This document shows positions 1-64,000 of a DNA stretch of 64,000 nt, one piece after another. The DNA lies in the IMG/VR virus record IMGVR_UViG_3300047510_002062, positions 3,705 through 67,704 of that record. One strand, given 5' to 3'. Each line of letters starts with the position of its first letter. Within the stretch, counting starts at the first letter, position 1. Source of the stretch: a virus. The notes under the pieces were generated by a model, which was not told the DNA's origin, did not search any database, and worked only from the letters and a program-made list of their open reading frames with translations. The position numbers were made by a program, and so were the translations under genes.

Positions 1-649
1 CATTGGGATTATATTGAGTATATGAGTCAAGAACCATTGATTTTAATGGACCCACTGCATTAAGACCATCAATTTTTAAACCAATAGTATCTGGAACAAA
101 ATTTGTGCAATTTTGTATGTATGGAGATTGATCAAAATACCCAACAATTTCTGGATTGAATGCAAAAATTGCACCTCCAGGATTTGAAGGTCCAATGAAT
201 GACATTTCGGTTACATAATTACCATTAGATACCCAAAATAAATCCCCGCTATTCGCACATTGAACTGATACTTCTCTTAAATTATCTCCAACAATACTTG
301 TTTGTTCTGGAAGTGCAATTGGATTATCTTCAACATATACTCCTGCACTAACTTTAATAACTGTTCCTTCCTTTGCAGCAGCAACTGCTCCTTTAATAGT
401 TGCCTTTGCATCCCCAAGTTTTTTGCCAGTATTATTATCGTTTCCGTCTTTAGTTACGTATAAAACATTTGTTACAGTTGCACCAGCACCAATCCTAGCA
501 ATGTCTGGACTAAACCCAATTCTTTCTCTACGAACATATAATTCCGCATCATTAGTATTCAGGGCTAACTCGCCTAATTGGAGTTGTCCTAAAGATGGTT
601 TACTTCCTGGTGTTGTAGATCGCTTGATGCGGATTATCGGTCTTGCCAT
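1..649 (-). CDS. Tail fibre/virion structural protein with pectin-lyase-like beta-helix region (partial, runs off the window start; not in ORF track)
   Basis: Manual translation from ATG at 647-649: MARPIIRIKRSTTPGSKPSLGQLQLGELALNTNDAELY...NVLYVTKDGNDNNTG...TIKGAVAAA...GVYVEDNP...QSPYIQNCTNF...SMVLDSYTQYN. Paralogous to parts of 6887..11455. Confidence 0.85.
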   Translation of the reverse strand, partial: MARPIIRIKRSTTPGSKPSLGQLQLGELALNTNDAELYVRRERIGFSPDIARIGAGATVTNVLYVTKDGNDNNTGKKLGDAKATIKGAVAAAKEGTVIKVSAGVYVEDNPIALPEQTSIVGDNLREVSVQCANSGDLFWVSNGNYVTEMSFIGPSNPGGAIFAFNPEIVGYFDQSPYIQNCTNFVPDTIGLKIDGLNAVGPLKSMVLDSYTQYNPN

Positions 650-699
650 TTCAGGTGCAGTTCCCTAATTTCCCGTTAATAGGGAGTTTGTATTATTTA

Positions 700-876
700 T
701 TAGAAATCATCAGAGCCATTATCTACGGGAGAACTTCCCTGTAAAGTTATTTGGAGGTCTTCGACTTGTTTTTTTAATTGAATAATTTGGGTTTCAAGCA
801 TGACATTAGCATTAAAAAGATCAAAAGATCTTTGTTGATACATAGAAATCATTGCCTTATAATCTTCTTCAGACAT
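700..876 (-). CDS. Small hypothetical protein, 58 aa, coiled-coil-like (MSEEDYKAMISMYQQRSFDLFNANVMLETQIIQLKKQVEDL...)
   Basis: Manual ORF (ATG 874-876, TAA 700-702) directly downstream of the TATAAATA late promoter at 900-907. Confidence 0.75.
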   Translation of the reverse strand: MSEEDYKAMISMYQQRSFDLFNANVMLETQIIQLKKQVEDLQITLQGSSPVDNGSDDF

Positions 877-899
877 AATAAAATATATAAACTCTGTCT

Positions 900-907
900 T
901 ATTTATA
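900..907 (-). promoter_or_regulatory. T4-type late promoter TATAAATA
   Basis: Exact consensus (plus strand tatttata) in an intergenic gap upstream of minus-strand ORFs. Confidence 0.75.
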
Positions 908-908
908 A

Positions 909-1721
909 TTAGTAAAAACCACCATCTATGCTTATATTTTCAAGAGTTCTTTCTGAGTCTGCACAAGTAATTACTTCAGATTCTCCCACACAATCACTTA
1001 CCCATAATTGACTAATAACAAGTGGGGCATAAACAACTGAAGATGTGTCAATAATTGGATCGTTAACACCAGAACCAAATTCGTTAGTTATTAATGATAC
1101 ATTTGAAGATATTCCAATTCTTCCAGTACTATTATCCCAAAAAATGCCAGATCTATATCTTGTTCCTGATTTATAATAATTAAAAAGAACACCCAAATCC
1201 CACGTAGTATTTGATGGTGTCGATATACTTGAAAACCCGATGTTAAAAATTCTTGCTTGAGTATTAAAAATTTCTGTATTAAAAGTAGCAGATGTTCCAC
1301 CTACAGAAATATTTCCACTTAAACTTAAGTCACCGACAACGCTAGCTTCTCCAGTAAAAGTTGGATCTACAATTTCATTAGTCCAAAATAAATTTCCATC
1401 TCCATCGGTAGATAGAATATAATCATTAATTGCTGCTGGTGGAAGATAATATCTAAAAGAAGTTGGAACATTGGATGGTGCTCTCAATCCAATAAAATTT
1501 GATCCATAATCAGTATCTTCAAATAAATTTACACCTCCACCAGATCCAGAAGATTCTTTTCTCCAGTATCTATCCGATCCAAAGAACCTATTTCCAAATA
1601 ATGTACCATCATACCCAATATAAAAGTCTCTGGTATCTGTGGTTATTCCGGGTTCTCCTGGTTTTAATCCAGGTAGATCGGCATAAGCACCTCTTTTAAA
1701 TTGAATTTCTGGTGCTGGCAT
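909..1721 (-). CDS. Virion structural/tail-fibre-associated protein
   Basis: N-terminal IQFKRG...LPGLKPGEPGITTDTRDFYIG head typical of phage fibre proteins; C-terminal IDGGFY. Confidence 0.7.
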   Translation of the reverse strand: MPAPEIQFKRGAYADLPGLKPGEPGITTDTRDFYIGYDGTLFGNRFFGSDRYWRKESSGSGGGVNLFEDTDYGSNFIGLRAPSNVPTSFRYYLPPAAINDYILSTDGDGNLFWTNEIVDPTFTGEASVVGDLSLSGNISVGGTSATFNTEIFNTQARIFNIGFSSISTPSNTTWDLGVLFNYYKSGTRYRSGIFWDNSTGRIGISSNVSLITNEFGSGVNDPIIDTSSVVYAPLVISQLWVSDCVGESEVITCADSERTLENISIDGGFY

Positions 1722-1723
1722 GA

Positions 1724-2035
1724 TTAAAATCCTCCCCCATCAACATCGATTCTATCGTCAAGGTCAATATCTAAACGACTAAGAAATTCATCCGCATACC
1801 CCACTAATCCAGGTTGTCTTGTTTCACGTTCTGCGGCAGAACGAAGAACTTCATCTGGATTTCGTGCAGTCCACTTACCATTAGAAGCATTATACATTAA
1901 TACATACTGATCATATGTCTCGTCACCGTCAAAATCTATTAAATCTGTAAATCTTGCTGGCACTCCTAAACCTCCCGTTTGCACGGTAACTTTAAAATCA
2001 GATTGAGATCCTAACTTTATATTATAATCTGTCAT
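1724..2035 (-). CDS. Hypothetical structural protein, 103 aa
   Basis: Tightly packed ORF; YVLMYNASNGKW and terminal VDGGGF motifs typical of fibre accessory proteins. Confidence 0.7.
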   Translation of the reverse strand: MTDYNIKLGSQSDFKVTVQTGGLGVPARFTDLIDFDGDETYDQYVLMYNASNGKWTARNPDEVLRSAAERETRQPGLVGYADEFLSRLDIDLDDRIDVDGGGF

Positions 2036-2373
2036 AGTGACACACTATCTGATACAATTGCTGAACCTTCAACGACTTTAATAGTATATCCTGTATTATC
2101 ATCAACTAAAAAAACATCAAAATAGTTTCTTCCAGATGATAACTGTGCAGTTAGAGTCTTATTCATTTGAATAGTCACAGAAGTATCTCCAACATCTGCA
2201 ACTAAAGTGGCAGTAAAAGATGTTACTTTTACAGATGTTGGATGCTTTCTTATTTTTGCAACTGGTGTATAGTCTTCAAGAGAAACTGGACCATTATCTG
2301 GACCTGAAATGTTAAAGGTTGCTCTAAAGTCAGTTCCTTTTTCTATACTAATATTTACAAAAGCAACTGCCAT
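2032..2373 (-). CDS. Small virion structural protein (Ig-like/BppU-like beta-sandwich)
   Basis: ISIEKGTDF...AKIRKH...GRNYFDVFL...KVVEG pattern; overlaps the next gene by ATGA. Confidence 0.7.
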   Translation of the reverse strand: MAVAFVNISIEKGTDFRATFNISGPDNGPVSLEDYTPVAKIRKHPTSVKVTSFTATLVADVGDTSVTIQMNKTLTAQLSSGRNYFDVFLVDDNTGYTIKVVEGSAIVSDSVSL

Positions 2374-2392
2374 AGTCCTAAGGGTTTAGAAC

Positions 2393-2400
2393 TATTTATG
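2393..2400 (-). promoter_or_regulatory. Late promoter variant CATAAATA
   Basis: NATAAATA about 20 nt upstream of the ATG at 2373. Confidence 0.6.
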
Positions 2401-2405
2401 CTCGA

Positions 2406-3920
2406 TTAAACTGCTCCAGCAACAAATGGAGTGAAGTTGCTTGGGTTAGTTGGAATTCCTACTGCTGCTGGTAAAAATCCTTGATTTAAAAATGGAAGAT
2501 CTGATGAATAATTAACAAGTAAGTTATAATAAATGCCAGTTTGTGGTGTAGGACTCCATGCTGGCCATCCCAATGCCAAATTATCTGCAATAGTTTTTGT
2601 TGGATCAAAATCTCTGAATCTTATAGTAACATTTTCTCCATTTATTATTCTTTGTTGAGTTGCAGATGCAGTTCCAACAGTTCTTGTTCCTCCGTACTCT
2701 CTAATAATAAATTGATTTCTTGCGATGAAAAGAATTCTTACATGCCCACATCCTCCTTTTCCAGATTGTGGTTGCTCGGTATTTCCACCGTCTGCTCCAC
2801 CTCCACCTCCTCCATACTCTCCACCATCTCCACGAAAAGTATTGGAAAACAAAGGATCATCTAAAGATGCAGTATATCCTCTTTTTCCATTTCCAATACT
2901 ATTACTTGTTGGATAAGTGGAGACATTAGTGATTAAGTATTGAGCTTTAGAAACTACTTCAGATCCAGTTGCTCTTCCATCTGCACCGAAAGAACCTCCT
3001 TGTCCTCCAGCACTATAATAAGTTAAATCATAATCAACATCTGCGCCATCAAATCCATATCCCCCAGGAAGTCCATTTGGACCTATTCCCCAATATACTC
3101 CTGTTCCTCCTCCACCACCTCCAGCATTTCCTCCACCACCATTTCCAAACATTCCCCCGCCGCCGCCACCAGCAGATCCTTTAGTTGAACGTCTCAATGG
3201 AGTACCCAATGCGTTACTACTTTCTTGAGCACCAAGGCCCCCATCACCGTTATATCCACCGGCTCCACCGCCACCACCATCTTGTCCACCTCCGACTCCT
3301 CCACCAGCACCGCCATGACCACCATTTCCTCCACCAACTGTTCCCCAAGGATAGAGACCATATGCTGTTCCTTTTCCTCCAGAAGTACCTACTCCTGCGG
3401 TCTCTCTAGCAGGCGTTTGTCCAAGATTTGGTTCGGTAAGAAGAGCTCCGTTATCTGGTCTTATTCTTACAGTATCGGAGACATATCCATCCCAGCCACC
3501 ACCTTCTGCTATCACAATTACAGTTCCACCAATTCCAGACCTAGCAGGAACATTGGCATTATTATTTGAAGCAATATAACTATGTTGTCCTGGTCTTCCC
3601 CACAATGCCTGTCCACCAGAAGGTACGACTGCTCCAGGTTGAGCAGTACCTCCAAGACCGGCTTTAATCCTTAAAGTTTCTCCTGGTACTACGACTAATC
3701 CATTTACCCATCGAAGTGCTCCACCACCACCGCCAGCTCTTTCAGTCTGGTTTCCACCAACACCACCAGATCCACCCCCACCTATACAAATTGCGGAGAT
3801 ACTTGTAATTCCAGCAGGAACTACCCATTCATATTCAGTAGAACTACAAGCAAAACTTACTTCACCAATAATTGGGAATTTCGTTGTATCAAGTAAATAA
3901 CCAATACCACCTTGATCCAT
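2406..3920 (-). CDS. Glycine-rich tail fibre-associated protein
   Basis: WVVPAGITSISAICIGGGGSGG...GGGGGG...GKGGCGHVRI, the glycine-rich domain pattern of phage fibre proteins. Confidence 0.75.
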   Translation of the reverse strand: MDQGGIGYLLDTTKFPIIGEVSFACSSTEYEWVVPAGITSISAICIGGGGSGGVGGNQTERAGGGGGALRWVNGLVVVPGETLRIKAGLGGTAQPGAVVPSGGQALWGRPGQHSYIASNNNANVPARSGIGGTVIVIAEGGGWDGYVSDTVRIRPDNGALLTEPNLGQTPARETAGVGTSGGKGTAYGLYPWGTVGGGNGGHGGAGGGVGGGQDGGGGGAGGYNGDGGLGAQESSNALGTPLRRSTKGSAGGGGGGMFGNGGGGNAGGGGGGTGVYWGIGPNGLPGGYGFDGADVDYDLTYYSAGGQGGSFGADGRATGSEVVSKAQYLITNVSTYPTSNSIGNGKRGYTASLDDPLFSNTFRGDGGEYGGGGGGADGGNTEQPQSGKGGCGHVRILFIARNQFIIREYGGTRTVGTASATQQRIINGENVTIRFRDFDPTKTIADNLALGWPAWSPTPQTGIYYNLLVNYSSDLPFLNQGFLPAAVGIPTNPSNFTPFVAGAV

Positions 3921-3923
3921 ACA

Positions 3924-6500
3924 TCAACCTCCTTGGAATTTGGAATAGTATATAATTGCTTTTAATCCCTTTGTTCCTGTTGAAACTCCAACAATATCAA
4001 ATCTTATTTTATCATTTCTATTAATTATAAGTTCCGGATTACTTCCACTATTATCTGCTAAAGTATAATTAAAACTCTTATTATCTTCACTACTATATCC
4101 ACCAACAGGAATATTTGCTACAGCATTATTTGCATAAAGACTTGTCCATCCAGCAGCAACTGCAGGGTTTGCAAATCTTGCATTATATAAGACATTTACT
4201 GAGGTAATACCAACAATTCCTGGTTGAGAAACTGAAATTGATGGTGCTTCTGTGATCTTAAATGCAAATGGTGCTCTAAATGTTACAACACTTGTCCCTA
4301 CACCTACATTAGTAAACTCATCTCCCAATGCAACAATTAAAGATGTTTCGGAATTTCCACCTTGAACACCTTGAAGTCCTTGGACTCCTTGATTTCCTTG
4401 TAATCCTTGAAGACCTTGTACACCCTGTCTACCTTGAGCACCAACAAGAGAAAATACTACAAAGAAAGTATCCTCATCAGTAAATGCTGTTGAACCTCCT
4501 GCTATTTGTGATACATTATAAAGTCTAAATCCTACTTGGTTTCCACTAGTTACTAAAGTATTGATAAAATAAGATTTAAAGACAGAAGTATCTCCAACTT
4601 TAGAGAACGTAATGATTGCTTTTTGTGGGTTACTAACTGCTTCTACGGCATTTAAAATTCCCTCAATAGAATTATTTTGAATGTCATTTTCATCTATTGA
4701 AAGTACTGTAGCACTTGCTAAAGCAGCATTGTTAACTTTAAAATATCCAACTCCACCATTGTCAGTACCTGTTGGATTATTGGTAACAGTTGGAGGAGAA
4801 GCTGTACTAATATTAGTAGTATTATCAAATTTATATGTACCACCCAATTGTTTAGCAGCAGAAACTCCTTGAGTTCCTTGCAATCCTTGAACACCTTGAA
4901 CACCTTGAGTACCTTGAGCCCCCTGTGCTCCTTGGAGACCTTGTATGCTAATGTCGCCAACATTAACCCAAGTAGTACCATCTGCCTGAAGTACCCAAAG
5001 ATCATTATTTGTACTGTCAATGACACCATTTCCTGGTTGAGCTCCTTCAAGTAATCCACCAGGACCCGTTAGGGTATTTAAATATGAAGAACCACCTTGA
5101 CCACCTACATTTGCGATAGATTCAATAATAATAATTGATGTTCCAATAAGACCCTGAGTTCCTTGAACACCTTGATTTCCTTGTTGTCCTTGAACACCTT
5201 GAGTTCCCTGAGAACTTTGAACACCTTGATGTCCTTGGAGACCTTGGGTTCCTTGTCTTCCTTGACCACCTTGAACTCCTTGCTGTCCCTGAACACCTTG
5301 TACTCCTTGAGCACCTTGAATACCTTGAACACCTTGGGCAGATCCAGCAAATCCTTGAAGACCTTGATTTCCTTGGAAATTACTTAAAACACCTTGTACT
5401 CCTTGCGTTCCTTGAAGTCCCTGAACACCCTGAGAAGTTCCAGAAAAACCTTGAAGTCCTTGTCTTCCTTGATTACCTTGATTGCCTTGTACCCCTTGCG
5501 CTCCTTGAATACCTTGATATCCTTGAACACCTTGTACTCCCTGTGATCCTTGGAAATTACTTAATACTCCTTGAATTCCTTGAAGGCCTTGAACACCTTG
5601 AGATGATCCTGGGAATCCTTGAACACCTTGAACTCCTTGAAGACCTTGAAGACCTTGAATACCTTGGAATCCTTGCCCACCTTGAATACCTTGATTTCCC
5701 TGCATTCCTTGGAAATTACTTAGTGCTCCTTGAAGACCTTGAAGACCTTGAAGACCTTGAGCACCTTGGTTTACAGCAATTCCATCAATACCTTGAGTAC
5801 CTTGATTTGCTATTCCTTGAACTCCTTGGAGTCCTTGGACTCCTTGTCTACCTTGAGTTCCTTGGAAGTTACTAAGTGGACCTTGAAGACCCTGGAATCC
5901 TTGATTACTAGTTCCCTGATTACCTTGAAGTCCCTGAACACCTTGAACTCCCTGTTTTCCTTGAGTTCCTTGTTGTGCTTGAATTCCTTGAGTTCCTTGT
6001 TGACCTTGAACTCCTTGAACACCTTGGGTTCCCTGCCCACTAGAAGTACCTTGAGTTCCCTGAAAATTACTTAAAGCACCTTGAAGTCCTTGAAGTCCCT
6101 GAAGACCTTGAACTCCCTGATTTCCTTGAAGACCTTGAGTTCCTTGAGTTCCTTGGAAATTGCTAAGAGCTCCTTGAGTTCCTTGGCGTCCTTGCATTCC
6201 TTGAACGCCTTGCAACCCCTGCATTCCTTGAGATCCTTGAAGACCTTGAATGCCATCAGTATCCAAATCAAATGGATCAATCCAATATCTTTTAGGATCT
6301 CCTGGCCTAGTTGCTAAAACAAATGTAGTATTTGGAAGACCTAAACCTGGAGGATTGTTTCCAGTAGACGCAATACCAACTAAAGGATCGCCAAGATGCG
6401 GTTCAGTTTGGTCTAAACCAATCCAATCGTATCTATCACTGGTAATACCAGTGGCATCTCTTCTTCCGGCCCTTCCCGAATTGTATCTATTACGTGCCAT
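3924..6500 (-). CDS. Collagen-like (Gly-X-Gln) fibre protein, 858 aa
   Basis: Long G-X-Q triplet runs interrupted by LSNFQG, with globular domains between and after them. Confidence 0.85.
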   Translation of the reverse strand: MARNRYNSGRAGRRDATGITSDRYDWIGLDQTEPHLGDPLVGIASTGNNPPGLGLPNTTFVLATRPGDPKRYWIDPFDLDTDGIQGLQGSQGMQGLQGVQGMQGRQGTQGALSNFQGTQGTQGLQGNQGVQGLQGLQGLQGALSNFQGTQGTSSGQGTQGVQGVQGQQGTQGIQAQQGTQGKQGVQGVQGLQGNQGTSNQGFQGLQGPLSNFQGTQGRQGVQGLQGVQGIANQGTQGIDGIAVNQGAQGLQGLQGLQGALSNFQGMQGNQGIQGGQGFQGIQGLQGLQGVQGVQGFPGSSQGVQGLQGIQGVLSNFQGSQGVQGVQGYQGIQGAQGVQGNQGNQGRQGLQGFSGTSQGVQGLQGTQGVQGVLSNFQGNQGLQGFAGSAQGVQGIQGAQGVQGVQGQQGVQGGQGRQGTQGLQGHQGVQSSQGTQGVQGQQGNQGVQGTQGLIGTSIIIIESIANVGGQGGSSYLNTLTGPGGLLEGAQPGNGVIDSTNNDLWVLQADGTTWVNVGDISIQGLQGAQGAQGTQGVQGVQGLQGTQGVSAAKQLGGTYKFDNTTNISTASPPTVTNNPTGTDNGGVGYFKVNNAALASATVLSIDENDIQNNSIEGILNAVEAVSNPQKAIITFSKVGDTSVFKSYFINTLVTSGNQVGFRLYNVSQIAGGSTAFTDEDTFFVVFSLVGAQGRQGVQGLQGLQGNQGVQGLQGVQGGNSETSLIVALGDEFTNVGVGTSVVTFRAPFAFKITEAPSISVSQPGIVGITSVNVLYNARFANPAVAAGWTSLYANNAVANIPVGGYSSEDNKSFNYTLADNSGSNPELIINRNDKIRFDIVGVSTGTKGLKAIIYYSKFQGG
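5150..6250. repeat. 9-nt-period coding tandem repeat (ccttgaacac/ccttgaagac/ccttgagtt) encoding Gly-X-Gln
   Basis: Directly visible. Shorter runs occur at about 4360-4440 and 4866-4945. Confidence 0.9.
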
Positions 6501-6512
6501 TTAATTTAAAAA

Positions 6513-6881
6513 TTACTGTTTAGCAGTTTCTAATACGCTTAAAATTCCTTCCAATTTCCAATTTTCGGATGCGGAAATGTAAAGAATATCATTTGTTTCC
6601 ATTGCAAGTCTTCCGTCACCAACAATATTATATCCATCATTTTGTGGAATTGGAACACCATTTGCAAGTTTAAAACTTACAACTCCTGTTATTGGATCAG
6701 GATCTCTTGCATGTATTGCAGTCACAGTAGCAACTCCAATACTGTTTCCTGTAGAAACATTAGTAATTTGCCAGTTAATAATAATACTAGCAACACCAAT
6801 AGGACAAGTATAAATGCCAACATTACTAGTTGTAATTCTTGTTCTAATTGTTCTAAATTTATTAAGTGCAATTGCTGCCAT
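6513..6881 (-). CDS. Conserved cyanophage structural-region hypothetical protein, 122 aa
   Basis: MAAIALNKFRT...IYTCPIGVASII...LSVLETAKQ; in operon context. Confidence 0.75.
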   Translation of the reverse strand: MAAIALNKFRTIRTRITTSNVGIYTCPIGVASIIINWQITNVSTGNSIGVATVTAIHARDPDPITGVVSFKLANGVPIPQNDGYNIVGDGRLAMETNDILYISASENWKLEGILSVLETAKQ

Positions 6882-6886
6882 TTTTT

Positions 6887-9800
6887 TTACCTACCTAATG
6901 CGATAATAAGTGGTGTTACTGTTTGTAATAAACTTTGACTAAATGCTCTACCAGTAATAGTTCCAGTCACCTGATTAATTGTTAAATCATCACCAATTTT
7001 AAAGTTACCTGCTTGGTCAGTGCTTGTATAAACTACAATACCACCATCTTCTTGGACAACCTCATTTTCTTGAATTACAACTCCACCCAATGCGGGCTTT
7101 GCCTTATTTATGTCATTTCCAGACCCAACCCATTCAAATGAGTGAGATGATGTGATTTGAAGACTTACTCTAGAAATATAAACGGGAGTATCTCTTTCTA
7201 ATTCAATATTCAAATTTTCAGAAAGAACCACTGTTGAAATTCCAGTTATTCCATTATTCCATGGTAAAGATGCACTTTCAAGATAATAATAAATTGGTGC
7301 CATAATAGCTTGTGCAGTTGCTTGAGTTCCTCCAGGTGGTGGAGGATCAATAGTTACAACAGGAACACCTCTATATTGACTACCATCACTAATTACGTCT
7401 ATAGATGTAATTTTTCCAGTTACTGGATCAACATTTACGCTTCCTTCAGCACGAATTCCCCTAGAATCTTCTGGTGGTTCATCTACAATAACATTTGGTG
7501 GAACTAATGCACTATATCCACTTCCACCATTTGTCACTTCCAATCTATCAACTCTCTTAAACAATTCTCCAAAGTAAATTGCTATTCCATCATAAGGTCT
7601 GTATGTACCAACACCAGCGATAACAACCGTGTCTTGTTCGACTTCAGCATTTTCTGCTACAAATCCAGTCAAATGATAAATTGATTTCGTTTTTTCATCA
7701 CCAACACCTTTAGAAACAAGACCCAATCTTCCAAAAGATGAGTTTGAGTTTGTCAGGTCGCATTGCCCACCTTCACCAGTATAAATTGCAATATCATCAC
7801 AAATAGTAAAAATTGACACCAACTGAGAATATGCACCATTGGTAATAGAAACTCCTATACCTCCTTGATTGTATTGTGTATAAGAGTCAACACTCATTGT
7901 TCCTGTCACACCAATATCATCTTTAAATCCAGGTTCTGCATCAAATCCATCAACTCTCATTCCTGTGCTCTTACCAACAAAATTGGTACAGTTTCTAATA
8001 TATGGACCTTGAGTAATTGGTCCAACACCTGGAGAATATGGAGGAATAATATATCCACTTGGCCCGATATAAGTGTGTCCAATTGTAGAAACACCAACTT
8101 GTAAAGTAAATGTATCACTCTTTGGAGATTTGGTAATAACTCCTCCATCATTATAAGTTACATTTCTTACTGTTCCTCCAGAAACATATGTGTGTGGGAA
8201 AGGTCCAACGCCTGTGTTTATTGTGAAAGTATTTCCACTAACTTCATATACCTTAAATACAAATCCAAATTTACCTGTTGGATAAATTGGAGTTGTTTGT
8301 GCTCCACTACTACACTCAAATTCAAAATCTCTAATTTCAACAAGATCATCAACTGCAACAGTAAAGTTTGGATCCGCTACTGTTATGGTTGTAACTCCAG
8401 TAGTGTGTGTATATTGACAATTTGTTGCATTATATAATCTATCAGTAATTACATCAATAACAGTAAAATCTTCTCCGTAATATTTCCCATTAAATTCAGT
8501 CTGAACTGCTTGATTTGGAAATACTGCTTGACCCCCTGTTGAACAAGAATAGAGCAAGTCTCTAATTGTAACAATATCTCCTCTAGCAATACTTGCACCT
8601 GGGGCAGTGATAGTTACAATTCCTGTAGATGCAGTATAAGGTGCGTCTAAAACATTAAATGTCCTATCAATTACATATCCACCTCTTTCATAAGTATGTG
8701 GTAACGAAGATACTCCAACGTTTAATGTATAATCATCTCCATTAACACCATCTACATAAAATCTGTATCCATAAGTTCCGGATGGAAATACTTGTTCAAT
8801 AGTAGGACCTCCAGAATTGCAAGAGAAGATTAAATCTTTTATTTCTATTCGGTCACCCTTTCTTGCATTGAGTCCAGGAACTGTAATAATTGCTCTTCCA
8901 AGAATATTATCATATGTGGCACCAGTTACATTTTTAACATTACTGAATGGTATTCCTTGTCCTCTATTTCCAGGGAATGAAGTTGTAATTCCATTTGATA
9001 TTCCATCATTGAGAATCGTTGTTACAACTCCAACTAAACTCCTTAAACTTGAAATAACGTTTTTACAACCAGCAATAGATTCATTTAATCCCTGTGGATA
9101 AAATGAATCGCATCCCAAAGAGGGGTCTTTTTGAATAGCAATATCTTTAACTTGTGAATTTGTGTGGTTAAATATTGCCTTTCTTTCTATCATTCCAGAA
9201 GCATAATTAGAAGGAGGTCCATTTGGATCCGTAAAATTAATAACATCTCCAGAATGGTAATGTGCAATAGTAGAAGGACCTACTAATACTTCAAAAGTAT
9301 TTGGATTGGCACTGAAAAATGCATCATCTTGTGGGAGTTGGAATACACAAAATGTGTTTCCATAATAAACTCCACTTACTCCATTAGTTTGATTAACTTC
9401 ATCTGGGAATATTGCAGTACTAAATCCACCACCACTATCGCATCCAAATACTAAATCTTTAAAATAAATAGGATCTCCTGGTCTTATATCTGCAGTTTCT
9501 ACACTGACCGGTGCTTCTGTATTCATGTCTCCAATAAATACAGTTACAATTCCACAATGATTATCGTATGTTGCATCAAGAACTTTATATCTAGATTGTG
9601 TTACTCCAATCCCTGCTGCTCTAGCATCAAGGTCCCCATAACAATTGTTATTAACAACTGATCTAGCAATTTCCCAAGAGTGATCTAAAGTTGCTATTGT
9701 TTGTTCAACTTCTCCTGGATTTTTTAATATTTCTGGAATAAGATCAAAAGCAGTTGCTTCAACTCCAAGTCCTGTAATATTAAAGTATGCCTTTCCTGCT

Positions 9801-11455
9801 CTAATTGATTCACTATTTCCACCTCTTGTAGCATCAAATATTATTCTCTTCCAAATATCTTTAATATCATCTACACAGTCATCGAAAACATCTAAATTTA
9901 CACCAAATACCGTACTTATTCCTGCAAGATACTGCGGTCCAGAAGGAGCACCAACATTTATTTCCGCTTGAATAGTATCTGTAACGATAGTGATGTTGTC
10001 TTCAAATGTTTGTATTACATCATCACAATCCCCTGGAAGCGGTTCATATGATAAGTTTTGATATATTCCTCTATTACCAAATAAGTTACTATTTACAAAG
10101 GTTGTAGTGCCAAATCCAACTGCAGAAGCAGATGTTGACCAATCTTGATTGTTTATAATATGTGTTGCAATTCCTATTGCAAAATCCAGAGCATCTACAG
10201 TTGCCTGTGCTACACTGTTTCCATTTGGATCTGCGGCATTAATATGAAGAAGAACTCCAGTATCTTGATCGAAATAAGATTTTGCTGCTCCGATGCATCT
10301 TTTATTGCTAGCTGCTTTTAAATCGTTTGTAGCTGCTCTAAGGACATCTTTAATATCGTCTTCACAATTTACTGGTGCTATTGGATTTCCATTATCATCT
10401 ACAATTACAAATGCTGCACTATTTGACCCAAGATATCCAATAGATCCGTTGCCAACATTTCTTGCTGTCAAAAATCCTACAGTTTCTGCTGCAATGTAAT
10501 CAATATTTTCATTTATTTTTTTAGCAGCATCTTGTTCCAGGTGATTACCAGCAAATCCACTATATCCACTATGTAACCATTCGACAGATTCTCTTGCAAT
10601 AAAATCAAGATTGAATCTAATCATTCTAGCGGCATCAAAATAACGATCTTCTTTTGTGCCAAGAAGTTTTTCAAGTGCAACCATTGCTGCACCATCTCTT
10701 GAATCTGGTCCTATAAAACTTAAGTCTGTAACATGACAACCATTGTTCACATAAAACATATCCTTTTCAGGAAATTTTGGTGTAACAACAATATTTCTCA
10801 GTTCTGTACCTTCTACAGATACCAATTCATTAAGAATAATTGGGTTTTCTTCTACATAAACACCTGGATATATTTTGATAGTATCTCTTGTTAATGCTAC
10901 AGATGCTGCTGCTTTAATTGTTCTTTTTGCATCTGCTTCACTAAGTCCACTATTAGAATCATCTCCATTCTGAGTTACAAATACTGTTTTTCCGACTGGA
11001 GCAAAGGAACTAATTTCAACAATACCTTTTCCTGGTTGTTCAGTTGCTGTAATTTCAATACCTGTTCCTGCAACTATTTGAGTTACAATTCCAGACAGGG
11101 GGGATCCATCACCAGAAATCTCACCAAAAGAAAGTCTTCCTAATACATCTGCATCTGCATTTACATCAAGAAACCCATTAACTGTTGCAGTATTATTAAT
11201 TAATAAGTTATTTGCTTCTAAATTATTAAAATCTGCAAGACCACTTACGTTTAAATTCCCAGTATTTGTGGTAGCAACATTTATGGTGCCTACCGATAAC
11301 TGAGGATTTATAATAGCATTACCGATTACATGAAGTTCTGCTTCAGGTTGAGTTATACCAATACCGACTCTTTGAGTGTCAGTATCAGCATAAAGTAAAT
11401 CGGTACTTACCTCAAGACCATTTCTAACAACGAAATTCTTATTTACTGAGGCCAT
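6887..11455 (-). CDS. Large tail fibre/virion structural protein, 1522 aa, with split beta-helix and internal repeats
   Basis: MASVNKNFVVRNGLEV start; VFVTQNGDDSNSG; GPYIRNCTNF; SSHSFEWVGSG; YTSTDQAGNFKIG; repeats ending PHTY..GG. Confidence 0.85.
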   Translation of the reverse strand: MASVNKNFVVRNGLEVSTDLLYADTDTQRVGIGITQPEAELHVIGNAIINPQLSVGTINVATTNTGNLNVSGLADFNNLEANNLLINNTATVNGFLDVNADADVLGRLSFGEISGDGSPLSGIVTQIVAGTGIEITATEQPGKGIVEISSFAPVGKTVFVTQNGDDSNSGLSEADAKRTIKAAASVALTRDTIKIYPGVYVEENPIILNELVSVEGTELRNIVVTPKFPEKDMFYVNNGCHVTDLSFIGPDSRDGAAMVALEKLLGTKEDRYFDAARMIRFNLDFIARESVEWLHSGYSGFAGNHLEQDAAKKINENIDYIAAETVGFLTARNVGNGSIGYLGSNSAAFVIVDDNGNPIAPVNCEDDIKDVLRAATNDLKAASNKRCIGAAKSYFDQDTGVLLHINAADPNGNSVAQATVDALDFAIGIATHIINNQDWSTSASAVGFGTTTFVNSNLFGNRGIYQNLSYEPLPGDCDDVIQTFEDNITIVTDTIQAEINVGAPSGPQYLAGISTVFGVNLDVFDDCVDDIKDIWKRIIFDATRGGNSESIRAGKAYFNITGLGVEATAFDLIPEILKNPGEVEQTIATLDHSWEIARSVVNNNCYGDLDARAAGIGVTQSRYKVLDATYDNHCGIVTVFIGDMNTEAPVSVETADIRPGDPIYFKDLVFGCDSGGGFSTAIFPDEVNQTNGVSGVYYGNTFCVFQLPQDDAFFSANPNTFEVLVGPSTIAHYHSGDVINFTDPNGPPSNYASGMIERKAIFNHTNSQVKDIAIQKDPSLGCDSFYPQGLNESIAGCKNVISSLRSLVGVVTTILNDGISNGITTSFPGNRGQGIPFSNVKNVTGATYDNILGRAIITVPGLNARKGDRIEIKDLIFSCNSGGPTIEQVFPSGTYGYRFYVDGVNGDDYTLNVGVSSLPHTYERGGYVIDRTFNVLDAPYTASTGIVTITAPGASIARGDIVTIRDLLYSCSTGGQAVFPNQAVQTEFNGKYYGEDFTVIDVITDRLYNATNCQYTHTTGVTTITVADPNFTVAVDDLVEIRDFEFECSSGAQTTPIYPTGKFGFVFKVYEVSGNTFTINTGVGPFPHTYVSGGTVRNVTYNDGGVITKSPKSDTFTLQVGVSTIGHTYIGPSGYIIPPYSPGVGPITQGPYIRNCTNFVGKSTGMRVDGFDAEPGFKDDIGVTGTMSVDSYTQYNQGGIGVSITNGAYSQLVSIFTICDDIAIYTGEGGQCDLTNSNSSFGRLGLVSKGVGDEKTKSIYHLTGFVAENAEVEQDTVVIAGVGTYRPYDGIAIYFGELFKRVDRLEVTNGGSGYSALVPPNVIVDEPPEDSRGIRAEGSVNVDPVTGKITSIDVISDGSQYRGVPVVTIDPPPPGGTQATAQAIMAPIYYYLESASLPWNNGITGISTVVLSENLNIELERDTPVYISRVSLQITSSHSFEWVGSGNDINKAKPALGGVVIQENEVVQEDGGIVVYTSTDQAGNFKIGDDLTINQVTGTITGRAFSQSLLQTVTPLIIALGR

Positions 11456-11490
11456 GGGTTTCCCTATCCACCCTACTCTAGTTCTTTACT

Positions 11491-11498
11491 TATTTATA
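11491..11498 (-). promoter_or_regulatory. T4-type late promoter TATAAATA
   Basis: Exact consensus about 35 nt upstream of the ATG at 11455. Confidence 0.8.
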
Positions 11499-11502
11499 AA
11501 TG

Positions 11503-14500
11503 TTAAGAACTTAGCTGTCCTGCAATGAATGAAGATATTGCTTTTGCTAAAGCAACTCTGTTGTCAATTCTTGGAGATCCTCCTGGTTTTATTGTGTAAG
11601 CAGTACCGTCTACAGCAAGAATAAATCTTGTTGCTACAACATCACTATCACCACCTGGTTCAGGATTTTCATCATTCACTCCTCTATTACCATAAACAAT
11701 TGGATAATTTAAATTAGACCAAGTTCCCAATCCAGATTCCCAAGACCCATTGAGATTAGAAGTTGTCCAAATTGTTGTTGCTCCCTGATCCACTCGCATT
11801 CCCTGACAATTTTCCATAAACAATTCCCAATATGTTTTTCCATTGGGACTAATTGTACCCATAGTAATTGGATTGCCAAAGTCATCCAATAATGGAATAG
11901 CTCTTGTTCCCGTTCCAGCTTCAAATTCAGTTATAGTTGCTTGAGATACTACAAACCCACCTGGAAGAGTTTCTGCTATACCCTTTCCACCAACATCAAT
12001 AGTATTTGGTCCAACTATAAAAGAAGTTCCCGCAAGGCCTGGATTTGTGTTTGGTGATATTAAAGTATTTCTATCGAAGATTTTAGTATTTTCAATATAA
12101 ATTCTTTCCCCTGGAACAAAAGAATGAATACCATTTGTTCTAATTAAAATTGGTTCTTCTGCTCTTACTATAAGAAAATCAACAATATCTGATAAATTAT
12201 CATTTAAAGTGGCATTTTTATTTGACGTCTGTATAACTAACTGATCGTGCCCATCTCCAAAGCAGAATGAATACCAAAGACCGTTATCTGGATTTCTGTA
12301 TCCAGATCCTCCAGTGCCTGGAATTGTTGCTCCGTTCCCCGATATTGGACCATTATAAGTAGCATCTCCAGGTATCTCTATTACTTCTGAAAATGTTTGA
12401 TTTCTTCCTGCAGCAACTTCAAAATCTGTTCCTGCATTTGCATTACTATATACACCCAACACTGTAAATCCATAACCGACTATCGTATAATCCGTATAAG
12501 GTTCTTTTCTTAATCCGGGAAATTTAACACCAGAATAACCAGGTTCAATGCGACTTAAGATATAAACTGTATCACCAGTTTTAATACCTTGTAAGGGTTG
12601 TTCATCATCAGTTTCATCCGATCTTAAAGTTATTGTAGCAATTCCACTATTGCCATTTGTATCATAAATTATATTAGATTCTCCACCATTATCTGTTGTA
12701 GCGTCAGCACCTCTAGTTCCATACGCAAATATTTCAAATATTTCCGCTTTCTTATCAATATCTCCATATTGAAATACTCTACTGGATTTTACTACTCCAC
12801 CTCTGTTTGCCTTCGCAAGAGTAAGCATATCATGAGTTTGCTTAAGTTCTCCTTGACCAGGAGGAGGAGAAGTAAATTTAAGTGTTCCATTCAATCTCCA
12901 AGTTTCTTCAAGTCCTATTGGTTTTGATACTTCTTGTCCAGGAATTGAAGGACTTTGGTATATTGTTGTTATTCCTGAATTTTTTAATCCAGATCCGTCA
13001 GAAGAAATACCAACGTAAGTAAATCCAGTTCCAACGATTGCTCCATTAACACCTACCGATTCGATTGTAATAATTAAATCATTATCTGGAGATTTTCCTC
13101 CCAATTGACTGCCTTGAATTAAGATACTCTCGTTTGGTTGATAGAATTGTCCTCCAGTTGCAAGAGTCACTTGACTATATGTTGTAAAACCTAGCGTAGA
13201 ACTATATTCACCTCTTCTAATAACGTTAAATGCTGCTCCAGATCCGTCTCCAATTGCTTGTTGAAGCGCAAAAGTTCTTGGATCATAATCTAATGCTGAG
13301 TCTGGATCATTTGAGCCTACAGTTCCAGGTGTAGTTAATTCTAATGAATTAATTGCACCACCAGTTTGTGTGGAACTTACTCTTACGACTAAATTATTAT
13401 CTGGACTTATTCCATTAAATGTAGTTCCAGAAACTACAAATTGTTCGTTTTCTCTAAAATTAGCTCCTCTAGATGTATATGCCTGTATAACATATTGTTC
13501 TGCACTTCTTCTTACGGTAATACCAGCATTTCTAGTTACAGATCGTGTAAATGTTCCGGTTTGAGGAGTAAAGTTATAATTTCTAGTTCCATCCCCATCA
13601 GTTAATGGTGAAGGATATGGGGTACTTAATCTAACTTCACTGGGACTTAATACTTCGGAAACTGTTCTCGATCCATTGAAATTTGTAGTACCGGAAATTG
13701 TTAAGGTATCGCCAACCAATAAAGCATGATTTTGATTGAAAAGACTTCCACTTACTGTAAGTCTTGGTCCAACACCGATCTTAACATAATATCCATCAAC
13801 ATCAGTTACTGTATAATCGGAATTTATGCCAGCAGCAAGTGCTGTAGTTGTATTTAATGGAGAAGATCGAACTGCAAATCTTTCTGAATCTATTATTTCA
13901 GAAACAAAATAGTCTCCACCATAACTTGCTTGAAGTGAATTATTATTAGTATTAATGAATACCGCAGTCACTCCAACATCAGATTGAGTAAAACCATGAG
14001 AAGATGTTCTAACAACTCTATCGGAATTGGCAAGTCCTACTCTGAAATTAACGTCCGAAGGTACAAATATGTTATTTGAAGGGTTTCGCGCATTGATTAA
14101 TTGTAAAGAATATGTAGAACCAGTTGTTAGTAATTTAGCATCATAAAAACCAGATTGGAATTGAGTTGTAGAAATTACATCAAGAGGAACATTATTTCCA
14201 ATTTGGAACTTTGTATTATTTAAACCAAGTTTTTCTGCTTCAACGTTATTAAATCTGATTATTGGATCAACATTTCTCAATCCTCCAGTATAACCAAATC
14301 CAGAATTATTGAATACTGTAGAATAATTAGCAGGGTTTGTAGCATTTGTCAATCCCAATAATACTGGATTTACTCCATTGTTTCTATAAACTTTAATGGT
14401 AACATCTTGTGGACTGAATGGTTGATTAGATCCAACAATTCTCAATTCAGATCCATCAACAATGCCAGTTGGTAAAGAAGTTTGACTTAATGTTGCAATC

Positions 14501-17500
14501 GCTGGATATCCAGGATATCCAAGAACTCCAGAAGTACTTATTTGAGTGTAATCTTTAGTCTCATCACTCACGGGTCCGTTTGAAAGTTCGACTATATTTG
14601 CACTGAGAACACTAACAGTATATGTACCATTAAAATTCGCTGGTGAACTACTTTGAACTGTGATACTTTGCCCATTTACAAGATTATGTGAATTAGCACG
14701 AACTCTTAATTTGGAATTATTAAGTCCAACAATTCCCCCAGATCCTTGATTGTATCCATCAAATGTAGATGGTTCAGTTGGAATTATTCCAAATCTATAT
14801 GGAGATGTATTTGTTGCCCAAGTAACTGTATATGTACCATTATAATTAGAATTTGTAGCATTTTGAATTTTTACACTGTCTCCAACTCTTATTGCCGAGG
14901 TAATTGTTGATTCATTTATTCCCACTTGATCCTTATCATAAGTTACTGTCACGCCTTGATTTCTCAATGCAATATAAATTGGATCTCCACTATTTAAAAT
15001 TGCTTGAGTGAAATCTGTACCAACTCCAGAGTTATTGTTTAATCTAAATCTATTATTGTCGATTTTTGTGATAACATATGATCCATTAAAGAATGAATTT
15101 CCTTCAATTTTTACCGTTTGTGCAGTTTGGAACGGATGATTTATTGATGTAACTGTTGCTGGATAGTTTAAAAGACCTGCAACTCCTCCAGTTGCATTTG
15201 CATCATTAAAATCATTAACAAAAACATTTAATGTTGTGCCATTCAGATAAAAACTTGTTGAGTTGATGACAGTTACTACAAATGGATTACCAAAAGTATC
15301 ATAGTTGAATATTCCAACATTTCCTACAGAACCTTGGATTTTAACTTGATCATTAGTAACAAACGGATGAGATCCATTTGTTGTTACTATAGCATCTCTT
15401 ATTAAACCGCTTATTCCACCAGAACCAACCAATCCAAAATTTGTGGAATTGACGGAAACATCATTTCCAGCAAATATGTATGGGTCAGAATTATTAATTA
15501 TTTCACTAACTACTGTAATAGTATCTGAAGTAAAATTGCCACCAAATTGAGTTTGAATATTTTGGATTCCTATTTGATCTCCAACTTGATAAACAATTGG
15601 ATTTTGAAGTCTTACTAGTAATCTAGAACCAATTAATCCAACAGTTCCTCCTATTCCTGGATTTGTATAGTCTGATCCAGTATCTATAGGATTTGCCCCA
15701 GAAGTTAATAGCAGTAATTGATTAGAAGAAATAATGCGAGCACTTTGAATTGTTCCTTCTAAATTGGATTTTGTTGAATTTAATCCTTGTAATTTAACAG
15801 AAATTGTTTGACCAACATTTCCAAATAGAGGTGATCTAAACAAATTACCAAAGGCATTATTTGTAAAATTAATAAATGGCAATAAATTTCTAACTCCAAG
15901 ATTTCCGGTCTCTCCCGATGAGAAGTTTGTTGAAGTAGTTGAATTATAAGCACTAGTTAAAGTTAATGTATTTCCACTTATAGATCCAACAGTATACGAT
16001 AAACCATTAAAGTTTGTTGTTCCATATACATCAAATTGTGATCCAGGACTAAATGTAAATCCAGAAGGTGTAATAGTACCATGAGTAACAAGTAAGGGAG
16101 ATCCAACTCTTCCAGAAATAGTTGATGCATTAACATTCAAAGAACTAGAATATTGAATTGGATTTGCCGTAGATTGATTTCTGAAACTTTCAGATCCAAG
16201 AAGAATTCTTGTGCTATCTAAAATTACAGCATTTGTATAAACTTGATTAAAAAACGTTCCTGGAGAATTTTGTATTTTTAATTGAATAGTAGAATTTGGA
16301 GATCCAAAAACACTAGTATTGGTTACAGTTGCAATTCCAGAACTAGTGTGAATTCCTATTTTACCAGATGTTCCAGGTGTTACAAGTTGTGTTGGTGTTT
16401 GATTTTCCTTCAAAGTAAAAGCATATGGTTCTGTAATAGCAGATTTAATCCCGACAATTACGTATCCATCATTATAAATTGAAGAATTTCCTGTAATACC
16501 AAACGCAGTAATCCCCATTCCAACTTCAAGAGGATATGCTGTTATTGAAGCAGATGCAATACCACTTAAATTTAGTTTATTTCCAGAATTTGTAATTAAG
16601 TCTGCTGCTGTAGGTACAATATTAGTTACAGAATTTGCAAGTCTAAAGGTATTAATTCCTGCCTGTGCTACTCTCCAAGTTCCGTTGTAAACACTATTTT
16701 CATTTCCACTTATCGAAACCAATTCTCCATTATTAAATCCATGAGAAGGTGCATCAACAATTGGAATAAATCTTTCAATAATATAATAACCGCTGTTAAA
16801 TCCAAAAGGAACATTACTTCCTTGACGTGCAAAATTAAAACTAAATCTATCAATACCACCTCTTACATCCGTGACAGTTAATCCATATCCAGTATTAGTA
16901 TAGTCAAATACTGTTCCCGTTTCAAAGATATATACAACATCTCCATTAATTAAATAATCTGTTAAGGAAATATCGTCAGAACCAGGTTGCAAAATACGAA
17001 CTTCATAACTAGCAATTATTCCATTAATATTATTTTCAGCAAAAGTATTTGTGTAATCAAGTAAATATGGATTTTTAACTGTACCTGCATTTAAATTATA
17101 TGCAATACTTGTAATTCCAACGGATTTAATTGTGGCAGGAATTACTAATTCCAACTCTGCTTGATCATATCCAACCGTTGATCCTGCGCCAATAGAGGTA
17201 TTGGTGTAAAACCCTACAGAAGATGTATCATTCACATAGAAAGAAACATTTGGAACTAATTCTGCACCAACTGTCAAAACTGTAGATCCCCATGCAGAAT
17301 ATGATGGATTATTAATTCCTCTAATAATAATTTGATCCCCTTCACTAAAAGTGTGATTTCCAGATGTTTGAAGAACTGCCGTTCCTATAGCAACATTTGA
17401 TGGACCATCAACAACCGGACCGTTATCTGTAACGATTAAAGATCCGCTTACAAATGATAGTGCTCCTGGAGGAGGACTATCTCCTACTGGAATTGTAAAT

Positions 17501-20500
17501 TGTATTACTCCAGGAGAAGGTTGACTTATACTTATTACTGTATATGATCCATTAATGAAAGAATAAGCAGAATCAACACCAGTAATTAATATGTCAAAAG
17601 GAGTAGTAACCTGATTATTTGCAAATACTCCATTGGTATCATTTATAGTAATGGTTGTATTAGTACTACCAATATCAAGTCCTGATATTGCAAATTGATC
17701 TGGATATGCAATAGAACTGATTTGGAAAGCAGTATAACCAATACTTACAATATTGGGAGATGTATATCCAATTGAGGTTACAGAAGAAGAGGAATAACCA
17801 ATACTTGTAATAGTTGCCCCAGTATATGCGACACCAGTTATAGATCCGTGAGTATAAGCAGCACCAACAATTGGATTTGTAGTGTATGAAATGCCGACAA
17901 TTTGAGCGGAAGAATATGCAATGCCAACTGTATTTGACTCATCAATAGCAGTATATGCAATTCCTGCAATTGAATAAGAACTATATGCTATTCCTGTAAT
18001 TGATGTGTTTGTATAACCAATTGAAGTAATGCTTACATGAGTATAAGCAATTCCAGAAGAAGTTCCATTCCTATAAGATATACTAGATATGGGTGTATTA
18101 TCATATCTTATATTAATTGGTCTGGGACTGAAAGTAGTTAGATTTACAGGATAATCAATATAATTTGTTGGTGTTCCAGTATTAGAATTTAGGGAGGAAT
18201 TCACAATAGATCCATTTGCATCTACTGAGGTTATATTAATTACTAGATCATTATTTGAACTTCCTGGTGTTCCGTCAACACCATCCAATTGACCTCCTTT
18301 AACTCTTACGATATCTCCATCGTTATATCCACTTCCAGCATTAGTAACAGTGTATGTGTATGAACCAGTTCCTTTTTGAACACTAATTGATCCTGCGGTA
18401 ACACCACCATATTGATAATTTATTCCTTGCCTATTTGAATAAACATCCTCAACAAGAGAATCAATTCTGAATACAACTGATCCAGAAACAGTATCTTCTC
18501 CAACTAAAGATGCGTCGATATTAATTATATCTCCAATTCTATATCCAGTACCTTCAAATCCTGGAACTACACTTATTGTATATCTATCATTTAATTTACC
18601 AATTGAAAAACTTGCTCCAGTTGATACTGTGTTTGTAGTTGGATTTCCAAATGAATCTAATCTACTTTGATTTGGAAATTGAGTAACTAAAGGATTATCA
18701 TCATCATGAACACCGTAATTTTCAATTTTGAAATGGGAAGCAAATCTCCAATTACCTCCCGCAAAAGTTCCAGGATCTGATGAAAGTTGTATTTCAGAAA
18801 ATTCATGCTTATTTAATTTAACATATTTGTATGAAGCTGGACTTATGCTGTTTACAAATACTGCATCGTAAGTTTCTCCATTAACTTCATCTGAATCATA
18901 ATTTGATATACCAATAACTCTAATATTTCTATATACAAGTTCTTCTTGAAGTGTTCTTGTGACATTTGTTACTGGTGGTGGGAAAAATGGGGATCCTTCC
19001 TCCCAAACTTTAGTACCACCAAAGAAAAATCCATCTCCAGATAATTGCCAAGTATCAGGTGTAACCTCTGTACGACGGAATAAAAGTCTTAATGAACTTG
19101 GATTCTCCGATCCAGATCCGGTAGTAGCAAACTCAAGATCTCCATCAGCTGGGAATGTAGGGTCTCCACCACCAATTTGTGGATTTCCCATAATAATTCT
19201 AAATGGATAAAATCTACCTGCTGTAAGTTGAACATTTGCTGTACTTTCTGCAGTATAAACTGCTGTCCTCTGAGATTTGTTGCTATTGTTATCTGATTCT
19301 CTAATAGCATATCTAAGAGAAGAACTGGATGGACATAATATATTTGCTGTGGTATCTCTCCAGTTGTTGTATACATTATCAACACTAGTTTGATTTATTT
19401 GTCCTGTGAGTGGATCATCTGAAGCAATCCATAAAAAACTAGCTCCAATACTTTGTAATCTAAATCTATAAGTTCCACTAACTAAAGGTTGAAAATATCC
19501 AAGAGCCATCGCACTATAGTCTTGAATATCCGATCTAAATCTATCAATAAATTGAACTGGTCCCCAAAATCCACCTTTTTCTGTATTTGTAATGTTTCTA
19601 AATCTATCAAATCTATTTGGGCTTTTAACAATACTTACATCTTTATATCCTGATCCAGATGGTCCAGTTGAACTTGGATTTGATGGGTTTGGTGGATTTG
19701 TATATCCAGCCAATCTAGTTGCCGGAGTAAAATATGTTCTATTGACTACTTCTGTTCCCCCCAAATTTGTAATTCCCAGTATTCCTTGAGTAGAATCTCC
19801 AAAATTACCACCCTGCTCAGTTCCATTAACATACCAGTTGCAACCTGGATCATCTCTAAGGTTACCCGTACTTTGAGTTCCTAAAGTTAATGGCACAGCA
19901 AGAGAATTAAAAAATTCTCTAAATTCCTCTGATGAAAATTCAGATCCAGATATTTGAACACCATTGGTAAATGATGCTCCTACGCCAGCAGCTCCGTTTT
20001 GATTAAGAGTACTTTCATAATATCCACGATACCTTCTAAAATAAAATCCAGGTTCATTAAATGTATATTTTGAAGTAGTATATCCAACAAAGTTTTTTGT
20101 ACTAACTGCAATTCCAACACCAGACGCATTTATCAATGATGGAGAAGTATTTTCCTGTTCATTTGATGCTGTTATAAAATATGTTGGAATATTTCTTCTT
20201 TGAATGCTATCTAAATATCTTCCTATTTTTGCATTACCAACTCTTCCTTCAGTTATATTTGTAGCAACTTGAGAAGAATCACTATAGTATAAAGAAAAAA
20301 TTGTTCCATGAACATCTTCTGAATATATTCCTGGAGAATTTGAATTTGTTTCTAAATCTACAACTCTATTATTGACACCAAATGATGCATTTGCTGTTCT
20401 ATAAAGTTGTTGAAATCTGGTTGGGGTAGTATTATTTGGAAGATATGTTCCCTCATCCACATCAATATAATTATTTGACCAGGTATTTTTGAATTTATAA

Positions 20501-20907
20501 TACTGATCAAAAGTGGCATCTCCAAGAATCATATAAGGTTGAAATTCAAGAATTTCTGAGCCAGATCCAACTATAGACTGTGTAGTTCCTTTTGACCTCA
20601 GTGTTTGATCTACATAAGTATATAAATTTGGAGAATCTGAAAGACCAACTTTTTTTGAAATTAATTCTTTATGTAGAAATGCCGGGAAAATACCGTCATA
20701 AAACATTGTCAATGTGGATCCAGCACCAATTTGTGTACCGGTAAATTGTGTTGTTCTTGCATCATTATAATCAACTAATCCATCTGAGGCTAAATTCATA
20801 GAGTAAGAAATATCACTATGAAATACAATATTAACTCCTTCGGAAAACAAATTTCCTTTAAAAAGAATAGGACAAAGGTTAGCTACAGAAGAACCGTAAA
20901 ATGCCAT
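11503..20907 (-). CDS. Giant virion structural/adhesin-like protein, 3134 aa (PA14-like domain, repeated beta-modules, putative split vWA)
   Basis: PA14-like YSAMALGYFQPLVSGTYRFRLQS...VQLTAGRFYPFRI; many H(G/P/N)F..GD.V.I.G modules; N-terminal IVFHSDISYSM. Confidence 0.8.
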   Translation of the reverse strand: MAFYGSSVANLCPILFKGNLFSEGVNIVFHSDISYSMNLASDGLVDYNDARTTQFTGTQIGAGSTLTMFYDGIFPAFLHKELISKKVGLSDSPNLYTYVDQTLRSKGTTQSIVGSGSEILEFQPYMILGDATFDQYYKFKNTWSNNYIDVDEGTYLPNNTTPTRFQQLYRTANASFGVNNRVVDLETNSNSPGIYSEDVHGTIFSLYYSDSSQVATNITEGRVGNAKIGRYLDSIQRRNIPTYFITASNEQENTSPSLINASGVGIAVSTKNFVGYTTSKYTFNEPGFYFRRYRGYYESTLNQNGAAGVGASFTNGVQISGSEFSSEEFREFFNSLAVPLTLGTQSTGNLRDDPGCNWYVNGTEQGGNFGDSTQGILGITNLGGTEVVNRTYFTPATRLAGYTNPPNPSNPSSTGPSGSGYKDVSIVKSPNRFDRFRNITNTEKGGFWGPVQFIDRFRSDIQDYSAMALGYFQPLVSGTYRFRLQSIGASFLWIASDDPLTGQINQTSVDNVYNNWRDTTANILCPSSSSLRYAIRESDNNSNKSQRTAVYTAESTANVQLTAGRFYPFRIIMGNPQIGGGDPTFPADGDLEFATTGSGSENPSSLRLLFRRTEVTPDTWQLSGDGFFFGGTKVWEEGSPFFPPPVTNVTRTLQEELVYRNIRVIGISNYDSDEVNGETYDAVFVNSISPASYKYVKLNKHEFSEIQLSSDPGTFAGGNWRFASHFKIENYGVHDDDNPLVTQFPNQSRLDSFGNPTTNTVSTGASFSIGKLNDRYTISVVPGFEGTGYRIGDIINIDASLVGEDTVSGSVVFRIDSLVEDVYSNRQGINYQYGGVTAGSISVQKGTGSYTYTVTNAGSGYNDGDIVRVKGGQLDGVDGTPGSSNNDLVINITSVDANGSIVNSSLNSNTGTPTNYIDYPVNLTTFSPRPINIRYDNTPISSISYRNGTSSGIAYTHVSITSIGYTNTSITGIAYSSYSIAGIAYTAIDESNTVGIAYSSAQIVGISYTTNPIVGAAYTHGSITGVAYTGATITSIGYSSSSVTSIGYTSPNIVSIGYTAFQISSIAYPDQFAISGLDIGSTNTTITINDTNGVFANNQVTTPFDILITGVDSAYSFINGSYTVISISQPSPGVIQFTIPVGDSPPPGALSFVSGSLIVTDNGPVVDGPSNVAIGTAVLQTSGNHTFSEGDQIIIRGINNPSYSAWGSTVLTVGAELVPNVSFYVNDTSSVGFYTNTSIGAGSTVGYDQAELELVIPATIKSVGITSIAYNLNAGTVKNPYLLDYTNTFAENNINGIIASYEVRILQPGSDDISLTDYLINGDVVYIFETGTVFDYTNTGYGLTVTDVRGGIDRFSFNFARQGSNVPFGFNSGYYIIERFIPIVDAPSHGFNNGELVSISGNENSVYNGTWRVAQAGINTFRLANSVTNIVPTAADLITNSGNKLNLSGIASASITAYPLEVGMGITAFGITGNSSIYNDGYVIVGIKSAITEPYAFTLKENQTPTQLVTPGTSGKIGIHTSSGIATVTNTSVFGSPNSTIQLKIQNSPGTFFNQVYTNAVILDSTRILLGSESFRNQSTANPIQYSSSLNVNASTISGRVGSPLLVTHGTITPSGFTFSPGSQFDVYGTTNFNGLSYTVGSISGNTLTLTSAYNSTTSTNFSSGETGNLGVRNLLPFINFTNNAFGNLFRSPLFGNVGQTISVKLQGLNSTKSNLEGTIQSARIISSNQLLLLTSGANPIDTGSDYTNPGIGGTVGLIGSRLLVRLQNPIVYQVGDQIGIQNIQTQFGGNFTSDTITVVSEIINNSDPYIFAGNDVSVNSTNFGLVGSGGISGLIRDAIVTTNGSHPFVTNDQVKIQGSVGNVGIFNYDTFGNPFVVTVINSTSFYLNGTTLNVFVNDFNDANATGGVAGLLNYPATVTSINHPFQTAQTVKIEGNSFFNGSYVITKIDNNRFRLNNNSGVGTDFTQAILNSGDPIYIALRNQGVTVTYDKDQVGINESTITSAIRVGDSVKIQNATNSNYNGTYTVTWATNTSPYRFGIIPTEPSTFDGYNQGSGGIVGLNNSKLRVRANSHNLVNGQSITVQSSSPANFNGTYTVSVLSANIVELSNGPVSDETKDYTQISTSGVLGYPGYPAIATLSQTSLPTGIVDGSELRIVGSNQPFSPQDVTIKVYRNNGVNPVLLGLTNATNPANYSTVFNNSGFGYTGGLRNVDPIIRFNNVEAEKLGLNNTKFQIGNNVPLDVISTTQFQSGFYDAKLLTTGSTYSLQLINARNPSNNIFVPSDVNFRVGLANSDRVVRTSSHGFTQSDVGVTAVFINTNNNSLQASYGGDYFVSEIIDSERFAVRSSPLNTTTALAAGINSDYTVTDVDGYYVKIGVGPRLTVSGSLFNQNHALLVGDTLTISGTTNFNGSRTVSEVLSPSEVRLSTPYPSPLTDGDGTRNYNFTPQTGTFTRSVTRNAGITVRRSAEQYVIQAYTSRGANFRENEQFVVSGTTFNGISPDNNLVVRVSSTQTGGAINSLELTTPGTVGSNDPDSALDYDPRTFALQQAIGDGSGAAFNVIRRGEYSSTLGFTTYSQVTLATGGQFYQPNESILIQGSQLGGKSPDNDLIITIESVGVNGAIVGTGFTYVGISSDGSGLKNSGITTIYQSPSIPGQEVSKPIGLEETWRLNGTLKFTSPPPGQGELKQTHDMLTLAKANRGGVVKSSRVFQYGDIDKKAEIFEIFAYGTRGADATTDNGGESNIIYDTNGNSGIATITLRSDETDDEQPLQGIKTGDTVYILSRIEPGYSGVKFPGLRKEPYTDYTIVGYGFTVLGVYSNANAGTDFEVAAGRNQTFSEVIEIPGDATYNGPISGNGATIPGTGGSGYRNPDNGLWYSFCFGDGHDQLVIQTSNKNATLNDNLSDIVDFLIVRAEEPILIRTNGIHSFVPGERIYIENTKIFDRNTLISPNTNPGLAGTSFIVGPNTIDVGGKGIAETLPGGFVVSQATITEFEAGTGTRAIPLLDDFGNPITMGTISPNGKTYWELFMENCQGMRVDQGATTIWTTSNLNGSWESGLGTWSNLNYPIVYGNRGVNDENPEPGGDSDVVATRFILAVDGTAYTIKPGGSPRIDNRVALAKAISSFIAGQLSS

Positions 20908-20938
20908 TTTATTTTATTATATACTTTATCTATTGAGG

Positions 20939-20946
20939 TATTTATA
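20939..20946 (-). promoter_or_regulatory. T4-type late promoter TATAAATA overlapping the upstream stop codon
   Basis: Exact consensus about 32 nt upstream of the ATG at 20907. Confidence 0.75.
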
Positions 20947-23900
20947 CGTAAGAACCAAAGACACCCAACACTTTTGCAGTTGATGAACTTGAGAAACTTC
21001 CACTACTATCACAGAAGAATGTGAATCCAACTACAAATTCTCCAGAAGTACCGGATGAAGTTACAGAACTAGTTCCATTTAACCATCTAATGTTTGAACT
21101 AGGAATTGTAAATGTTGTTCCTCCAACAGTTATTTGTAATTTTGAAGGAATTCCTGTTGGGCTAGATGGAGAAGATATAACCAATGTGTAGTTATATGTT
21201 CTATTTGGTGTATTTGGAACATTTGTTATATTTAATGTATCAATTGTAGTAGTAAAATTACTATCTCTTCTTGAAACAGGTCCATTTCTAAAGTCAACAG
21301 TTACAACATTAGAAGTCACAGTAAATGATGTATTTACAATATCAGATATTTGACTAAACGTTGATATGCCAGTTACTTGTGCTCCATTGTTAATATTGAA
21401 AGAAGTTCCTCTTAAAGTATTAACAAGTCCTTCAAAATATGCACCATCTCTACCGATATTGCCAGTAGACATCAACTGAGTTGCAGCTGCACGTATTTGG
21501 GAGTAATTATTACTATCAGTTCCAGTAACTGTTTCTCTTACCGGAATAGTATTTCTAGTTGTTGATCCAGAGGTAAATGTTGCAGCATATTCTGTTCTAG
21601 GTAGGAAGTTATTTACAAAGTTTGAATTTAAATTATTTACCAGTGTGGCATTTGCAACTTGAATTGGAGCAGTTGTTTTATCTGCTGGCAAAGTGGATTT
21701 TAAAATACCACCTTCTACCAATCCATTACATCTAAAATCGAGTCTAAATCCAGTAGCAGTACTTCCAAGTTCCCATTTCGGTTTAGCAGCACCTGGACTT
21801 ACCGCAGGTTCTATGTATAATTCAGTATCTTCACCAGTTCTAGAAAACTCTAATACATTTGTTATACCGGCATACCATTGCCACCCATAACCAACATCAC
21901 TTAATGGAACACTATTCCATAATTTATTTACACCAACTCTTCCTACTGCAAAGTCAACTGAAGTTGAAGAAAGTTTATTATCATATATTATTCTAGTTCC
22001 AGTAGTTCTATTGGTAAATGTTGGAGCACCAGTTCCAATTACGGGATCTGCTCCAGCAACACCAAAATTCACCGGTACAATTGGGGATCTATAAACAACA
22101 GTTGCGACACCGACAACTGTGTTTGGAAGACTTGTAGGTGGATATTGAACATTAATCGAAACACCAAAACCAACTGGATCTCCAACAAATTTAATAACTG
22201 GGTTTGCTACTTTTTGTCCATTAAAGTCTGCAGGAATACCTGAACTGAGATCTGGTATGGTTTGACTAAGAGATCCTGTAGCGACACCAATTTGGTTAAG
22301 AGCAGCACTACTTTGTGTAAATGTTACTGTTGTAAGACCGGAATTTTGATTTGTTTGAGCACTCACAACAATTCCAGATCCTTGGAATCTTAATTCTCTA
22401 GTTATTGCTCTTGTAATAGATCCTGCTGTTACATCTACACCATACAAACTATCATTAATCCATCCAAATCCTTGCCACTTGGATTGATTATCTAAAGGAT
22501 CTACAACATATATCCATCCAGCATTTTCTCCTAATTCTGGAGTTCCATTTAAAACAATGTCTCCAATATTGGCAGATTTTGTTGGTCTAGTTGAAGAAAC
22601 TGTTATTTCTCTAGATACTTCTAATTCTCCTCTAATACCTGCCTTTCTAAATTCAATACCATCTTCAGCAGTTGAAGTTATTTTTTCATTAAAGATTGTA
22701 GGTCCACCAAATTCAGAAATAAGTTTTGAATTTGGACCTCCATTTACCTTTATAGATCTATTAATGACAACTTCTTCTGGAGTTAATAAATTATATCCTC
22801 CCTCAGAAACTAATTCTAATGGAACTTCACCAGAAACAGTTGGTATTGGAGCATCATATATTTGATCCTTTCCGTTACTGGTTATTTTTCTATTATTATT
22901 ATAAAAATCTCCATCACTATTCATTGCGGAATATAAAATTGTTCCGCCATTAATCTTTGTGGATTGTGATAGAATTTCTTCTTGTGGCGTCAAAACTCTA
23001 TCTTGTCTTTCTGGTAAAGCAGTTGAATAATTACCTGGACCATAACCAAGGTATTCAAAAGTATGCCCAGAAGCACGAATGATTGAATTTCTTCTAGATT
23101 CTGTAGGTAATACTTTAATTCTTCTAACTAATGAGTTCTTTACGTGTAAATCACGTCTAGTTCCCATTAATGCTCTTTCAACTACTAAAGAATTTGATAT
23201 GATTGTTGATTTTATTCTAACTATTTCATTATCAATTAAAAGATAATCTCCTATATTTAAACCCACTGATGAATTCAAAACAAGAGGAGCACTTCCAGTT
23301 GCTTGCAAATCAGTCTGAACTATTCCAACGTATTTGTCAAAATTATAAAGTAATCTTGAAGATTTAAATTCATTATCTCCAGAAACAGATCCTCTATTTG
23401 CTGTGTTAAATGGTAAAATTGCCTTTATTGTTCCTGTAGTTACTGGTGTTGTACTGGATTTACCCATATCAACACGAACAGAAGTTAAATTATTATTTAA
23501 ATTAGTAACAAAGAAGTTTTCTTTATTGTTAAAGAAGTTGTCAGTAGCACCATAAAGTATTATACTTGATCCCACTCTGAATGGATGACTAGTACTAAAT
23601 CCAATAGTTCCAATTCCAGTAGATGGTGTATATTCAATACTAGAAACTGGAACTTCTAATCCAGTTATAATAGCAATAGAATTATTAGTACTTCCACTTA
23701 CGGATCTTTTAAATGTTGATATAGATTTTGCAGATATTACATCTATTTCTTTTGTTTTTCCAGTATCAATTTTATCAATTATATAATAACCATTATAATC
23801 TTCAATATTTCCTCTATGTGAGCTTATTCCACTTACTCTAATTGAAAAACCTTTACTATTGTTTATGGCATTTACTGATAAACGAGCAGTATTTGATGGA

Positions 23901-26900
23901 ACAAATGTAACTGCTGTTGAAATGCCCACAGGAGTTAATGTATTTCCAATACCATAAGCTGATCCTGGATTTTGTACTGCAATTTCAGATATTTGTCCTG
24001 ATTGAACACGAACAACACAAGTTGCATCAGATCCAGTTGTAGATCCAGCAGCACCAACTAAAGAAACATTATAGTACAATCCATCTACATAATTTGATCC
24101 TTGATTATTGATCGTTAATCTAGTTACTCCATTTAAATTGTGATCAATATTTGTTATTATTTTATGTGTAGTCGCTGTTGTAGATTGAATATCGGAAATA
24201 CTAAAACCTAAATCAAAATCCGCAAATCCTTTAGCCAGAGTTTCTCTGGTTATGCTTCTTCTTGGGTCATTGACAGAGACTTGACCAATTGGATCTGGTA
24301 ACGCAATGGATAAAGATCCAGATGGATTGGGATCGGGATTATCTCTATTTAATTGAGGATAGAGATTTTGAATTGGTTGTGAAAAAGATAACTCTCTAAA
24401 TGGAGTTACATTAGGATTATTAGACGCATTTACTACTGTAAGGTGATAAATTCCATCCTGTCTATCTTTTTCATAAGGTTGTATTTCTTCGGATTTGAAG
24501 ATTTGATATGTGGTTCTAAGACGTTTGTTAATATATCTTGGAAGATCATTTGGACTTCTTGAATTTGTATTATTATTAAAAGTTCCAGGATTTGAAATCA
24601 ATAAGTAAGTAAATTGTCTTGAACTTGTTACATCAAAAACTGTAAAAGTTCCATTGAATCCCCTATCGTCATCACCGAGTAAATTATTTGTACTTATGAC
24701 ATTTTTAATTTCAACTTCATTACCAACTTTTAAATTATGTGGCAATTCTGTAGTTATGGTTACCAAATTAGATTGCCATTGTGCATTTAAAATATATCTA
24801 AAATTCCTTACTTGAGTTGGATTATCAATAGTGACAATACTCAATGGAAAATATTTCGATAGTTCAGTAGAATCACTTGCATTAGTACTTGAAGAATCTT
24901 GAAGAATATAACTATCAATTGGTGGTCTACATGTTAATACATTTTCTTTTGGTATTACATATCTAAACTTATAAAGTTTATCATCATTTGATCTTGTATC
25001 TTGCTTTCTTTTAATATATGTTTTTGGAGTAGCACTTCCAATTTTTTTAACTGGTGTGGCATTATATAATGTAAGTAATTTCGGAAATATTGTATTTGTA
25101 ACCTGATTTACTGTTACATACCAGTTTGTTCTATCACTGTCCCACAAAATAGGACTTCCTGGTTCTCCTGGAGATTTATCAATTACTCTACTTATAAAGT
25201 CAATTATACCACCCTTATCATTTAAAACTACTTCTTTTACTTGGTTTACCGCATCATCTTGAGTTCTTGCAAGTTTTATAGTTCTTAGCAGGTTTCCAGT
25301 GTTTTGATAAACATAATAAATTCTTCCAATTTCCAATCCATCAGGTAAAGGACCACTTACTGGAATTGGTATTACTGATTCTCCAGAACCAAATGTATGT
25401 TCAGTGTCGAATTCAATAATATTATTTGTTATGGAATTAATACCTGTAATACTATTTCTACCAACTCTGTATATTTTTTCTCCCTGAATATTTGCATTAC
25501 CAGCACCTACTGTATTGCTGAATACAACTTCTGCAGTATAGACATCCGTGGATTGAAGATCTGGATCAGTTATATTAACAAAAAGTTTTTCAGTCTTCGA
25601 TCCTCCAACTTTATATCCATTCAGAATGATATTTGGCGGATTGTTAAAATCATTTTCATTTAAAAGATATAATCTTGTAGAGTTATTCGCTTCTACAGTT
25701 TTTGTAACATCTATTGGTAAAAATTCAATGGTTTCTTCTTCAGTTTCAATATCTCTTGGTGTTACAATACTCGTAATATAACCACAATCATCTCTTATAA
25801 ATGCTTCATCCCTAAAACCACTGGATACAAGAGATTTTGCACCAAAGTTTGAGTTGGAGTTTGTAATTGAGTGATCACCACCGGATTCTGCAAGAAAATG
25901 ATTTGCAAATCCAATCGCAAAAACAGAAACTAACTGTAAGAATGCATTATTAGACGCCTTAATATGATAGTTTTCATAACTTGGTCTAAATCTAGATCTT
26001 GAGTTGGTATGGGCGTTAAATTCACCAATTACATAAGTTCCCGTAGTGGTATCATATCTCGCAAAAGCATTGTCATCTTTTTGCAATCCAATACCAGTGT
26101 ATTGGGCAACCACCATACTTCTAAATCCAGTTGCCTTACTTCCATCAGCATGTAAACCGCACATTCCATACACTGATCTAAGAGAACAGTTGAAAACATA
26201 TGGTGATGCAGAACTTACAGTATCTACTGTAATATTTACGGTTCCACCTGATGCATTTGGATTAATTTCTTGAGGTACAGATCCTACAATATATTTGAAA
26301 GTAAAATTATCAACTACTTCAGCAACTGCAAATTGTCCAGAATATCCTGGCTCTGAAATTCCATTAATTTGTATTGGAGTATCTACACTAAGTTGTTCAA
26401 CACGTTCATCTAATATAACTGTTATTTCCGTTGTTCCAACAATACCATTTCCAGATCTAATTGTTCCAATTCCTACTTCTAGGCCTTTTGATCCTACTAC
26501 TCGGTATTCGTCAACTACTGGTTCGATATCAACATCAACTGAGGGGAAATCTGGAGATATTGGTCTTCCAACTCCCAATCCATAAACTAATCCGATTTTT
26601 TGATAGTACATCTCCAAATCGGTAAATTCCGATTCAAAGATATTATTTTCAAAAGAATCCGGTACAAATTCGTCTTGAATTTTTACAGGATTTAAACCAT
26701 CCGCATATTCAAAAACAGTTAATTTGTGGTGAGAAAAATTTGGAACCGTTAAGTTTGCAGTATAGTCCCTATATACAAGTCCGTTTGGATCTCCATCAAG
26801 AATAGTAAATTGCCAAAAATAACATCCACCAGTTACTCTAAAAAGAGCAGTTCTTTCAATGTCATCATTAGTTGGACTGGGAACATAAAGAGGTCTGACC

Positions 26901-27349
26901 TTAGTTTTTCTAAGGTCCATACCAACGATAGATGTACCTCTAGGAACTATGACACCACCAAAAACACTATTTACTTTATATAAGTCATTAGTAGTGTCAA
27001 AAACATCAAAATTGGATTGAAAATCCCACTCTAAAACCTGAGTAAGTTCTGTTCCACCTCTTGTTAAATATTGATCTTGAGATATCGGAATATATCCAGG
27101 TCTATTATCAATATAGTGTTCTCCTGGATATAATAAAATTGTGGTTTTAAGGAATCTATCGTTCTTCTTTCCTCTCTGATAAGAAAATCTAGCTGCTTCA
27201 ATTAAAGCTCTCTGAATAGTCTTAAAGGGTCTTGTTAAAGAATTACCCTGATTTTCCACACTATCTGTGGAATCAAGACTATTTGGATCTACATAAATGA
27301 TATTTCCCTTAACATTCTTCAGAAAGTTGCTTAATCTAGAGAGACCCAT
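20942..27349 (-). CDS. Conserved cyanomyovirus large virion structural protein (tail fibre-like), 2135 aa
   Basis: MGLSRLSNFLKN...PFKTIQRALIEAARFSY...SASPYVFNCSLRSVYGMCGLHADG...RASGHTFEYLGYGPGNYSTALP. Confidence 0.85.
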   Translation of the reverse strand: MGLSRLSNFLKNVKGNIIYVDPNSLDSTDSVENQGNSLTRPFKTIQRALIEAARFSYQRGKKNDRFLKTTILLYPGEHYIDNRPGYIPISQDQYLTRGGTELTQVLEWDFQSNFDVFDTTNDLYKVNSVFGGVIVPRGTSIVGMDLRKTKVRPLYVPSPTNDDIERTALFRVTGGCYFWQFTILDGDPNGLVYRDYTANLTVPNFSHHKLTVFEYADGLNPVKIQDEFVPDSFENNIFESEFTDLEMYYQKIGLVYGLGVGRPISPDFPSVDVDIEPVVDEYRVVGSKGLEVGIGTIRSGNGIVGTTEITVILDERVEQLSVDTPIQINGISEPGYSGQFAVAEVVDNFTFKYIVGSVPQEINPNASGGTVNITVDTVSSASPYVFNCSLRSVYGMCGLHADGSKATGFRSMVVAQYTGIGLQKDDNAFARYDTTTGTYVIGEFNAHTNSRSRFRPSYENYHIKASNNAFLQLVSVFAIGFANHFLAESGGDHSITNSNSNFGAKSLVSSGFRDEAFIRDDCGYITSIVTPRDIETEEETIEFLPIDVTKTVEANNSTRLYLLNENDFNNPPNIILNGYKVGGSKTEKLFVNITDPDLQSTDVYTAEVVFSNTVGAGNANIQGEKIYRVGRNSITGINSITNNIIEFDTEHTFGSGESVIPIPVSGPLPDGLEIGRIYYVYQNTGNLLRTIKLARTQDDAVNQVKEVVLNDKGGIIDFISRVIDKSPGEPGSPILWDSDRTNWYVTVNQVTNTIFPKLLTLYNATPVKKIGSATPKTYIKRKQDTRSNDDKLYKFRYVIPKENVLTCRPPIDSYILQDSSSTNASDSTELSKYFPLSIVTIDNPTQVRNFRYILNAQWQSNLVTITTELPHNLKVGNEVEIKNVISTNNLLGDDDRGFNGTFTVFDVTSSRQFTYLLISNPGTFNNNTNSRSPNDLPRYINKRLRTTYQIFKSEEIQPYEKDRQDGIYHLTVVNASNNPNVTPFRELSFSQPIQNLYPQLNRDNPDPNPSGSLSIALPDPIGQVSVNDPRRSITRETLAKGFADFDLGFSISDIQSTTATTHKIITNIDHNLNGVTRLTINNQGSNYVDGLYYNVSLVGAAGSTTGSDATCVVRVQSGQISEIAVQNPGSAYGIGNTLTPVGISTAVTFVPSNTARLSVNAINNSKGFSIRVSGISSHRGNIEDYNGYYIIDKIDTGKTKEIDVISAKSISTFKRSVSGSTNNSIAIITGLEVPVSSIEYTPSTGIGTIGFSTSHPFRVGSSIILYGATDNFFNNKENFFVTNLNNNLTSVRVDMGKSSTTPVTTGTIKAILPFNTANRGSVSGDNEFKSSRLLYNFDKYVGIVQTDLQATGSAPLVLNSSVGLNIGDYLLIDNEIVRIKSTIISNSLVVERALMGTRRDLHVKNSLVRRIKVLPTESRRNSIIRASGHTFEYLGYGPGNYSTALPERQDRVLTPQEEILSQSTKINGGTILYSAMNSDGDFYNNNRKITSNGKDQIYDAPIPTVSGEVPLELVSEGGYNLLTPEEVVINRSIKVNGGPNSKLISEFGGPTIFNEKITSTAEDGIEFRKAGIRGELEVSREITVSSTRPTKSANIGDIVLNGTPELGENAGWIYVVDPLDNQSKWQGFGWINDSLYGVDVTAGSITRAITRELRFQGSGIVVSAQTNQNSGLTTVTFTQSSAALNQIGVATGSLSQTIPDLSSGIPADFNGQKVANPVIKFVGDPVGFGVSINVQYPPTSLPNTVVGVATVVYRSPIVPVNFGVAGADPVIGTGAPTFTNRTTGTRIIYDNKLSSTSVDFAVGRVGVNKLWNSVPLSDVGYGWQWYAGITNVLEFSRTGEDTELYIEPAVSPGAAKPKWELGSTATGFRLDFRCNGLVEGGILKSTLPADKTTAPIQVANATLVNNLNSNFVNNFLPRTEYAATFTSGSTTRNTIPVRETVTGTDSNNYSQIRAAATQLMSTGNIGRDGAYFEGLVNTLRGTSFNINNGAQVTGISTFSQISDIVNTSFTVTSNVVTVDFRNGPVSRRDSNFTTTIDTLNITNVPNTPNRTYNYTLVISSPSSPTGIPSKLQITVGGTTFTIPSSNIRWLNGTSSVTSSGTSGEFVVGFTFFCDSSGSFSSSSTAKVLGVFGSYV

Positions 27350-27406
27350 TGTATTAACGTACTCGGTTTTCGTTACTGATTATTTAGTCGAAAACAAAAT
27401 ACAATT

Positions 27407-27571
27407 TTATTCTTTTTTCATTAAATATTCAACAGTGTTTGCAATATCTTGCATTGCTTCTCTCAAGTCTTCTCTTTGACCAGTTTCTTGTTTAGATATT
27501 GGTCTCCTATCATCTACAAGAGACCATCTCCATAAATTCATATTTTTACAATACCAGAGATTTATTTTCAT
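27407..27571 (-). CDS. Small hypothetical protein, 54 aa (MKINLWYCKNMNLWRWSL...DIANTVEYLMKKE)
   Basis: Manual ORF filling the gap between tRNA-Pro and the 2135-aa gene. Confidence 0.7.
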   Translation of the reverse strand: MKINLWYCKNMNLWRWSLVDDRRPISKQETGQREDLREAMQDIANTVEYLMKKE

Positions 27572-27588
27572 ATATTTTCTTAATTAAG

Positions 27589-27662
27589 TCGGGATGATAG
27601 GATTTGAACCTACGGCCCCTCGCTCCCAAAGCGAGTGCTCTACCAAACTGAGCTACATCCCG
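27589..27662 (-). tRNA. tRNA-Pro (TGG), no encoded CCA
   Basis: CGGGATGTAGCTCAGTTTGGTAGAGCACTCGCTTTGGGAGCGAGGGGCCGTAGGTTCAAATCCTATCATCCCGA folds as a cloverleaf. Confidence 0.95.
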
Positions 27663-27737
27663 TGGAGCCCCCTATCGGATTTGAACCGATGACCAACGGT
27701 TTACAAAACCGTTGCTCTACCACTGAGCTAAAGAGGC
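27663..27737 (-). tRNA. tRNA-Thr (TGT), CCA encoded
   Basis: GCCTCTTTAGCTCAGTGGTAGAGCAACGGTTTTGTAAACCGTTGGTCATCGGTTCAAATCCGATAGGGGGCTCCA. Confidence 0.95.
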
Positions 27738-27740
27738 AAT

Positions 27741-27820
27741 TGGGGGGCATCCGTATAAACTGGATCTTTTGTACTCCCCCCTTGTGTCTTAGGAGATAAA
27801 CACAACTGAATTGCAGTTGC
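27741..27820 (-). ncRNA. Putative structured small RNA/leader upstream of tRNA-Thr
   Basis: Hairpins CAACTG/CAGTTG, TGTGTTT/AAGACACA and GGGGGG...ATCC/GGAT...CCCCCC between a sigma70 promoter and tRNA-Thr. Confidence 0.45.
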
Positions 27821-27826
27821 TTAAGT

Positions 27827-27855
27827 ATCATAGTATATATTCAAAAATTTGTCAA
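27827..27855 (-). promoter_or_regulatory. sigma70-type early promoter TTGACA-N17-TATGAT
   Basis: Consensus -35, 17-nt spacer, near-consensus -10, upstream of tRNA-Thr/Pro. Confidence 0.8.
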
Positions 27856-27859
27856 GCCA

Positions 27860-28177
27860 TTAATCTTTTGGAATTAATTCTGGTCTATCAACTAAAACTG
27901 GAAAAAGGCATGGATGAACTTCTTCCATTATTAAGTAAGAAGATGATCTATGAAGTTCAGCAGGAGTATAAATTTTTCCGTTTTGATGCTTATCTGCATT
28001 AGCAATTAAAGTTGGGTCCCAAACACTAATCTCTGGTATATCATCAAATGTGTAAGGATAACCTTCAATAAAATACATTTTAACAATGTATTTGCTAGAT
28101 CCAGGTTCAGATGGATCATACCAACACCAATCCATGCTAACACTATATTTGTGAGACATAAAAACCTCTGTCAGCAT
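27860..28177 (-). CDS. Conserved cyanophage hypothetical protein
   Basis: IVKMYFIEGYPYTFDD...SSYLIMEEVHPCLFPV; late-type GATAAATA at 28185-28192 upstream. Confidence 0.7.
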   Translation of the reverse strand: MLTEVFMSHKYSVSMDWCWYDPSEPGSSKYIVKMYFIEGYPYTFDDIPEISVWDPTLIANADKHQNGKIYTPAELHRSSSYLIMEEVHPCLFPVLVDRPELIPKD

Positions 28178-28279
28178 ATGAAAATATTTATCGGGGGTTT
28201 TGATCGATTTTTTTGGCGGGATTTTTTACGACCCTAAAGTGATTTTAAAAGTTGATTTTTGTTGAAGTTTTTGTAAGAA

Positions 28280-28362
28280 TAGGACGAGGGGGACTTGAAC
28301 CCCCACAGGCAATGCCCGACAGATTTTAAGTCTGGTGTGTCTACCGATTCCACCACCGTCCC
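28280..28362 (-). tRNA. tRNA-Leu (TAA)
   Basis: GGGACGGTGGTGGAATCGGTAGACACACCAGACTTAAAATCTG...GGGGTTCAAGTCCCCCTCGTCCTA, long variable arm. Confidence 0.93.
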
Positions 28363-28375
28363 GTGTTGTAAGACA

Positions 28376-28404
28376 ATCATAGCAGGTCTTGCTTGGATTG
28401 TCAA
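28376..28404 (-). promoter_or_regulatory. sigma70-type early promoter TTGACA-N17-TATGAT
   Basis: Lies between the two tRNA-Leu genes, immediately upstream of tRNA-Leu(TAA). Confidence 0.8.
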
Positions 28405-28405
28405 G

Positions 28406-28486
28406 TGCCCCTGGTCAGATTTGAACTGACAAACCCGTAGGCGGTTGATTTTGAGTCAACTGTGTTTACCATTTCACCACAGAGGC
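28406..28486 (-). tRNA. tRNA-Leu (CAA)
   Basis: GCCTCTGTGGTGAAATGGTAAACACAGTTGACTCAAAATCAAC...GTCAGTTCAAATCTGACCAGGGGCA. Confidence 0.93.
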
Positions 28487-28490
28487 AAGG

Positions 28491-28563
28491 TGCTCCTTGA
28501 GGGGATCGAACCCACCTGATACCGATTATGAGTCGGGTGCTTTCACCAGATAGCTAAAGGAGC
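28491..28563 (-). tRNA. tRNA with CAT anticodon (likely Ile2, otherwise elongator Met)
   Basis: GCTCCTTTAGCTATCTGGTGAAAGCACCCGACTCATAATCGG...GGTTCGATCCCCTCAAGGAGCA; G1-C72 paired so not an initiator; C4-G69 and C5-G68 present. Confidence 0.9.
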
Positions 28564-28592
28564 GAAAATACTCGGAAACCGAGTATGTAAAT

Positions 28593-28784
28593 TCAATCCG
28601 AATAAGTGGGAGGATTGTACTTCAGGTATTCAAAGAAAGTCAATTTCATTTCTTTTTGAGTCATACCACAATGCTTTGCTGCTCCTGGAAGAGTCATTTT
28701 GCAATTAAATAATGCTTCGTTTGCTTCTTTCACATTTTGCGGTGTGGTTTTTACCATAGTTTCTTTTAAACTTTTGTAATCCAT
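28593..28784 (-). CDS. Hypothetical protein, 63 aa (possible small HTH)
   Basis: KMTLPGAAKHCGMTQKEMKLTFFEYLK; compact operon. Confidence 0.7.
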   Translation of the reverse strand: MDYKSLKETMVKTTPQNVKEANEALFNCKMTLPGAAKHCGMTQKEMKLTFFEYLKYNPPTYSD

Positions 28785-28789
28785 TAATT

Positions 28790-28975
28790 TTACTCTTGCA
28801 ATTCAAATTCTTCAAATTGATCAACAGATACTTCATGTTCACCCGCAACAAGATACCAATGCTTACCGTCTTCACGAATGCCAAGATACTTCATTTGATC
28901 CTCGGCAAATACATTCTCACGCATTGCGGCTTGAATTTTATGATGAATCAATTCACTCTTCGATGGAACCTTCAT
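28790..28975 (-). CDS. Hypothetical protein (probable start MKVPSKSEL)
   Basis: ORF track 28790..29023; the ATG at 28975 reduces overlap with the upstream gene. Confidence 0.65.
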   Translation of the reverse strand: MKVPSKSELIHHKIQAAMRENVFAEDQMKYLGIREDGKHWYLVAGEHEVSVDQFEEFELQE

Positions 28976-29141
28976 TATATTCAAAAGTGACAGGGATTTC
29001 AAGAAGTTTTGCTCTTGCCACACACTCTACCATATTCCAATAGAGTTCTCCACTCATGGGGAAATGAAGATCAGTGAAATACGATGCCATGTCTTCTTGG
29101 AGTTCTACAAGGTCTTGTGCGGTCTGTTCTGCTATTTGCAT
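28953..29141 (-). CDS. Hypothetical early protein, 62 aa
   Basis: First ORF after the sigma70 promoter at 29168-29196. Confidence 0.65.
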   Translation of the reverse strand: MQIAEQTAQDLVELQEDMASYFTDLHFPMSGELYWNMVECVARAKLLEIPVTFEYNEGSIEE

Positions 29142-29167
29142 TCAGTGTGGTTTCAGTGGACCTACAT

Positions 29168-29196
29168 AGTGTACCGCATTGAAACCACGTTGTCAA
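29168..29196 (-). promoter_or_regulatory. sigma70-type early promoter TTGACA-N17-TACACT
   Basis: Consensus spacing; an inverted repeat GTGGTTTCA/TGAAACCAC flanks the -10. Confidence 0.75.
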
Positions 29197-29203
29197 CCCC
29201 CCT

Positions 29204-30085
29204 ATGAAAGTCGCACTGATTCTCGCTGGACACATGAGAGACTGGGAAACCTGCCTCCCAATCATTAAAAAGGAAATACTCAATAAGTATAATCCTGATG
29301 TATATATTTCATCATTTGATCATAATTTAGACAATATTCGTCAATATGAACATGATGGTATTGAATATATTGACAATAGGGAACATGAAACTGAGAGTAT
29401 TGACATCAAAAAAGTATTAGACTGTTATAATCCGAAAAAATATATCTTTAGAACTAATAATTATGAGTTAAATTTTCAGTTTAATAACATAGTAACTGAA
29501 AGAATTCCAAGAGAATGGGCAAAAAGAAATATTCAGAGTTGGGAAACAGTATACCATTCATTACAAATCATAGATCTAAACGAATATGATATTATTATTA
29601 GAACAAGACCAGACATTTCAATAAGAAATTTAAATCTCATACAAAATGAGAATTTGGTATTTCCAGATTTGTGCATAGATCCTGGTCCATGTACTATAAA
29701 TGAAGGATTACACCCCAATTTTGTGTATGGAAATCCAAAATACATGAAAAAATATCTTGAAATTTACACTAAACTTCAAGATATGCATTCAAAAGGTATG
29801 ACAGACATTTCTGTTAAAGAAATGACATTAAGGGATTATGTCAATAATTACATAGGAATAGAAAATATTGCTATAGACGAAAATATAGAATGGAAATATG
29901 ATGACACTGAATGGTCAAATAATCTAAAAAAAGTTCATGAATTAATTCTTCTTGATAATCCACAAGGATGGTTTGACATGAATGAAATCAATCAAGAAGA
30001 ATATGATTCTATAATGAAAGCCATTGAGATGGATGCGTTGATCCCTGATGATGCATGTAATGATCAGGATGTAGAGTTACTCTAA
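29204..30085 (+). CDS. Putative glycosyltransferase-like protein
   Basis: MKVALILAGHMR...DVYISS...YDIIIRTRPDI motif of GT-A-like phage proteins; opposite strand to its neighbours. Confidence 0.65.
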   Translation: MKVALILAGHMRDWETCLPIIKKEILNKYNPDVYISSFDHNLDNIRQYEHDGIEYIDNREHETESIDIKKVLDCYNPKKYIFRTNNYELNFQFNNIVTERIPREWAKRNIQSWETVYHSLQIIDLNEYDIIIRTRPDISIRNLNLIQNENLVFPDLCIDPGPCTINEGLHPNFVYGNPKYMKKYLEIYTKLQDMHSKGMTDISVKEMTLRDYVNNYIGIENIAIDENIEWKYDDTEWSNNLKKVHELILLDNPQGWFDMNEINQEEYDSIMKAIEMDALIPDDACNDQDVELL

Positions 30086-30689
30086 CATCTCCAGCAACAA
30101 CAATTCGTTCGTCTGCTCTTTCTACATATTGCTGAGTAAAATGCCCAATATTACTTGGGAAAATCACAACCGTTCCTTCATATGGAGTAATAGTATAAAC
30201 ATTGCAATTATATTTGTTATATCCTGTAATTAAATTAAATTGCTCGGCAGTTTCAAATAAACCCCTCATACATTCATTTTTATTATCACCCTGAACAGAA
30301 ACACAAAATTTATCTGAAGTTTCATCCGTTTTAAGATAATACACAAAACTCAAATTAGATTCGTTGTGTGTATGTGGAGACACTGAGGGAGTTTCATTAT
30401 CTCCATGATAACCAACCCAAGTCTTTACAACATGATAAGACAACTTATTATAGTCAACAGAGAGAGCATTAAAATATCCATCAATATTTCTTTTTAATTC
30501 AGAAAAGAAATCAGAATAATCTTCATTTAAGTGTGCAAATATTTTGCCAGAACATTCTGGACTTTCAAATGAATATCCATTAAACCAATAATCCCGAAGA
30601 GCGTTAATATTTTTTTGTTTAAATTCTTCGTGGCAAGTTATTGTACCTTGGTATACAATTAACGGACAAACCTCATGTATCCTCTCCAT
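30009..30689 (-). CDS. Putative 2OG-Fe(II) oxygenase
   Basis: PHTHNESNLSFVYYL...PYEGTVVIFPSNIGH...ERIVVAGD (HxH...H...R jelly-roll pattern). Confidence 0.8.
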   Translation of the reverse strand: MERIHEVCPLIVYQGTITCHEEFKQKNINALRDYWFNGYSFESPECSGKIFAHLNEDYSDFFSELKRNIDGYFNALSVDYNKLSYHVVKTWVGYHGDNETPSVSPHTHNESNLSFVYYLKTDETSDKFCVSVQGDNKNECMRGLFETAEQFNLITGYNKYNCNVYTITPYEGTVVIFPSNIGHFTQQYVERADERIVVAGDVRVTLHPDHYMHHQGSTHPSQWLSL

Positions 30690-31335
30690 AAAATATCAAA
30701 CCTTCATTAACAGTGCTATTACTATTATCGCCTGGATAGTCCATTACTGTCAAGCCTTGATATTCTGGGATATTCTTTTCCACATCAATTCTTTCTGCCA
30801 TAATTTGATAATAACATTTTATTGGTCCACCTAGATTGTTTTTAATAACTACTCTTGTTCCCCACTGAATAGTTTCCACAAATAACTCTTGATATATTCC
30901 AAATGGTGTCAAAGTAATATTGATTGTTTCTAAGTCAACCAATTTTGGCCAATAATCAGGAAGTTTAATGATGTTTCCTTCCGTTAACTTCCCCTTTATA
31001 TAAACATCAGCATCTGGTCCTTCTAAACATACATGCCTTAATCTATGCCCATCTTTTGTGGGGTGAGGAATATCAAAACTTTTTTTAGCATTCCAAACAC
31101 AAGATCTTGTTGATAAAGTGCCTGAACATCCCAACAACCATCTTACATCATTTACTAAAATTCTATCATGCCAATAAATTGGACAAGGATCTGGAAAAGG
31201 AGCGACACTTCTATTATAATCATTGGTGAATGGCAATACTGGTCTTGCAAAAGCACCATATGGAACCGATCCAAATCTATTTGGCCTACAATTTGTTTTA
31301 GCAATAGTTCTTGGTGCTGGTGGAATATAAGTCAT
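30673..31335 (-). CDS. Baseplate-region protein, paralog of 31338..32168
   Basis: KSFDIPHPTKDGHRLRHVCLEGPDADVYIKG...LPDYW. Confidence 0.8.
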   Translation of the reverse strand: MTYIPPAPRTIAKTNCRPNRFGSVPYGAFARPVLPFTNDYNRSVAPFPDPCPIYWHDRILVNDVRWLLGCSGTLSTRSCVWNAKKSFDIPHPTKDGHRLRHVCLEGPDADVYIKGKLTEGNIIKLPDYWPKLVDLETINITLTPFGIYQELFVETIQWGTRVVIKNNLGGPIKCYYQIMAERIDVEKNIPEYQGLTVMDYPGDNSNSTVNEGLIFYGEDT

Positions 31336-31337
31336 AA

Positions 31338-32168
31338 TTATGCTCTCTTAAGGTTTTCTATGTTTTTTTCATCGGATTCGCGTTTATCATACGTCCACCC
31401 AACGATTGAGTACTCCGAGTTATCTCCAGGATAATCTTCTGGACTATACCCTCTATATTCTGGCACTAATTTTTCTCCATCCTTTCTTTCACCATAAATG
31501 TGATAAAAGCAATCAATGGGCATATTTCCTTTAGATTGAAGATATATTTTATTCTTATCAATTCTTTTTACAACCACATCTTGATGTGATCCAACCGGAG
31601 TAAGATTTACCGTAATTGTTCTATGGTCAACAAGTCCTTCCCAATAATCTGGAAGGTCAATATGATCTTTATTAATTCTTCCTCTAACATATACATCATT
31701 GTATGGAGATTCCGGACATGTATGCCGCAGTCTCCATCCTTGTTTGGTTGGATGCTTAATGTCAAAGTTCTTTTTAAGGGATAAAATATGAGCACCACAA
31801 CGAGAAACAACTTCGCCTTGAGCAACTATATTAAATCCAGCAACAACATTTCCAGCAACATCAAGATTTCCATAAAATCCACTACTCCCTTGAACTGCAA
31901 GAGAGTATGGGTTATTAATACAAGGTCCTCCCCAACATAAGCATCCTGGGGCAAATGTTGGAGGGGAATCTAAGTTTGTGTTGGGTCCGATCATTACTGT
32001 TGCCCATGGCAATGGACCCCAAGTAAATGCATTTCCAAAAATGGATGGTCCTTCGATATAACTAGAACCTCTTATCTTTGCTGGCCCAAGAAGAAGAGGT
32101 ACTGCAGGCCATCCAGCACCAACAGCAAGAGAATGTGATACTGTAAGGTCATCAGTTGCGTATGCCAT
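31338..32168 (-). CDS. Baseplate-region protein, paralog of 30673..31335
   Basis: KNFDIKHPTKQGWRLRHTCPESPYNDVYVRG...LPDYW. Confidence 0.8.
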   Translation of the reverse strand: MAYATDDLTVSHSLAVGAGWPAVPLLLGPAKIRGSSYIEGPSIFGNAFTWGPLPWATVMIGPNTNLDSPPTFAPGCLCWGGPCINNPYSLAVQGSSGFYGNLDVAGNVVAGFNIVAQGEVVSRCGAHILSLKKNFDIKHPTKQGWRLRHTCPESPYNDVYVRGRINKDHIDLPDYWEGLVDHRTITVNLTPVGSHQDVVVKRIDKNKIYLQSKGNMPIDCFYHIYGERKDGEKLVPEYRGYSPEDYPGDNSEYSIVGWTYDKRESDEKNIENLKRA

Positions 32169-32174
32169 AGTTTA

Positions 32175-32840
32175 TTAGAACAAAGAGAAATTATTTTTTA
32201 ATAACATTGTTACAGTTGTAATTGGATTCAGTTTATCTGGTTTCCAATTTGATGCTGCACTTAAAGAGGATACAAAATTACCAACGAAATTCAATGAGGT
32301 ATTGGATGCTATATTTATTGTTTTAGGACAAAATATTGTTATACCTTTTTGTGCCTTGACATCGAAATTTCCGGTTTTAATATTTACAGATTCATTTGAA
32401 TCTAAATTGATAGTTCCTCTAGTAAGATCAGGACCTTCTGCTCTTATATCTATGTCCATTGCAGACATCCTAATTCTTCCTTTGGGAGCACGAATAACTA
32501 TGTCTCCATTTTCGGCAAGCAGAAAAAATCCAACACCAGGCCAGTTATTTAATGGACTTGAATTTGTTTTTCCTGCATGTTCGGACGCACACCAGATTTG
32601 ATATGGACCTGGACAACGATTTGATGTCCACCCTTGACGAGGACCATCGATATCCATGGTCATATAATGAGATGAATGGTCTGCTGCTTGTAGAAAAACA
32701 CCAGACGTACAATCAGCATCTATACTACCATTAAGACCCAAATGCAAATGTCCAAATTCAATTTGGCCTTGCCTATTACCATATACTAAATGTTCTGAAT
32801 TTGCTTTTTTTCCGCCAGAAGATTGTTTTTTTGTAAGCAT
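32175..32840 (-). CDS. Putative baseplate spike (gp5 C-terminal beta-helix-like) protein
   Basis: AENGDIVIRAPKGRIRMSAMDIDIRAEG...GTINLDSNESVNI repeats; directly downstream of the gp5-like gene. Confidence 0.6.
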   Translation of the reverse strand: MLTKKQSSGGKKANSEHLVYGNRQGQIEFGHLHLGLNGSIDADCTSGVFLQAADHSSHYMTMDIDGPRQGWTSNRCPGPYQIWCASEHAGKTNSSPLNNWPGVGFFLLAENGDIVIRAPKGRIRMSAMDIDIRAEGPDLTRGTINLDSNESVNIKTGNFDVKAQKGITIFCPKTINIASNTSLNFVGNFVSSLSAASNWKPDKLNPITTVTMLLKNNFSLF

Positions 32841-32848
32841 TTTCTTAA

Positions 32849-35800
32849 TTAACTCCTTTTAATTTTACCAACACAATCTATCACTTCAATTAACTTTGCC
32901 CCTTCTGGAATCGTGTCTTGGGTCTCAGAAAGATCTCCAAATCTTTGGACTCCAAATACTGGAATAATTATAGCATTTATTCCAGTATTACTTTTTAATG
33001 TAATTTTTGGTCTTTCCAAAAATCCAATTCCAGGATTAACTATATTTACTGTAATCAATTTACCAAAGTCATTGAAGACTGGCTCCAATACTGCACCATT
33101 ACTGGGTTGAATATGTATTTTATCTTCGGGGGAGTAATTTATTCCAGAATTTCCAATTAAAATATCGTTAATTTTTAATACAGCAGGGTATGATCCATCG
33201 GAAGATGATGGGTAATTAATATCTGTTCCGGTTATGCCATCTTTAACATCTCCAGGATTATAAGTTGGTGTTGTCAAAGTCCCTGGATTTTCAATCAAAA
33301 TACCTTCTTCCAATCCAAGTCCAGTAAATCTTTGCAATTCATTTCCAAAATTATCATAAACACCAACATCAGTACCGGGAGGTAAAAATACTAAGTCACC
33401 TGTGTTGACATTTACTGCAGTATTTGGGCGATAGAAATTATATCCAATATCCGGAGTTAAGACAATAGTTCCATCTCTATCTGAAATTTTTACTCCATTT
33501 GAATATATTGATCCATCTGGACGATTTAGATATCCAGTTCCAGAGTCAACTACAATAATTTCTTGAACTGGAGATCCACCTGGTCCTGAGAATGTTCCAC
33601 TTCCAGTATTTCCATTAGACTGCGATCCAACATCAAAAGCAGATACTACCGCAGATCCAGAAGAAGTTAAAGGAACATCTCCAACAAGTGCTTTACTATT
33701 GTCCTGATTACCTCCAACAACTAGAGGAACACCTACTCCACCAGTAGTTACTTTATATGGTCCAACAGTAACCACTGCGTCATTTACTTTTAAAACTTGC
33801 TCTCCAGGATTAATATTTTCTTTTATCAATAAAATATTTCCTCCTCTTCCTCCAGTTGTTACTGGATTTCCATCTATTGTTGCTTGGACACCATTAGCAA
33901 TTACTGGAGAACCTCCAACTGCGCCAACTTTTACAAAAGAAACTGCAACTTTTTGATTATTTCCAGATTCTATAGTTCCAGTTCCGTCACCATTTACGTT
34001 GACTTTATCTCCAGATTTGGAAGAAATGTCTCCAGTAAAATCTTCATTATTGTCATTGTCATCTACTGGGAAATTAACTTTATCAGCAGTAAAAATTCCT
34101 TCCCCAACAAAAGTTCCGTTTCTTATAATGCCAGTTCCCACAAAAGTACCTGTTCCTTTTCCGGATAAATTATTATCAAATCCAGAAAATCTACCTTCAA
34201 GAGATAATTCTTTATCATTTTCATCTTTAAAAATTATTGCTCCAGCTCCTTGAAATCTACCTTCGTGATAATTACCTCTGCCAGTAAACAAACCTTCATA
34301 TGGACCCTTTATAATATTGATATCATTAATATTAAATAATGGTTTATCTATTATAACTTGTATTACTTTTCCGCCAGTTGAATTATTCATCTCCTTAGAG
34401 GTGACTAGAACATCACCTCCATCTCCTCCAACAGTAACCTTTGTACCTCCCACAGAATTCCATAACAATGGACCAGCAGTAGTTATTATAGGTTGCCCAG
34501 GTCCACCTATGCATACATAATCGCCATCTGAAGTTGGACCAATGGTTAATAATTTTCCTCTATGCTCTAATAGACTATTACTGTTTATAGTACATACAGT
34601 TAATGGAGTTCCTCCACTTCCACCAATGTATACATTTGATCCAGAATATAAAAGATCTTCACCAATTCCAGATTCTTTTGCCCCTTCTGGTAGTAAATCA
34701 TAGAATTGATTGTCTATTGGTTTTGCATTAATTTTTAATACAGAAGCTTTAGTAGTAGTATCCTTGAAATTTTCATCATTTAATTCATCTTGGGGAGCTC
34801 TACTAGTGTCTCCTCCAGATCCACCAAAGAAAGTTTTATCATCTTCTAATCTAGCATAAAGAACTGCTCCACTACCTGGTCCTTCATTATCTAACACTAC
34901 TGTTGGTGAAGATGTATATCCCGTTCCTCCATCAATAATATCAAATCCAAGGATATCTCCAGAATCTGATATTATTGCATTAGCAATAGCTCCAATTCCA
35001 CCACCACCTATAAATTTAACTTTAGGTGGTTTAGCAACTTTTGGTTTAGTGTTGCAACTATTGACTCCAATACCGCTAAAAGATGCACTCTTTATAGCAC
35101 CTGAAAGATCTGGTACTTGGAAGTCAAAAGATCCATCCCCATACCAAAAATTCCACCCATCACCAGCAGAACAATCCGCATCTTCATCGCATGTTAAAAA
35201 TGCAATAATACCTAAAATCGCACTCAACGCATTAAAAATTCCACTAAGAATTCCGCTAACAGATCCTAAAACACCATCAACCACACTTGTTATTGCAGAA
35301 AGTCCTTGAGTTATTGGTCCGAGTATTCCTCCCAATAAACTTGCCATAAAACTTTGTGCAGCACAAAATGCAGCATCTACACCGCCAAGAATTTTATTAA
35401 CTAAACTTGTAAGTAAATTTAAAATGGCACTGAATAATCCCTTGATCAATTTATTAAATACACATGCAAGTATATCAAGTATAAGTTGCATTATTTCATT
35501 TGTAACTGAAGTGTTATTTGGGGGAATGAGTGATTGTAATGGTAGGACCACGAATTTATTCAATAAATTCTCAGCAAATCCTCTCATTTTATCAATAACA
35601 CCCTTCATAAAATCTGCTATTAGTAATGCAGCATCTTGAATAAGTGAATTCAATCCTGTCAATACATCACTTACCTGTCCAGCAAATGTTCCAATTGCCG
35701 ATTTTACCTTGGTAATAAATGCTTGTATATCTTGAATGACTTTTAATATACCTTTAAGAGCTCCGCCTCCCCTAACATCACATTCATATGTTTTTGGGAC

Positions 35801-36406
35801 ATAATGAGTTCTTTGTTCCTTTGGTATATCAATGTCTCTTACATCAAGAACATAGTTACCTCCAGCAGATTCGCTTAGGGGATTATCCCCATCTGGACCC
35901 TCTGCTAACATGTTCTTATTGCCAAATTGTTTTGCTCCACCTAGTCCATTTCCACCTGTCCTAGGAACAAATCCTTTATCTGGATCATTTCCAAATAATC
36001 TAGTTTGAGCATGATTTGGAAGAGTTCCAAAAATAATAGGTTCAGTTGCTTCTATTCCATCCTTATAAAATCCAAAAACATAATTTCCCTGTCTTAAGTT
36101 TGGTGTTTGAACGGATCCGGCGTGTCCACTACCAGCAGTAACTGGCATAGACACTTCTGCCATATAAAGTTCTTCATCCTTTGTAGTCTTTTCATCATTT
36201 TTTTCTTCAAGTTCTCTTCCAAAGATTCTTACTTTATATCGATATCCATATCCTTGAAAGTCATCTCTGGTTCTTAAACTATGAAGTCCATCTTCTCTAG
36301 CATGGTTTTGGACCCATGTAGTTTCATCAACAATTTGCCCAAACCACATGAAGGCGAGATTTACTCCACTAGTATCAGTATTAAATAAAGAACCTTGACT
36401 TGACAT
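32849..36406 (-). CDS. gp5: Baseplate hub subunit, gp5-like (OB-fold N-terminus; no T4 lysozyme domain recognisable)
   Basis: WFGQIVD...GYRYKVRIFG...GNYVFGFYKDG...PIIFGTL; C-terminal LIEVIDCVGK. Confidence 0.75.
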   Translation of the reverse strand: MSSQGSLFNTDTSGVNLAFMWFGQIVDETTWVQNHAREDGLHSLRTRDDFQGYGYRYKVRIFGRELEEKNDEKTTKDEELYMAEVSMPVTAGSGHAGSVQTPNLRQGNYVFGFYKDGIEATEPIIFGTLPNHAQTRLFGNDPDKGFVPRTGGNGLGGAKQFGNKNMLAEGPDGDNPLSESAGGNYVLDVRDIDIPKEQRTHYVPKTYECDVRGGGALKGILKVIQDIQAFITKVKSAIGTFAGQVSDVLTGLNSLIQDAALLIADFMKGVIDKMRGFAENLLNKFVVLPLQSLIPPNNTSVTNEIMQLILDILACVFNKLIKGLFSAILNLLTSLVNKILGGVDAAFCAAQSFMASLLGGILGPITQGLSAITSVVDGVLGSVSGILSGIFNALSAILGIIAFLTCDEDADCSAGDGWNFWYGDGSFDFQVPDLSGAIKSASFSGIGVNSCNTKPKVAKPPKVKFIGGGGIGAIANAIISDSGDILGFDIIDGGTGYTSSPTVVLDNEGPGSGAVLYARLEDDKTFFGGSGGDTSRAPQDELNDENFKDTTTKASVLKINAKPIDNQFYDLLPEGAKESGIGEDLLYSGSNVYIGGSGGTPLTVCTINSNSLLEHRGKLLTIGPTSDGDYVCIGGPGQPIITTAGPLLWNSVGGTKVTVGGDGGDVLVTSKEMNNSTGGKVIQVIIDKPLFNINDINIIKGPYEGLFTGRGNYHEGRFQGAGAIIFKDENDKELSLEGRFSGFDNNLSGKGTGTFVGTGIIRNGTFVGEGIFTADKVNFPVDDNDNNEDFTGDISSKSGDKVNVNGDGTGTIESGNNQKVAVSFVKVGAVGGSPVIANGVQATIDGNPVTTGGRGGNILLIKENINPGEQVLKVNDAVVTVGPYKVTTGGVGVPLVVGGNQDNSKALVGDVPLTSSGSAVVSAFDVGSQSNGNTGSGTFSGPGGSPVQEIIVVDSGTGYLNRPDGSIYSNGVKISDRDGTIVLTPDIGYNFYRPNTAVNVNTGDLVFLPPGTDVGVYDNFGNELQRFTGLGLEEGILIENPGTLTTPTYNPGDVKDGITGTDINYPSSSDGSYPAVLKINDILIGNSGINYSPEDKIHIQPSNGAVLEPVFNDFGKLITVNIVNPGIGFLERPKITLKSNTGINAIIIPVFGVQRFGDLSETQDTIPEGAKLIEVIDCVGKIKRS

Positions 36407-36411
36407 AAGTA

Positions 36412-36621
36412 TTATTCGTAAATTTTACATTCAATTGCATCTGGATTATCTTCACAATATAATTCCAATCCAGTGGGGTCATGATGATCTTCTGGATGAT
36501 TCTTTTGATATCTTTCAAGTTGCTCCAATTCACCTTCAATATGACGACGTTGCTGTGGTGAAGTTGTAGGATCTTCAAGAATTTGTTTATCTACATTAAT
36601 GTGTGTTTCGATGTTTTCCAT
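36412..36621 (-). CDS. cp12: CP12-like Calvin cycle inhibitor (auxiliary metabolic gene)
   Basis: C-terminal LELYCEDNPDAIECKIYE CP12 motif; SPQQRRHIEGEL; RBS AGAGGA. Confidence 0.9.
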   Translation of the reverse strand: MENIETHINVDKQILEDPTTSPQQRRHIEGELEQLERYQKNHPEDHHDPTGLELYCEDNPDAIECKIYE

Positions 36622-36636
36622 TTGTTCCTCTTAAAA

Positions 36637-37980
36637 TTATTTTCTCCCTATGGAATCTCTTATTAAACACAAAGAAGTATAATTAGCTTTAGGAGTTATT
36701 CTATGACAGAGATCCATTATCATATATAGTCCACTTTTATTCTTACTTGGTCTTTGAACCTTAGCGGATCCAATTTCTGGGAAATCGACCATAATCATAT
36801 CTCCAACATGAAGAGCAAAATCAAGTGGAATAATAATTGTCAATCTTACAGTTCCTAATTGATTATATCTATTTGTCGCTTGCCTCAATATTTCATTCAT
36901 TTCAAAATTTATTTCTTTTGATTCTTTCTTTTGCTCTCCCCAAGTTCTTCCAGTAGGTAAATTACCAGTGTCAAACATTTTTTGTGTTTCTCTGGTAACC
37001 TTTTCTTGGAAATTTAAGTCAGTTGCAACTTTCCAGAATTCTTTTCCACCGTTATTTGTTATTAAATTTTGAGAAATATAATTAAACTCTTCTTTTCCAT
37101 ATGCATTATCAAATGGATTAAAGGATTCAAGTTGCCTTTGGAATAATGATCCAGAAATCAAATGATCATCCAAGTTAATGCTAGTTATTTCCAAGTGATT
37201 AATTATCTTAGCATCATATCCTGGTGGAATTTCATTGACATTGGTTGAAATGTATTTTCTAACTGGAGGTTGACTGAATAAAATATCAACTGATTTAAAA
37301 TAAAATCCTCCAGGAGTTCCATCGGTTCCTCTAGCAATTTCATAAAACAAATAACCCGCTAAAATTCCTTGTCCACCAATACCTTCGGGAACTGTTCTCT
37401 TTGCTAACCAATTTATTTTATGAAATGGTTTTTCTCTACCACCCAGAAAATTAAAATCATTTTTGGATGGATCAACAAAAACTGATTTTGGTGTTTTTAT
37501 GCAGTCATCTTTTAAGATAGAATAGACATTATCAGATATTTTTCTTTCATATTTTTTAGTGACTCTACTTTCTAAAGTATGATTCACCATTGATTCCTTT
37601 GAATAAAACCAAGTATCTATAGTTGTTGCTGTAGTTCTTCCATCATTCATTGCCTCCCTTGCATTATTTGAAGTTCTTAATTCGTATGCACCTTTAAAAA
37701 TTAATTTCTGAAATTTATTCTTAAAGAATTGCCTAACGACTAATTCTGTTTTTTCACCAACACTATTATTAAATCCAGCCTCGGACAAAGCTTTTCCACC
37801 ACCATATCCAGTATCAACATACTTCACATTTACTCTGACAGTAGAATCAAAGATACTTTCGTATATCATTAAAGAAGTCACACCTTCTCTAATGTCAACA
37901 GTTTCTCCAGAATAATTTGATGTTATCTCAAATAAATCTATCTGAGCTTCACCACCTGCCGCTGCTGAATTTACACCCAT
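36637..37980 (-). CDS. Baseplate hub protein (gp27-like)
   Basis: IYESIFD...GYLFYE...GFYFKSVD...LHVGDMI...SGLYMIMDLCHRI...LIRDS. Confidence 0.7.
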   Translation of the reverse strand: MGVNSAAAGGEAQIDLFEITSNYSGETVDIREGVTSLMIYESIFDSTVRVNVKYVDTGYGGGKALSEAGFNNSVGEKTELVVRQFFKNKFQKLIFKGAYELRTSNNAREAMNDGRTTATTIDTWFYSKESMVNHTLESRVTKKYERKISDNVYSILKDDCIKTPKSVFVDPSKNDFNFLGGREKPFHKINWLAKRTVPEGIGGQGILAGYLFYEIARGTDGTPGGFYFKSVDILFSQPPVRKYISTNVNEIPPGYDAKIINHLEITSINLDDHLISGSLFQRQLESFNPFDNAYGKEEFNYISQNLITNNGGKEFWKVATDLNFQEKVTRETQKMFDTGNLPTGRTWGEQKKESKEINFEMNEILRQATNRYNQLGTVRLTIIIPLDFALHVGDMIMVDFPEIGSAKVQRPSKNKSGLYMIMDLCHRITPKANYTSLCLIRDSIGRK

Positions 37981-37981
37981 T

Positions 37982-40900
37982 TTACTGTCTTCTTAACATA
38001 TATGAGTTGTCTGGTGTTCTACTTGCTGAGTCTAAAGACACTCTGTTTCCAGGTTCTTTTATTTTAACTTCTCTAATGACTTCAATTTCTTGGAATATAA
38101 TCATAGGTACATCATTTTCTCTCTCATAGGAAGCAAATTCATCTACCTTTCTACTATTTATTGGTTGTGTTTTAAGATTCTCTCCAACCAATCCACCATC
38201 CTGCATTCCCACCCATTTTCTGGGGTCATACCAAGCTCTATTTGGTTTTGCCGATGCTTTTGGTTTTGCTGCTGGTGCCTTTGGTTTTGCTGCTGGTGCC
38301 TTTGGTTTTGCTGAGGTTGTTGGCATTGTTGCAGCAGATGCGGGAGCAGATCCAGTCAATATATTTAAAACAGTATTTCCAATTTTCCCAAAAGTATCTT
38401 TAACAGAACTGATCATTCCAGAATCTTTTGGTTTTGGATTCCATTTTTTACCATCCCAAACAACAGGTTTATTTGATATAACAGATTCTGTACCAATTGG
38501 TCTTTTTTTTGCAAGTTCTGCTTGTGCTTTTTGTTCCTCTCTTCTTTTTGCAGTTACTTTTGCACCTTCTCCACCCAATAATGAATTAACAAATTTATTA
38601 AAAATAGGTCCTGGATCACCACCATCAACTGCATTAACGTGGAAAGATACGTGATCATACACTCCACCTTGCATACTATCGCTGGATCCCGAAGCCCCTT
38701 GCCATCCCACAACTGTTCCTGGTGGAATTTTTTCACCATTTTTGAATTTTTTAAATGGTTTATTTCCATGTCCCATCATAACTTCAAACATTTTTCCACT
38801 TCTAGGATCCCTATAAAAATAAGATCCAACATTTCCAAATCCAGCAGAACCTTCTGCACCTTTATAAACTCTTCTTTGAGTACCATCGACATCTATAGAT
38901 TTTCTTCCAGCATTTCTTCCTCCAGGAATTTTATCCAAATATATTAATTCATATGGGAAAGAAATTTCTACACCTCTATTTCCGTATGGTCCTTCCTTTG
39001 CATTATCATTAAAACTTTTTCCAATTTCACCACGTCTTCCAAATAACTCAAGGTCAGCACCAGTATCTTGGCCATCAGTATTAGGAACACCCAATCTTCC
39101 ATACCTCTTATCTTTTGTTGATCCAGCAATTTGTTGGTCTTTTTCAACATCGCCCGGATCTCCACCAGATTCTATAGGTCTTTCTTTACTATCTTGTGGT
39201 TTTTCTTTTATTGCCTTATTTCTTGCTGCAAAATTTGCTGCTAAAGCATCAGTATATTTTGTTCCTTTTGTTCCAAATCCATCAGCACCAACCTGACCAG
39301 TCCTTATCCAGTTTTCCGCACCACCCATTCCTTGGTTATGGGCATATCCAAGAATTTGTAATTTTCTTTCAGGAGATGCCTTTGCATATGTTGGATTACG
39401 CATCAAATACTTATGATTTGCCATAGTAAATGCAGCAAACATTTGCTCTTGAAGTGCTGGATTTGATCTAAATGCAGATCTAGATGAAGAGTTGTGTCCA
39501 GGATCTGGTATTCCCAAAATTCTAGCCGCGTCAGTTTTTGCAGCTGCACCTAGTTGATATCTTCCATCATAATGGTCGCCGCTTCCTCCAGAAATATTAT
39601 ATGAACCTTTAGATTCTATATGTGCAATTGTGTTTCTGAAGATATCCCAATCTTCAGAACTAACTCCCATTTCTTCGTATAATTTATGATCCAATTTAAT
39701 AGCACCTTTTGCCATAGGGGCAGCAGGTCTAAAATCAGTTGGACCTCTAGATCTTTGACTTCCAGGAATTAATGGTTCTGTTGGTTCTGCCTCAACATCT
39801 ACTGGGCGATAACTACCACCAGATCCACCACCACCTGATGGAGAACTACCTCCTGCGCCACCACCTGATGGAGAACCACCCCCACCACCAGAAGAACCTC
39901 CCCTATAATCAGTCACGGATTCCATTGTAAAATCGGAAGACATTGTTGCTAAAGTATCTGCTCCAGAATCTTTATCCTCACCCTTATAATCAAAGTGTCC
40001 TCCATGAGATCCTGGATAGTCATTTACAACCCATCCATACTTTCTTCCTTTTTGTCTCATCCATGTTTGAGATGAACCATGAATATCTAAAGCATTACCA
40101 CCTAAGTGATTTGAATTTGGAACTCCACCAACTTTTCTATTATGAGATTCACTTCTCTTACCACTTGCAACGTCAGATCCTTTAACAACCCCCTTAGAAT
40201 CCTGGATCATTTCGCCAAATGCGGTTATTCCCCCCTTAGAAAGAATTAAAGGTCTTCCATTAGCATCAGTAACTCCTTTAATTGCGAATCCACTTCCAGT
40301 TTGAGGATGACTTGCTGGTGTTACTTGTACTCTTTGCTTCTTACCATTTTCTTTTTCTTCCTCATTTTGTTGAGATTCTTCAGTTTTTGTTTCTTGTTGT
40401 TTATTGAATTTTTCTAAATTTTCTGTAGTTTTTTGGGAAGAGTCCCTTATTTGAGTTGGAGATTTAGGATCTTCTTCTTTAGAATATTGATCTGTATTTG
40501 GTTGAACAAATGCTCTACCTTTAACAGATTCACTAATTCTGGAGATTAAATCTGGTGCCACTTTAGATAAAGTAACTTTATTTTCTATGGAGTTTAAACT
40601 TGCAAAAAAGTCAACTCCCAAAAGATTAACAGTATCTGCATCAATAACAAATTCATTTTTATGAATTTTTACCAAACCTTCTTTATTAACTAAACCGCCA
40701 TGGAATCTAGATTTAGTTTCAACATGTAAATGAGTTGGATGACTATATGCACCTGGACCACTTTTTTGACCATCTTTATAAAATCCCCAATTATCATGAA
40801 TCAACATTTTAACTGCAGGATTTTTTTGAAGAGCTGATGCAACTTGACCATATCTCCCAGGATATCCAGAAGTCCAATCTGTAACATCAATTGCTCTTCC

Positions 40901-43897
40901 TTCATAATGACCTCTACCACTATGAACATTGCTTACAAATCCTTTACCTGGGGTATATGATCCGCCAGATGGTACGGGATTTTTAGTAAAATCCGGATGC
41001 TCTGCAACAGCAAACTTTTGTGATACTAAGTTCTTGCCAATATCGACAATACTTCCTCCCGAACCAGAAACTTTATCTTTAGGTTTATTTTTATCATTAG
41101 GAGATGTAGATCTAGGATTTGGTCCTTTATATGATTCTTCTCTTTTTGCTTTTGATTCTTGAGCTTGTGCCGTTTGAGCCTGACCCAAATAACCTTTATA
41201 TTTTGCCTCCAAATCGGAATACTTTTTAACTGGTTGCCCATAAGCACTAACTCCATTCATATTTGGGAGAGATGCCCAAACACCAGAGATCTTTGCAATA
41301 AGTTGCCTATTAATAGGACCATTAATTTCTGCATCACTTAATTTTGCTTGACCTTTCATATATCCAGCAATAGCCATTTTATCCTGATTTTCAGGAGTAA
41401 ATAATGCTTTAGATGGATCCAATCCAGCTCTTGCAGCAAATACTTCTGGTGTCATCATTTGATATGCACCAACAGCAGCAGAAGTATATCTGCCATAAGT
41501 TGCTGCTCCAGATTTTAATCTTTTCTTTTGTTCAGCAACAACTTGATTGATAGTCATCTTGGAAAGATCCATATCGGTCCTTCCGCCAAACCAAGTGTTA
41601 TAACCTTGTGGTCCAGAAGTTCCTTCTGCCCATCTTATAGTATTAAGAAGTGCTTTTGCATTGGGAGTCAATCCACCCAATCCTCCACCTCCCCCACCGC
41701 CGCCTGATGGAGCACCGGATGGAGAACTTGTTCCTCCTCCAGATGGAGAATCATATCTTGGATCATATCCACTTCTTGCTTCAGGATCTCTATCTCTAAC
41801 ATCACCACCTCCATTAATCGATGCTAAATTGAATTCAAGATCCATTATTTTTTTTCTGATGTCTGTTATGGCATCATTAGAACCTTTTTCAATAGATAGT
41901 GCTACTACGTTTCTAAGTTCTTCTGTAGATTTTTCAGAGATGGCACCAATGACAGATTGAGTTGTTGGGATTCCACCAGAAGTAAATTTTTGTACTTCTT
42001 TTGCTTTATCTGATATATCAGTAATATTTTTTACATTAGATAAAGATTGTCCAATGTAAACTATCTTTTCTGCTAATCTATTATAAGAAGGTTTATCTGG
42101 TTTTTGACCCATTGCAATATCAACAGAAATACCCATCAATTCACCAACGAAAGGTATTTTCTTAAGTGTTTTTGAAGTTTCTTTTAAAGAATCTAATGCC
42201 AACCCAGAAACTTGTTGATTACTATTTTGATTACTATTTTGATTTTGAGACGTTGAAGAATCATCGTCACCACCTCCAAAAAGGGAAGACCACCAAGACT
42301 TTGATTTAGTTTCTTGCTTTTTATTTCCAGATTCATCTTGTCCCGAAGTTGGAAATAGTATGTTTATTTTTGCTGCACCACCAACATCTTTACCTTCTAC
42401 AGTGTCCTGTATTTTTCCTTTTTTGGGTGGATCTATTTTTTCGTTTTTAATTTCATCAACATTTCCTCCAAGTTCATATTTTCTAACAATTCCACCTCTA
42501 TAATTTCCTGGAATAGCAGGAGTTTGTGGCTGAGATACTTTGTCGGCACCAGTGACTTTATCTGCAATTTTACCTGCCGCCCAAGCACCGCCAGCAGCAC
42601 CTATAACCCCACCAAGAATGCCACCAATAAGAGTTCCTGGCCCAGGAAATATACTTCCAATTGCTGCGCCTATTGCGGCTCCACCTTTAGCACCAGCCCA
42701 TGCCCCACCAACACCAGCAGCAGTTCCAGCACCCGCTTGGAGATTATTTTGACCTGATGCCTTTCTCCCCATAAAATCAGTTGCTGCCGTAGCAATCAAT
42801 GCTATTGGTCCAGCAGCTTTTCCTAAAAATTTACCAGCACCAGATACTAATTTACCTCCACTTTTTCCAGCAACTTTTATTCCAATTCTAGTTAATGCTC
42901 TACCACCACCGCGAGCAAAAACTCCACCAGTTGCTTTATTTGCTAATCCTTTTACACCTTTAGTTACTCCCCTAACAAAATTACCACCCCTCTTTCCAGC
43001 AAGTTTTATTGCTGTCCTTTGAATTGCTCTACCAGTACCTCTTCTAAATACTCCCCCAGTCTTTTGTGCTGCTCTACCTGCAGCATCTTTAATCTTATCT
43101 TTTCCCTTTCCTTTTTTTAAAAAATCAAGAACATTAAATCCCGCATCACCAGCAAGCATTGCTGCAAGTAACGCAAGATCCATCATCATGTTAAATTTTT
43201 GAGTGAATTTTTGAATATCTTCTTCAGATCTTGCCCCGCTCACAATGGCAAGAGTTTTTGTAAGACCATTAACTAGTCTTATTCCACCAGATACGAATGT
43301 GGTTAATACATTTGCTACTCCACCAAAAAATTCTAAAATTACTGGGACTGCTTTGGAAACTTGCCCTATTACATTGCCAATGGCTGGTAAAAATGGAATT
43401 ATATTTTTATACAACCAATTCATGAAGTTCCAAAATATAAACCTCTTTATGAAATCAAAAACTCCAAACTGAGGAGTTTGTAATCCCATAAATTTAAAAC
43501 CTCTGGATCCTGAAGATGGTTTTTCACCTTTCAATCTTTTTTCTTTTTTAGAATATCTTCCCCTCTCTTCTTCTTTTCTTTTTTTATCTTCTTCATTTTT
43601 TTGAAAAACAAATGATTCTTTTAATACAGAATCTATTTTTATTACTTTCTGCTCAATAGATTTTACTAAGTTTAGTAAGGAATCATTACTCGTTGACTTT
43701 CCAAAAGAAATTGATTTTGATCTTACTGTTATTCCGCCCCCGGAAGATACTTGATTACTATATGGATTATTTTTTTTCTTTACCAGAGTATTACTTCCTT
43801 TAGATGAAGTAGCAGGAATAGTTTTATTATCCTGAGAGACAACAATTTGATTATTTTGCTTATTATCTGCACCAAGAAACTTAGTTAACGTTAACAT
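37982..43897 (-). CDS. Tape-measure-like virion protein with multiple peptidoglycan hydrolase domains, 1971 aa
   Basis: Lambda-type lysozyme motifs (ALLNTIRWAEGT, SAAVGAYQMM, WASLP); Zn-peptidase motifs (SNHLGGNALD..HGGHFD; GHYEGRAIDV..HPTHLHV); AHIESKGSY..GRYQLG; M23-like GH..GWQGASG..DHVSF; Gly/Ala zipper. Confidence 0.75.
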   Translation of the reverse strand: MLTLTKFLGADNKQNNQIVVSQDNKTIPATSSKGSNTLVKKKNNPYSNQVSSGGGITVRSKSISFGKSTSNDSLLNLVKSIEQKVIKIDSVLKESFVFQKNEEDKKRKEEERGRYSKKEKRLKGEKPSSGSRGFKFMGLQTPQFGVFDFIKRFIFWNFMNWLYKNIIPFLPAIGNVIGQVSKAVPVILEFFGGVANVLTTFVSGGIRLVNGLTKTLAIVSGARSEEDIQKFTQKFNMMMDLALLAAMLAGDAGFNVLDFLKKGKGKDKIKDAAGRAAQKTGGVFRRGTGRAIQRTAIKLAGKRGGNFVRGVTKGVKGLANKATGGVFARGGGRALTRIGIKVAGKSGGKLVSGAGKFLGKAAGPIALIATAATDFMGRKASGQNNLQAGAGTAAGVGGAWAGAKGGAAIGAAIGSIFPGPGTLIGGILGGVIGAAGGAWAAGKIADKVTGADKVSQPQTPAIPGNYRGGIVRKYELGGNVDEIKNEKIDPPKKGKIQDTVEGKDVGGAAKINILFPTSGQDESGNKKQETKSKSWWSSLFGGGDDDSSTSQNQNSNQNSNQQVSGLALDSLKETSKTLKKIPFVGELMGISVDIAMGQKPDKPSYNRLAEKIVYIGQSLSNVKNITDISDKAKEVQKFTSGGIPTTQSVIGAISEKSTEELRNVVALSIEKGSNDAITDIRKKIMDLEFNLASINGGGDVRDRDPEARSGYDPRYDSPSGGGTSSPSGAPSGGGGGGGGLGGLTPNAKALLNTIRWAEGTSGPQGYNTWFGGRTDMDLSKMTINQVVAEQKKRLKSGAATYGRYTSAAVGAYQMMTPEVFAARAGLDPSKALFTPENQDKMAIAGYMKGQAKLSDAEINGPINRQLIAKISGVWASLPNMNGVSAYGQPVKKYSDLEAKYKGYLGQAQTAQAQESKAKREESYKGPNPRSTSPNDKNKPKDKVSGSGGSIVDIGKNLVSQKFAVAEHPDFTKNPVPSGGSYTPGKGFVSNVHSGRGHYEGRAIDVTDWTSGYPGRYGQVASALQKNPAVKMLIHDNWGFYKDGQKSGPGAYSHPTHLHVETKSRFHGGLVNKEGLVKIHKNEFVIDADTVNLLGVDFFASLNSIENKVTLSKVAPDLISRISESVKGRAFVQPNTDQYSKEEDPKSPTQIRDSSQKTTENLEKFNKQQETKTEESQQNEEEKENGKKQRVQVTPASHPQTGSGFAIKGVTDANGRPLILSKGGITAFGEMIQDSKGVVKGSDVASGKRSESHNRKVGGVPNSNHLGGNALDIHGSSQTWMRQKGRKYGWVVNDYPGSHGGHFDYKGEDKDSGADTLATMSSDFTMESVTDYRGGSSGGGGGSPSGGGAGGSSPSGGGGSGGSYRPVDVEAEPTEPLIPGSQRSRGPTDFRPAAPMAKGAIKLDHKLYEEMGVSSEDWDIFRNTIAHIESKGSYNISGGSGDHYDGRYQLGAAAKTDAARILGIPDPGHNSSSRSAFRSNPALQEQMFAAFTMANHKYLMRNPTYAKASPERKLQILGYAHNQGMGGAENWIRTGQVGADGFGTKGTKYTDALAANFAARNKAIKEKPQDSKERPIESGGDPGDVEKDQQIAGSTKDKRYGRLGVPNTDGQDTGADLELFGRRGEIGKSFNDNAKEGPYGNRGVEISFPYELIYLDKIPGGRNAGRKSIDVDGTQRRVYKGAEGSAGFGNVGSYFYRDPRSGKMFEVMMGHGNKPFKKFKNGEKIPPGTVVGWQGASGSSDSMQGGVYDHVSFHVNAVDGGDPGPIFNKFVNSLLGGEGAKVTAKRREEQKAQAELAKKRPIGTESVISNKPVVWDGKKWNPKPKDSGMISSVKDTFGKIGNTVLNILTGSAPASAATMPTTSAKPKAPAAKPKAPAAKPKASAKPNRAWYDPRKWVGMQDGGLVGENLKTQPINSRKVDEFASYERENDVPMIIFQEIEVIREVKIKEPGNRVSLDSASRTPDNSYMLRRQ
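38258..38312. repeat. 21-nt tandem repeat (tttggttttgctgctggtgcc) encoding KPKAPAA
   Basis: Two full copies plus a partial copy visible. Confidence 0.8.
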
Positions 43898-43916
43898 TTT
43901 TCTTTACCTCCCTCTC

Positions 43917-46900
43917 TTAAAACGGTGAAACAATGCCATAAGTATCTTGAATGCGTTGCCTTTCAGTAACAGCACTAGGATTAGTGCAAAGTGGATCAAA
44001 CATAACTTCTTTCTGACCGGCTTTTTGCCCACCACCTCCAGAAGCATTTCCTCCAGATTTGATTGGTGGAAGTTTTACAATTCCACCTTTACCTTCAGAG
44101 GGTTTTTCGTATGGTTTGATTCTGTTACCTATAGTATTTAAAGTTTTTCCAAGTTTTGCTGGAGAAGAATTGCTATCTGTGGAACCAACTATACTATCAA
44201 AGAATACTTTTCCAAGTCTATCTACACTATCCTTTGGAATTACATATTCTCCAGGTTGTAATGCTGTAAATTGCCTATCAGCAGTTCCTCCTGGAATATC
44301 AACTCCAGAATTTTCCATTACTAATCCTTTAGTAAACAATGACGAGAAATTCATTCCTGTATTGAACCCTCTTAATCCATATGCTTCTCCAAGTCTACCT
44401 TGACGTTCCAATGAATTGGATCTCATTCCACGAAGTTGGTTTAGCCTATCGTCAATGGATTCTTTTTTATTAATATTCAAATTAAGATTTGGATTAAATG
44501 CAAGTGATGAATTATTCTTTATTTTACTTGAATCGAAATTGGATTTTATACTTGGAATATTCAATCCAAGATTTACATTGTATGGATTTACTTTATTTGA
44601 ATCCGCTTCCTTTAATTTATTTTGATTTAAATTAATATTTGGATTAAATTCTATAGCAGTATTGGATTTGTTCGATAACTGTGAAAAATTAACTCCTGAT
44701 CCAAATGCTCTTAGACCATATGCCTCCCCAAGTCTACCTTGACGTTCCAGTGAATTAGACCTCATTCCACGAAGTTGATTCAATGAATCATTGATAGATT
44801 CTTTTTTACTTGCATTTTTATTGTCATTTAAATTTATACTTGGATTAAATGCAACATTTGTGTCTATTGAACTTTTTGGTTTATTATTGAATAATGAGAT
44901 CCAATCTATCTGAGAATTAAATAACTTGGATGGACCCTCTTCTTTCGCTTTAATTGATGCTTCTACTACTCGCTTCTCAACTTCCTGAGGTGACAATCCC
45001 TCTAATCTTGCTCGTTCTCTTGCTGCTCTTGCTGCAGCATAAACATGAGGCATTGATGCGGCCGTTTTTGTTGGATCTAACGCAAATGAAGACTTTTTAT
45101 TACTACCGGTCAAATTGTTTAAATTAAATGCAAGATTGGTATTATTCTTAGATTTATTCAAATCATAAGTTGTAGTATTATTTAATGGTTTTATTCCAAC
45201 TCCTGTATTAACTGAACTACCAAATGATTTTTTTGAAATAGAAGAAAAATCTACTCCAGTCCCAAATCCTCTCAATCCATATGCTTCCCCAAGTCTACCC
45301 TGACGTTCTAATGAATTAGCTCTCATTCCACGAAGTTCATTTAGTGTATCAGAAATTGAAGATTTTTTCTTAGGATTTAAATTAACATTTGGATTAAATG
45401 CAAAAGATGTATTATTTTGGATTTTACTTGAATCAAAATTAGATTTTATGCTTGGAATATTCAATCCAAGATTGACTGGTTTTTTAAACACATCATTAGT
45501 CAATCCTTCTTTCACTGGAGATGAATTGCTATCTGTAGATCCAACAATATGATCAAAAAATCCCTTTCCAAGTCTATCTACACTATCCTTTGGAATTACA
45601 TATTCTCCAGGTTGTAATGCTGTCAGTTGCTTGTCAGCAGTGCCACCGGGAATATTCAATCCGGTATTCTCTTTTATAAGTCCACTTGGGAAAAATGAAG
45701 TCGATCTGGTTCCAATCTTTCTTGAAGTTTCTGTGACTCTTGGTCTTTTTGGTTTTCTTCCAAATAAATTAGAAAGAGGAGAAAATAAATTTCTTGCTCT
45801 TCCTCCTAATGAACGCATACCTTCACCAAGATTTCTGAATGGTTCGTTGAAATCTACATTTCTCTCTTGCAATGTTGGTATATTTACATCAATTCCGTAT
45901 CTATCCTTAAGATATCTATCTGGATTTTGAATATTTAATCTCCCTCCGCCAAAATTTACTAAACCACCATCTTGCAATCCTTGTACTCCGGTTTTTGATG
46001 AGAATTCTCCTTCATATTTTTGCTCTGCATATTTTTTTAAGGAAGGTATGGAAACATCAATGTCACCAGGATGAGATATTGGTTTTACATCGATTAAACT
46101 TCCGGCTAACTTAAGTTGTTTAGATTTTGTTCTTCCACTAGTGGCAGCAGATGCTGGTTGAGAAATCAAATTCAATAATCCATTAAATGCATTAGATGCA
46201 AATTTTTTAGCACCCTTTACAAGTCCCCCGCCCTGCTTTCCAATCCATCCTCTAGGATCAATCGCCCACCTTTTGGGAGAAGGTGGTGCTGGTTTTGATC
46301 CTGCAGGTCTTGATGCTGGTTTTGATCCTGCGGATGCTGGAGGAGCAAAGAAATTTCCAATAGATGACATTGCCCTTGAGGCAATATTCATAATTGGATT
46401 TCCCTGTGCTGGTTTTGATGTTGGTTTTGGTGCTGCTGGACCAAACCCAGTTCCATAATTTACTCCACCAGATAATCCCTGGATTCTTCTTAAATTATCC
46501 TGAGTTTCTGCAAGATGATTATATCCACCATTGATATTGTATGTAAATGCCTCACTATCACCTCGCTTTGCCATATCAGCAAAACTTACACCAAATGTTT
46601 TCTCTCTATCTTCAAGATAATATATTGTTGAAAGTGCTTGAACTCTAGGATCAGTTGCTAAAAGATCTGGATTTTTTACTACATCTATTCCCTTATATCC
46701 ATTTTTTGCCAACCATTTATTCAATCCCTCATAATGAGTTCTTCCGGTTAATTGAATTGCTCCCCTTCCACGGAAATTATATCCATCATCAAATCCTTTA
46801 TTACCTAAATCTTTTCTATTTCCATAACCTTCTCCAAAATAATAATATCCCTCCTTCCCCTTCGGATCTCTTGAATCCGAATTATACATTTCTTTCGCTC

Positions 46901-49283
46901 TACTAAAGTTTTGAGATTCCACAAGTAACCTTGCGGTCAATTGATCCATGAATTTCTTATCACCCCATCCTTTCTCTTTAAATCTTCCAGTTTGAAGCAT
47001 TCTATAAAGAAGTGGAATAGACTTTGCAAGTGTTGGATCAAATTTATGATTTGGATCTCCTGATATTTTTCTTCCAAGATTTAATACAGGAGTACCTCCA
47101 GCAATTCCACCATTGGAGAATCCATGAATTATTCCACCATTAGAAAATCCTGGGAGACTTTTTCCTCCTTTTGTTTTTATGTTATCGCTATCAACCTTTT
47201 GTGGTTTTCTTTTTGAAAGCCATGCTGGAATATTAATTCCAAATTTATTGTATATACTCTGCTGAACATCTGGAGATAAAATTGCCTCTCCTCTTTTAAC
47301 AGCAATTGTAGTTGGACTTCCTATATTTGAAGATGATCCACTTAATGCCCCAGTTACTCCTCCAGTTAATGCACCAATTGGACCTCCAAGTGCCCCACCA
47401 ACACCCACACCAGACATTGCCTTCATGAGAAGACTTTGATCTTTTTCAGTTAATATGGCATCACCTATGTTCGCCTTTATTAACGTATCATCCTTTCCTG
47501 CACCAGTGATTGGTACACCATCTCCTGAAGATATTCTATCAACTACTCCACCAATATTGAATGAACTAGTTTTTGAAGCATCTTTTGATTGCTTTTCAAC
47601 TTCTGGTCCTGTTTTTTGTAGGATTAAATTTGCTAATCCAGGAAGACCACCCATTTGAATGAACTTTGGATCTTTATCAAGACCACTCGTTTCAACTTCT
47701 CTAGTAGCTTGATTAAACTGATCCTTTACTTTAGAATCTTTAAGTAATCCAGATCCTAATATGGATCCAATACCACCCAATCCACCCAAAGATGCCGCTA
47801 TTGGCAATGAACTTAAATTGGAAGAAATGTCTCCAGCAGTTTCTAATCCCCTTTTTCCAAGAGAAAGTCCCAAACCAATAGGACTATATTTCAATGCATT
47901 GAGTGCTAACCCACCTATACCCCTAAAAGCACCACCAGCAGTTTTTGATATTCCCGAAGATGCAAATTCTGTAGTTTTTTGTAAATTTTGAAATCCCTGT
48001 TTTCCAACCTTTAGTGCTAATCCTAACGGAGAATACTCAAGAGTTTTTCCAACACCTTCTTTTGCTGCATCAAAAACTCCAGGAGTAATTTTACCAAGAT
48101 TTTCAGCACCAAATTTTCCGGCTTTGAACATCAATCCCAAAGGACTGTATTCAAATGCTTTTCCTATAGAACCAGCTATTCCACCTTTTTCAAATTTTTC
48201 AGTTGGTTCTGAAGGAAGGTTTGGTAATTCTGTGTTTGGTGGTGCCTCTGTGTCCCCCGAAGATGACTTTTCTCCAGGCATTAAAGATTTACCGACTGCT
48301 ACTGCTCCTAGTCCCAATCCAGCAAGGGCAGCTATTTTTCCTTTGGCACCCAGTTTACCTATGACGGGAATTAATTTTTTAGCAATAACAACTGCCATTT
48401 TGGCAGTCCATACCCCCAACTTTACAGTAAATCTAGTTATAAATCTACCAATCGATGTACCAAAAGCAAGCCAAGACCCAACCAACAAAACCCAATGATC
48501 ACGAAGAAACATTATAATGTCTACGACTTTCTTTTGATTATTTGGATCACTGAACCATTCGCTGAACATTTTAAATGCTTTAGCAGCAAACATCCAGAAA
48601 AGAAAGTTTTTAATTCGTTGGAATAGTTGTTGTAATGGAGATAATGCTTTCTCTGCTGCTTTTATTATTATTGGCGTATCTTTCTTTTCAGAAGAAACAC
48701 TTTCCATTTCATCTTCTTTAGATTCCGCTCTAGATCTTTCTGAAGATCTTCTAGAACTGTCGGCGGATTTTCTTTGAAATGCTAGTTGATTTTCTAGTGT
48801 CGTTAAAATGGATCCTACAGTTTTGTCGATATTTTTTAAGATCGACAATAGAGAATCCGACTTTGGTTTTGGTTCCTCTGTTTTTGTTTGATCTTCTACT
48901 GTAGTCTTTGAGGTTTTATAAGTTCCCGTTCCTACAAGACTTTTTACTGGCTTAACATCATTATTACTTTTTCTTTTATTATTGTCAACAAACTTAGATA
49001 TATTTGTTACTTTAGTGGGATCTATTGGATCCCTTTTAACTTTCTTTTTCTTTTTAGAAGTTTTAAAAACAGTTTCTTTTTTTACCCCTTTTACTCTCTT
49101 AAGTTCTTCTGTTATTCTTTGCGTATCATCAGAAGAATACTTTGATTCGTTCATTCTAGCAGCAACTGCTGCTTCTCTTAATGCTCTAAAATAATCTTCC
49201 CAAGACAATTCGTAATCATCTTGAAGACCCAACAAGTCAATAATATTCTGTTCAATTACTTGACTTGTTGGGTTAGAATCCAT
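43917..49283 (-). CDS. Tape-measure-like (gp29-position) protein with a GH19 lysozyme/chitinase domain, 1788 aa
   Basis: VESQNF...YGNRKDLGN...DGYNFRGRGAIQLTGRTHY...NPDLLA...INGGYN; FxxGG and GEYVIP motifs; upstream neighbours gp26 and gp51. Confidence 0.75.
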   Translation of the reverse strand: MDSNPTSQVIEQNIIDLLGLQDDYELSWEDYFRALREAAVAARMNESKYSSDDTQRITEELKRVKGVKKETVFKTSKKKKKVKRDPIDPTKVTNISKFVDNNKRKSNNDVKPVKSLVGTGTYKTSKTTVEDQTKTEEPKPKSDSLLSILKNIDKTVGSILTTLENQLAFQRKSADSSRRSSERSRAESKEDEMESVSSEKKDTPIIIKAAEKALSPLQQLFQRIKNFLFWMFAAKAFKMFSEWFSDPNNQKKVVDIIMFLRDHWVLLVGSWLAFGTSIGRFITRFTVKLGVWTAKMAVVIAKKLIPVIGKLGAKGKIAALAGLGLGAVAVGKSLMPGEKSSSGDTEAPPNTELPNLPSEPTEKFEKGGIAGSIGKAFEYSPLGLMFKAGKFGAENLGKITPGVFDAAKEGVGKTLEYSPLGLALKVGKQGFQNLQKTTEFASSGISKTAGGAFRGIGGLALNALKYSPIGLGLSLGKRGLETAGDISSNLSSLPIAASLGGLGGIGSILGSGLLKDSKVKDQFNQATREVETSGLDKDPKFIQMGGLPGLANLILQKTGPEVEKQSKDASKTSSFNIGGVVDRISSGDGVPITGAGKDDTLIKANIGDAILTEKDQSLLMKAMSGVGVGGALGGPIGALTGGVTGALSGSSSNIGSPTTIAVKRGEAILSPDVQQSIYNKFGINIPAWLSKRKPQKVDSDNIKTKGGKSLPGFSNGGIIHGFSNGGIAGGTPVLNLGRKISGDPNHKFDPTLAKSIPLLYRMLQTGRFKEKGWGDKKFMDQLTARLLVESQNFSRAKEMYNSDSRDPKGKEGYYYFGEGYGNRKDLGNKGFDDGYNFRGRGAIQLTGRTHYEGLNKWLAKNGYKGIDVVKNPDLLATDPRVQALSTIYYLEDREKTFGVSFADMAKRGDSEAFTYNINGGYNHLAETQDNLRRIQGLSGGVNYGTGFGPAAPKPTSKPAQGNPIMNIASRAMSSIGNFFAPPASAGSKPASRPAGSKPAPPSPKRWAIDPRGWIGKQGGGLVKGAKKFASNAFNGLLNLISQPASAATSGRTKSKQLKLAGSLIDVKPISHPGDIDVSIPSLKKYAEQKYEGEFSSKTGVQGLQDGGLVNFGGGRLNIQNPDRYLKDRYGIDVNIPTLQERNVDFNEPFRNLGEGMRSLGGRARNLFSPLSNLFGRKPKRPRVTETSRKIGTRSTSFFPSGLIKENTGLNIPGGTADKQLTALQPGEYVIPKDSVDRLGKGFFDHIVGSTDSNSSPVKEGLTNDVFKKPVNLGLNIPSIKSNFDSSKIQNNTSFAFNPNVNLNPKKKSSISDTLNELRGMRANSLERQGRLGEAYGLRGFGTGVDFSSISKKSFGSSVNTGVGIKPLNNTTTYDLNKSKNNTNLAFNLNNLTGSNKKSSFALDPTKTAASMPHVYAAARAARERARLEGLSPQEVEKRVVEASIKAKEEGPSKLFNSQIDWISLFNNKPKSSIDTNVAFNPSINLNDNKNASKKESINDSLNQLRGMRSNSLERQGRLGEAYGLRAFGSGVNFSQLSNKSNTAIEFNPNINLNQNKLKEADSNKVNPYNVNLGLNIPSIKSNFDSSKIKNNSSLAFNPNLNLNINKKESIDDRLNQLRGMRSNSLERQGRLGEAYGLRGFNTGMNFSSLFTKGLVMENSGVDIPGGTADRQFTALQPGEYVIPKDSVDRLGKVFFDSIVGSTDSNSSPAKLGKTLNTIGNRIKPYEKPSEGKGGIVKLPPIKSGGNASGGGGQKAGQKEVMFDPLCTNPSAVTERQRIQDTYGIVSPF
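44161..45660. repeat. Dispersed internal duplications in the 1788-aa gene
   Basis: About 60-nt unit x3 (44377, 44716, 45277); segment around 44370-44575 repeated 900 nt away; 44161-44300 repeated at about 45518-45660 with a >50-nt identical core. Confidence 0.85.
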
Positions 49284-49458
49284 TTTTACTTGCTGCTTTA
49301 CGTTTTAGTTCTTCATCTTCTAAGTGCTGTTCTAATAACATCACGTAAATATCCCTTTCCCAAGGCATCATATTTTCAATTTCTGTCAATGAATATTTAT
49401 GGAACTGCATTAAAGCAAAATTTAATCGGAAATAATTTTCCATGTCCATGTGGGACAT
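49273..49458 (-). CDS. gp51: Baseplate hub assembly catalyst
   Basis: YFRLNFALMQFHKYSLTEIENMMPWERDIYV. Confidence 0.9.
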   Translation of the reverse strand: MSHMDMENYFRLNFALMQFHKYSLTEIENMMPWERDIYVMLLEQHLEDEELKRKAASKNGF

Positions 49459-49460
49459 TC

Positions 49461-50186
49461 CTATCCGAAAAAAGAAGAAAGACCTTCAAGTACTACTTCA
49501 GATTCTACACCAGTATTTGGATTCTTGATTTTCATTGTATGTGCAAGTTTTGGCATTGTTTCAAAGAATTTTTCAATTTGCTTAAATTGAATTGAATTCA
49601 TTTGATCTAGAAAATCTACCAATTCTTTTTTAGATACATCAGAAGAATCCCACACTTCCTCCTCATTGTAAATTTTATCGATACAAGAAGCGATTAGTTC
49701 AAATGATTGATCTACATTGGCACTATCTTGATTAATGTCAAAATTATTTTTAATGAATTGCTCCAATGATGGATACTTCATTTCCATCATTAAATGATCA
49801 TCTAATTTAATTTTGTTGTCATGGGCATCATCAACTAAAACATTAATATCATTAATTGCGATTGAAACTGGAACTTCAGTTATTCCATCATCGGGACAAA
49901 TGATATTAATATCAACAACTTCACCAACAGACTTTGCTCTAATGTTTAAGAACAAATACTCAATGTCAAAGGTTGGTAAATTTTCTACTTTCATATTTTT
50001 GGGACTTTCAATACAATTCTTAATTACCTGTTTTACTGCATTGGTAATTTCTTTTGTATCTTCAGTCTCCATTGCTAAAACTAAAAGTTTCTCTTCCTTC
50101 ACCAAAAACGGTCTGTACTTAATTTTCTGTTTTGTTGATGGAAGAATTAATTCATAATGGGGTGTTGAAATTTTAGGTAATGGCAT
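49461..50186 (-). CDS. gp26: Baseplate hub subunit
   Basis: MPLPKI...IKYRPFLVKEEKLL...FDIEYLFLNIRAKSVGE...LEGLSSFF. Confidence 0.92.
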   Translation of the reverse strand: MPLPKISTPHYELILPSTKQKIKYRPFLVKEEKLLVLAMETEDTKEITNAVKQVIKNCIESPKNMKVENLPTFDIEYLFLNIRAKSVGEVVDINIICPDDGITEVPVSIAINDINVLVDDAHDNKIKLDDHLMMEMKYPSLEQFIKNNFDINQDSANVDQSFELIASCIDKIYNEEEVWDSSDVSKKELVDFLDQMNSIQFKQIEKFFETMPKLAHTMKIKNPNTGVESEVVLEGLSSFFG

Positions 50187-50211
50187 AACTATTTGTCCAA
50201 TTCAGATGTTT

Positions 50212-50219
50212 TATTTATA
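50212..50219 (-). promoter_or_regulatory. T4-type late promoter TATAAATA
   Basis: Exact consensus about 26 nt upstream of gp26. Confidence 0.8.
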
Positions 50220-50236
50220 CTATGTATACGGTTTTT

Positions 50237-51109
50237 TTATCTAGTCGTTCCACTTAAAAATGGTACATTGGAAAGAGACGGATTAATATTGTCTTTAAAT
50301 TTCTTAAAGGAATCTCCAAAATTTTCTCCTTCCGATCCAGCAAAAAAGTTAAATGCAGATAATGGATCATTGTATATATTGTTTGATTTTAATGCACCAA
50401 AGGGACCAAAATATTTTCTCTCCGCTATGTACCTAGTATATGCGAAAGAAACTGTACATTTTAAAACCTGAGCTTGATCATAAGAAACTGGCATCGCAGA
50501 TATTGCGAGAGGATATGCCTGACAAAATTTATATTCAATATAAGTGCCCATTGATCCAACGTAATGTGTTTTATTTCCGGGTTCAAATTTATTAATGTAT
50601 ATGTCAGTTTGATAATATTTTGGAAATGCTACTCGGTAAAAATAGTTTCTTGCATCCGCCCCTGGTCTATCTTTAACTGGATCTCTAGATTCTTGAACTA
50701 CGCTATTGATCCAATTTTCAAAAAATTGAAGTATCACATGACTTTTTCCACCGTCAGCACCAAAATCATCTACATAAAAACTAAAGTCTGCCCTATCTTC
50801 ATATATTTTTCTGTAGGCATGTCTTTCAGTAACACCAGTAAAATCATCTTTAATTTCATTAGTCGCTAACTGTGTTCCAGGAAGACTTGCTTCATGGCAC
50901 ATATACATCAAATTTTCTTCTAATCTGTCTCCCTTATAATCAACTTTACGAAGACCCCTTTGGGCGGCAATCCATTCTCTAGATTTTTGACTTGGATAAA
51001 ACCAACACTGAAAATGGGAAGTGCGAGATACCTTACCAAGTATATTTCTTACAGCACGATGTAGATTACCAGTTTCGTGTCTTGGTGCTGGTGCTCCGTT
51101 ATTTGCCAT
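50237..51109 (-). CDS. Baseplate/tail-tube initiator (gp54/gp19-fold)
   Basis: CHEASLPG...FSFYVD...FFENW...AYPLAISAMPVSYD...TVSFAY. Confidence 0.8.
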   Translation of the reverse strand: MANNGAPAPRHETGNLHRAVRNILGKVSRTSHFQCWFYPSQKSREWIAAQRGLRKVDYKGDRLEENLMYMCHEASLPGTQLATNEIKDDFTGVTERHAYRKIYEDRADFSFYVDDFGADGGKSHVILQFFENWINSVVQESRDPVKDRPGADARNYFYRVAFPKYYQTDIYINKFEPGNKTHYVGSMGTYIEYKFCQAYPLAISAMPVSYDQAQVLKCTVSFAYTRYIAERKYFGPFGALKSNNIYNDPLSAFNFFAGSEGENFGDSFKKFKDNINPSLSNVPFLSGTTR

Positions 51110-51110
51110 T

Positions 51111-51118
51111 TATAAATA
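51111..51118 (+). promoter_or_regulatory. T4-type late promoter TATAAATA
   Basis: Exact consensus about 24 nt upstream of gp4. Confidence 0.8.
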
Positions 51119-51141
51119 CGTAAAAATCTCCTATACTATGT

Positions 51142-51600
51142 ATGCAAAGAAGAGAAGGAAAATATCATCAAGGTAAATTTAATCCAAGAAATCCAGAAAA
51201 GTATAAAGGTAAAGATGTAAGAAATATAGTTTATAGATCTTCTTGGGAATTGAAATTTATGAAATGGTGTGATCGAGAAGAAAATATTTTAGAATGGGGT
51301 AGTGAAGAGTTCTTTATTCCATACTATGATCCAACTACAAAAAAAGTTAGAAGATATTTTCCAGATTTTTATATGAAAGTTAAAGATAAAGAAGATAATA
51401 TTCAAAGGTATGTTGTTGAAGTAAAACCAAAAAATCAAGTATTAAAACCACAAAGAACATCCAGAAAAAAAGAAAAAACATTTTTGACTGAAGTGTTAAC
51501 CTGGGAAAAAAATCAAGCAAAATGGAAAGCTGCAAGAGATTTTTGTGAGGATAGGATGATTAAATTTTCAATAATAACAGAAGATCAATTAGGGTTATAA
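51142..51600 (+). CDS. gp4: Head completion protein (TnsA-like nuclease fold)
   Basis: YRSSWELKFMKWCD...WGSEE...RRYFPDF...VVEVKP...NQAKWKAA...IITE. Confidence 0.93.
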   Translation: MQRREGKYHQGKFNPRNPEKYKGKDVRNIVYRSSWELKFMKWCDREENILEWGSEEFFIPYYDPTTKKVRRYFPDFYMKVKDKEDNIQRYVVEVKPKNQVLKPQRTSRKKEKTFLTEVLTWEKNQAKWKAARDFCEDRMIKFSIITEDQLGL

Positions 51601-51603
51601 ATA
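51596..51603 (+). promoter_or_regulatory. T4-type late promoter TATAAATA
   Basis: Exact consensus overlapping the gp4 stop, upstream of gp48. Confidence 0.75.
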
Positions 51604-51633
51604 TTCTTATGCGAACACAGTCTGTATAAGTAG

Positions 51634-52851
51634 ATGGCACCACCAGTAGGTTGGAGTAAAAATAGTGATGGATCTTATACATCACCAATAGTTAGTTCAG
51701 GTGGTGTAAAAACAAAACTAGTTACCACTTTAGATGGAAGTCAAAAAATTACAAATGAAAGCGGAACTGTAATTTTTGAAAGAAATCTTGGAGATACAAA
51801 GTGGAATACTAAAAATAATGATCTAGCAAAGCAAATTACAGACTCTTCCGATGTTCAAAATATTGCAAATGGATCTAGTTATAAATTAATACAATCTGAA
51901 GGAAGTACTGATCAAAAAAACAAAGCAAATTCTTCTGAAGCATTTAAATCAAATAAGAATAAAGTATTTGATAATAGTGAATTTAAAGAAGACGCATATA
52001 AAGCAGAACCTCCAGCAAATCCAGGACAAGTTGCGAAAGGTGGGGGAAGATTTCAGTATCCAGTTACTATGACAGATGCTCAAGATAAAATAAGATTTAC
52101 CGCTGTTGAAATAGTACCCGGTGAAAAAAGCACATATGTTCAAAAAGATACTTCAATATACATTGCAGTTCAAGCACCCATACAAGATACTAATACTGTA
52201 AAATGGGGAGAGAACACTCAAAATGCTATTCAAGAAGGTGGATTAGAACTTGCAAGAGCAACAGGAAACGCAGATGCAAGCGCAGTTGCAAAGGCAACAC
52301 AACAGTATGCGGAGCAAATGAAGGCAAGTAGTGCAGAATTTGCAGAATATGCTCTTGGTCAGGCAGTAGGAGTTCCAGATGCTTTCACACGATCAACAGG
52401 AAAAATATTAAACCCAAACCTAGAATTATTATTTCAAGGACCTCAATTGAGATCTTTTCAAATGTCATTCAAAATGAGTGCAAGAGATGCAGCAGAAGCG
52501 GCAATTGTAAAGGGGATCATAAGATATTTTAAATACCATATGTCAGTTAGAAAAGATGGTGGTGGTGTATTTTTAAAATCACCGCATGTTTTTACTATTC
52601 AATATTTAAAAGGAGTAAATATACATCAATCGATAGGATTAATAAGCCCTAAAGTATCTGGAAAAACTAGAGCGGCAGCATTACTATCTTGCAATGTAGA
52701 TTACACCCCGCTTGGGACATATATAACTTTTGATGATGAAGAAGCGACTATGGTTTCATATACCATTAACTTGCAATTCCAAGAAATAGAAGTGGTTTAC
52801 AACACTGATTATCTTGAAGGAGAGGGAGCAAACCATTCAATAGGTTACTAA
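51634..52851 (+). CDS. gp48: Baseplate tail tube cap
   Basis: ILNPNLELLFQGPQLRSFQMSFKM...LKSPHVF...VDYTP...LQFQE. Confidence 0.88.
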   Translation: MAPPVGWSKNSDGSYTSPIVSSGGVKTKLVTTLDGSQKITNESGTVIFERNLGDTKWNTKNNDLAKQITDSSDVQNIANGSSYKLIQSEGSTDQKNKANSSEAFKSNKNKVFDNSEFKEDAYKAEPPANPGQVAKGGGRFQYPVTMTDAQDKIRFTAVEIVPGEKSTYVQKDTSIYIAVQAPIQDTNTVKWGENTQNAIQEGGLELARATGNADASAVAKATQQYAEQMKASSAEFAEYALGQAVGVPDAFTRSTGKILNPNLELLFQGPQLRSFQMSFKMSARDAAEAAIVKGIIRYFKYHMSVRKDGGGVFLKSPHVFTIQYLKGVNIHQSIGLISPKVSGKTRAAALLSCNVDYTPLGTYITFDDEEATMVSYTINLQFQEIEVVYNTDYLEGEGANHSIGY

Positions 52852-52852
52852 T

Positions 52853-53650
52853 ATGTCAGACTTAAGTTACTTTAGATTCATACCAGATTTTGAATATGTC
52901 ACTAGAGGACCAAACAAAGAAAATTCTTTTGATTTCACAAAAGTAAAAAATTTCTTTGTTAGAGGAAAAATAAGAGATGACATTTACAAAGAAATAACAG
53001 TATTTGATCGTTACATTATTGAAGGTAACGATAGACCAGATACTGTTGCATATAAACTCTATGAAGATCCAAATTTAGATTGGGTAGTTTTATTAGTAAA
53101 TAACATCTTAGATGTCTATTCAGAATGGCCTTTAGATGATCAGCAATTTGAATCTTATTTACTTGAAAAATATGGTTCTTATTCAAAGATATATGAAACA
53201 AGATACTATGAAACAAAGGAAATAAAGTCCGAAGACGGAACCATTTTAATACCTGCCGGATTAAAAGTTTCAAGTCAATACATAGACAACAATAAAACAA
53301 TATTCATTCGTAGAAGTCTTGGATTCCCAGAACTCAATTCAAACGTAGAGCAATTTGAAATTGTGGAAGTACCAAATCCAAATTACTTAACATTAATTCC
53401 AACATTCTTTACTTACTTTGATTCTCTATCAGGTAAAGAGATCACATATAATGACGTAATAAAAGAAGTATCAAATTATGAGTATGAAGTTAAATTGAAT
53501 TCAAAAAAGAGACAGATCTTCGTTTTAAAAAAAGAATATCTTAATGTTATTCTGGATCAAATGGAAGAAAATTTACAATACAAAAAAGGATCCAAACAAT
53601 ATGTGTCTGAATCCTTAAAGAGAGCATCTACTGTAGAGTTTGAAGATTAA
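52853..53650 (+). CDS. gp53: Baseplate wedge subunit
   Basis: YF..IP.F.Y...DRPDTVAYKLYEDPNLDWVVLLVNNI...EWPL...NYEYE..LN..KR.I. Confidence 0.92.
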   Translation: MSDLSYFRFIPDFEYVTRGPNKENSFDFTKVKNFFVRGKIRDDIYKEITVFDRYIIEGNDRPDTVAYKLYEDPNLDWVVLLVNNILDVYSEWPLDDQQFESYLLEKYGSYSKIYETRYYETKEIKSEDGTILIPAGLKVSSQYIDNNKTIFIRRSLGFPELNSNVEQFEIVEVPNPNYLTLIPTFFTYFDSLSGKEITYNDVIKEVSNYEYEVKLNSKKRQIFVLKKEYLNVILDQMEENLQYKKGSKQYVSESLKRASTVEFED

Positions 53651-54610
53651 TCAATCATCAAGAAGATCTTGGAACTTCTTCATGTAATCATCTTCTTCCT
53701 CGTCATCGTCATCTTTAGTTTCTGCTGGTTTAGAGAAAGACTTACTCTTTTTGTAAGAATTTTCAAGTTCCTTTAGAACTTCTTCTTCAGAAGATTTGCT
53801 GGAAGAATAAGTTTCCTCAAGGGACTCTTCTTCGTCTTGAGTAGAACTCTTAGGTGCTGGTTTGTTGATGCCAAGCACGTAGTTAAGACGTTTTTGAAGT
53901 TCTTCGTAGGACTTGAATTGATCTGGAGCAGTTACAGCAGCAAGAGAATACTCTTTCTTCCAAATTGCTTCCATTGCATCATCATCATCCAGGAGAGGAC
54001 TGGGAGTATCAAATTCAGATTTATCGTAGTTCCAGTAACCTTCGACTTTACGAATCTTCAGTCGGAAGTTTGCTCCTTGCCAGAAATCAAAAGGATTGAT
54101 GGGTTCTTCATCTTCAAATTCTGGTTGCATTGCATTCAGGATCTTATCAAAGATCTTTTTGCCATACTTGAAGAGAAATACTTTACCTTCATTCTCTGGG
54201 GCAGCAGGATCCTTAATAACGTAAACATTGCTGTAGTAAGAAAGTTTACGCTTACTTTGGTTCCTTACAAATTTTTGTCCTTCGGAACCCTCACCTTCCT
54301 GCCAACGTTCACGATTATATTCGGCAAGAGGATCTGCTTTACCAATAGTGGTAAGAGAATTCTCAATGTACCATCCACCAGGACCTTTGAATCCATGATG
54401 CCACATTTTAACCCAAGGAAGTTCTTCATCCCCAGGAGCAGGAAGGAATCGAATGATAGCAGAACCAACACCATCTTTGCCCATGGTTGGTTTCCACAGA
54501 CGATCATCTGCACTGCTGTTACCGCTATTCAGTTTCTCAACTTCTTGAACGAGTTTAGAAGTCAGGGAACCAAGGTTAGATTGTTTTTTAAGTTTAGAAA
54601 AGTCGGCCAT
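53651..54610 (-). CDS. gp32: Single-stranded DNA binding protein
   Basis: DDRLWKP...IRFLPA...GGWYIENSLTT...KRKLSYY.N...FKYGKKIFDK...WNYDKSEF; acidic tail. Confidence 0.97.
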   Translation of the reverse strand: MADFSKLKKQSNLGSLTSKLVQEVEKLNSGNSSADDRLWKPTMGKDGVGSAIIRFLPAPGDEELPWVKMWHHGFKGPGGWYIENSLTTIGKADPLAEYNRERWQEGEGSEGQKFVRNQSKRKLSYYSNVYVIKDPAAPENEGKVFLFKYGKKIFDKILNAMQPEFEDEEPINPFDFWQGANFRLKIRKVEGYWNYDKSEFDTPSPLLDDDDAMEAIWKKEYSLAAVTAPDQFKSYEELQKRLNYVLGINKPAPKSSTQDEEESLEETYSSSKSSEEEVLKELENSYKKSKSFSKPAETKDDDDEEEDDYMKKFQDLLDD

Positions 54611-54649
54611 GTGTTTTGTATTCGTTGTATTTGGCTTTTGGACCTCTTT

Positions 54650-54678
54650 ATCCTACCAGAGGCAAGAAGGGATGTCAA
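54650..54678 (-). promoter_or_regulatory. sigma70-type early promoter TTGACA-N17-TAGGAT for gp32
   Basis: Consensus spacing, about 40 nt upstream of the gp32 ATG. Confidence 0.75.
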
Positions 54679-55007
54679 GCCCGATCCAAAAATTCTTTCA
54701 TAGTCTTCACAGTTTCTTCCATACTTTGAAATATAACATTGATGTCAATATTTTCTGGAAGTCCCATTAGTCTTGCTTGATCCCTGATACCACGTTTCCA
54801 TTCTTGGGCTTCTGGATCATCGGACAAACGAATTCTAGTGTATAGAATTTTTTGCTTATTTAAAAATTTTTCAAGAAGAGAAATATAAAATTTCTGCTCT
54901 TCTTTAGTCATACGAGCAATACTCCAAAGATCTTTATTAATATCTTCCCAGAGCATTGTGATCTCCGTCATTTCTGCTCGCACAATTTCTGAATCAAAAA
55001 AACTCAT
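54675..55007 (-). CDS. DUF1825-like conserved cyanophage protein
   Basis: MSFFDSEIVR...KQKILYTRIRLSDDPEA. Confidence 0.8.
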   Translation of the reverse strand: MSFFDSEIVRAEMTEITMLWEDINKDLWSIARMTKEEQKFYISLLEKFLNKQKILYTRIRLSDDPEAQEWKRGIRDQARLMGLPENIDINVIFQSMEETVKTMKEFLDRA

Positions 55008-55591
55008 GATACAAACTCCTTAACAATATTTTTATACTTCTCAACATCTATGTATAAGAATGGTGAGTATTTTTTTATTTTCATAGATGTAAATTCCCAT
55101 ATTGGATCAATTAATTTTTTATCATAAGTCTCAGTAAAATGCAATAGTTTGTCAAAAACTGTTAGTGTTTCTAATGAAATTTTACTAGAAAGATAAAGTT
55201 TTATTATCTTTGGATGTTTAGTTCCTTCAATTTTAAATGAAGAGAAATCATTTTCAGAAAATACCAAACTAGATTCATCTTTGAACAAATATGTTAAAGA
55301 TTGAATTCGTTTTTGCCATTTTAAATAATTAGATTCCCCATTTTTTATAATTTCACCAATCCAAAGTGTTTGAGGGTCTGAAGAGAGGGCAAAATTTGCA
55401 ACAAAAAAATTCTTTATTTCCTCATCGGTTTTGGTTCTAGACATTTTTTCAAACCAAAATCTATCTTTTCTTTTATAAAAAGATTGCAATGAGGCCTTTA
55501 CATGACCATTGTATTTGTGAAAGTCGTATTTTTTTTGTGTAAAGTGATTTTTGATTGCAATATATGTCCTATAACAATCTAGTGGGTTCAA
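55004..55591 (-). CDS. gp59: Loader of gp41 helicase
   Basis: YIAIKNHFT...YDFHKY.G...FYKRKDRFWFEK...ISLETL...KYSPFL. Confidence 0.92.
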   Translation of the reverse strand: MNPLDCYRTYIAIKNHFTQKKYDFHKYNGHVKASLQSFYKRKDRFWFEKMSRTKTDEEIKNFFVANFALSSDPQTLWIGEIIKNGESNYLKWQKRIQSLTYLFKDESSLVFSENDFSSFKIEGTKHPKIIKLYLSSKISLETLTVFDKLLHFTETYDKKLIDPIWEFTSMKIKKYSPFLYIDVEKYKNIVKEFVS

Positions 55592-55890
55592 AATACTAAT
55601 CTTGCTCTTGAAGTTTTTTTGAGGAAATTTAATTCAATTGCCTCACATTTAATTTTTTCTTTTAATGGTTTAGATAGTAACTTTGGAACAGACTCCAAAT
55701 CAATTTTATTTTTATCACAGAAAAAAATAATTGCATCAATATAAGAACATTTCTCTTGCTGAACAGTAATTTCTATTTCCTGTGCAAATCTAGATGGGCA
55801 ATAAAATTTCTCCTTTAAGATTTTATTAAGTTCTTTTTTTATTTCTTGGTCCATAAAAATATCTGGTAAAACTTTAATTGCCATAATCAT
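55588..55890 (-). CDS. gp33: Late transcription coactivator (true start may be downstream)
   Basis: FAQEIE...YIDAIIFFC...SKPLKEKIKCEAIELNFL. Confidence 0.9.
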   Translation of the reverse strand: MIMAIKVLPDIFMDQEIKKELNKILKEKFYCPSRFAQEIEITVQQEKCSYIDAIIFFCDKNKIDLESVPKLLSKPLKEKIKCEAIELNFLKKTSRARLVF

Positions 55891-56572
55891 TCACCTTGTC
55901 AGAAACAAATTTTTTAATATACTTAATCAAAAGTTTGAAGTATTTTTTCTTATCATATTCTTCATACACTTTTAAATTTCCATCTCTACATGCCATAATA
56001 ATGACAAATTTATTGACGGAAAGACCTGTCAACTCATGTAACATACAAGCATATGCACAGCATTGAACAAAATAATCCTCAATCCACTCCCGTGGTTTTG
56101 GTTTTTTACTTGTTTTAAAGTCGATTATCGCTAATTCTGGTATACCTGATTCCCCAGTATATTCTGCTATGCAATCAGTTGTTCCTGCAATACCAAGTGT
56201 GGAACTATAAAGAGATCCTTCAAGAGTGTAAATATTATTTATATTATTTAAAGCAGGTACTGCAATCTGAAATAACATTTCGGACATAGGTAATACATCC
56301 GAATTACAATCCATATTTTTAAGATACTGTTCAGTCAATGTATGCATGTCAGTACCAATGGAAGTGGATTCTTTACAAATCCGATTTGCTTCCTTTTCCC
56401 CTACTCGTTCTCTCCATTCAGAAAACTTTTCCTTATTATAATGACTGGTGACAGAAGTGATCGACACCAGCCTTTGTAAGTTTTCATTTCCTGGAATTTT
56501 ATAATATCGAATGCCATCTATATGTTCCCTTACCATTCTAGGGAACTCCAAATCAAGGTGTGTGAATTTCAA
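55874..56572 (-). CDS. PD-(D/E)XK exonuclease
   Basis: SITSVT...GTDMH...IAGTTDCIAE...IIDFKTS...YFVQCCAY. Confidence 0.88.
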   Translation of the reverse strand: MKFTHLDLEFPRMVREHIDGIRYYKIPGNENLQRLVSITSVTSHYNKEKFSEWRERVGEKEANRICKESTSIGTDMHTLTEQYLKNMDCNSDVLPMSEMLFQIAVPALNNINNIYTLEGSLYSSTLGIAGTTDCIAEYTGESGIPELAIIDFKTSKKPKPREWIEDYFVQCCAYACMLHELTGLSVNKFVIIMACRDGNLKVYEEYDKKKYFKLLIKYIKKFVSDKVNDYGN

Positions 56573-57330
56573 AGGTCAAGCTCCGTTTTACAAGTTAAAT
56601 ACTCTTTTACAAATCCAGATCTTACAATATCTTCAACTTCAAAATGAACCATTTCTACTGAAGGCATAACTTGCAAAATCCTCATAAAGTCATGGATGCC
56701 ACTCTTTTCATACTGTTTAGTGAGATCACTTTGCTTGGTGTCACCACAGAACATAATCTTAGAGTTTTTACCAACCCTTGTAATTATACTATCAAGTTCA
56801 TGAAAATTCAAGTTTTGAAATTCATCTACAATAATGATGGCATTTTCAAAGGTAGTTCCACGAATAAAAGATGTTGACCAAAAACTAATTGTTCCTTGAG
56901 TTTTTAAATTTGAATATAACATTTCTTGTGCTGCTTCATCAGGAACATCAAACATCGCTTTCATCATATTCTTATAAGGAATTTGATAAAGGTCTGCCTT
57001 ATCATCATGAGTTCCTGGGAGGAATCCAATTTCTCTTGTTGGAACTAAAGATCTTACAAGATAGATTTTTTCATAAGGAGTCCTATCATCAAGAACATCA
57101 CAAAGAGCATTATAGATCGTGATAAATGTTTTTCCTGTTCCTGCCGCACCATAAGCAACTAAAGATTTATCATCATCATATAAAGTGAATAATCTTTCTT
57201 GATTATCGGTTAAGGGGTAAATGTCCTTTAAAAGATCTAAGCTAATAGGTTTTTTCCTTCTGAGTTGTTTTGGCGTAAGTCCCACACCTACTTGAGACTC
57301 TGGATTTCCCCTCTTCCTTCCTCTTGGCAT
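56569..57330 (-). CDS. phoH: PhoH-family ATPase
   Basis: GAAGTGKT, REIGFLPG, FIRGTTF, IVDEFQN, GDTKQSD, DIVRSG; start taken at the ATG at 57330 with AGAGGA RBS. Confidence 0.95.
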   Translation of the reverse strand: MPRGRKRGNPESQVGVGLTPKQLRRKKPISLDLLKDIYPLTDNQERLFTLYDDDKSLVAYGAAGTGKTFITIYNALCDVLDDRTPYEKIYLVRSLVPTREIGFLPGTHDDKADLYQIPYKNMMKAMFDVPDEAAQEMLYSNLKTQGTISFWSTSFIRGTTFENAIIIVDEFQNLNFHELDSIITRVGKNSKIMFCGDTKQSDLTKQYEKSGIHDFMRILQVMPSVEMVHFEVEDIVRSGFVKEYLTCKTELDL

Positions 57331-57340
57331 AAGATTTCCT

Positions 57341-57592
57341 CTAAAATTTAATGTTGTTTTTTGATCCAGCAGATTTTGCACTTTTTTTCAGCACATCATT
57401 CCATCCAGGATGAGTTTTTCCCATCTTATCTCGCCACTCTCCGACTTCTCCAGAACCTGGACAAGTGGAAGGATCTGACCAATCCCGATCCCAATCGGGA
57501 TTATCTTTTTTCCATTGATCCCAATCATGAACACTGAGAACGACTTCCTTCTGTTCCCCAGTTTCTCTGTTAATTACAGGATATGTTGCCAT
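57341..57592 (-). CDS. Conserved cyanophage hypothetical protein
   Basis: MATYPVINRETGEQKEV...WDQWKKDNPDWDRDWSDP...PGWNDVL. Confidence 0.8.
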   Translation of the reverse strand: MATYPVINRETGEQKEVVLSVHDWDQWKKDNPDWDRDWSDPSTCPGSGEVGEWRDKMGKTHPGWNDVLKKSAKSAGSKNNIKF

Positions 57593-57616
57593 AGTTTAAA
57601 ATAATGTGTATATTAT

Positions 57617-58252
57617 TTATTTCCATTCCAGTGCTTCTGCCACTGTGGGAAATTGTTCAACAAAAATGTTCTTACATTCATTTGCAATATCCATGTGTTC
57701 TTTCTGAGTTCCATGACCAGAACGCAGTTGAATATAATGAATCCAAGAACGACATGATCCACTCATATAAAGACGAGTAGGAGTCGCAAGTGGGAGAACA
57801 AAACGAGCACATTCTTTTGCAATGCCATCATCAAGCATAGATTGATACAAATTCATAGCATATTTAAAATGATCTTGCATCAACATTTGATATTTTTGAA
57901 CTACAAAGGGATCGATATCATCAATAGAATTTTGACGATTCTTTGTATCTTGACGACGAAGTTCTGGAACAGGGATAGTTTCACCAAGTAAAGAAGAATC
58001 TGCATACCTTTGAGAAAATTCTTGGTATGTAAAAGACCTATGACGAAGAATTTGTGCCGCAAGTCCCCTGGTAGTTTCAATCTCAAGGGTCATGAACGCT
58101 TGCTCAAAGACGCTCCAGTGTTGATGATTTACGCAATACTTGAGAAGACCCGCAACCTTTGGATTCTCTTGGTTAGAGGGGTTACTGACACGGGCAACGT
58201 AACCCATAGTTTTTTCTGCATCTGGAGTGACACTAATTAAACGAACATTCAT
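57617..58252 (-). CDS. thyX: FAD-dependent thymidylate synthase
   Basis: HWSVFE, QILRHRSFTYQEFSQRY signature, ECARFVLP, TQKEH. Confidence 0.96.
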   Translation of the reverse strand: MNVRLISVTPDAEKTMGYVARVSNPSNQENPKVAGLLKYCVNHQHWSVFEQAFMTLEIETTRGLAAQILRHRSFTYQEFSQRYADSSLLGETIPVPELRRQDTKNRQNSIDDIDPFVVQKYQMLMQDHFKYAMNLYQSMLDDGIAKECARFVLPLATPTRLYMSGSCRSWIHYIQLRSGHGTQKEHMDIANECKNIFVEQFPTVAEALEWK

Positions 58253-58473
58253 TCTTCAATCTCCCTTTTAAATTGCTTCCTAACTTTTTTAACTTCTTTC
58301 AATTCATCTTTAATTAGTTTGTATGCATCCTCAGGAGTAATTCTCCTAGACATTTCCATAGCAGTTATAACTTCCACCCTAGTTCCAAAGTGCTTGAGAG
58401 CTTCTTCAAATGAATTTAAATTTTCGTACATTTTAATTCCATCCATCGGGTTCGTAATATTCAACGTCATCAC
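58249..58473 (-). CDS. Conserved hypothetical protein (probable start MYENLNSFE)
   Basis: FEEALKHFGTRVEVITAME...EDAYKLIKDELK. Confidence 0.75.
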   Translation of the reverse strand: MMTLNITNPMDGIKMYENLNSFEEALKHFGTRVEVITAMEMSRRITPEDAYKLIKDELKEVKKVRKQFKREIEE

Positions 58474-58621
58474 TATCTTCTATGGGAAGTGATGAAAAAC
58501 TTTCAGTAACATTGAATTCTTTACCATTTAATTTATCTTTAATATCATCGAGCAACATTTTTTGCTCTTCCATCAGGAATTCAATTCTCTTTACTATGTT
58601 GCCAATATCTTGGAGTGCCAT
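58433..58621 (-). CDS. Hypothetical protein, 62 aa
   Basis: First ORF after the promoter at 58644-58672; acidic tail. Confidence 0.65.
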   Translation of the reverse strand: MALQDIGNIVKRIEFLMEEQKMLLDDIKDKLNGKEFNVTESFSSLPIEDSDDVEYYEPDGWN

Positions 58622-58643
58622 AATTCATAGAAACTACCATATC

Positions 58644-58672
58644 ATTTTACACAAAAAAAGTGGGGGTGTCAA
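58644..58672 (-). promoter_or_regulatory. sigma70-type promoter TTGACA-N17-TAAAAT embedded in a terminator
   Basis: The -35 lies in the hairpin loop, with a 17-nt spacer to TAAAAT. Confidence 0.65.
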
Positions 58673-58682
58673 GACCCCCACA
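58653..58682 (-). terminator. Rho-independent terminator
   Basis: GTGGGGGT-CTTGAC-ACCCCCAC followed by TTTTTTT. Confidence 0.85.
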
Positions 58683-58818
58683 TAGTTTTTTCTAACCATT
58701 CGATCATTGTAATTTCATAACATGACCAATATTTTACTCCCCTGTAAGTGCATAGATAACAAGCTGGTTTTCGGTCATCAAATTGAATGTAATGATATCT
58801 AACGTTATTATCGGACAC
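58669..58818 (-). CDS. Small peptide with DUF4278-like YRGVKY motif (49 aa from GTG; start uncertain)
   Basis: Manual translation (M)SDNNVRYHYIQFDDRKPACYLCTYRGVKYWSCYEITMIEWLEKTMWGS. Confidence 0.6.
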   Translation of the reverse strand: MSDNNVRYHYIQFDDRKPACYLCTYRGVKYWSCYEITMIEWLEKTMWGS

Positions 58819-58858
58819 TTCGCATAACGAATTATTTACTTTTTTTGATTGAACCAGT

Positions 58859-58990
58859 TCATTTTTTTGATACCTCGCAGTGTCCTGCCATGCAGAGTTG
58901 TGCTTTATGTAACTTCTCTTCTTTTTGTTTCTTCTCTTTAATCAATTGAAGAGCATTAAAAACATTAGTTGTTTTTGTTGCGACAGTCAT
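58859..58990 (-). CDS. Small basic peptide, 43 aa, directly downstream of the riboswitch
   Basis: MTVATKTTNVFNALQLIKEKKQKEEKLHKAQLCMAGHCEVSKK; AGGAG RBS 7 nt before the ATG. Confidence 0.7.
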   Translation of the reverse strand: MTVATKTTNVFNALQLIKEKKQKEEKLHKAQLCMAGHCEVSKK

Positions 58991-59026
58991 AATAATACTC
59001 CTAAAGTAATAAGGTTTACTGTTGTA

Positions 59027-59255
59027 ATCCCGTTCCTTCAGTCGGCTTTTGCGTCTATTTTACACTCCTTTGGAGATATTTGCTTTACTTCCCAAACCAA
59101 ATCATTTTTAATTTGTTTTGGTAGGGGATGAGCATTTACCCTAGAAACTATCAATTGTGCTTGTAAGCAAGTTAGTATGAGTGCTTCCATAGATGAACGA
59201 TCCGTTCCGAGTCGGCTTACTTGCGTTCGCTATTTGCGAATAGCGAATGAACGAC
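59027..59255 (-). ncRNA. Tandem glutamine (glnA-class) riboswitch-like aptamers
   Basis: GTCGTTCA-[TTCGCTATT-CGCA-AATAGCGAA]-CGCAAGTAAGCCGACTCGGAACGG, then ATCGTTCA-TCTAT...ATAGA-CGCAAAAGCCGACTGAAGGAACGGGAT. This matches the CGTTCA..ACG.AAGTA..GAAGGAACG consensus as recalled. Confidence 0.75.
59038..59190 (-). CDS. 50-aa ORF nested within the second aptamer
   Basis: MEALILTCLQAQLIVSRVNAHPLPKQIKNDLVWEVKQISPKECKIDAKAD*; ATG in the P2 5' strand, TGA in the GACTGAAGGAACG segment. Confidence 0.65.
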   Translation of the reverse strand: MEALILTCLQAQLIVSRVNAHPLPKQIKNDLVWEVKQISPKECKIDAKAD

Positions 59256-59261
59256 TGGTAT

Positions 59262-59290
59262 ATCATACCAAAAATATTTATTGATGTCAA
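59262..59290 (-). promoter_or_regulatory. sigma70-type promoter TTGACA-N17-TATGAT, with late-type AATAAATA in the spacer
   Basis: Predicted +1 at about 59255 coincides with the first base of aptamer 1. Confidence 0.8.
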
Positions 59291-59292
59291 GT

Positions 59293-59308
59293 TGTATAAT
59301 GTGATACA
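59293..59308. promoter_or_regulatory. Putative NtcA binding site TGTA-N8-TACA
   Basis: tGTAtaatgtgaTACa, perfect palindromic consensus abutting the -35. Confidence 0.6.
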
Positions 59309-59311
59309 TTT

Positions 59312-59515
59312 TTAAATTTCTTTATCTTTTAAATATTCATCCATCAATTCTTGAATGATATCTTTTCTTCCATCAATCTTATTAACTACGTGTAGATTAG
59401 ATTTTCTAAATTTTCTAAGTTTTTTATATTTTTTAATGAGTTTTGCCACCTCATCTTCTCTTATAATCGAGTTCAATTTCTGCTCTAATTCAGACTCTTT
59501 TTTAAATCCACTCAT
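59312..59515 (-). CDS. Hypothetical basic protein, 67 aa
   Basis: Overlaps the upstream gene by ATGA; operon context. Confidence 0.7.
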   Translation of the reverse strand: MSGFKKESELEQKLNSIIREDEVAKLIKKYKKLRKFRKSNLHVVNKIDGRKDIIQELMDEYLKDKEI

Positions 59516-59826
59516 TTTTTCTTATTCTCATCTTTATTTTTGGATTGATATCCCCACATTTTTGGACTTACTGTCCCATATCCCCAATCAATATGTTCGA
59601 TCACTTCCTTACCAAATTTATCATAATAAAGATCAAACACTTTAGATCTTGTACCTTGACATAAATCTCTATAAACTTGTCCATCAAGTCTATATCTTAT
59701 AATATAAGCATTATTTGGCCAAGATTTATCTTTAAGTTGATCCATTGTTGCCCGTTCCAAAAGAATGCGGCATCCATATTTTGGAGGTAGATTTTGTTTT
59801 TCGTCTGAAGACCAACCGTCTGTCAT
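59512..59826 (-). CDS. Conserved cyanophage hypothetical protein
   Basis: KVFDLYYDKFG...IDWGYGTVSPKMWG; GAGG RBS. Confidence 0.8.
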   Translation of the reverse strand: MTDGWSSDEKQNLPPKYGCRILLERATMDQLKDKSWPNNAYIIRYRLDGQVYRDLCQGTRSKVFDLYYDKFGKEVIEHIDWGYGTVSPKMWGYQSKNKDENKKK

Positions 59827-59847
59827 TTAATATACCTCAATATATTA

Positions 59848-60480
59848 TCAATTACCAGGTCCTCTGCCACCCCATGTAATTTCTGGATATGCCTGAGAAA
59901 CAAGTTCTTGTGTTATTTTATATTTATCTTGAAGTCTTTTATCCTTAATAAGAACCATAATTTCCGCCTCAAGAGGATGAAGTCCACGGAGCATATTGAT
60001 ATACATGGTTTCTTTTCTTAATTTAGAAACTCTATTGTTTCCACCTTCACAAAAAATATAAAAGTTTTGATACTCTTTACGGATAGAGGTTTTATTTTTT
60101 TCTTCTACAAAATCCTCAGTTCCATAATAACCACTGCTCTTAAGTCCATCATTCTTTGCTTTACTATTAATCAGATCAGTTAAGTTTCCACCAACTGAGG
60201 TTTGCTCATCTGTATCCGCATAAGGAACATCACCTGGAGGTAATACAGAACGAACACTCTGATCAAAATTCATAATCAGAATAGTAATTAATGCTGGATT
60301 TTTATATGCTTGAAGAACCTCAATCTTTCTTCCATTCGTCCTCTGCTTAGATACCGCAGAAAGAATTTCATGCATGAATGGATTTGGTTGAAGTTGAGGA
60401 ATAGTCCAAGAATCATTCTCGGTCTTCGTCGTCCTCTTCGTCGTATTCGTAGTTTTCGTAGTAGTCGCCATAGTTATCAA
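59848..60480 (-). CDS. Conserved T4-like hypothetical protein (DUF6433-like; probable start MATTTK at 60471)
   Basis: LPPGDVPY...RKETMYINMLRGLHPLEAEI...KDKRL...YKIT. Confidence 0.8.
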   Translation of the reverse strand: MITMATTTKTTNTTKRTTKTENDSWTIPQLQPNPFMHEILSAVSKQRTNGRKIEVLQAYKNPALITILIMNFDQSVRSVLPPGDVPYADTDEQTSVGGNLTDLINSKAKNDGLKSSGYYGTEDFVEEKNKTSIRKEYQNFYIFCEGGNNRVSKLRKETMYINMLRGLHPLEAEIMVLIKDKRLQDKYKITQELVSQAYPEITWGGRGPGN

Positions 60481-60673
60481 CTCTCAAAGATACAATTTTA
60501 TCAGGTATAAATTCACCATTTTCATCTAGACATTCTGGGTGAATATTATAAGGTAATTTAAAAATTTTAGTGTCTAGATATTGTTTTGCATTCCACCCAA
60601 TCAAACCCCCAAGGACAAAAAACATTAAGGTCATCATTACCGAAAATGCTACGATAAAGGGTGTTGCTTCCAT
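60413..60673 (-). CDS. Small membrane protein
   Basis: N-terminal hydrophobic helix, HPECLDENG motif, acidic tail; GGGGGAAGG upstream. Confidence 0.75.
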   Translation of the reverse strand: MEATPFIVAFSVMMTLMFFVLGGLIGWNAKQYLDTKIFKLPYNIHPECLDENGEFIPDKIVSLRVDNYGDYYENYEYDEEDDEDRE

Positions 60674-60686
60674 GATCCTTCCCCCC

Positions 60687-60899
60687 CTAGAGATTTATTT
60701 TTTTGACATTCAGATTAAAACTGAAATCTATGTGAATCTCCCGCTTAAAAAGAGAGATCATTTTACCAAAACAAAATGAAAATGTTTTTGGTTCTGGTAG
60801 TTCCTCCCTTCTACTATTCTGTCGTAACATCAATTCAAAACCACGATTTATATGTGGTTCTGATTTATTTAGACTATTTCTTTTATGGTTTCGACTCAT
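60687..60899 (-). CDS. Conserved hypothetical protein
   Basis: INRGFELMLR...FKREIHI. Confidence 0.7.
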   Translation of the reverse strand: MSRNHKRNSLNKSEPHINRGFELMLRQNSRREELPEPKTFSFCFGKMISLFKREIHIDFSFNLNVKKINL

Positions 60900-60903
60900 A
60901 AAA

Positions 60904-61155
60904 TCATGTAATTATATTTTGTTGTCTTAAAAATTTAACAGTTTCTATACATCCCCCGAGATAAACATCACCAACAGAGTCATGTAAGATTATTTGAGGA
61001 AAAGGAGTTTGTGAACTAAACATGGAAACATATTCACCAATAGTGAAATCTTCATCTAAGGTTTTAATTGTATGTTCTTGATTAGAAAGTTCAAGAACTT
61101 TTCTAATCTTATCGCAATAAGGACATCCTGTTTTTGAATATACTGTGAATTTCAT
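60904..61155 (-). CDS. Glutaredoxin (NrdC/NrdH-like)
   Basis: TVYSKTGCPYCDK...PFPQI...LGGC; start taken at MKFTVYSK. Confidence 0.9.
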   Translation of the reverse strand: MKFTVYSKTGCPYCDKIRKVLELSNQEHTIKTLDEDFTIGEYVSMFSSQTPFPQIILHDSVGDVYLGGCIETVKFLRQQNIIT

Positions 61156-61202
61156 AATAGTCATAAATCCAGTTCTCATCTTAGCACACAAAGCAAAAAA
61201 TA

Positions 61203-63488
61203 TCAAATACGTCTTAATTCAATTGGACTTTCATATTTTCCAGTTTTTCTCCAGAAATCCAAAGTATTATTAAAAGAGTCTACGTGAGCCCAGTTAACAT
61301 CACCATTTCTAATTCCAGCAGAATTAAAATAACTTGCTTTACAATTTTGAATATCCTCAACAAATAATGGGCAACAATAAACACTTGTTACATTAGAATA
61401 AACTATTGTTTCAATGACTGGAATTCTAGCCCATTCTGGTCTAACTAGATTATCCATACCCACATAATCTAAAGTAAAAATATCATCTTTGTAGTATGCT
61501 TCTATTAATTTTTCAGCATGTTCTCTACTTATTAAATAAGCAACTCCAGACCAATCACACCAACATCTATTTCTAAACCCAACATCAAACATGTGATAAT
61601 CTTCTCTAAGAATACCCAATTGTACGCATCCCCAATCATCTGGAAGTGAATTAAAAAATTCATCCCAAGTAAACTTCCAATATTTTACAGTTTGAAACCC
61701 CAAATCATCTTCGCAAATTATAGTGTAAGGTTCATCGGTAGTTTCATACCATGTTCTTATAGTTTTTAAATGAGAAGTAACAGGTCCATAACTTCCAATA
61801 TTTAATCTATGAAGTAATTTTGATTCAATGATACAATCTCCTTCTTTATATCTTTCATATATGTGAGGGGTAAATTTTTCTATTCCATGATCTTCAAATT
61901 TTTTATGAAGAAGTTCTCTTCTTTCTTCACATTCTTTTACACTTATATAATTTACAGATGGAAAATTTTCAAATTTATATTTTTCGTCTTTTGGTAATTG
62001 ATGAATAAAGCAAAGTTCACTTTGTTCAAAATCTTCAATAGTTTCATTAACTGCTTTTTTCACTCCAGGAAACCAATCGTACTGATCTTCTGGGTAATAA
62101 TCATGTCCTGCTAAAATTCCTCCCGGTTTTACTTTTGGCATCCAGTCTTCTATATCTCTTTTTACATCTTCATATTCATGAGAAGCATCTAGAAATACAA
62201 ATTTCAAAGTTCCGTCTTTAAATTTTTTAGACGCTTCAGTTGAAGTTAATTTTAATGGGAGATAATATTCTTCCACTGGAACCATATTTCTCAAAAATGT
62301 TTCATATAATGTCGGTAAAGATTCTTTTTCAGCACTTTCCATATGCTCTACACTACCTTCCCAGGTATCTACTGCATAAAGAGTAATATCTTTTTTGGAA
62401 TTTGCTATTTCTACTGCCAAGCAAGAAGTTGATCTCCCCTTCCAAGAACCAACCTCAACAAAAATATCACCATCTTCTGCAGATTTAACAATATCTTTAT
62501 ATAGATTTGGATAGGAAAACCAATTTTCTCCAAAAATTTCATCATTTTGCCAATAATGCTGAATCATTTTTTCCTCCCCAATAGTTGAAATGTTTTTTCT
62601 TTCAGATTTTTGTAGGCATTCATCAACTTTATCTCTAATTTCCCCAACTCGATTTTTCCACCATTCAACTAATTCATCTTGTTGCTTTTGCAATTTGTTT
62701 TTATTAAAGAGTAAAGATCTTACTTTATGCACAACATCATGCCATGAAGATCCAAATATCCATGGGGGATTTTTTTCATACTTGAAAGTTAATTCTATCT
62801 CATCTTGTGTCCCAACAAGACAAGGAATAGCACCACACTGACTTGCTTCGTATAGTCTATAACAGTCTAAAGTACTATTTCCTCTGCCACAGGGGACAAA
62901 ATTTGCATTCAAATATCTTTCAATCATATCATCTTTCAAAACTTGCAACCCATATGATTGAAATGGTATGTTTGAAAATAGTTGGAGCATATCCCATCTA
63001 TCTTGCTTTATCTCTCCAACCCAAGCCCAATTATATTTTTTATCTACAGTTCTCGGTGGTTTATTCAGTCCTTCTGGAAGTATATCCATAAATTCCAAAC
63101 CAGCGTTATTAGTATAACCCAATGGAATATGAATTGTGTTATCTAGATAAGTATAACCTTTATGGTGATATTCTCTGAGGTACAGGTTACAATATTTGGC
63201 AAGAATATTAAAATGGTTTAAATCTTCTTCTTTATATTCATCAGATAACTGAATTATGATTTTTGGATTTAATGATTTCACAACATCCAAAATATCATTA
63301 AATTTATGTTTCCTACAATTAAAAACAAAAATATCCCAGAATCCTATCTGGGACATTGTTTCCATATCATCTGAATATGCGGCTATTTTAGTATATTTGT
63401 TAGGTATTAAAGTGTTAATTATGTAATCACTTTCCCATATTTTTTCTTTATCCGAAGCAAAAAATAAGACTTTAATTTCTTCACTCAT
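61203..63488 (-). CDS. Three-domain fusion: exostosin/GT47-like, class I SAM methyltransferase, GT25-like glycosyltransferase
   Basis: FVPCGRGN..DCYRLYEASQCGAIP; VEVGSWKGRS..VDTW..FLDASH..GGILAGHDY; ERRE..SHLK..ICEDD..AYLISRE. Confidence 0.8.
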   Translation of the reverse strand: MSEEIKVLFFASDKEKIWESDYIINTLIPNKYTKIAAYSDDMETMSQIGFWDIFVFNCRKHKFNDILDVVKSLNPKIIIQLSDEYKEEDLNHFNILAKYCNLYLREYHHKGYTYLDNTIHIPLGYTNNAGLEFMDILPEGLNKPPRTVDKKYNWAWVGEIKQDRWDMLQLFSNIPFQSYGLQVLKDDMIERYLNANFVPCGRGNSTLDCYRLYEASQCGAIPCLVGTQDEIELTFKYEKNPPWIFGSSWHDVVHKVRSLLFNKNKLQKQQDELVEWWKNRVGEIRDKVDECLQKSERKNISTIGEEKMIQHYWQNDEIFGENWFSYPNLYKDIVKSAEDGDIFVEVGSWKGRSTSCLAVEIANSKKDITLYAVDTWEGSVEHMESAEKESLPTLYETFLRNMVPVEEYYLPLKLTSTEASKKFKDGTLKFVFLDASHEYEDVKRDIEDWMPKVKPGGILAGHDYYPEDQYDWFPGVKKAVNETIEDFEQSELCFIHQLPKDEKYKFENFPSVNYISVKECEERRELLHKKFEDHGIEKFTPHIYERYKEGDCIIESKLLHRLNIGSYGPVTSHLKTIRTWYETTDEPYTIICEDDLGFQTVKYWKFTWDEFFNSLPDDWGCVQLGILREDYHMFDVGFRNRCWCDWSGVAYLISREHAEKLIEAYYKDDIFTLDYVGMDNLVRPEWARIPVIETIVYSNVTSVYCCPLFVEDIQNCKASYFNSAGIRNGDVNWAHVDSFNNTLDFWRKTGKYESPIELRRI

Positions 63489-63521
63489 TGTAAAGTCACT
63501 TTATTAATTTGATATATTTAT

Positions 63522-63614
63522 TTAACTTGGATAAGCGTTTTTCAATCCCCAAACTAAGAAAAATATAATTAAAAAAAATGTAATGAATGTGCTTAGTGCC
63601 AGATTATTGGACAT
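63522..63614 (-). CDS. Tiny single-TM protein, 30 aa (MSNNLALSTFITFFLIIFFLVWGLKNAYPS)
   Basis: Manual ORF in the intergenic gap; a single hydrophobic helix. Confidence 0.5.
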   Translation of the reverse strand: MSNNLALSTFITFFLIIFFLVWGLKNAYPS

Positions 63615-63720
63615 TGAAGATTCCCAAAAAGAACAGTTAATAAGTAAAAAGACTCATCACCAGTATATAGTATAAAGTCTTAAAAAAAATCAAAAAAAAG
63701 TTAGGGAATCCTAATAGAAA

Positions 63721-64000
63721 TTACTTAGATCTCATTCTAGCATAATCAAAAATCTTTTGTGGGACATTAATTTCCAAAGCTTCTTCAAATCCCCTAAATC
63801 CTGGAGCAGAATTTGCTTCACAAATTCTATACCCATCTTCATGGAATAAAAGATCTACGCCAGCAATATCTAGATCCAATACCTTTGCTACCTGAATTGC
63901 AAGGAGTTCCATTTGATCATCAACTTCAATCTCCTCACCGACTCCACCACGGGAAATATTTGCTTTAAAAGATCCATCAATAGATTTTCTTTGCATAGCA
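63721..64000 (-). CDS. rimK: RimK-family ATP-grasp ligase (partial, C-terminus)
   Basis: FKANISRGG...LDIAGVDLL...ICEANSAPGFRGFE. Confidence 0.85.
   Translation of the reverse strand, partial: AMQRKSIDGSFKANISRGGVGEEIEVDDQMELLAIQVAKVLDLDIAGVDLLFHEDGYRICEANSAPGFRGFEEALEINVPQKIFDYARMRSK

What the first reader, a model, noticed from the sequence alone, without database searches (positions are those of the whole stretch)
13530..18120. Nested architecture: about 14 tandem first beta-strands followed by a similar number of 'headless' modules
At about 17700-18120 the 3134-aa protein has about 14 consecutive units of roughly 10 residues (INIRY, ISSISY, SSGIAY, ITSIGY, ITGIAY, IAGIAY, TVGIAY, IVGISY, IVGAAY, ITGVAY, ITSIGY, VTSIGY, IVSIGY, ISSIAY). 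This motif resembles the first strand of the I.S.I.Y...A.V.T...H.F..GD.V.I.G beta-module. Downstream come roughly 14-15 modules of about 75-85 aa that start at the second strand and lack that first strand (e.g. AIVTTNGSHPFVTNDQVKIQG, ATVTSINHPFQTAQTVKIEG, LRVRANSHNLVNGQSITVQ). The simplest model is that each domain is inserted inside the previous one. That would form a long out-and-back rod in which one extended chain donates a strand to every domain.
Basis: inference. Interest (0 to 1): 0.75.

Follow-up and report, generated by a model that had tools for sequence, protein, structure and literature searches.

The report
Russian-doll barrel rod in cyanophage fibre
A 3,134-residue tail-region protein of a marine cyanophage first writes out 14 short strands and then 14 small barrel domains that each lack their first strand, and the evidence indicates that strands and barrels pair in mirror order, so the domains sit inside one another like Russian dolls, far deeper than any published case.

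Summary
Residues 931-1068 of the minus-strand gene 11503..20907 hold 14 decapeptide units, followed by 17 small beta modules.

The nested reading is supported by three lines of evidence:
- **Counts.** In all 24 full-span family members, modules outside a removable two-module cassette equal units + 1: 13/12, 15/14 and 17/16. Unit number changes at least 4 times on a tree, always with a matching ±2 modules.
- **AlphaFold2 models.** E1-FCCH-type barrels align discontinuously. Unit 14 plus M2 skips M1, and unit 11 plus M7 skips 566 residues. This is the mirrored register the model predicts.
- **Truncation.** Removing M3-M12 drops the best unit block (residues 131-140, unit 11 and the start of unit 12) from pLDDT 84 to 35. 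The block alone never folds confidently.

M1 and M3 are complete domains, and the cassette carries its own donor strand.

Caveats: model confidence is low (mean pLDDT 59 and 56), only 2 of 14 levels are shown explicitly, and oligomeric state is untested.

The closest published case is the six-level nest in Si3 of cyanobacterial RNA polymerase. This scan already reported the same architecture on other DNA (e1-5881416, a 2,974-residue relative).

The parts
11503..20907 (-). Gene for the 3134-aa protein (P0001), in the tail-fibre/baseplate gene cluster of a T4-like cyanophage fragment
   Evidence: The neighbouring genes match tail-fibre and baseplate-hub PHROGs. The neighbouring fibre matches 459 Synechococcus/Prochlorococcus phage records. 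The record is a virus contig of 67,704 bases, estimated 32% complete.
17704..18117 (-). Block of 14 decapeptide units (aa 931-1068, consensus x-I-x-G-I-A-Y-t-x-x), read as the first strands (beta1) of 14 barrels
   Evidence: The units are read, and the shuffle control is. The block is 53% identical on average across the family, among the best conserved parts of the protein.
17704..17721 (-). Unit 14 (aa 1063-1068), first strand of the M2 barrel; followed by the four-residue turn YPDQ where the chain reverses
   Evidence: In model 2, 18 of 50 rows span 151-155..343-346 with 74-88 aligned. In model 1, 22 of 50 rows span 153-155..343-346 with 71-84 aligned. The strand at model residues 155-163 keeps pLDDT 62-81 in model 2.
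17794..17811 (-). Unit 11 (aa 1033-1038), first strand of the M7 barrel in AlphaFold2 model 1
   Evidence: In model 1, 21 of 50 rows start at model residues 122-128. Fourteen of them end at 769-771 with 63-78 aligned; the other seven end at 834-933, and six of those have 72-80 aligned. The 10-residue pLDDT block holding this unit falls from 84 to 35 once M3-M12 are removed.
17395..17703 (-). M1 (aa 1069-1171): the complete innermost domain at the hairpin tip, and the most variable part of the protein
   Evidence: It aligns contiguously (model 166/167..256) to the phage phi92 endosialidase barrel 4hiz_A, with Z 7.5-7.7, rmsd 2.2 and 77 aligned. Mean pairwise identity is 26%, against 37-65% for the other regions.
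17161..17394 (-). M2 (aa 1172-1249): headless barrel completed by unit 14
   Evidence: The UBA1 FCCH domain 9mc4_A aligns with Z 8.5-8.7, rmsd 2.4-2.5 and 78-79 aligned. 4p22_B aligns with Z 8.6, rmsd 2.4 and 78 aligned.
16534..17160 (-). M3/M4 cassette (aa 1250-1458): a unit-like strand (SVGITSIAY), the complete barrel M3, then the headless M4. It is gained or lost without changing the block.
   Evidence: It is absent from 12 of 24 full-span relatives, with at least 6 changes on the tree. M3 aligns contiguously (model 374/376..476/477) to reductase FAD-binding barrels at Z 5.4-6.5. The nesting of M3 inside M4 is inferred from sequence only, because AlphaFold2 confidence is low here.
13540..16533 (-). 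M5-M17 (aa 1459-2456): 13 headless barrels of 64-86 aa, assigned to units 13 down to 1 in mirror order
   Evidence: The module alignment is and the profile hits. Counts match units in 24 of 24 relatives. The register is anchored at unit 14 with M2 and unit 11 with M7. All other levels are inferred.
15883..16095 (-). M7 (aa 1605-1675): barrel completed by unit 11 in model 1
   Evidence: pLDDT is 78-86. 9jlf_E aligns with Z 8.4, rmsd 2.5 and 78 aligned over model 125..770. E1 FCCH 4p22_B aligns with Z 8.2, rmsd 2.3 and 73 aligned over 125..769.
19177..19524 (-). GLEYA/PA14-type sugar-binding domain (aa 462-577) in the N-terminal part
   Evidence: Pfam GLEYA scores 26.7 bits (cut-off 26.2). PA14 scores 23.1 bits, below its cut-off of 24.

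Best explanation
Residues 931-2456 form one long out-and-back rod of self-nested small beta-barrels.

**Path of the chain.**
- It first runs from base to tip as a nearly straight ladder of 14 ten-residue strands.
- It reverses at a four-residue turn (YPDQ) into M1, a complete barrel at the tip.
- It returns through 14 barrels that each lack their first strand.
- Each returning barrel closes on the mirrored strand of the ladder: unit 14 with M2, 13 with M5, 12 with M6, 11 with M7, and so on to unit 1 with M17.
- Topologically, every barrel is inserted into the beta1-beta2 loop of the next one outwards.

**Side unit.** The removable cassette (its own strand, the complete M3 and the headless M4) is a self-contained two-level nest sitting near the tip.

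**What is shown.**
- The one-to-one count across the family.
- Discontinuous barrels at two levels of the AlphaFold2 model.
- Dependence of the ordering of units 10-12 on the distant modules.

**What is inferred.**
- The other 12 levels.
- A rod length of up to about 46 nm (14 x 10 residues x 0.33 nm).
- Both chain ends lying together at one end of the rod.
- A role as the shaft of a host-recognition fibre that displays the fast-evolving M1/cassette tip.
- Folding that zips from the tip towards the base as the modules emerge from the ribosome.
For: **1. Counts.**
- Among the 24 relatives that span the whole array, modules outside the cassette equal units + 1 in every one.
- That is 15/14 in 18 proteins, 17/16 in 3 and 13/12 in 3.
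- Units were read by eye. Block lengths corroborate them: 138-144, 161 and 121-124 aa.
- Modules were counted with a profile. I added M1 by hand where the profile missed it and set aside the cassette.

**2. Coupled changes.** On a tree built from columns outside the array (24 rows), unit number changes at least 4 times, always together with ±2 modules. The cassette changes at least 6 times without touching the block, and it carries its own unit-like strand.

**3. Position of the indels.** The two extra units of P0004 and P0010 lie between units 9 and 11, and their two extra modules lie at M7/M8. That is the mirrored position.

**4. Model 1 (aa 905-2065).**
- Of 50 VIA-align rows, 22 span model 153-155..343-346 with 71-84 aligned. 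That is unit 14 plus M2.
- Another 21 rows start at 122-128. Fourteen of these end at 769-771 with 63-78 aligned, which is unit 11 plus M7 (71 aa). The other seven end at 834-933.
- The best rows are 9mc4_A (Z 8.5), 9jlf_E (Z 8.4) and 4p22_B (Z 8.2), with rmsd 2.3-2.5.
- Model 2 repeats the unit 14 plus M2 result in 18 of 50 rows.

**5. Extended chain.** Units 10-12 are strands separated by only 1-2 residues, so they form an extended chain and not hairpins.

**6. Truncation test.** With M3-M12 removed, the 10-residue pLDDT blocks over units 10-12 fall from 42/65/84/48 to 37/36/35/31. Unit 14 stays ordered.

**7. Variable tip.** M1 is the least conserved region at 26% identity.
Against: - Both models have low overall confidence: mean pLDDT 59.1 with pTM 0.35, and 55.8 with pTM 0.49.
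- Units 1-9 were left as coil at pLDDT 22-25, although the predicted partners of units 6-9 (M9-M12) were in the construct. Unit 13 was below 50 in both models.
- Only 2 of 14 levels are explicit. VIA-align reports only the first and last aligned residue, and I never saw coordinates, contacts or error maps.
- In model 2, units 1-13 take a solenoid-like shape. It matches the CsgA fibril (Z 8.6, rmsd 9.1), CAP (Z 7.3) and RTX blocks (Z 6.2-7.0), in 19 of 50 rows. Their pLDDT is only 25-37.
- Placement of the two-unit deletion in P0021/P0024 is ambiguous. MAFFT puts it at units 2-3, while a pairwise alignment puts it at units 9-10.
- The family is mosaic, so the four coupled changes may include transfers rather than separate mutations.
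- Phage fibres are usually trimers, and only monomers were modelled.
Confidence: 0.78

Rival explanations
1. Beads on a string plus an independent repeat domain. The 14 decapeptides fold on their own into a beta-solenoid or flat sheet, perhaps only in a trimer. The downstream modules are self-sufficient five-stranded barrels strung one after another.
For: - In model 2, units 1-13 are drawn as a solenoid-like coil that matches CsgA, CAP and RTX folds at Z 6-8.6, in 19 of 50 rows.
- M9-M12 reach pLDDT 55-89 in 10-residue blocks of model 1 without any unit attached.
- Foldseek's best match for model 1 is FMG1B, a plain chain of small beta domains (E 3e-7, TMq 0.10).
- Tail fibres are normally trimers, and a trimeric shaft would not appear in a monomer prediction.
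Against: - It gives no reason for units to equal headless modules in 24 of 24 relatives, or for the four coupled ±2 changes.
- The solenoid has pLDDT 25-37, and in model 1 the same units are plain coil.
- The discontinuous barrel alignments over 154..345 and 125..770 contradict it at two levels.
- Two units in a solenoid add about 0.5 nm of length, whereas two modules add several nm, so length matching cannot explain the coupling. This last point is inference.
Confidence: 0.1
2. Strand donation between chains. The units of one subunit complete the headless barrels of a neighbouring subunit, as in donor-strand exchange of chaperone-usher pili, giving an antiparallel dimer or a polymer and not a monomeric hairpin.
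For: It predicts the same one-to-one count. It would also explain why AlphaFold2, run on a single chain, placed only a few units. Donor-strand complementation is an established way of building fibres; that statement is recalled knowledge, not from a call.
Against: - Unit 14 and the first strand of M1 form a tight hairpin with a four-residue turn, at pLDDT 62-81 in model 2 and 53-72 in model 1.
- The single-chain model already closes M2 and M7 with units of the same chain, in mirror order.
- The extra units and extra modules sit at mirrored positions. This fits a fold-back; an antiparallel pair of chains would give the same mirror order, so only parallel swap arrangements are excluded.
Confidence: 0.07
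3. Partial nesting only. The innermost few levels (units 10-14) are truly nested, and the outer units 1-9 form a flexible or differently folded linker.
For: AlphaFold2 ordered only units 10-12 and 14. It left units 1-9 at pLDDT 22-25 although M9-M12 were present.
Against: - The count rule involves all units: 12, 14 or 16 units against 13, 15 or 17 modules.
- The outer units are as well conserved as the inner ones.
- With 26 sequences and near-identical units, a failure to find long-range pairs is expected. This last point is inference.
Confidence: 0.05

Closest known systems
Si3 insertion of cyanobacterial RNA polymerase beta' (RpoC2): recursively nested domains, described as six-level nesting in a survey of 2.7 million domains (PMC13114784; abstract and passages read)
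   Same: Both have a recursive A1-B1-C-B2-A2 architecture in which copies of one small beta domain are inserted into each other, giving an elongated out-and-back structure.
   Different: - Here there are 14 levels (12-16 in relatives) against six.
- All first strands are gathered into a regular decapeptide array.
- The fold resembles the E1 FCCH / endosialidase barrel, and no sandwich-barrel hybrid structure appeared among the 50 rows shown.
- The protein is a virion protein, not an enzyme insertion.
'Russian doll' domain organisation of contractile sheath proteins (T4 gp18, diffocin CD1363, pyocin sheath; PMC6088184, passages read)
   Same: It is a phage tail protein in which each domain is an insertion into the previous one.
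   Different: Sheaths have two to four levels built from different folds. This protein has 14 levels of one repeated fold, with a count that varies between relatives.
E1 ubiquitin-activating enzyme FCCH domain, and the similar small barrels of phage tail proteins (phi92 endosialidase 4hiz, FCWL1 9jlf_E, Mystique tail tube 9n71_B)
   Same: The fold of the single module matches: Z 8.1-8.7, rmsd 2.3-2.6 over 73-79 residues at 12-19% identity.
   Different: No Pfam membership: PF16190 gives no hit in P0001, and 25.2 bits (cut-off 29.5) in relative P0009. The known examples are contiguous single domains.
Donor-strand complementation in chaperone-usher pili and tandem beta-zipper binding (recalled, not checked in a paper)
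   Same: A short extended strand supplied from elsewhere completes an otherwise incomplete beta domain, one strand per domain along a fibre.
   Different: In those systems the strand comes from another molecule. Here it most likely comes from the same chain, hundreds of residues upstream.
Earlier report of this scan on other DNA (e1-5881416): a 2,974-residue cyanophage protein with about 15 strands and about 15 headless barrels
   Same: It has the same family and the same reading. The length equals that of family member P0007.
   Different: It is an AI note, not a publication. This report adds the units + 1 rule, the cassette with its own strand, the truncation test, and two explicit levels for the window's own protein.

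Membership tests
Recursive nested domain insertion (A1-B1-C-B2-A2) | One domain's chain is interrupted by another complete domain | tested here: met
   Barrel structures align over model 153-155..343-346 with 71-84 aligned residues, skipping the contiguous M1 domain (166..256). This holds in 22 of 50 rows for model 1 and 18 of 50 for model 2 (74-88 aligned, starts 151-155). It is a prediction and not a solved structure.
Recursive nested domain insertion (A1-B1-C-B2-A2) | The inserted domain is itself a host (two or more levels, mirror order) | tested here: met
   Unit 11 plus M7 (model 125..770) encloses units 12-14 and M1-M6. Unit 14 plus M2 encloses M1.
Recursive nested domain insertion (A1-B1-C-B2-A2) | All 14 levels nested | tested here: inconclusive
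   The count rule holds in 24 of 24 relatives. However, AlphaFold2 left units 1-9 and unit 13 unplaced.
E1_FCCH (Pfam PF16190) | Score at or above Pfam's gathering cut-off (29.5 bits) | tested here: not met
   There is no hit at E up to 1 in aa 925-2460 of P0001. Relative P0009 scores 25.2 bits at aa 1722-1773.
E1_FCCH (Pfam PF16190) | Small barrel fold of about 80 residues | tested here: met
   9mc4_A aligns at Z 8.5-8.7, 4p22_B at Z 8.2-8.6 and 2v31 at Z 8.0, with rmsd 2.3-2.5 and 73-79 aligned. The tool notes that Z near 8 is only just above what unrelated models reach.
Decapeptide repeat region (Pfam PF25296) | Score at or above the cut-off of 45 bits | tested here: not met
   The window's block scores 12.9 bits. 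P0010 and P0012 score 33.0 and 32.5 bits. True members (repeats of the GY[TS]A.EL type) score 118-371 bits. The PF25296 label on P0010, P0012 and P0013 is a sub-threshold match.
Independent beta-solenoid repeat (CsgA / RTX / CAP type) | The block folds confidently on its own | tested here: inconclusive
   Model 2 gives a solenoid-like shape (Z 6-8.6, 19 of 50 rows) but at pLDDT 25-37. Model 1 gives coil. Trimers were not modelled.
Phage tail fibre proteins | Sequence match to a tail-fibre family | tested here: not met
   There are 0 PHROG families at E up to 0.01. tblastn finds no match in 50,697 phage records for aa 1-700 or for aa 930-2459.
Phage tail fibre proteins | Gene lies in the tail-fibre/baseplate cluster | tested here: met
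   It is flanked by genes matching tail-fibre PHROGs, and a baseplate hub lies upstream. The gene order is the same as in Synechococcus phage S-SCSM1, where this slot holds an unrelated 1,345-aa virion protein.
Phage tail fibre proteins | Homotrimeric assembly | not testable with these tools
   Only single-chain predictions were available.

The most novel reading that the evidence does not exclude
The rod is a true 14-level nest (12-16 levels in relatives, plus a two-level side nest) of one barrel fold. That is more than twice the deepest nesting in print.

Its length evolves in matched steps of two strands plus two barrels. It folds as a zipper from the tip back to the base, with the 14 strands waiting, perhaps in a temporary solenoid, until each barrel is made.

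This would be a distinct way of building a stiff monomeric fibre of adjustable length with both chain ends at one end.
Probability: 0.55. Interest if true: 0.85.

Novelty: new variant of a known kind. Interest (0 to 1): 0.78.

Why it matters
**Depth of nesting.** Domain insertion is common, but deep recursion is rare. A 2026 survey of 2.7 million domains singles out six levels in cyanobacterial RNA polymerase as its extreme case (PMC13114784). A 14-level nest of one fold, with all first strands lined up as a decapeptide array, would be a new extreme.

**A folding problem.** The first 140 residues of the array cannot find their partners until up to 1,400 further residues have been made.

**An evolutionary puzzle.** Strand and barrel numbers stay matched although the two sites lie about 600 residues apart, and they change only in pairs.

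**Practical uses.**
- It explains a class of giant uncharacterised cyanophage virion proteins. These have no match in 50,697 deposited phage genomes.
- It warns that tandem short repeats ahead of domain arrays may be detached first strands.
- It suggests a natural scaffold for rods of set length that display a variable tip.

Tried and rejected
**Sequence and family searches that found nothing useful**
- Pfam on P0001 gave only GLEYA/PA14 at aa 462-577. PHROGs gave nothing.
- megablast and tblastn against the phage collection found no match for the array or for the N-terminal 700 aa.
- A sequence search of the Protein Data Bank with M9-M13 returned 13 chains at E 0.47-2.1, none meaningful.

**The exhaustive protein search**
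- It returned 68 proteins, of which 7 are family members (P0006, P0012, P0022-P0026).
- I read 19 of the other 61. All are unrelated repeats, mostly of the GY[TS]A.EL type, which is what Pfam PF25296 really models.
- I did not read the remaining 42. Nine of them (P0033, P0039, P0044, P0048, P0049, P0052, P0071, P0077, P0084) match only the M12-M13 part of the query.
- I first took small proteins with such repeats as evidence that the block folds alone. I dropped that once their sequences showed they are not homologous.

**Ideas dropped**
- I first thought the closing 'sG.vGL' strand of each module was the missing first strand of the next module, which would leave no module headless. The barrel alignments begin in the decapeptide block and end at that closing strand, so I dropped this.
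- Foldseek on model 1 gave only generic chains of small beta domains (FMG1B, Spt5). The FMG1B paper describes a plain chain of 34 repeats and does not contain the words 'hairpin' or 'antiparallel'.

**Tests not attempted**
- I did not try residue-level covariation between units and modules, because there are only about eight independent lineages.

**Literature searches**
- 'decapeptide repeat' with 'phage': 6 papers, none relevant.
- Cyanophage tail-fibre cryo-EM terms: 98 papers, 20 titles seen.
- Nested or inserted domain terms, and 'FCCH' with 'phage' and 'tail'.
- None of these turned up a description of this protein family or of nesting this deep.

Full report
**What is there.**
- The window is a 64-kb part of a 67.7-kb virus contig, estimated 32% complete. 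Almost all genes lie on the minus strand.
- The gene at 11503..20907 encodes 3134 aa, here called P0001.
- Its neighbours match tail-fibre and baseplate-hub families.
- The upstream fibre gene matches 459 Synechococcus, Prochlorococcus and related phage records. Gene order follows Synechococcus phage S-SCSM1. The virus is therefore a T4-like cyanophage.
- P0001 itself matches no PHROG. It matches nothing in 50,697 deposited phage genomes.
- Its only Pfam hit is a GLEYA/PA14-type domain at aa 462-577.

**The observation.**
- Residues 931-1068 hold 14 units of ten residues, with one linker three residues longer.
- A loose motif hits 13 times in the block, against at most 4 in any 145-aa window across 1000 shuffles.
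- The DNA is not a recent tandem duplication.
- I delimit 17 modules downstream, aa 1069-2456. Fourteen of them align to one pattern that starts at the second strand and ends with a closing 'sG.vGL' strand.

**Relatives.**
- Two protein searches gave 25 relatives at 30-94% identity over the aligned array region. Two of them are truncated fragments.
- The other 61 hits of the exhaustive search are not family. All 19 that I read are unrelated repeats.
- Those repeats are what Pfam PF25296 'Decapeptide' models. The window's block scores 12.9 bits against a cut-off of 45.

**Test 1: covariation.**
- Units number 14 in 18 full-span proteins, 16 in 3 and 12 in 3. I read these by eye. Block lengths of 138-144, 161 and 121-124 aa corroborate them.
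- A module profile counts the modules. I added M1 where the profile missed it, and set aside a two-module cassette (M3 and M4, about 200 aa).
- After that, modules number 15, 17 and 13 respectively. That is units + 1 in 24 of 24 proteins.
- On a tree built from columns outside the array, unit number changes at least 4 times, always with ±2 modules.
- The cassette changes at least 6 times with no change in the block. It begins with its own unit-like strand (SVGITSIAY), followed by a complete barrel (M3) and a headless one (M4).
- The rule 'one donor strand per headless module' therefore still holds. P0001 has 15 donor strands and 15 headless modules, with M1 and M3 complete.
- The extra units of P0004 and P0010 lie between units 9 and 11, and their extra modules lie at M7/M8, the mirrored position.
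- Placement of the deletion in P0021/P0024 is ambiguous.
- The family is mosaic, so some of the 'changes' may be transfers.

**Test 2: structure prediction.**
- Model 1 covers aa 905-2065 with a 26-sequence alignment. Mean pLDDT is 59.1 and pTM is 0.35.
  - Units 1-9 are coil at pLDDT 22-25.
  - Units 10-12 are strands separated by only 1-2 residues, so they form one extended chain. Their pLDDT reaches 84.
  - Unit 14 forms a hairpin with the first strand of M1.
  - M6 and M7 are the best-predicted modules (78-90).
- Model 2 covers aa 905-1250: all units, but only M1 and M2.
  - Units 1-13 drop to pLDDT 25-37. The blocks over units 10-12 fall from 42/65/84/48 to 37/36/35/31.
  - Unit 14, M1 and M2 stay ordered.
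- The middle units are therefore ordered only when distant modules are present. The block does not fold confidently alone.

**Test 3: which strand belongs to which barrel.** I had no coordinates, so I used the first and last aligned residues that VIA-align reports.
- For model 1, all 50 listed rows fall into four classes:
  - 22 rows span 153-155..343-346 with 71-84 aligned. This is unit 14 plus M2, skipping M1.
  - 21 rows start at 122-128. Fourteen of them end at 769-771 with 63-78 aligned; since M7 has only 71 residues, this is unit 11 plus M7. The other seven end at 834-933.
  - 5 rows cover M1 alone.
  - 2 rows cover M3 alone.
- The best rows are the UBA1 FCCH domain 9mc4_A (Z 8.5, rmsd 2.4, 78 aligned), phage FCWL1 9jlf_E (Z 8.4, rmsd 2.5, 78) and E1 fragment 4p22_B (Z 8.2, rmsd 2.3, 73).
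- Model 2 repeats the unit 14 plus M2 result in 18 of 50 rows.
- The two anchors fix the register: 14 with M2, 13 with M5, 12 with M6, 11 with M7. This skips the cassette and leaves M1 as the complete innermost domain, which explains the 'units + 1' rule.

**Evidence against.**
- Confidence is low overall. Only 2 of 14 levels are explicit.
- Units 6-9 stayed disordered although their predicted partners were present.
- In model 2, the unpaired units take a solenoid-like shape that matches CsgA, CAP and RTX folds at Z 6-8.6, in 19 of 50 rows. This happens at pLDDT 25-37.
- The tool notes that Z near 8 is only just above what unrelated models reach.
- Only monomers were modelled, so strand donation between chains and a trimeric shaft are not excluded.

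**How it most likely works.**
- The chain runs out as a ladder of first strands, turns at M1, and returns through barrels that close on the ladder in mirror order.
- The result is a stiff rod of up to about 46 nm with both ends of the array at one end. The length and end positions are inferred.
- M1 is the least conserved region, at 26% identity against 37-65% elsewhere. Close relatives differ most between M1 and M4.
- I therefore read the hairpin tip and its cassette as the host-facing end. This too is inferred.

**Comparison with what is known.**
- Nested insertion is a known principle.
- A 2026 survey names six levels in the Si3 region of cyanobacterial RNA polymerase as its most complex case (PMC13114784; abstract and passages read).
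- Contractile sheath proteins have a 'Russian doll' of two to four domains (PMC6088184; passages read).
- My searches found no description of this family or of nesting this deep.
- This scan reported the same architecture earlier on other DNA: e1-5881416, a 2,974-residue protein of the same length as P0007. I treat that note as a lead and not as evidence.

**Verdict.** I class it as a new variant of a known kind, namely recursive domain insertion taken to 14 levels.

Noticed in passing
window 17704-18117 and relatives P0002-P0026: Unit number is always even (12, 14 or 16). It changes only in steps of two units together with two modules, although the two sites lie about 600 residues apart. How the matched states arise is unexplained.
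   Followed up: partly
window 18193-18675 and 12958-13530: Two domains of one type (pattern G.GY..GD..I.G..LGG...NDL.I.V.sV) lie just before the decapeptide block, and two more lie just after the last module. This mirror-like layout fits a protein-wide fold-back. Another first-reader note (e1-6168580) suggests that a vWA-like domain is split between the two ends of the protein.
   Followed up: no
P0004, P0005, P0006, P0010, P0016: The family is mosaic. P0004 resembles P0005 over most of its length but resembles P0010 across M1-M2. P0006 appears to share long identical stretches with P0016 (N-terminal part) and with P0005 (C-terminal part). This points to frequent recombination between co-occurring phages.
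   Followed up: partly
window 11503-20907: The 3134-aa protein has no tblastn match in 50,697 deposited phage genomes, while the neighbouring fibre gene matches 459 of them. In Synechococcus phage S-SCSM1 the same slot holds an unrelated 1,345-aa protein annotated as an outer capsid or virion protein.
   Followed up: partly
P0010, P0012, P0013: The precomputed label PF25296 ('Decapeptide') on these relatives is a sub-threshold match, about 33 bits against a cut-off of 45. That Pfam family models unrelated GY[TS]A.EL-type repeats.
   Followed up: yes
window 27588-28563: A cluster of five tRNA genes (Pro, Thr, Leu, Leu, Met) lies on the minus strand between the fibre genes and the baseplate genes. 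S-SCSM1 has tRNAs at the same position.
   Followed up: no
window 20942-27349: The 2135-aa tail-fibre protein contains at least one contiguous, complete copy of the barrel with its own first strand (VSSIEY, followed by a second strand and an HPF motif). This shows what the un-nested form of the module looks like.
   Followed up: no

What the first reader, a model, noticed from the sequence alone, without database searches (positions are those of the whole stretch)
58653..59308. Phage-encoded nitrogen-sensing module: NtcA box, sigma70 promoter, tandem glutamine riboswitch, small peptides, terminator
Seen in the sequence, in order on the minus strand: a perfect TGTA-N8-TACA box (59293-59308), TTGACA-N17-TATGAT, a predicted +1 at the first base of a glnA-class aptamer, a second aptamer, a 43-aa ORF with an AGGAG RBS, a YRGVKY peptide and a strong terminator. 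None of these ORFs is in the ORF track. Established knowledge: cyanobacterial gifB (IF17, a glutamine synthetase inactivating factor with a DUF4278 segment) is controlled by both NtcA and a glutamine riboswitch. Inference: the phage reads host N status twice (2-OG/NtcA and Gln) to control small proteins that may modulate glutamine synthetase or infection decisions. The box centre sits about -45 from the predicted +1, so activation versus repression is unclear.
Basis: partly seen in the sequence, partly recalled or inferred. Interest (0 to 1): 0.85.

Follow-up and report, generated by a model that had tools for sequence, protein, structure and literature searches.

The report
Phage nitrogen-sensing tandem glutamine riboswitch operon
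A cyanobacterial virus carries a small operon behind a host-type nitrogen-regulator (NtcA) site and two glutamine-sensing RNA switches, one of which has a small protein gene inside it, so the virus probably ties a few tiny proteins to the nitrogen state of its host.

Summary
Taken singly they are weak. TGTA-N8-TACA occurs 3 times in the window against 1.2 expected. Aptamer 1 scores 28.3 bits, under Rfam's cut-off of 35. Comparison with 90-odd related phage loci makes the module solid.

- A GTA-N8-TAC box lies upstream of the first aptamer in 58 of 65 distinct relatives (about 2% expected).
- The aptamer's P2 helix covaries.
- The operon ends in a conserved terminator.

Three corrections apply.

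1. Aptamer 2 is split. Its P2 loop holds a conserved 50-codon protein gene (N, 59190-59038).
2. The box keeps a fixed 13-nt distance to a TA(A/T)ATA hexamer in 42 of 62 contexts, not to the TTGACA/TATGAT promoter. That geometry is repressor-like (about -32.5). A minority of relatives have activator spacing, so the sign is open.
3. The DUF4278 (IF17-like) gene present in relatives is deleted in frame here. The glutamine synthetase link therefore rests only on relatives.

Verdict: a real phage version of the host gif-type circuit. It is a new variant of a known kind. What the peptides do is unknown.

The parts
59293..59308 (-). NtcA-type palindrome TGTATCACATTATACA (core GTA-N8-TAC 59307-59294)
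   Evidence: Sequence read. Three such sites occur in the window against 1.2 expected. GTA-N8-TAC is conserved upstream of the first aptamer in 58 of 65 distinct relatives. There are 34 distinct 14-mers, and the flanks give TGTA[T/A]CA..TACA.
59275..59280 (-). TAAATA hexamer (within AATAAATA), -10-like or T4-late-promoter-like, 13 nt after the box
   Evidence: The spacing TAC-N13-TA(A/T)ATA is found in 42 of 62 distinct contexts. The predicted start, about 59268, falls at the 5' hairpin. That it works as a promoter is inferred.
59262..59290 (-). Sigma-70-type promoter TTGACA-N17-TATGAT (TG-extended), with a predicted start near 59255
   Evidence: 11 of 12 positions match. TTGAC(T/A)-N17-TATAAT recurs by eye in relatives such as L001, L004 and L029. 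The start site is not mapped.
59255..59271 (-). Hairpin UUGGUAU-GAU-AUACCAG directly 5' of aptamer 1; it contains the -10 hexamer
   Evidence: 40 of 40 distinct long-spacer relatives have a hairpin here. There are 24 different 5' stem sequences, and TATAAT-like letters sit in the loop or stem.
59199..59255 (-). Glutamine aptamer 1 (glnA class): P1 59253-59249 with 59207-59203; P2 is the UUCGCUAU...AUAGCGAA hairpin
   Evidence: RF01739, 28.3 bits (gathering score 35), E 0.001 and 1.4e-5. Covariation in 48 related plain aptamers.
59029..59201 (-). Glutamine aptamer 2, split by an ORF: P1 59199-59195 with 59035-59031; P2 59193-59189 with 59058-59054; P2 extension 59184-59179 with 59067-59062
   Evidence: No covariance-model hit. 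RNAalifold on 57 distinct sequences predicts P1, P2 and the extension on its own. Third-codon entropy is 0.21 in the aptamer core against 1.11 in the ORF body, and the non-coding AGGAACG is nearly invariant.
59038..59190 (-). Nested gene N, 50 aa (MEALILTCLQAQ...KECKIDAKAD). The A and U of its AUG lie in P2. Its stop UGA lies in the aptamer core.
   Evidence: 84 loci carry open frames of 50-55 aa. Codon-position entropy is 0.48/0.22/0.90. It matches phrog_504 at E 1.4e-5, 201 protein clusters and 47 representatives in the profile search. The model is a helical hairpin, pLDDT 85.
58998..59041 (-). Linker / expression platform: CUGAAG (59041-59036, aptamer core) can pair with CUUUAG (59006-59001), which overlaps the ribosome site AGGAG (59002-58998)
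   Evidence: MFE folds of 52 distinct linkers. The helix is predicted in the window, L086, S-PM2, P-SSM2, S-SSM7, P-HM1, P-RSM6, P-SSM4 and Sf-CH3. This is an inference.
58859..58990 (-). 43-aa ORF made of the first 5 codons of the DUF4278 gene A fused to peptide B (LQLIKEKKQKEEKLHKAQLCMAGHCEVSKK)
   Evidence: Alignment with L086 shows about 134 nt (the body of gene A) missing in frame. It matches phrog_545 at E 1.2e-4. No Pfam or NCBIfam match.
58836..58862 (-). Mini-ORF MNWFNQKK; its ATG overlaps the stop of the 43-aa ORF (ATGA)
   Evidence: Read. Its counterpart MNFFGPKKQ sits at the same place in L086.
58669..58818 (-). Gene C, 49 aa, GTG start, with ...CYLCTYRGVKYWSCYE...
   Evidence: Four related loci at 64-79% identity, with starts ATG, GTG or TTG at the same codon. 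No Pfam hit for the window's copy. The C profile against the A profile gives hhalign probability 89%, E 2.1e-6.
58653..58681 (-). Intrinsic terminator (stem 58681-58660, then a T run). The stop codon of gene C and a TTGACA lie in its loop.
   Evidence: The stems covary in L086, L087 and L089.

Best explanation
This is a cyanomyovirus copy of the host's gif-type nitrogen-status circuit. An NtcA-type palindrome sits over the promoter region. The transcript starts at or just before a 5' hairpin and carries two glnA-class glutamine aptamers in tandem. When glutamine is low, the 3' core of aptamer 2 (CUGAAG) pairs with the sequence at the ribosome site of the first downstream gene. When glutamine is bound, that core is held inside the aptamer, the ribosome site is free, and the small proteins are made: B, then the mini-ORF and C by coupling.

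Aptamer 2 is unusual. Its P2 loop holds a real 50-aa gene, N. N's AUG lies in the P2 stem and its stop codon lies in the aptamer core. Translation of N and folding of the aptamer should therefore exclude each other.

My best guess is that NtcA (high 2-oxoglutarate, nitrogen stress) blocks the promoter that uses the TAAATA hexamer. The operon would then be expressed mainly when the host is nitrogen-replete, as the host gif genes are.

Shown here: the sequence elements, their conservation, covariation, the coding signature of N, and the deletion of the DUF4278 gene. Inferred: the start sites, NtcA binding and its sign, glutamine binding, the ON direction, and everything about what the proteins do.
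For: - Aptamer 1: RF01739 at 28.3 bits, E 0.001 and 1.4e-5.
- Related plain aptamers (48 sequences): 97.8% of cells paired against 87.2% in shuffles and 28-48% when the partners are slid. All 6 of 6 P2 pairs change on both sides.
- Aptamer 2: P1, P2 and a P2 extension are predicted de novo on 57 sequences. There is an RNA-level constraint on top of coding.
- Box: present in 58 of 65 distinct relatives against about 1.9% expected. N13 spacing to TA(A/T)ATA in 42 of 62 contexts.
- Hairpin: 40 of 40, with 24 different stems.
- Anti-ribosome-site pairing appears in the folds of 52 linkers.
- Relatives' gene A is DUF4278: L086 scores 25.7 bits against a cut-off of 25.3; three others score 21.0-23.3.
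- Literature, passages read:
  - The gifB glutamine riboswitch turns expression on, and NtcA represses gifA and gifB. A Prochlorococcus DUF4278 gene has both a riboswitch and an NtcA site (PMC6212724).
  - Repressive NtcA sites are centred at -30.5, -7.5 and -28.5 (PMC6316151). Activating sites are centred near -41.5 (PMC5714215).
Against: - Aptamer 1 is below Rfam's gathering score, and aptamer 2 gets no covariance-model hit.
- No start site is mapped.
- Relative to the strong TTGACA-N17-TATGAT promoter, the box centre is at -45.5. That is neither the canonical activating position nor an overlapping one.
- 9 of 62 relatives have 19-21 nt between box and hexamer, the canonical activator spacing. 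The sign of NtcA control may therefore differ between lineages or be wrong here.
- 7 of 65 relatives lack the box, among them P-SSM2 and P-RSM6 (one of the seven, L060, is cut off).
- The TAAATA hexamer may be a phage late promoter, which needs no -35 contact. Similar 7-mers are common in this AT-rich window: 53 on the minus strand, only 13 of them within 80 nt upstream of a called gene.
- No window ORF is a DUF4278 member.
- N has a weak ribosome site (GGA, 10 nt upstream), and there is no expression evidence for it.
Confidence: 0.72

Rival explanations
1. NtcA activates rather than represses, or acts on the sigma-70 promoter. The operon would then be switched on in nitrogen-stressed hosts, with the riboswitch as a counter-signal.
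For: 9 of 62 related contexts have the box 19-21 nt from the hexamer. That puts its centre near -40, the canonical activator position (PMC5714215 passages). Sullivan et al. 2010 proposed that NtcA sites promote cyanophage genes (PMC3037559 passages).
Against: In the window and in 42 of 62 contexts the spacing is 13 nt (centre about -32.5). Relative to TATGAT the centre is -45.5 here and about -50 to -57 in most relatives. Neither is a known activating position. Host genes with the same pair of signals are repressed by NtcA (PMC6212724, PMC6316151).
Confidence: 0.2
2. The palindrome is not an NtcA site. It could be chance, a site for another factor, or an RNA hairpin at the end of the upstream gene. 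Only the riboswitch would then regulate.
For: TGTA-N8-TACA alone is not enriched in the window. No binding was tested. Several versions are extended palindromes that could fold as hairpins.
Against: 58 of 65 distinct relatives keep GTA and TAC while the inner 8 nt vary, giving 34 distinct 14-mers. No T run follows the palindrome. The half-site flanks (TGTA, TACA) fit the published consensus (PMC6212724 passage).
Confidence: 0.1
3. Aptamer 2 is a dead relic broken by the insertion of gene N. Only aptamer 1, or neither, still senses glutamine. The conservation of the halves would reflect coding and ribosome-site needs.
For: No covariance-model hit. Part of the 3' half is coding (IDAKAD). L100 and L073 show that the halves can be lost while N stays. 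In L096, N is an ordinary gene at the end of the operon.
Against: The non-coding AGGAACG after the stop and the 5' CGUUCAUCU are nearly invariant in 57 sequences, while the next bases vary. P1 pairs in 56-57 of 57. In L097 and L102 the P2 stem around the ORF is 10-11 bp with different sequences, read by eye.
Confidence: 0.12

Closest known systems
Synechocystis gifB (IF17) leader: glnA-type glutamine riboswitch plus NtcA repression (Klahn et al. 2018, PMC6212724; Bolay et al. 2018, PMC6316151; passages read)
   Same: Both have a GTA-N8-TAC site in the core promoter region and a glnA-class aptamer in the 5' leader. Translation is switched on by glutamine. The downstream product in the phage relatives carries DUF4278.
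   Different: The phage has two aptamers, one holding a gene, and a 5' hairpin. The proteins are 28-55 aa and no IF7-like part was found by Pfam or NCBIfam. In this window the DUF4278 gene is deleted.
Prochlorococcus MED4 DUF4278 gene (WP_071812974 in PMC6212724; PMM1846 in PMC6316151; covered by the Yfr6 RNA) with a type-2 glutamine riboswitch and an NtcA site
   Same: A small DUF4278 protein under both an NtcA site and a glutamine riboswitch, in the phage's host group.
   Different: The host uses the Downstream-peptide (RF01704) aptamer. The phage uses the glnA type (RF01739). The only RF01704 match was S-PM2 aptamer 1, at 24.6 bits, below its cut-off.
Tandem glutamine riboswitches (157 doublets and 4 triplets; Sherlock et al. 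2022, PMC9481103, passage read)
   Same: Two adjacent aptamers of the same class.
   Different: That review does not mention phages or nested ORFs (0 occurrences of 'phage' or 'nested'). Here one or both aptamers carry a gene in P2.
glnA riboswitch annotated in cyanophage S-CREM1 (PMC9964418; record OP535465)
   Same: A homologous locus: box, tandem plain aptamers, and a fused A-B peptide.
   Different: There is no nested ORF there. That paper does not discuss NtcA or the downstream peptide (passages read).
uORFs inside glycine, cobalamin and YdaO aptamers of M. tuberculosis (D'Halluin et al., bioRxiv 10.1101/2022.06.01.494293, one sentence read)
   Same: Translated ORFs that lie within riboswitch aptamers.
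   Different: That report is a brief mention without a conserved protein family. Here a 50-aa family is conserved in more than 200 viral contigs and sits in the P2 loop.

Membership tests
Glutamine riboswitch, glnA type (Rfam RF01739) | Covariance-model score at or above the gathering score (35 bits) | tested here: not met
   Aptamer 1 scores 28.3 bits, E 0.001 and 1.4e-5. Aptamer 2 gets no hit. Relatives score 28.9-35.6 bits; 1 of 5 reaches the cut-off.
Glutamine riboswitch, glnA type (Rfam RF01739) | P1-P2-P3 architecture with the conserved junction (CGUUCA ... ACG[GC]AAGUA ... GGAACG), supported by covariation | tested here: met
   The full-length model alignment covers positions 1-53. In 48 related aptamers, 6 of 6 P2 pairs change on both sides and 97.8% of cells are paired. 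For aptamer 2, P1 and P2 are predicted on 57 sequences.
Glutamine riboswitch, glnA type (Rfam RF01739) | Selective binding of L-glutamine | not testable with these tools
   Needs in-line probing or ITC.
NtcA-regulated promoter | GTA-N8-TAC palindrome in the promoter region, conserved in homologous loci | tested here: met
   Window 59307-59294. Found in 58 of 65 distinct relatives against about 1.9% expected.
NtcA-regulated promoter | Activator geometry: site centred near -41.5 | tested here: not met
   The centre is -45.5 from the TATGAT-derived start and about -32.5 from the TAAATA-derived start. Start sites are predicted, not mapped.
NtcA-regulated promoter | Repressor geometry: site overlapping the core promoter (gif genes at -30.5, -28.5 and -7.5) | tested here: inconclusive
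   The 13-nt spacing to TA(A/T)ATA in 42 of 62 contexts gives about -32.5. This depends on that hexamer being a used -10 element.
NtcA-regulated promoter | 2-oxoglutarate-dependent NtcA binding | not testable with these tools
   Needs EMSA or a footprint.
DUF4278 / IF17-like small proteins (PF14105) | Pfam match at or above the cut-off (25.3 bits) | tested here: not met
   No window ORF matches at E up to 10. There is no match in the whole 67.7-kb record. Relatives' gene A scores 25.7, 23.3, 23.1 and 21.0 bits. Gene C against gene A gives hhalign 89%, E 2.1e-6, over 31 columns.
DUF4278 / IF17-like small proteins (PF14105) | Inhibition of glutamine synthetase | not testable with these tools
   No assay was possible, and no complex prediction was run.
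Intrinsic terminator | G+C-rich hairpin followed by a T run | tested here: met
   Stem 58681-58660, 8 pairs of which 6 are G-C, then TTTTTTT. The stems covary in L086, L087 and L089.

The most novel reading that the evidence does not exclude
The ORF-bearing aptamer may be a working 'ribosome-gated' riboswitch. The aptamer can close only around a ribosome-free N message. A ribosome finishing N at the UGA inside the aptamer core strips the strand that masks the next ribosome site. One RNA would then integrate glutamine and translation status, and could give reciprocal or sequential expression of N and of the downstream peptides. ORFs sit at the same place in the reference cyanophages P-SSM2, S-SSM7, P-RSM6, P-SSM4, P-HM1 and Sf-CH3. 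If these aptamers work, glutamine riboswitches are common in cyanomyoviruses rather than rare, and were missed because covariance models cannot bridge the inserted genes.
Probability: 0.35. Interest if true: 0.85.

Novelty: new variant of a known kind. Interest (0 to 1): 0.62.

Why it matters
Cyanophages depend on host nitrogen. A phage copy of the host's two-signal (2-oxoglutarate/NtcA and glutamine) circuit would show that they time a set of tiny proteins to the host's nitrogen state.

The loci also show why riboswitches look rare in phages. McCown et al. 2017 found only two glutamine aptamers in cyanophage genomes (PMC5473149). Many of these aptamers carry a gene in P2, and standard models miss them.

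The gene-in-aptamer layout is conserved in more than 200 viral contigs. ORFs at the same place occur in cultured phages. This gives a direct, testable system for how translation and ligand sensing interact on one RNA.

Tried and rejected
- Rfam at gathering threshold found only 5 tRNAs.
- Pfam, NCBIfam, PHROGs and the protein atlas gave no function for N, B or C.
- The AlphaFold model of N is a helical hairpin (pLDDT 85). It had no Foldseek PDB match at E up to 0.001.
- A pattern scan of 185,579 species genomes found no relative of N. The method needs conserved 8-mers, so this is weak evidence of absence.
- RNA evidence: the only two runs found were metatranscriptome contigs holding 5-6% of the sampled words. 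Laid on the stretch, they cover only the conserved aptamer parts. They include forms that skip 126-136 nt, which are relatives with plain aptamers and not splicing. They give no start site and no support for expression of this phage.
- The whole-leader MFE fold (z = -2.2) does not reproduce the aptamers and was not used.
- I first took a CGUUAU...AUAACG stretch at 58834-58806 for a decayed third aptamer. It is not conserved in L086 and has no covariance-model hit, so I dropped the idea.
- I suspected the 193-aa ORF between the aptamers of L085 to be a GIY-YIG endonuclease. Pfam gives nothing at E up to 0.01.
- The GTA-N8-TAC matches 5-6 nt before the aptamer in P-HM1 and P-SSM4 are the 5' hairpin itself, not boxes. 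P-HM1 has a separate upstream box.
- Homology of the nested ORFs of the marine reference phages to N is weak: E about 3e-4 for 3 of 6 in a 16-sequence search.
- No complex prediction was run, because I do not claim binding.

Not seen:
- Ames and Breaker 2011 is not held, so I cannot exclude that it mentions inserted ORFs.
- Supplements are closed. Weinberg 2010 Additional file 1, Klahn 2018 Tables S1-S2, Sullivan 2010 Fig. 1 and tables, and S-CREM1 Table S7 may list these loci.

Full report
**What the window is.** The window is part of a 67.7-kb IMG/VR virus record that CheckV rates 32% complete. It is a T4-like cyanomyovirus. A PhoH-like and a thymidylate-synthase-like ORF lie just downstream of the finding (these names are my reading of the translations and of the syntenic S-PM2 annotation). 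The only DNA matches to 58600-59350 in the phage collection are 35 Synechococcus, Prochlorococcus and marine-virus records. They cover only query positions 40-320, which is the promoter and aptamer part.

**Observation.**
- The box TGTATCACATTATACA is at 59308-59293.
- TTGACA-N17-TATGAT is at 59290-59262, matching 11 of 12 positions with a TG extension.
- A full-length match to Rfam Glutamine (RF01739) is at 59255-59199.
- A 43-aa ORF (58990-58859) follows AGGAG.
- A 49-aa ORF with YRGVKY is at 58818-58669.
- An 8-bp G+C-rich terminator is at 58681-58660.

Taken one by one these are weak. The box motif occurs 3 times in the window against 1.2 expected, and 16 of 100 shuffles reach 3. The aptamer scores 28.3 bits against a gathering score of 35, so it is missed at gathering threshold. 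Its E-value is 0.001 in the 1.2-kb search and 1.4e-5 in the single-family search of the whole record. The second aptamer gets no covariance-model hit.

**Related loci.** I collected the following:
- 11 annotated phage loci;
- 80 IMG/VR loci found with the nested protein, out of 201 confirmed stretches among 217 pattern matches;
- 4 loci found with the YRGVKY protein;
- 10 loci found with two distant relatives of N.

**The aptamers.** I aligned 48 distinct plain aptamers from these loci, leaving the window out.
- P1 (CGUUC/GAACG) is invariant.
- All 6 P2 pairs change on both sides.
- 97.8% of cells pair, against 87.2% in shuffles and 28-48% when the partners are slid.

This is a structured RNA of the glnA type. 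Rfam scores for five relatives are 28.9-35.6 bits.

Aptamer 2 of the window has a 5' half AUCGUUCAUCUAUGG and a 3' half AUAGACGCAAAAGCCGACUGAAGGAACG. In S-PM2 and S-CREM1 the second aptamer is a plain hairpin version (33.3 and 33.5 bits). By eye its CGUUCA start and ACGCAAA[A/C]GCCGACUGAAGGAACG end read the same as the window's halves.

On 57 distinct ORF-bearing versions, RNAalifold predicts three helices that close around the insert, without any guidance:
- P1;
- P2 (UCUAU/AUAGA);
- a further 6-bp helix (GCACUC/GAGUGU).

That extension keeps pairing through changes: at its outer pair G-U, G-C and A-U occur 26, 16 and 12 times, and one pair changes on both sides in one sequence.

**The gene inside the aptamer.** The insert is a real gene, N.
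- All 84 loci that carry it have an open frame of 50-55 aa (57 distinct DNA sequences).
- Entropy by codon position is 0.48, 0.22 and 0.90, the signature of coding.
- The last six codons (IDAKAD) are read from the aptamer core. Their third positions are almost frozen: 0.21 bits against 1.11 in the body.
- The non-coding AGGAACG after the stop is nearly invariant, while the next bases vary.

The 3' half is therefore under RNA-level selection as well as coding selection.

N matches phrog_504 (E 1.4e-5) and 201 unnamed protein clusters. A profile search gives 47 representatives at E up to 0.001, nearly all about 50 aa. None turned up in 185,579 prokaryote genomes. N models as a helical hairpin (pLDDT 85) with no informative structural match.

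The nesting is common but not obligatory:
- In L096 a relative of N is an ordinary last gene of the same operon.
- In L097 and L102 it sits in a P2 loop closed by a 10-11 bp stem. The stem differs in sequence between the two loci (read by eye).
- In L100 the aptamer halves are gone but N remains.

N thus belongs to this operon by more than position.

My tests agree with it.

**Cultured phages.** ORFs sit at the same place in well-known cultured phages.
- In aptamer 2: P-SSM2 (unannotated), S-SSM7 and P-RSM6.
- In both aptamers: P-HM1, P-SSM4 and Sf-CH3.

The annotated ones are 'hypothetical proteins' of T4-like gene clusters 429, 430 and 541. Their homology to N is only weak: E about 3e-4 for 3 of 6. 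22 of 82 IMG/VR loci carry a second nested gene of 67-68 aa in aptamer 1.

**The box.** GTA-N8-TAC lies within 90 nt upstream of the first aptamer in 58 of 65 distinct upstream sequences. The seven without it:
- L060, which is cut off;
- P-SSM2 and P-RSM6;
- L035, L083, and the pair L043/L050.

In the window the motif occurs 16 times in 64 kb, so about 1.9% of 90-nt stretches should hold one. The half-sites stay while the inner 8 nt vary, giving 34 distinct 14-mers. The flanks give TGTA[T/A]CA...TACA. This is what a site for a dimeric factor looks like, and it fits the NtcA consensus as quoted in PMC6212724.

**Its position.** The distance from the box to the aptamer falls into classes of 24-26 nt and 40-56 nt. 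The classes differ by an inserted hairpin. What stays fixed is the distance from TAC to a TA(A/T)ATA hexamer, often preceded by C. The counts over 62 contexts:
- 13 nt in 42;
- 9-12 nt in 11;
- 19-21 nt in 9.

In the window the hexamer is TAAATA (59280-59275). If it is a -10 element, the start is near 59268 and the box centre is about -32.5. That is close to the repressive NtcA sites of gif promoters, at -30.5 and -28.5 (PMC6316151, passages). Neither is the activating -41.5 (PMC5714215, passages).

The nine contexts with 19-21 nt have exactly the activator spacing, so the sign of control is not settled.

The hexamer also resembles the T4 late promoter TATAAAT that Sullivan et al. used (PMC3037559, passage). 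That cyanophages use CTAAATA as a late motif is my recollection, not a call result. In this window such 7-mers are frequent: 53 on the minus strand, 13 of them within 80 nt upstream of a called gene. That adds little.

**The hairpin.** In all 40 distinct long-spacer relatives a hairpin lies directly 5' of aptamer 1. There are 24 different 5' stem sequences, and TATAAT-like letters sit in the loop or stem. The window's version is UUGGUAU-GAU-AUACCAG (59271-59255). A stem that changes sequence but keeps pairing points to an RNA element. At least some transcripts should therefore start upstream of it, which favours the TA(A/T)ATA start. The conserved TATAAT with TTGAC(T/A) 17 nt upstream suggests a second, overlapping promoter.

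**Expression platform (inferred).** I folded the linkers of 52 distinct loci. In the marine group (window, L086, S-PM2, P-SSM2, S-SSM7, P-HM1, P-RSM6, P-SSM4, Sf-CH3) the aptamer core CUGAAG pairs with CUUUAG at the ribosome site. P-SSM2 has CUAAAG with CUUUGG. In the freshwater group an anti-ribosome-site hairpin (CUCUUU/AAGGAG) follows P1. There the core GAC...AGG also pairs with CCU..GUC around the start codon.

Both layouts fit a switch in which glutamine holds the core in the aptamer and frees the ribosome site, as shown for gifB (PMC6212724).

The stop codon of N lies in that same core. A terminating ribosome would therefore also free the site. This is the basis of the bolder reading in the section on the most novel reading.

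**The proteins.** In relatives the operon runs in this order:
1. gene A: two YRGxxY motifs. DUF4278 scores are 25.7 bits for L086 against a cut-off of 25.3, and 23.3, 23.1 and 21.0 for three others;
2. gene B: an ...IK..KL..AQL... helix, phrog_545;
3. in the window and L086, a mini-ORF (8 or 9 codons);
4. in the window and L086-L089, gene C (CYLxTYRGVKYWSCY);
5. a terminator with the stop codon in its loop.

The window aligns to L086 at 74% identity (542 of 728 aligned positions). It lacks about 134 nt, the body of gene A. Its 43-aa ORF is the first five codons of A fused in frame to B. No DUF4278 match exists anywhere in the record.

Gene C is conserved at 64-79% identity, with ATG, GTG or TTG at the same start codon. 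It is a possible distant relative of A: hhalign 89%, E 2.1e-6, 31 columns around the second YRG motif. It fails Pfam.

The glutamine synthetase idea therefore rests on the relatives' gene A and on the published, untested proposal for host IF17-like proteins. Nothing here shows what N, B or C do.

**Novelty.** The following are already in print:
- glutamine aptamers in cyanophages (PMC5473149: two found; PMC9964418; PMC9602691);
- tandem glutamine aptamers (PMC2864571; PMC9481103);
- NtcA sites in cyanophage genomes in general (PMC3037559);
- the NtcA-plus-riboswitch pair on host DUF4278 genes (PMC6212724).

In the held literature I found none of the following: the pair at this phage locus, a phage DUF4278 operon, or a conserved protein gene inside a glutamine aptamer. 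The nearest item is one sentence on uORFs inside M. tuberculosis aptamers (bioRxiv 10.1101/2022.06.01.494293). Ames and Breaker 2011 and all supplements were not available to me.

I file the finding as a new variant of a known kind.

Noticed in passing
L023, L024, L031, L067, L076 and others (e.g. L024:1250-1450); also L092 (P-HM1), L094 (P-SSM4), L095 (Sf-CH3): In 22 of 82 IMG/VR loci aptamer 1 also carries a nested gene. It is 67-68 aa with a hydrophobic, signal-peptide-like start (MTKALLLLAWVPLL...). P-HM1, P-SSM4 and Sf-CH3 each have ORFs in both aptamers. No family match was found.
   Followed up: partly
window 58644-58681: The terminator loop holds both the stop codon of gene C and a TTGACA. 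With TAAAAT 17 nt further on, that TTGACA scores 11 of 12 as a promoter for the next gene. The same triple overlap is seen in L086, L087 and L089.
   Followed up: partly
window 59195-59207: The two aptamers have identical P1 sequences. The 3' strand of aptamer 1 (GAACG) and the 5' strand of aptamer 2 (CGUUC), 3 nt apart, can form a small hairpin that would break both aptamers at once. The MFE fold shows it. It may couple the two sensors.
   Followed up: no
L085:909-1487: A 193-aa ORF is inserted between aptamer 1 and aptamer 2 in one relative. Pfam gives no family at E up to 0.01.
   Followed up: partly
L087, L088, L089 (about 870-960): These relatives have a single variant aptamer with P1 CGUUG/CAACG, in front of an operon that ends in gene C (A-B-C in L087/L088; B-C in L089). 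They still have a GTA-N8-TAC box and the 5' hairpin.
   Followed up: no
L100:560-900 and L073:1490-1662: These are examples of decay. L100 has lost the 3' half of aptamer 2 and most of aptamer 1 but keeps the box, N and gene A. In L073 the 3' half of aptamer 2 is mutated.
   Followed up: partly
window 27589-28563: A cluster of five tRNA genes on the minus strand.
   Followed up: no

What the first reader, a model, noticed from the sequence alone, without database searches (positions are those of the whole stretch)
59027..59218. A complete 50-codon ORF sits inside the P2 stem-loop of a riboswitch aptamer
In aptamer 2, CGTTCA is followed by TCTAT(G), which can pair with ATAGA about 130 nt later, and then by the conserved CGCAAAAGCCGACTGAAGGAACG. 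The ATG lies in the P2 5' strand and the TGA lies in the conserved 3' core, so translation and aptamer folding should be mutually exclusive. The ORF cassette is also flanked by a 9-nt direct repeat, AAGCCGACT (59210-59218 and 59040-59048). Collapsing the repeat gives one canonical aptamer with both halves of the AGTA/GAA loop-E motif. This suggests a gene captured in, or born from, a duplicated riboswitch, or a ribosome-coupled switch. I cannot verify whether this arrangement is already described.
Basis: partly seen in the sequence, partly recalled or inferred. Interest (0 to 1): 0.8.

Follow-up and report, generated by a model that had tools for sequence, protein, structure and literature searches.

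The report
Protein gene nested inside glutamine riboswitch
In this T4-like cyanophage, one hairpin of a two-part glutamine-sensing RNA leader closes around a real 50-codon gene, so sensing the host's nitrogen state and translating that gene probably compete on one RNA.

Summary
On the minus strand, a 50-codon ORF (59190-59038) starts in the 5' strand of a helix (UCUAU/AUAGA). It stops at a UGA inside the conserved 3' core of a glutamine (glnA-type) riboswitch.

The layout is common. Of 65 related phage loci with a long second unit, 60 keep an ORF from that AUG to a stop exactly 4 nt before GGAACG. The closing helix covaries. In the window's clade the ORF is under purifying selection (median dN/dS 0.145). 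It belongs to PHROG 504, of unknown function, with two invariant Cys and a two-helix model.

Its two copies are the strands of a covarying helix (P3) that joins the two units. Each unit carries only half of the E-loop, so the pair is one composite sensor.

Mutual exclusion of translation and folding follows from the anatomy but is not shown. Rfam scans miss the ORF-bearing unit.

This scan has reported the same layout on at least 8 other genomes. I found no paper describing it. However, Kipkorir et al. 2024 showed a 16-codon translated uORF inside the M. tuberculosis metE B12 aptamer, so the idea is not new.

Verdict: a real new variant of a known kind.

The parts
59262..59290 (-). Promoter-like site, TTGACA-17-TATGAT with an upstream TG. 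It would start the transcript a few nt before unit 1.
   Evidence: 11 of 12 consensus matches. This is a consensus match only. The region as a whole has no excess of such sites (5 found against 5.4 expected).
59248..59253 (-). CGUUCA of unit 1 (P1 5' strand plus the junction A).
   Evidence: Aligned to RF01739 positions 3-8.
59226..59247 (-). Short variable hairpin of unit 1 (UUCGCUAUU-CGCA-AAUAGCGAA).
   Evidence: formed in the MFE fold. The same 22-nt hairpin sits in unit 2 of S-PM2.
59218..59225 (-). CGCAAGUA core of unit 1. It carries the AAGUA half of the E-loop.
   Evidence: alignment to RF01739. The unit 1 core is (A/U/G)CG(C/G)AAGUA in all 102 parsed loci, but the parsing pattern required AAGUA.
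59210..59217 (-).
   Evidence: it pairs with 59047-59040 in 6 of 8 positions. The helix covaries across 24 distinct strand combinations.
59200..59209 (-). CGGAACG of unit 1 plus the GAU linker. GAACG can pair with either CGUUC.
   Evidence: The linker is 3-5 nt in all 102 parsed loci.
59194..59199 (-). CGUUCA of unit 2.
59189..59193 (-). UCUAU, the 5' strand of the helix that closes around the gene. It contains the A and U of the start codon.
59038..59190 (-). Nested gene of 50 codons (PHROG 504 family, unknown function). It has two invariant Cys. The last 7 codons (I D A K A D stop) are written by the riboswitch core.
59054..59058 (-). AUAGA, the 3' strand of the closing helix (codons 44-45 of the gene).
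59048..59053 (-). CGCAAA core of unit 2. It has no GUA, so it lacks the 5' half of an E-loop.
   Evidence: ACGCA(A/C/G)A-type in 100 of 102 loci; the other two read ACGCATC and ACGCAAC. None has AAGUA.
59040..59047 (-). Its last U is the first base of the stop codon UGA.
59031..59039 (-). GAA (3' half of the E-loop) plus GGAACG (P1 3' strand). The G and A of the stop codon lie here.
58859..59002 (-). AGGAG Shine-Dalgarno (59002-58998) and the downstream 43-aa ORF (58990-58859), presumably the gene the leader controls.
   Evidence: phrog_545, E 1.2e-4. There is no DUF4278 match here, unlike relatives.
58660..58681 (-). Terminator-like hairpin plus a T run. It is the likely end of the roughly 600-nt transcription unit.

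Best explanation
The element is a composite, two-unit glutamine (glnA-type) riboswitch leader of a T4-like cyanophage. The variable hairpin of its second unit has been expanded into a complete, selected protein gene.

Shown here:
1. The two units are not independent aptamers. Unit 1 has only the AAGUA half of the E-loop and unit 2 has only the GAA half. The segment after AAGUA in unit 1 pairs with the segment before GAA in unit 2 to form helix P3.
2. A 5-bp or longer covarying helix joins the sequence just after CGUUCA of unit 2 to the sequence just before ACGCA, about 130 nt downstream.
3. The enclosed ORF is a real gene. Its start codon lies in the 5' strand of that helix. Its last codons and stop codon are written by the 3' strand, P3 and the E-loop.

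Inferred:
- A ribosome initiating at the AUG, or terminating at the UGA, must unwind the closing helix, P3 and the 3' strand of P1. A folded, glutamine-bound sensor buries the AUG.
- The gene should therefore be translated mainly on nascent RNA or at low glutamine. The sensor can act on the downstream small ORF only when the nested gene is free of ribosomes.
- By analogy with the Synechocystis gifB leader (Klahn 2018), glutamine would turn the downstream ORF on. The two small proteins would then be expressed reciprocally.

The function of the nested protein, a two-helix hairpin with a conserved Cys pair, is unknown.
For: Identity of the RNA:
- RF01739 matches unit 1 at 59199-59255 (28.3 bits, E 6.8e-4).
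- ORF-less relatives (S-PM2, S-CREM1) have the same cores with a short hairpin in unit 2.

Composite architecture:
- 102 loci were parsed, giving 24 distinct P3 strand combinations. All pair except at one or two fixed A.C positions. Compensatory changes occur at the terminal pairs: U-A, A-U and G-C at one end, A-U, C-G and G-U at the other.
- On alignment A3, 91.2% of cells are paired, against 47.7% or less when the partner is slid. The covariation score is 0.145 against 0.088, and 0 of 500 shuffles reach it.
- Junctions in which unit 1 has a full E-loop are rare: 3 of 120 rows.

Closing helix:
- 62 of 65 loci have at least 5 contiguous pairs.
- Pair types at position 3 are UA 7, UG 4, CG 18. 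At position 4 they are AU 7, CG 15, UA 5, UG 2. At position 5 they are UA 7, AU 15, CG 1, UG 3, plus 3 mismatches.

Real gene:
- 60 of 65 loci are open from the AUG to the stop at -4, giving 60 distinct proteins of 49-66 aa. Shuffled interiors are open in 2.4% of trials.
- In the window's clade (10 sequences, 41 interior codons), pN is below pS in 45 of 45 pairs. The median dN/dS is 0.145 over 39 pairs. Variable columns by codon position are 25, 9 and 36.
- The ORF matches PHROG 504 at E 1.4e-5; S-SSM7's copy matches at 2e-21.
- 360 representatives of 50%-identity clusters match at E<=1e-3.
- C8 and C43 are invariant in 55 sequences.
- The AlphaFold2 model has pLDDT 85 and two helices.

RNA pairing takes precedence over the exact stop:
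- In S-SRM01 a compensatory A-U to C-G change in P3 removes the UGA, and the ORF simply runs 5 codons further.

Position of the start codon:
- In 59 of 60 ORFs the A of the AUG is the 4th to 6th nucleotide of the helix strand.

Precedent for the mechanism:
- Kipkorir 2024 (PMC11260477, sections read) found that a translated uORF in the metE B12 aptamer suppresses MetE.
Against: - No experiment here shows glutamine binding, translation of the ORF, or any regulation.
- Nearest-neighbour energies do not favour the proposed fold. The composite structure is -48.2 kcal/mol and the simple tandem -49.8, against an MFE of -56.1. The MFE lacks the closing helix. The case rests on covariation.
- Neither unit reaches the Rfam gathering score (28.3 against 35). 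The gathering-threshold scan of the window finds only tRNAs.
- The P1 strands never vary. I therefore cannot tell a nested topology (outer P1 plus an inner GAACG-loop-CGUUC hairpin) from two local P1 helices bridged by P3.
- The loci were collected with an exact junction motif taken from this window and were not dereplicated beyond distinct sequences. The frequencies are therefore biased.
- In this window the downstream ORF is not a DUF4278/IF17-like gene. No clear anti-SD pairing is visible either, unlike the CUCUUUAA/UUAAGGAG pairing in the DSL-LC03/S-CREM1 clade.
- 5 of 65 loci depart from the stop-at-minus-4 rule.
Confidence: 0.7

Rival explanations
1. Passenger gene. The small gene sits in a loop that tolerates any insertion, as endonuclease genes sit in loops of group I introns. 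The sensor and the gene do not regulate each other in any useful way, and the overlap is only genome economy.
For: - The hairpin is the most variable part of the aptamer. Short hairpins of many lengths occur in the same position.
- Related phages differ by presence or absence of the ORF (against 17, 19, 20).
- The same protein family (phrog_13397) is found in unit 1 of some loci and in unit 2 of others. That pattern suggests cassette-like movement.
- The RNA-encoded tail of the protein is non-helical in the model. The last ten residues have a mean pLDDT of 71, against 91-94 for the helices.
Against: - The start codon lies inside the closing helix in 59 of 60 ORFs, and the stop lies at one fixed core position in 60 of 65. 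An indifferent passenger could start and stop anywhere in the loop.
- Ribosomes cannot avoid unwinding P3 and P1 at termination, so some coupling is physically hard to avoid.
Confidence: 0.2
2. Unit 2 is a dead remnant. The 3' core after the ORF is conserved only because it encodes the protein's C-terminus (DAKAD), and only unit 1 is a working aptamer that controls the 50-aa gene as its 'downstream peptide'.
For: - Only unit 1 is found by Rfam.
- D46 and A47 are invariant in the protein alignment.
- The ORF follows unit 1 directly, as regulated ORFs follow aptamers.
Against: - Conservation continues past the stop codon (AGGAACG) and matches the core of ORF-less units.
- Unit 1 alone lacks the GAA half of the E-loop, and its P3 strand has no partner without unit 2.
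- The closing helix and P3 covary, including changes that alter or remove codons, as in S-SRM01.
- The tail varies (DAKAD, DAND, DAHD, DAQVD) in step with the P3 type rather than with the protein clade.
Confidence: 0.05
3. Two independent tandem aptamers giving a steeper, pseudo-cooperative response, as published for glutamine doublets. The ORF simply lengthens hairpin 2, and there is no inter-unit helix.
For: - Published reviews list 157 glutamine doublets and 4 triplets as pseudo-cooperative tandems (PMC9481103, passages seen).
- A local 2-bp AG/CU mini-hairpin is how Infernal aligns each unit.
- The tandem fold is 1.6 kcal/mol better than the nested fold by nearest-neighbour rules.
Against: - The terminal P3 positions covary between units, not within them. 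The 5- and 6-nt P3 types (AGUCG/CGACU, GGACGG/CCGCCC) cannot fold locally but are complementary between units.
- Each unit has only half of the E-loop.
- The energy model cannot score a P3 bridge between two local P1 domains.
Confidence: 0.05

Closest known systems
Glutamine-I riboswitch (glnA RNA motif, Rfam RF01739), including its tandem doublets. References: Weinberg 2010, PMC2864571; Klahn 2018, PMC6212724; Sherlock 2022, PMC9481103.
   Same: - CGUUCA ... ACG(C/G)AAGUA ... GAAGGAACG cores, a variable hairpin after CGUUCA, and P3 between the E-loop halves.
- Location in a 5' leader in front of small ORFs. In relatives these are DUF4278/IF17-like.
- Cyanobacterial and marine distribution.
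   Different: - A complete 49-66 aa gene replaces the hairpin loop.
- The E-loop and P3 are split between the two units.
- Neither unit reaches the Rfam threshold.
- The tandem survey counted arrangements only if no ORF intervened and dropped gaps over 300 nt (passages seen). It was therefore unlikely to score this form.
uMetE2, a translated uORF inside the M. tuberculosis metE B12 riboswitch aptamer (Kipkorir et al. 2024, PMC11260477).
   Same: - An ORF lies within an aptamer, in a peripheral extension.
- The authors state that translation and ligand-induced folding are presumably mutually exclusive.
- A start-codon mutation raises downstream expression more than 10-fold.
   Different: - uMetE2 has 16 codons, a UUG start and limited conservation, and it is unknown whether the peptide matters.
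- Here the ORF is a widespread, selected protein family.
- Here the start and stop are built into conserved helices.
- The ligand class and host differ.
- Nothing here has been tested experimentally.
Group I introns of T4-type phages with protein genes in their loops, for example td/I-TevI (review PMC3984707, passages seen).
   Same: - A protein gene is housed in a loop of a functional structured RNA in a T4-like phage.
- Translation is known to interfere with folding of the RNA and has to be coordinated with it.
   Different: - The RNA here is a metabolite sensor, not a ribozyme.
- The gene is not an endonuclease, and there is no sign of homing.
- The start and stop codons lie in core helices rather than inside the loop.
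Leader-peptide attenuators and dual-function RNAs such as SgrS/SgrT and RNAIII/hld (recalled from general knowledge, no call).
   Same: One RNA both encodes a small protein and acts through its structure. The position of the ribosome decides which structure forms.
   Different: - No run of regulatory codons is conserved. The invariant residues are only C8, C43, D46 and A47.
- The structure that is sensed is a ligand-binding aptamer.

Membership tests
Glutamine-I riboswitch (glnA RNA, RF01739) | P1 formed by CGUUC and GAACG | tested here: met
   Both strands are present twice, at 59253-59249 and 59199-59195 (CGUUC) and at 59207-59203 and 59035-59031 (GAACG). They never vary across loci, so which strand pairs with which cannot be decided.
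Glutamine-I riboswitch (glnA RNA, RF01739) | Variable hairpin directly after CGUUCA, closed next to ACG | tested here: met
   Unit 1 has a 9-bp hairpin. Unit 2 has the long-range helix UCUAU/AUAGA, with covariation in 65 loci.
Glutamine-I riboswitch (glnA RNA, RF01739) | E-loop halves AAGUA and GAA flanking helix P3 within one aptamer | tested here: not met
   Neither unit has both halves. Unit 1 has AAGUA and unit 2 has GAA. The feature is met only by the two units taken together, with P3 formed between them.
Glutamine-I riboswitch (glnA RNA, RF01739) | Score at or above Rfam's gathering threshold (35 bits) | tested here: not met
   Unit 1 scores 28.3 bits and unit 2 is not detected. The gathering scan of the whole window finds no riboswitch. 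In relatives, only ORF-less units score, at 24-35 bits.
Glutamine-I riboswitch (glnA RNA, RF01739) | Selective binding of L-glutamine | not testable with these tools
   Needs in-line probing or ITC.
Glutamine-I riboswitch (glnA RNA, RF01739) | Sits in the leader of a DUF4278 (IF17-like) or nitrogen-metabolism gene | tested here: inconclusive
   The window's downstream ORF matches phrog_545 only, at E 1.2e-4, with no Pfam hit. Relatives match DUF4278: P-SSM2 at 29 bits (cut-off 25.3), and DSL-LC03, S-SRM01, DSL-LC02 and S-PM2 at 20-23 bits.
PHROG 504 (phage small protein, unknown function) | Profile match over most of the protein | tested here: met
   The window ORF matches at E 1.4e-5 (residues 6-48 on profile positions 10-52 of 53). 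P-SSM2, P-HM1 and S-SSM7 homologues match at 4e-8 to 2e-21.
Leader-peptide (ribosome-stalling) attenuator | Conserved run of codons for the sensed amino acid in a short, otherwise unconstrained peptide | tested here: not met
   No conserved Gln positions. The invariant residues in 55 sequences are C8, C43, D46 and A47. The protein is under purifying selection along its length.
Mobile loop ORF of the group I intron kind (homing endonuclease) | Nuclease family domain | tested here: not met
   No Pfam family at E<=1. The model is a two-helix hairpin of 50 aa.

The most novel reading that the evidence does not exclude
The nested gene is a built-in ribosome gate that turns a glutamine sensor into a two-output toggle.

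- On nascent RNA, or at low glutamine, ribosomes load on the exposed AUG. They make the Cys-pair protein and keep the sensor unfolded.
- When glutamine rises, the composite sensor closes around the gene. It silences the gene and switches on the downstream small protein.

The phage would thus read host nitrogen status and translation capacity on one roughly 230-nt RNA and express two antagonistic small proteins reciprocally. The conserved riboswitch cores would also act as portable homology arms that let different small-gene cassettes swap between hairpins.
Probability: 0.3. Interest if true: 0.85.

Novelty: new variant of a known kind. Interest (0 to 1): 0.72.

Why it matters
Riboswitch aptamers are normally treated as non-coding, and surveys of tandem riboswitches discard arrangements that contain an ORF. 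This case shows three things.

- A conserved protein family is housed inside a metabolite sensor in many cyanomyoviruses.
- The start and stop codons of that gene are written into the sensor's helices.
- The so-called tandem glutamine riboswitch of these phages is one composite structure held together by an inter-unit helix.

If translation and sensing do compete, this would be a natural and widespread case of ribosome-gated ligand sensing. It could be tested directly in cultured phage-host pairs (P-SSM2, P-HM1, S-SSM7). It would bear on how cyanophages read host nitrogen status.

There are practical consequences as well. Covariance-model scans miss these units. Gene callers mis-call the ORF, producing N-terminal extensions through unit 1 and fusions that read the TGA through.

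Tried and rejected
**Rfam.** The gathering-threshold scan of the whole window found only 5 tRNAs. The permissive scan found unit 1 below threshold and nothing for unit 2.

**Thermodynamic folding.** The MFE of 278 nt has a z-score of -2.78 but does not contain the closing helix. Constrained folds are 6-8 kcal/mol worse than the MFE. Folding energy therefore neither supports nor excludes the model.

**Direct repeat as a duplication or insertion scar.** Rejected. The same two segments occur in ORF-less tandems, and in other loci they are complementary rather than repeated.

**Leader-peptide attenuation by Gln codons.** Rejected. No Gln positions are conserved.

**Function of the nested protein.**
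- Pfam gave nothing at E<=1.
- The ESM Atlas gave only unnamed clusters at 0.85-0.86.
- Foldseek against the PDB gave nothing better than E 4.8.
- 201 close homologues are all 'hypothetical' or carry obviously spurious names.

**Free-standing relatives outside a riboswitch.**
- The longer hits proved to be artefacts when read. They were a TGA read through into the downstream gene, an extension through unit 1, and an adaptor chimera.
- 'Captured' versus 'born in place' therefore stays open.

**Cellular hosts.** The genome-contig scan gave 38 matches. By my reading, 15 are riboswitch-like. All 15 lie in low-GC (30-43%) contigs of MAGs or single-cell assemblies with assorted labels, and are probably phage DNA. 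None is clearly chromosomal. This is not evidence of absence from hosts.

**Expression.**
- The look-up of sequencing runs found only small shares (0.11 or less) in 24 runs.
- I laid 4 of those 24 runs, all kept as contigs. Relatives' contigs in RNA libraries cover 59031-59226 (one 455-nt contig at about 80% identity, one 171-nt contig). Other contigs skip the ORF, which matches ORF-less relatives.
- Contigs in RNA libraries cannot show transcription, strand or ends. I draw nothing from this.

**Not used.** Complex prediction was not run, because I make no binding claim.

**Papers.**
- Not held, so not read: Ames & Breaker 2011 and Ren et al. 2015. They may describe tandem glutamine aptamers in more detail than I could check.
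The alignments of Weinberg 2010, the tables of Klahn 2018 and Table S7 of the S-CREM1 paper were not seen and could bear on novelty.
- Searches for a description of this layout were. None described a gene nested in a glutamine riboswitch. led to the metE uORF paper.
Full report
**What is in the window.**
The feature lies on the minus strand of a T4-like cyanophage fragment. The window is part of a 67,704-nt IMG/VR virus record that holds one such element. Its neighbours include thyX-like and phoH-like ORFs (named by me from the translations, not tested) and a tRNA cluster. Reading 5' to 3', the layout is:

| Position (minus strand) | Element |
|---|---|
| 59290-59262 | Promoter-like site, TTGACA-17-TATGAT |
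| 59253-59203 | Unit 1: CGUUCA, a 9-bp hairpin, CGCAAGUA, AGCCGACU, CGGAACG |
| 59202-59200 | GAU linker |
| 59199-59031 | Unit 2: CGUUCA, UCUAUG..., about 130 nt, ...AUAGA, CGCAAA, AGCCGACU, GAA, GGAACG |
| 59002-58998 | AGGAG Shine-Dalgarno |
| 58990-58859 | 43-aa ORF |
| 58681-58660 | Terminator-like hairpin |

The 50-codon ORF runs from 59190 to 59038. Its AUG is the AUG of UCUAUG. Its UGA is made of the last U of AGCCGACU and the G and A of GAAGG.

**It is a glutamine riboswitch that standard scans largely miss.**
- At Rfam's gathering thresholds the window yields only five tRNAs.
- A permissive scan finds RF01739 on unit 1 at 28.3 bits (threshold 35, E 6.8e-4) and nothing on unit 2.
- In five named cyanophages only ORF-less units are detected, at 24-35 bits.
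- S-PM2 and S-CREM1 carry the same two cores with a short hairpin in unit 2. S-CREM1's is annotated as a glnA riboswitch in the record.
- P-SSM2, P-HM1 and S-SSM7 carry an ORF there, as do the closer relatives DSL-LC03, S-SRM01 and DSL-LC02.

**How general the layout is.**
- Adding the eight named records and the window gives 128 junctions. In 67 the next GGAACG lies 152-225 nt after CGUUCA. In 38 it lies 32-69 nt after. In 23 there is none within 330 nt.
- Most of those 23 are chance matches in GC-rich contigs. Four are cut by contig ends.
- 102 loci could be parsed as two-unit elements.
- Among the 102 loci in which both units could be read, the counts were:

| Unit 1 | Unit 2 | Loci |
|---|---|---|
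| short | long | 53 |
| short | short | 28 |
| long | long | 12 |
| long | short | 9 |

- So 74 of 102 carry at least one long, ORF-bearing hairpin.
- The sample was chosen by a motif from this window and is not dereplicated. These are not population frequencies.

**The ORF is a gene.**
- All 65 long unit 2 loci with a recognisable core have an ORF of 49-69 codons starting at the first AUG, 9-16 nt after the C of CGUUCA.
- In 60 of them the frame ends at a UGA (42 loci) or UAA (18 loci) exactly 4 nt before GGAACG. These give 60 distinct proteins of 49-66 aa.
- Shuffled interiors stay open in 286 of 12000 trials. The other two frames are open in 1 and 0 of 60.
- In the window's own clade I compared 10 sequences over 41 interior codons, leaving out the codons that overlap the conserved RNA. 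pN is below pS in all 45 pairs.
- The median dN/dS is 0.145 over the 39 pairs with a finite dS. Synonymous sites are near saturation, so the ratio is rough. Variable columns fall 25, 9 and 36 on codon positions 1, 2 and 3.
- The protein matches PHROG 504, of unknown function (E 1.4e-5; 2e-21 for S-SSM7's copy). It has no Pfam family.
- A profile of 55 members finds 360 representatives of 50%-identity clusters at E<=1e-3 and 77 at <=1e-10.
- Only C8, C43, D46 and A47 are invariant. D46 and A47 are dictated by the RNA core GAC GCA, but the two cysteines are not.
- AlphaFold2 gives two helices (residues 8-20 and 25-38) at mean pLDDT 85, with a less confident tail.
- Neither Foldseek against the PDB nor the ESM Atlas gives a lead to function.

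**The closing helix is real.**
- I counted outward from the U-A pair next to the junction. 62 of 65 loci have at least 5 contiguous pairs and the other 3 have 4.
- There are 29 distinct strand combinations. The pairs change on both sides:

| Helix position | Pair types (distinct combinations) |
|---|---|
| 3 | U-A 7, U-G 4, C-G 18 |
| 4 | A-U 7, C-G 15, U-A 5, U-G 2 |
| 5 | U-A 7, A-U 15, C-G 1, U-G 3, mismatches 3 |

- Permuting the 3' strands among the combinations gives a mean of 4.09 contiguous pairs against 5.79 observed. None of 2000 permutations reaches the observed value.
- In 59 of 60 ORFs the A of the AUG is the 4th to 6th nucleotide of the 5' strand. A formed helix therefore always holds part of the start codon.

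**The 'direct repeat' is a helix, and the two units are one structure.**
- The segment between AAGUA and CGGAACG in unit 1 was compared with the segment between ACGCAxx and (G/A)AAGG in unit 2. The 102 loci give 24 distinct combinations.
- The commonest is AGUCG with CGACU (34 loci, 5 of 5 pairs). The window's AGCCGACU with AGCCGACU follows (25 loci, 6 of 8 pairs, with A.C oppositions at fixed positions 3 and 6).
- The variants are compensatory:
  - AGCCGACA with UGCCGACU
  - AGCCGACG with CGCCGACU
  - CGCCGACU with AGCCGACG
  - AGUCA with UGACU
  - GGACGG with CCGCCC
  - GGACGACG with CGCCGCCC
  - AGACAACU with AGUUGACU
- The 5- and 6-nt types cannot fold on themselves. The changes at the ends would break a local mini-hairpin in both units, yet they keep the inter-unit pair.
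- On a MAFFT alignment of 52 loci (A3) I tested P3 plus the first three pairs of the closing helix. 91.2% of cells are paired, against 15-48% when the partner is slid by 1-3 columns. The covariation score is 0.145 against 0.088 in shuffles, and 0 of 500 shuffles reach it. Only three pairs of the closing helix could be tested this way, because MAFFT does not left-justify its 5' strand.
- Unit 1 always has AAGUA. Unit 2 never does: its core reads ACGCAAA in 89 loci, ACGCACA in 9, ACGCAGA in 2 and two other forms in 1 each. Unit 2 always carries (G/A)AAGG.
- That unit 1 lacks GAAGG was imposed by my search pattern. I therefore also scanned for junctions whose first unit ends in AAGGAACG. Of 120 rows, only L173, L218 and L237 are glutamine-type.
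- So the canonical aptamer features are met by the pair of units, not by either unit alone. These features are the two E-loop halves flanking P3.
- The four P1 strands never vary, so two topologies remain possible. One is fully nested, with an outer P1 and an inner GAACG-loop-CGUUC hairpin. The other has two local P1 helices bridged by P3.

**RNA constraints and coding constraints interlock.**
- The last base of P3 is U in 64 of 65 ORF-bearing units, where it supplies the stop codon. It is U in 29 and C in 8 of 37 ORF-less units.
- In S-SRM01 the first P3 pair has changed from A-U to C-G. This destroys the UGA, and the ORF runs five codons further to the next stop. The pairing was kept and the exact stop was not.
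- Four other loci end earlier or run on.
- The protein's tail (DAKAD, DAND, DAHD, DAQVD) follows the P3 type.

**Other nested genes.**
- In 22 loci the hairpin of unit 1 is also long (191-229 nt). It holds an ORF of 59-68 codons that starts 10-13 nt after CGUUCA. These ORFs also have a hydrophobic N-terminus and two Cys.
- I scanned eight of them. Four match phrog_6471 and two match phrog_13397 (one with a weak phrog_504 match). Two match nothing.
- The phrog_13397-type protein sits in unit 1 in L028 and L048. By similarity of the printed translations, it sits in unit 2 in L016, L037 and L120.
- The window's unit 1 hairpin is letter for letter the unit 2 hairpin of S-PM2. Parts have evidently been exchanged between units.

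**How it most likely works.**
What is shown is the anatomy described above. What follows is inference.
- A ribosome on the AUG covers CGUUCA of unit 2 and the 5' strand of the closing helix. A ribosome at the UGA covers the 3' strands of P3, the E-loop and P1. Translation and the folded sensor therefore exclude each other.
- The 3' partner strands are transcribed about 130 nt after the AUG. The first ribosomes can thus load before the sensor can form.
- The ORF has no strong Shine-Dalgarno (only GGA 11-13 nt upstream), whereas the downstream ORF has AGGAG 7 nt upstream.
- In the Synechocystis gifB leader, glutamine binding activates translation (Klahn 2018; abstract and passages seen). In the DSL-LC03/S-CREM1 clade the sequence just after GGAACG (CUCUUUAA) is complementary to the downstream UUAAGGAG, which fits that model.
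- In this window no such pairing is evident. Only a small hairpin holds part of the Shine-Dalgarno. The downstream ORF is phrog_545-like rather than DUF4278-like.
- I therefore give the architecture about 0.85 and the reciprocal-expression mechanism roughly even odds. That makes 0.7 for the statement as worded.

**Comparison with what is known.**
- The riboswitch class, its tandem occurrence and its link to small DUF4278 proteins are published (PMC2864571, section on glnA read; PMC6212724, passages).
- The review of tandem riboswitches counts 157 glutamine doublets and 4 triplets as pseudo-cooperative. It states that tandem domains were accepted only if no ORF intervened, and that gaps over 300 nt were excluded (PMC9481103, passages).
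- Cyanophage genome papers list glnA motifs without further analysis (PMC9964418; PMC9004378; PMC12379486).
- Eight searches found no description of a gene nested in a glutamine riboswitch or of the split E-loop.
- The underlying idea is in print, however. Kipkorir et al. 2024 (PMC11260477; abstract, section 19 and discussion passages read) report uMetE2, a 16-codon translated uORF in the P9-P10 extension of the M. tuberculosis metE B12 aptamer. Its start-codon mutation raises MetE expression more than 10-fold, and the authors write that its translation and ligand-induced folding are presumably mutually exclusive. They also note its limited conservation.
- Group I introns of T4-type phages are the other close analogue (PMC3984707, passages).
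- Two key papers, Ames & Breaker 2011 and Ren et al. 2015, are not held, and supplements were closed.

**Earlier notes of this scan.**
The same layout was reported on at least eight other genomes. Their phrase 'two interlocked sensor cores' prompted me to test inter-unit pairing. The test is my own. Those notes say no paper was found. That still holds for this layout, but the metE uORF paper is a partial precedent they did not name.

**Verdict.**
This is a real, widespread and so far undescribed variant of the glutamine riboswitch. It is a composite two-unit sensor whose hairpins house selected small genes. The regulatory consequences remain to be tested.

Noticed in passing
L009, L014, L025, L028, L040, L043, L048, L053, L063, L066, L069, L070, L077, L083, L090, L092, L098, L101 and others (22 loci): The hairpin of unit 1 can also hold a gene of 59-68 codons. 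These ORFs have a signal-peptide-like hydrophobic N-terminus and two Cys, and match phrog_6471, phrog_13397 or no family. Twelve loci have genes in both hairpins.
   Followed up: partly
L002 (S-SRM01) 1517-1705: A compensatory A-U to C-G change in the inter-unit helix removes the UGA. The nested ORF then runs five codons further, into the downstream leader.
   Followed up: yes
window 59226-59247 (-) and L005 (S-PM2) 633-654: The 22-nt hairpin TTCGCTATTCGCAAATAGCGAA is the unit 1 hairpin here and the unit 2 hairpin in S-PM2-type tandems. This suggests exchange of parts between units.
   Followed up: no
L173, L218, L237: A rare variant in which unit 1 is a complete aptamer with both AAGUA and GAAGG. 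It is followed by CGTTCA and an ORF of the same general kind (...LSC..A...).
   Followed up: no
P0122, P0131, P0233, P0192, P0139: Public gene calls of this family include artefacts: N-terminal extensions translated through unit 1, fusions to the downstream DUF4278 gene where TGA was read as W, and one adaptor chimera.
   Followed up: partly
window 58669-58818 (-): A 49-aa ORF with a GTG start lies between the 43-aa ORF and the terminator. It contains a YRGVKY motif reminiscent of the YRGV motif in relatives' DUF4278-like genes. It has no Pfam or PHROG match.
   Followed up: partly
window 58644-58681: The terminator-like hairpin reads as a terminator on both strands. It overlaps a second promoter-like site on the minus strand, TTGACA-17-TAAAAT with 11 of 12 matches.
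   Followed up: no
L132, L137, L142, L143, L157, L161, L165, L166 (genome contigs): Low-GC contigs carrying this phage-type element sit in MAGs labelled Acetobacteraceae, Dehalococcoidia, Bacteroidota, Verrucomicrobiales, Poseidoniales, Euryarchaeota and Acidimicrobiaceae. They are probably cyanophage DNA that was mis-binned.
   Followed up: no
window 27589-28563 (-): A cluster of five tRNA genes, at 51-72 bits.
   Followed up: no
L039, L108, L120, L025, L062, L092 (leader after unit 2): Some loci have an extra conserved hairpin-rich segment of about 30 nt (ACGGAUCC...GAGAAGGU...) between GGAACG and the downstream Shine-Dalgarno.
   Followed up: no
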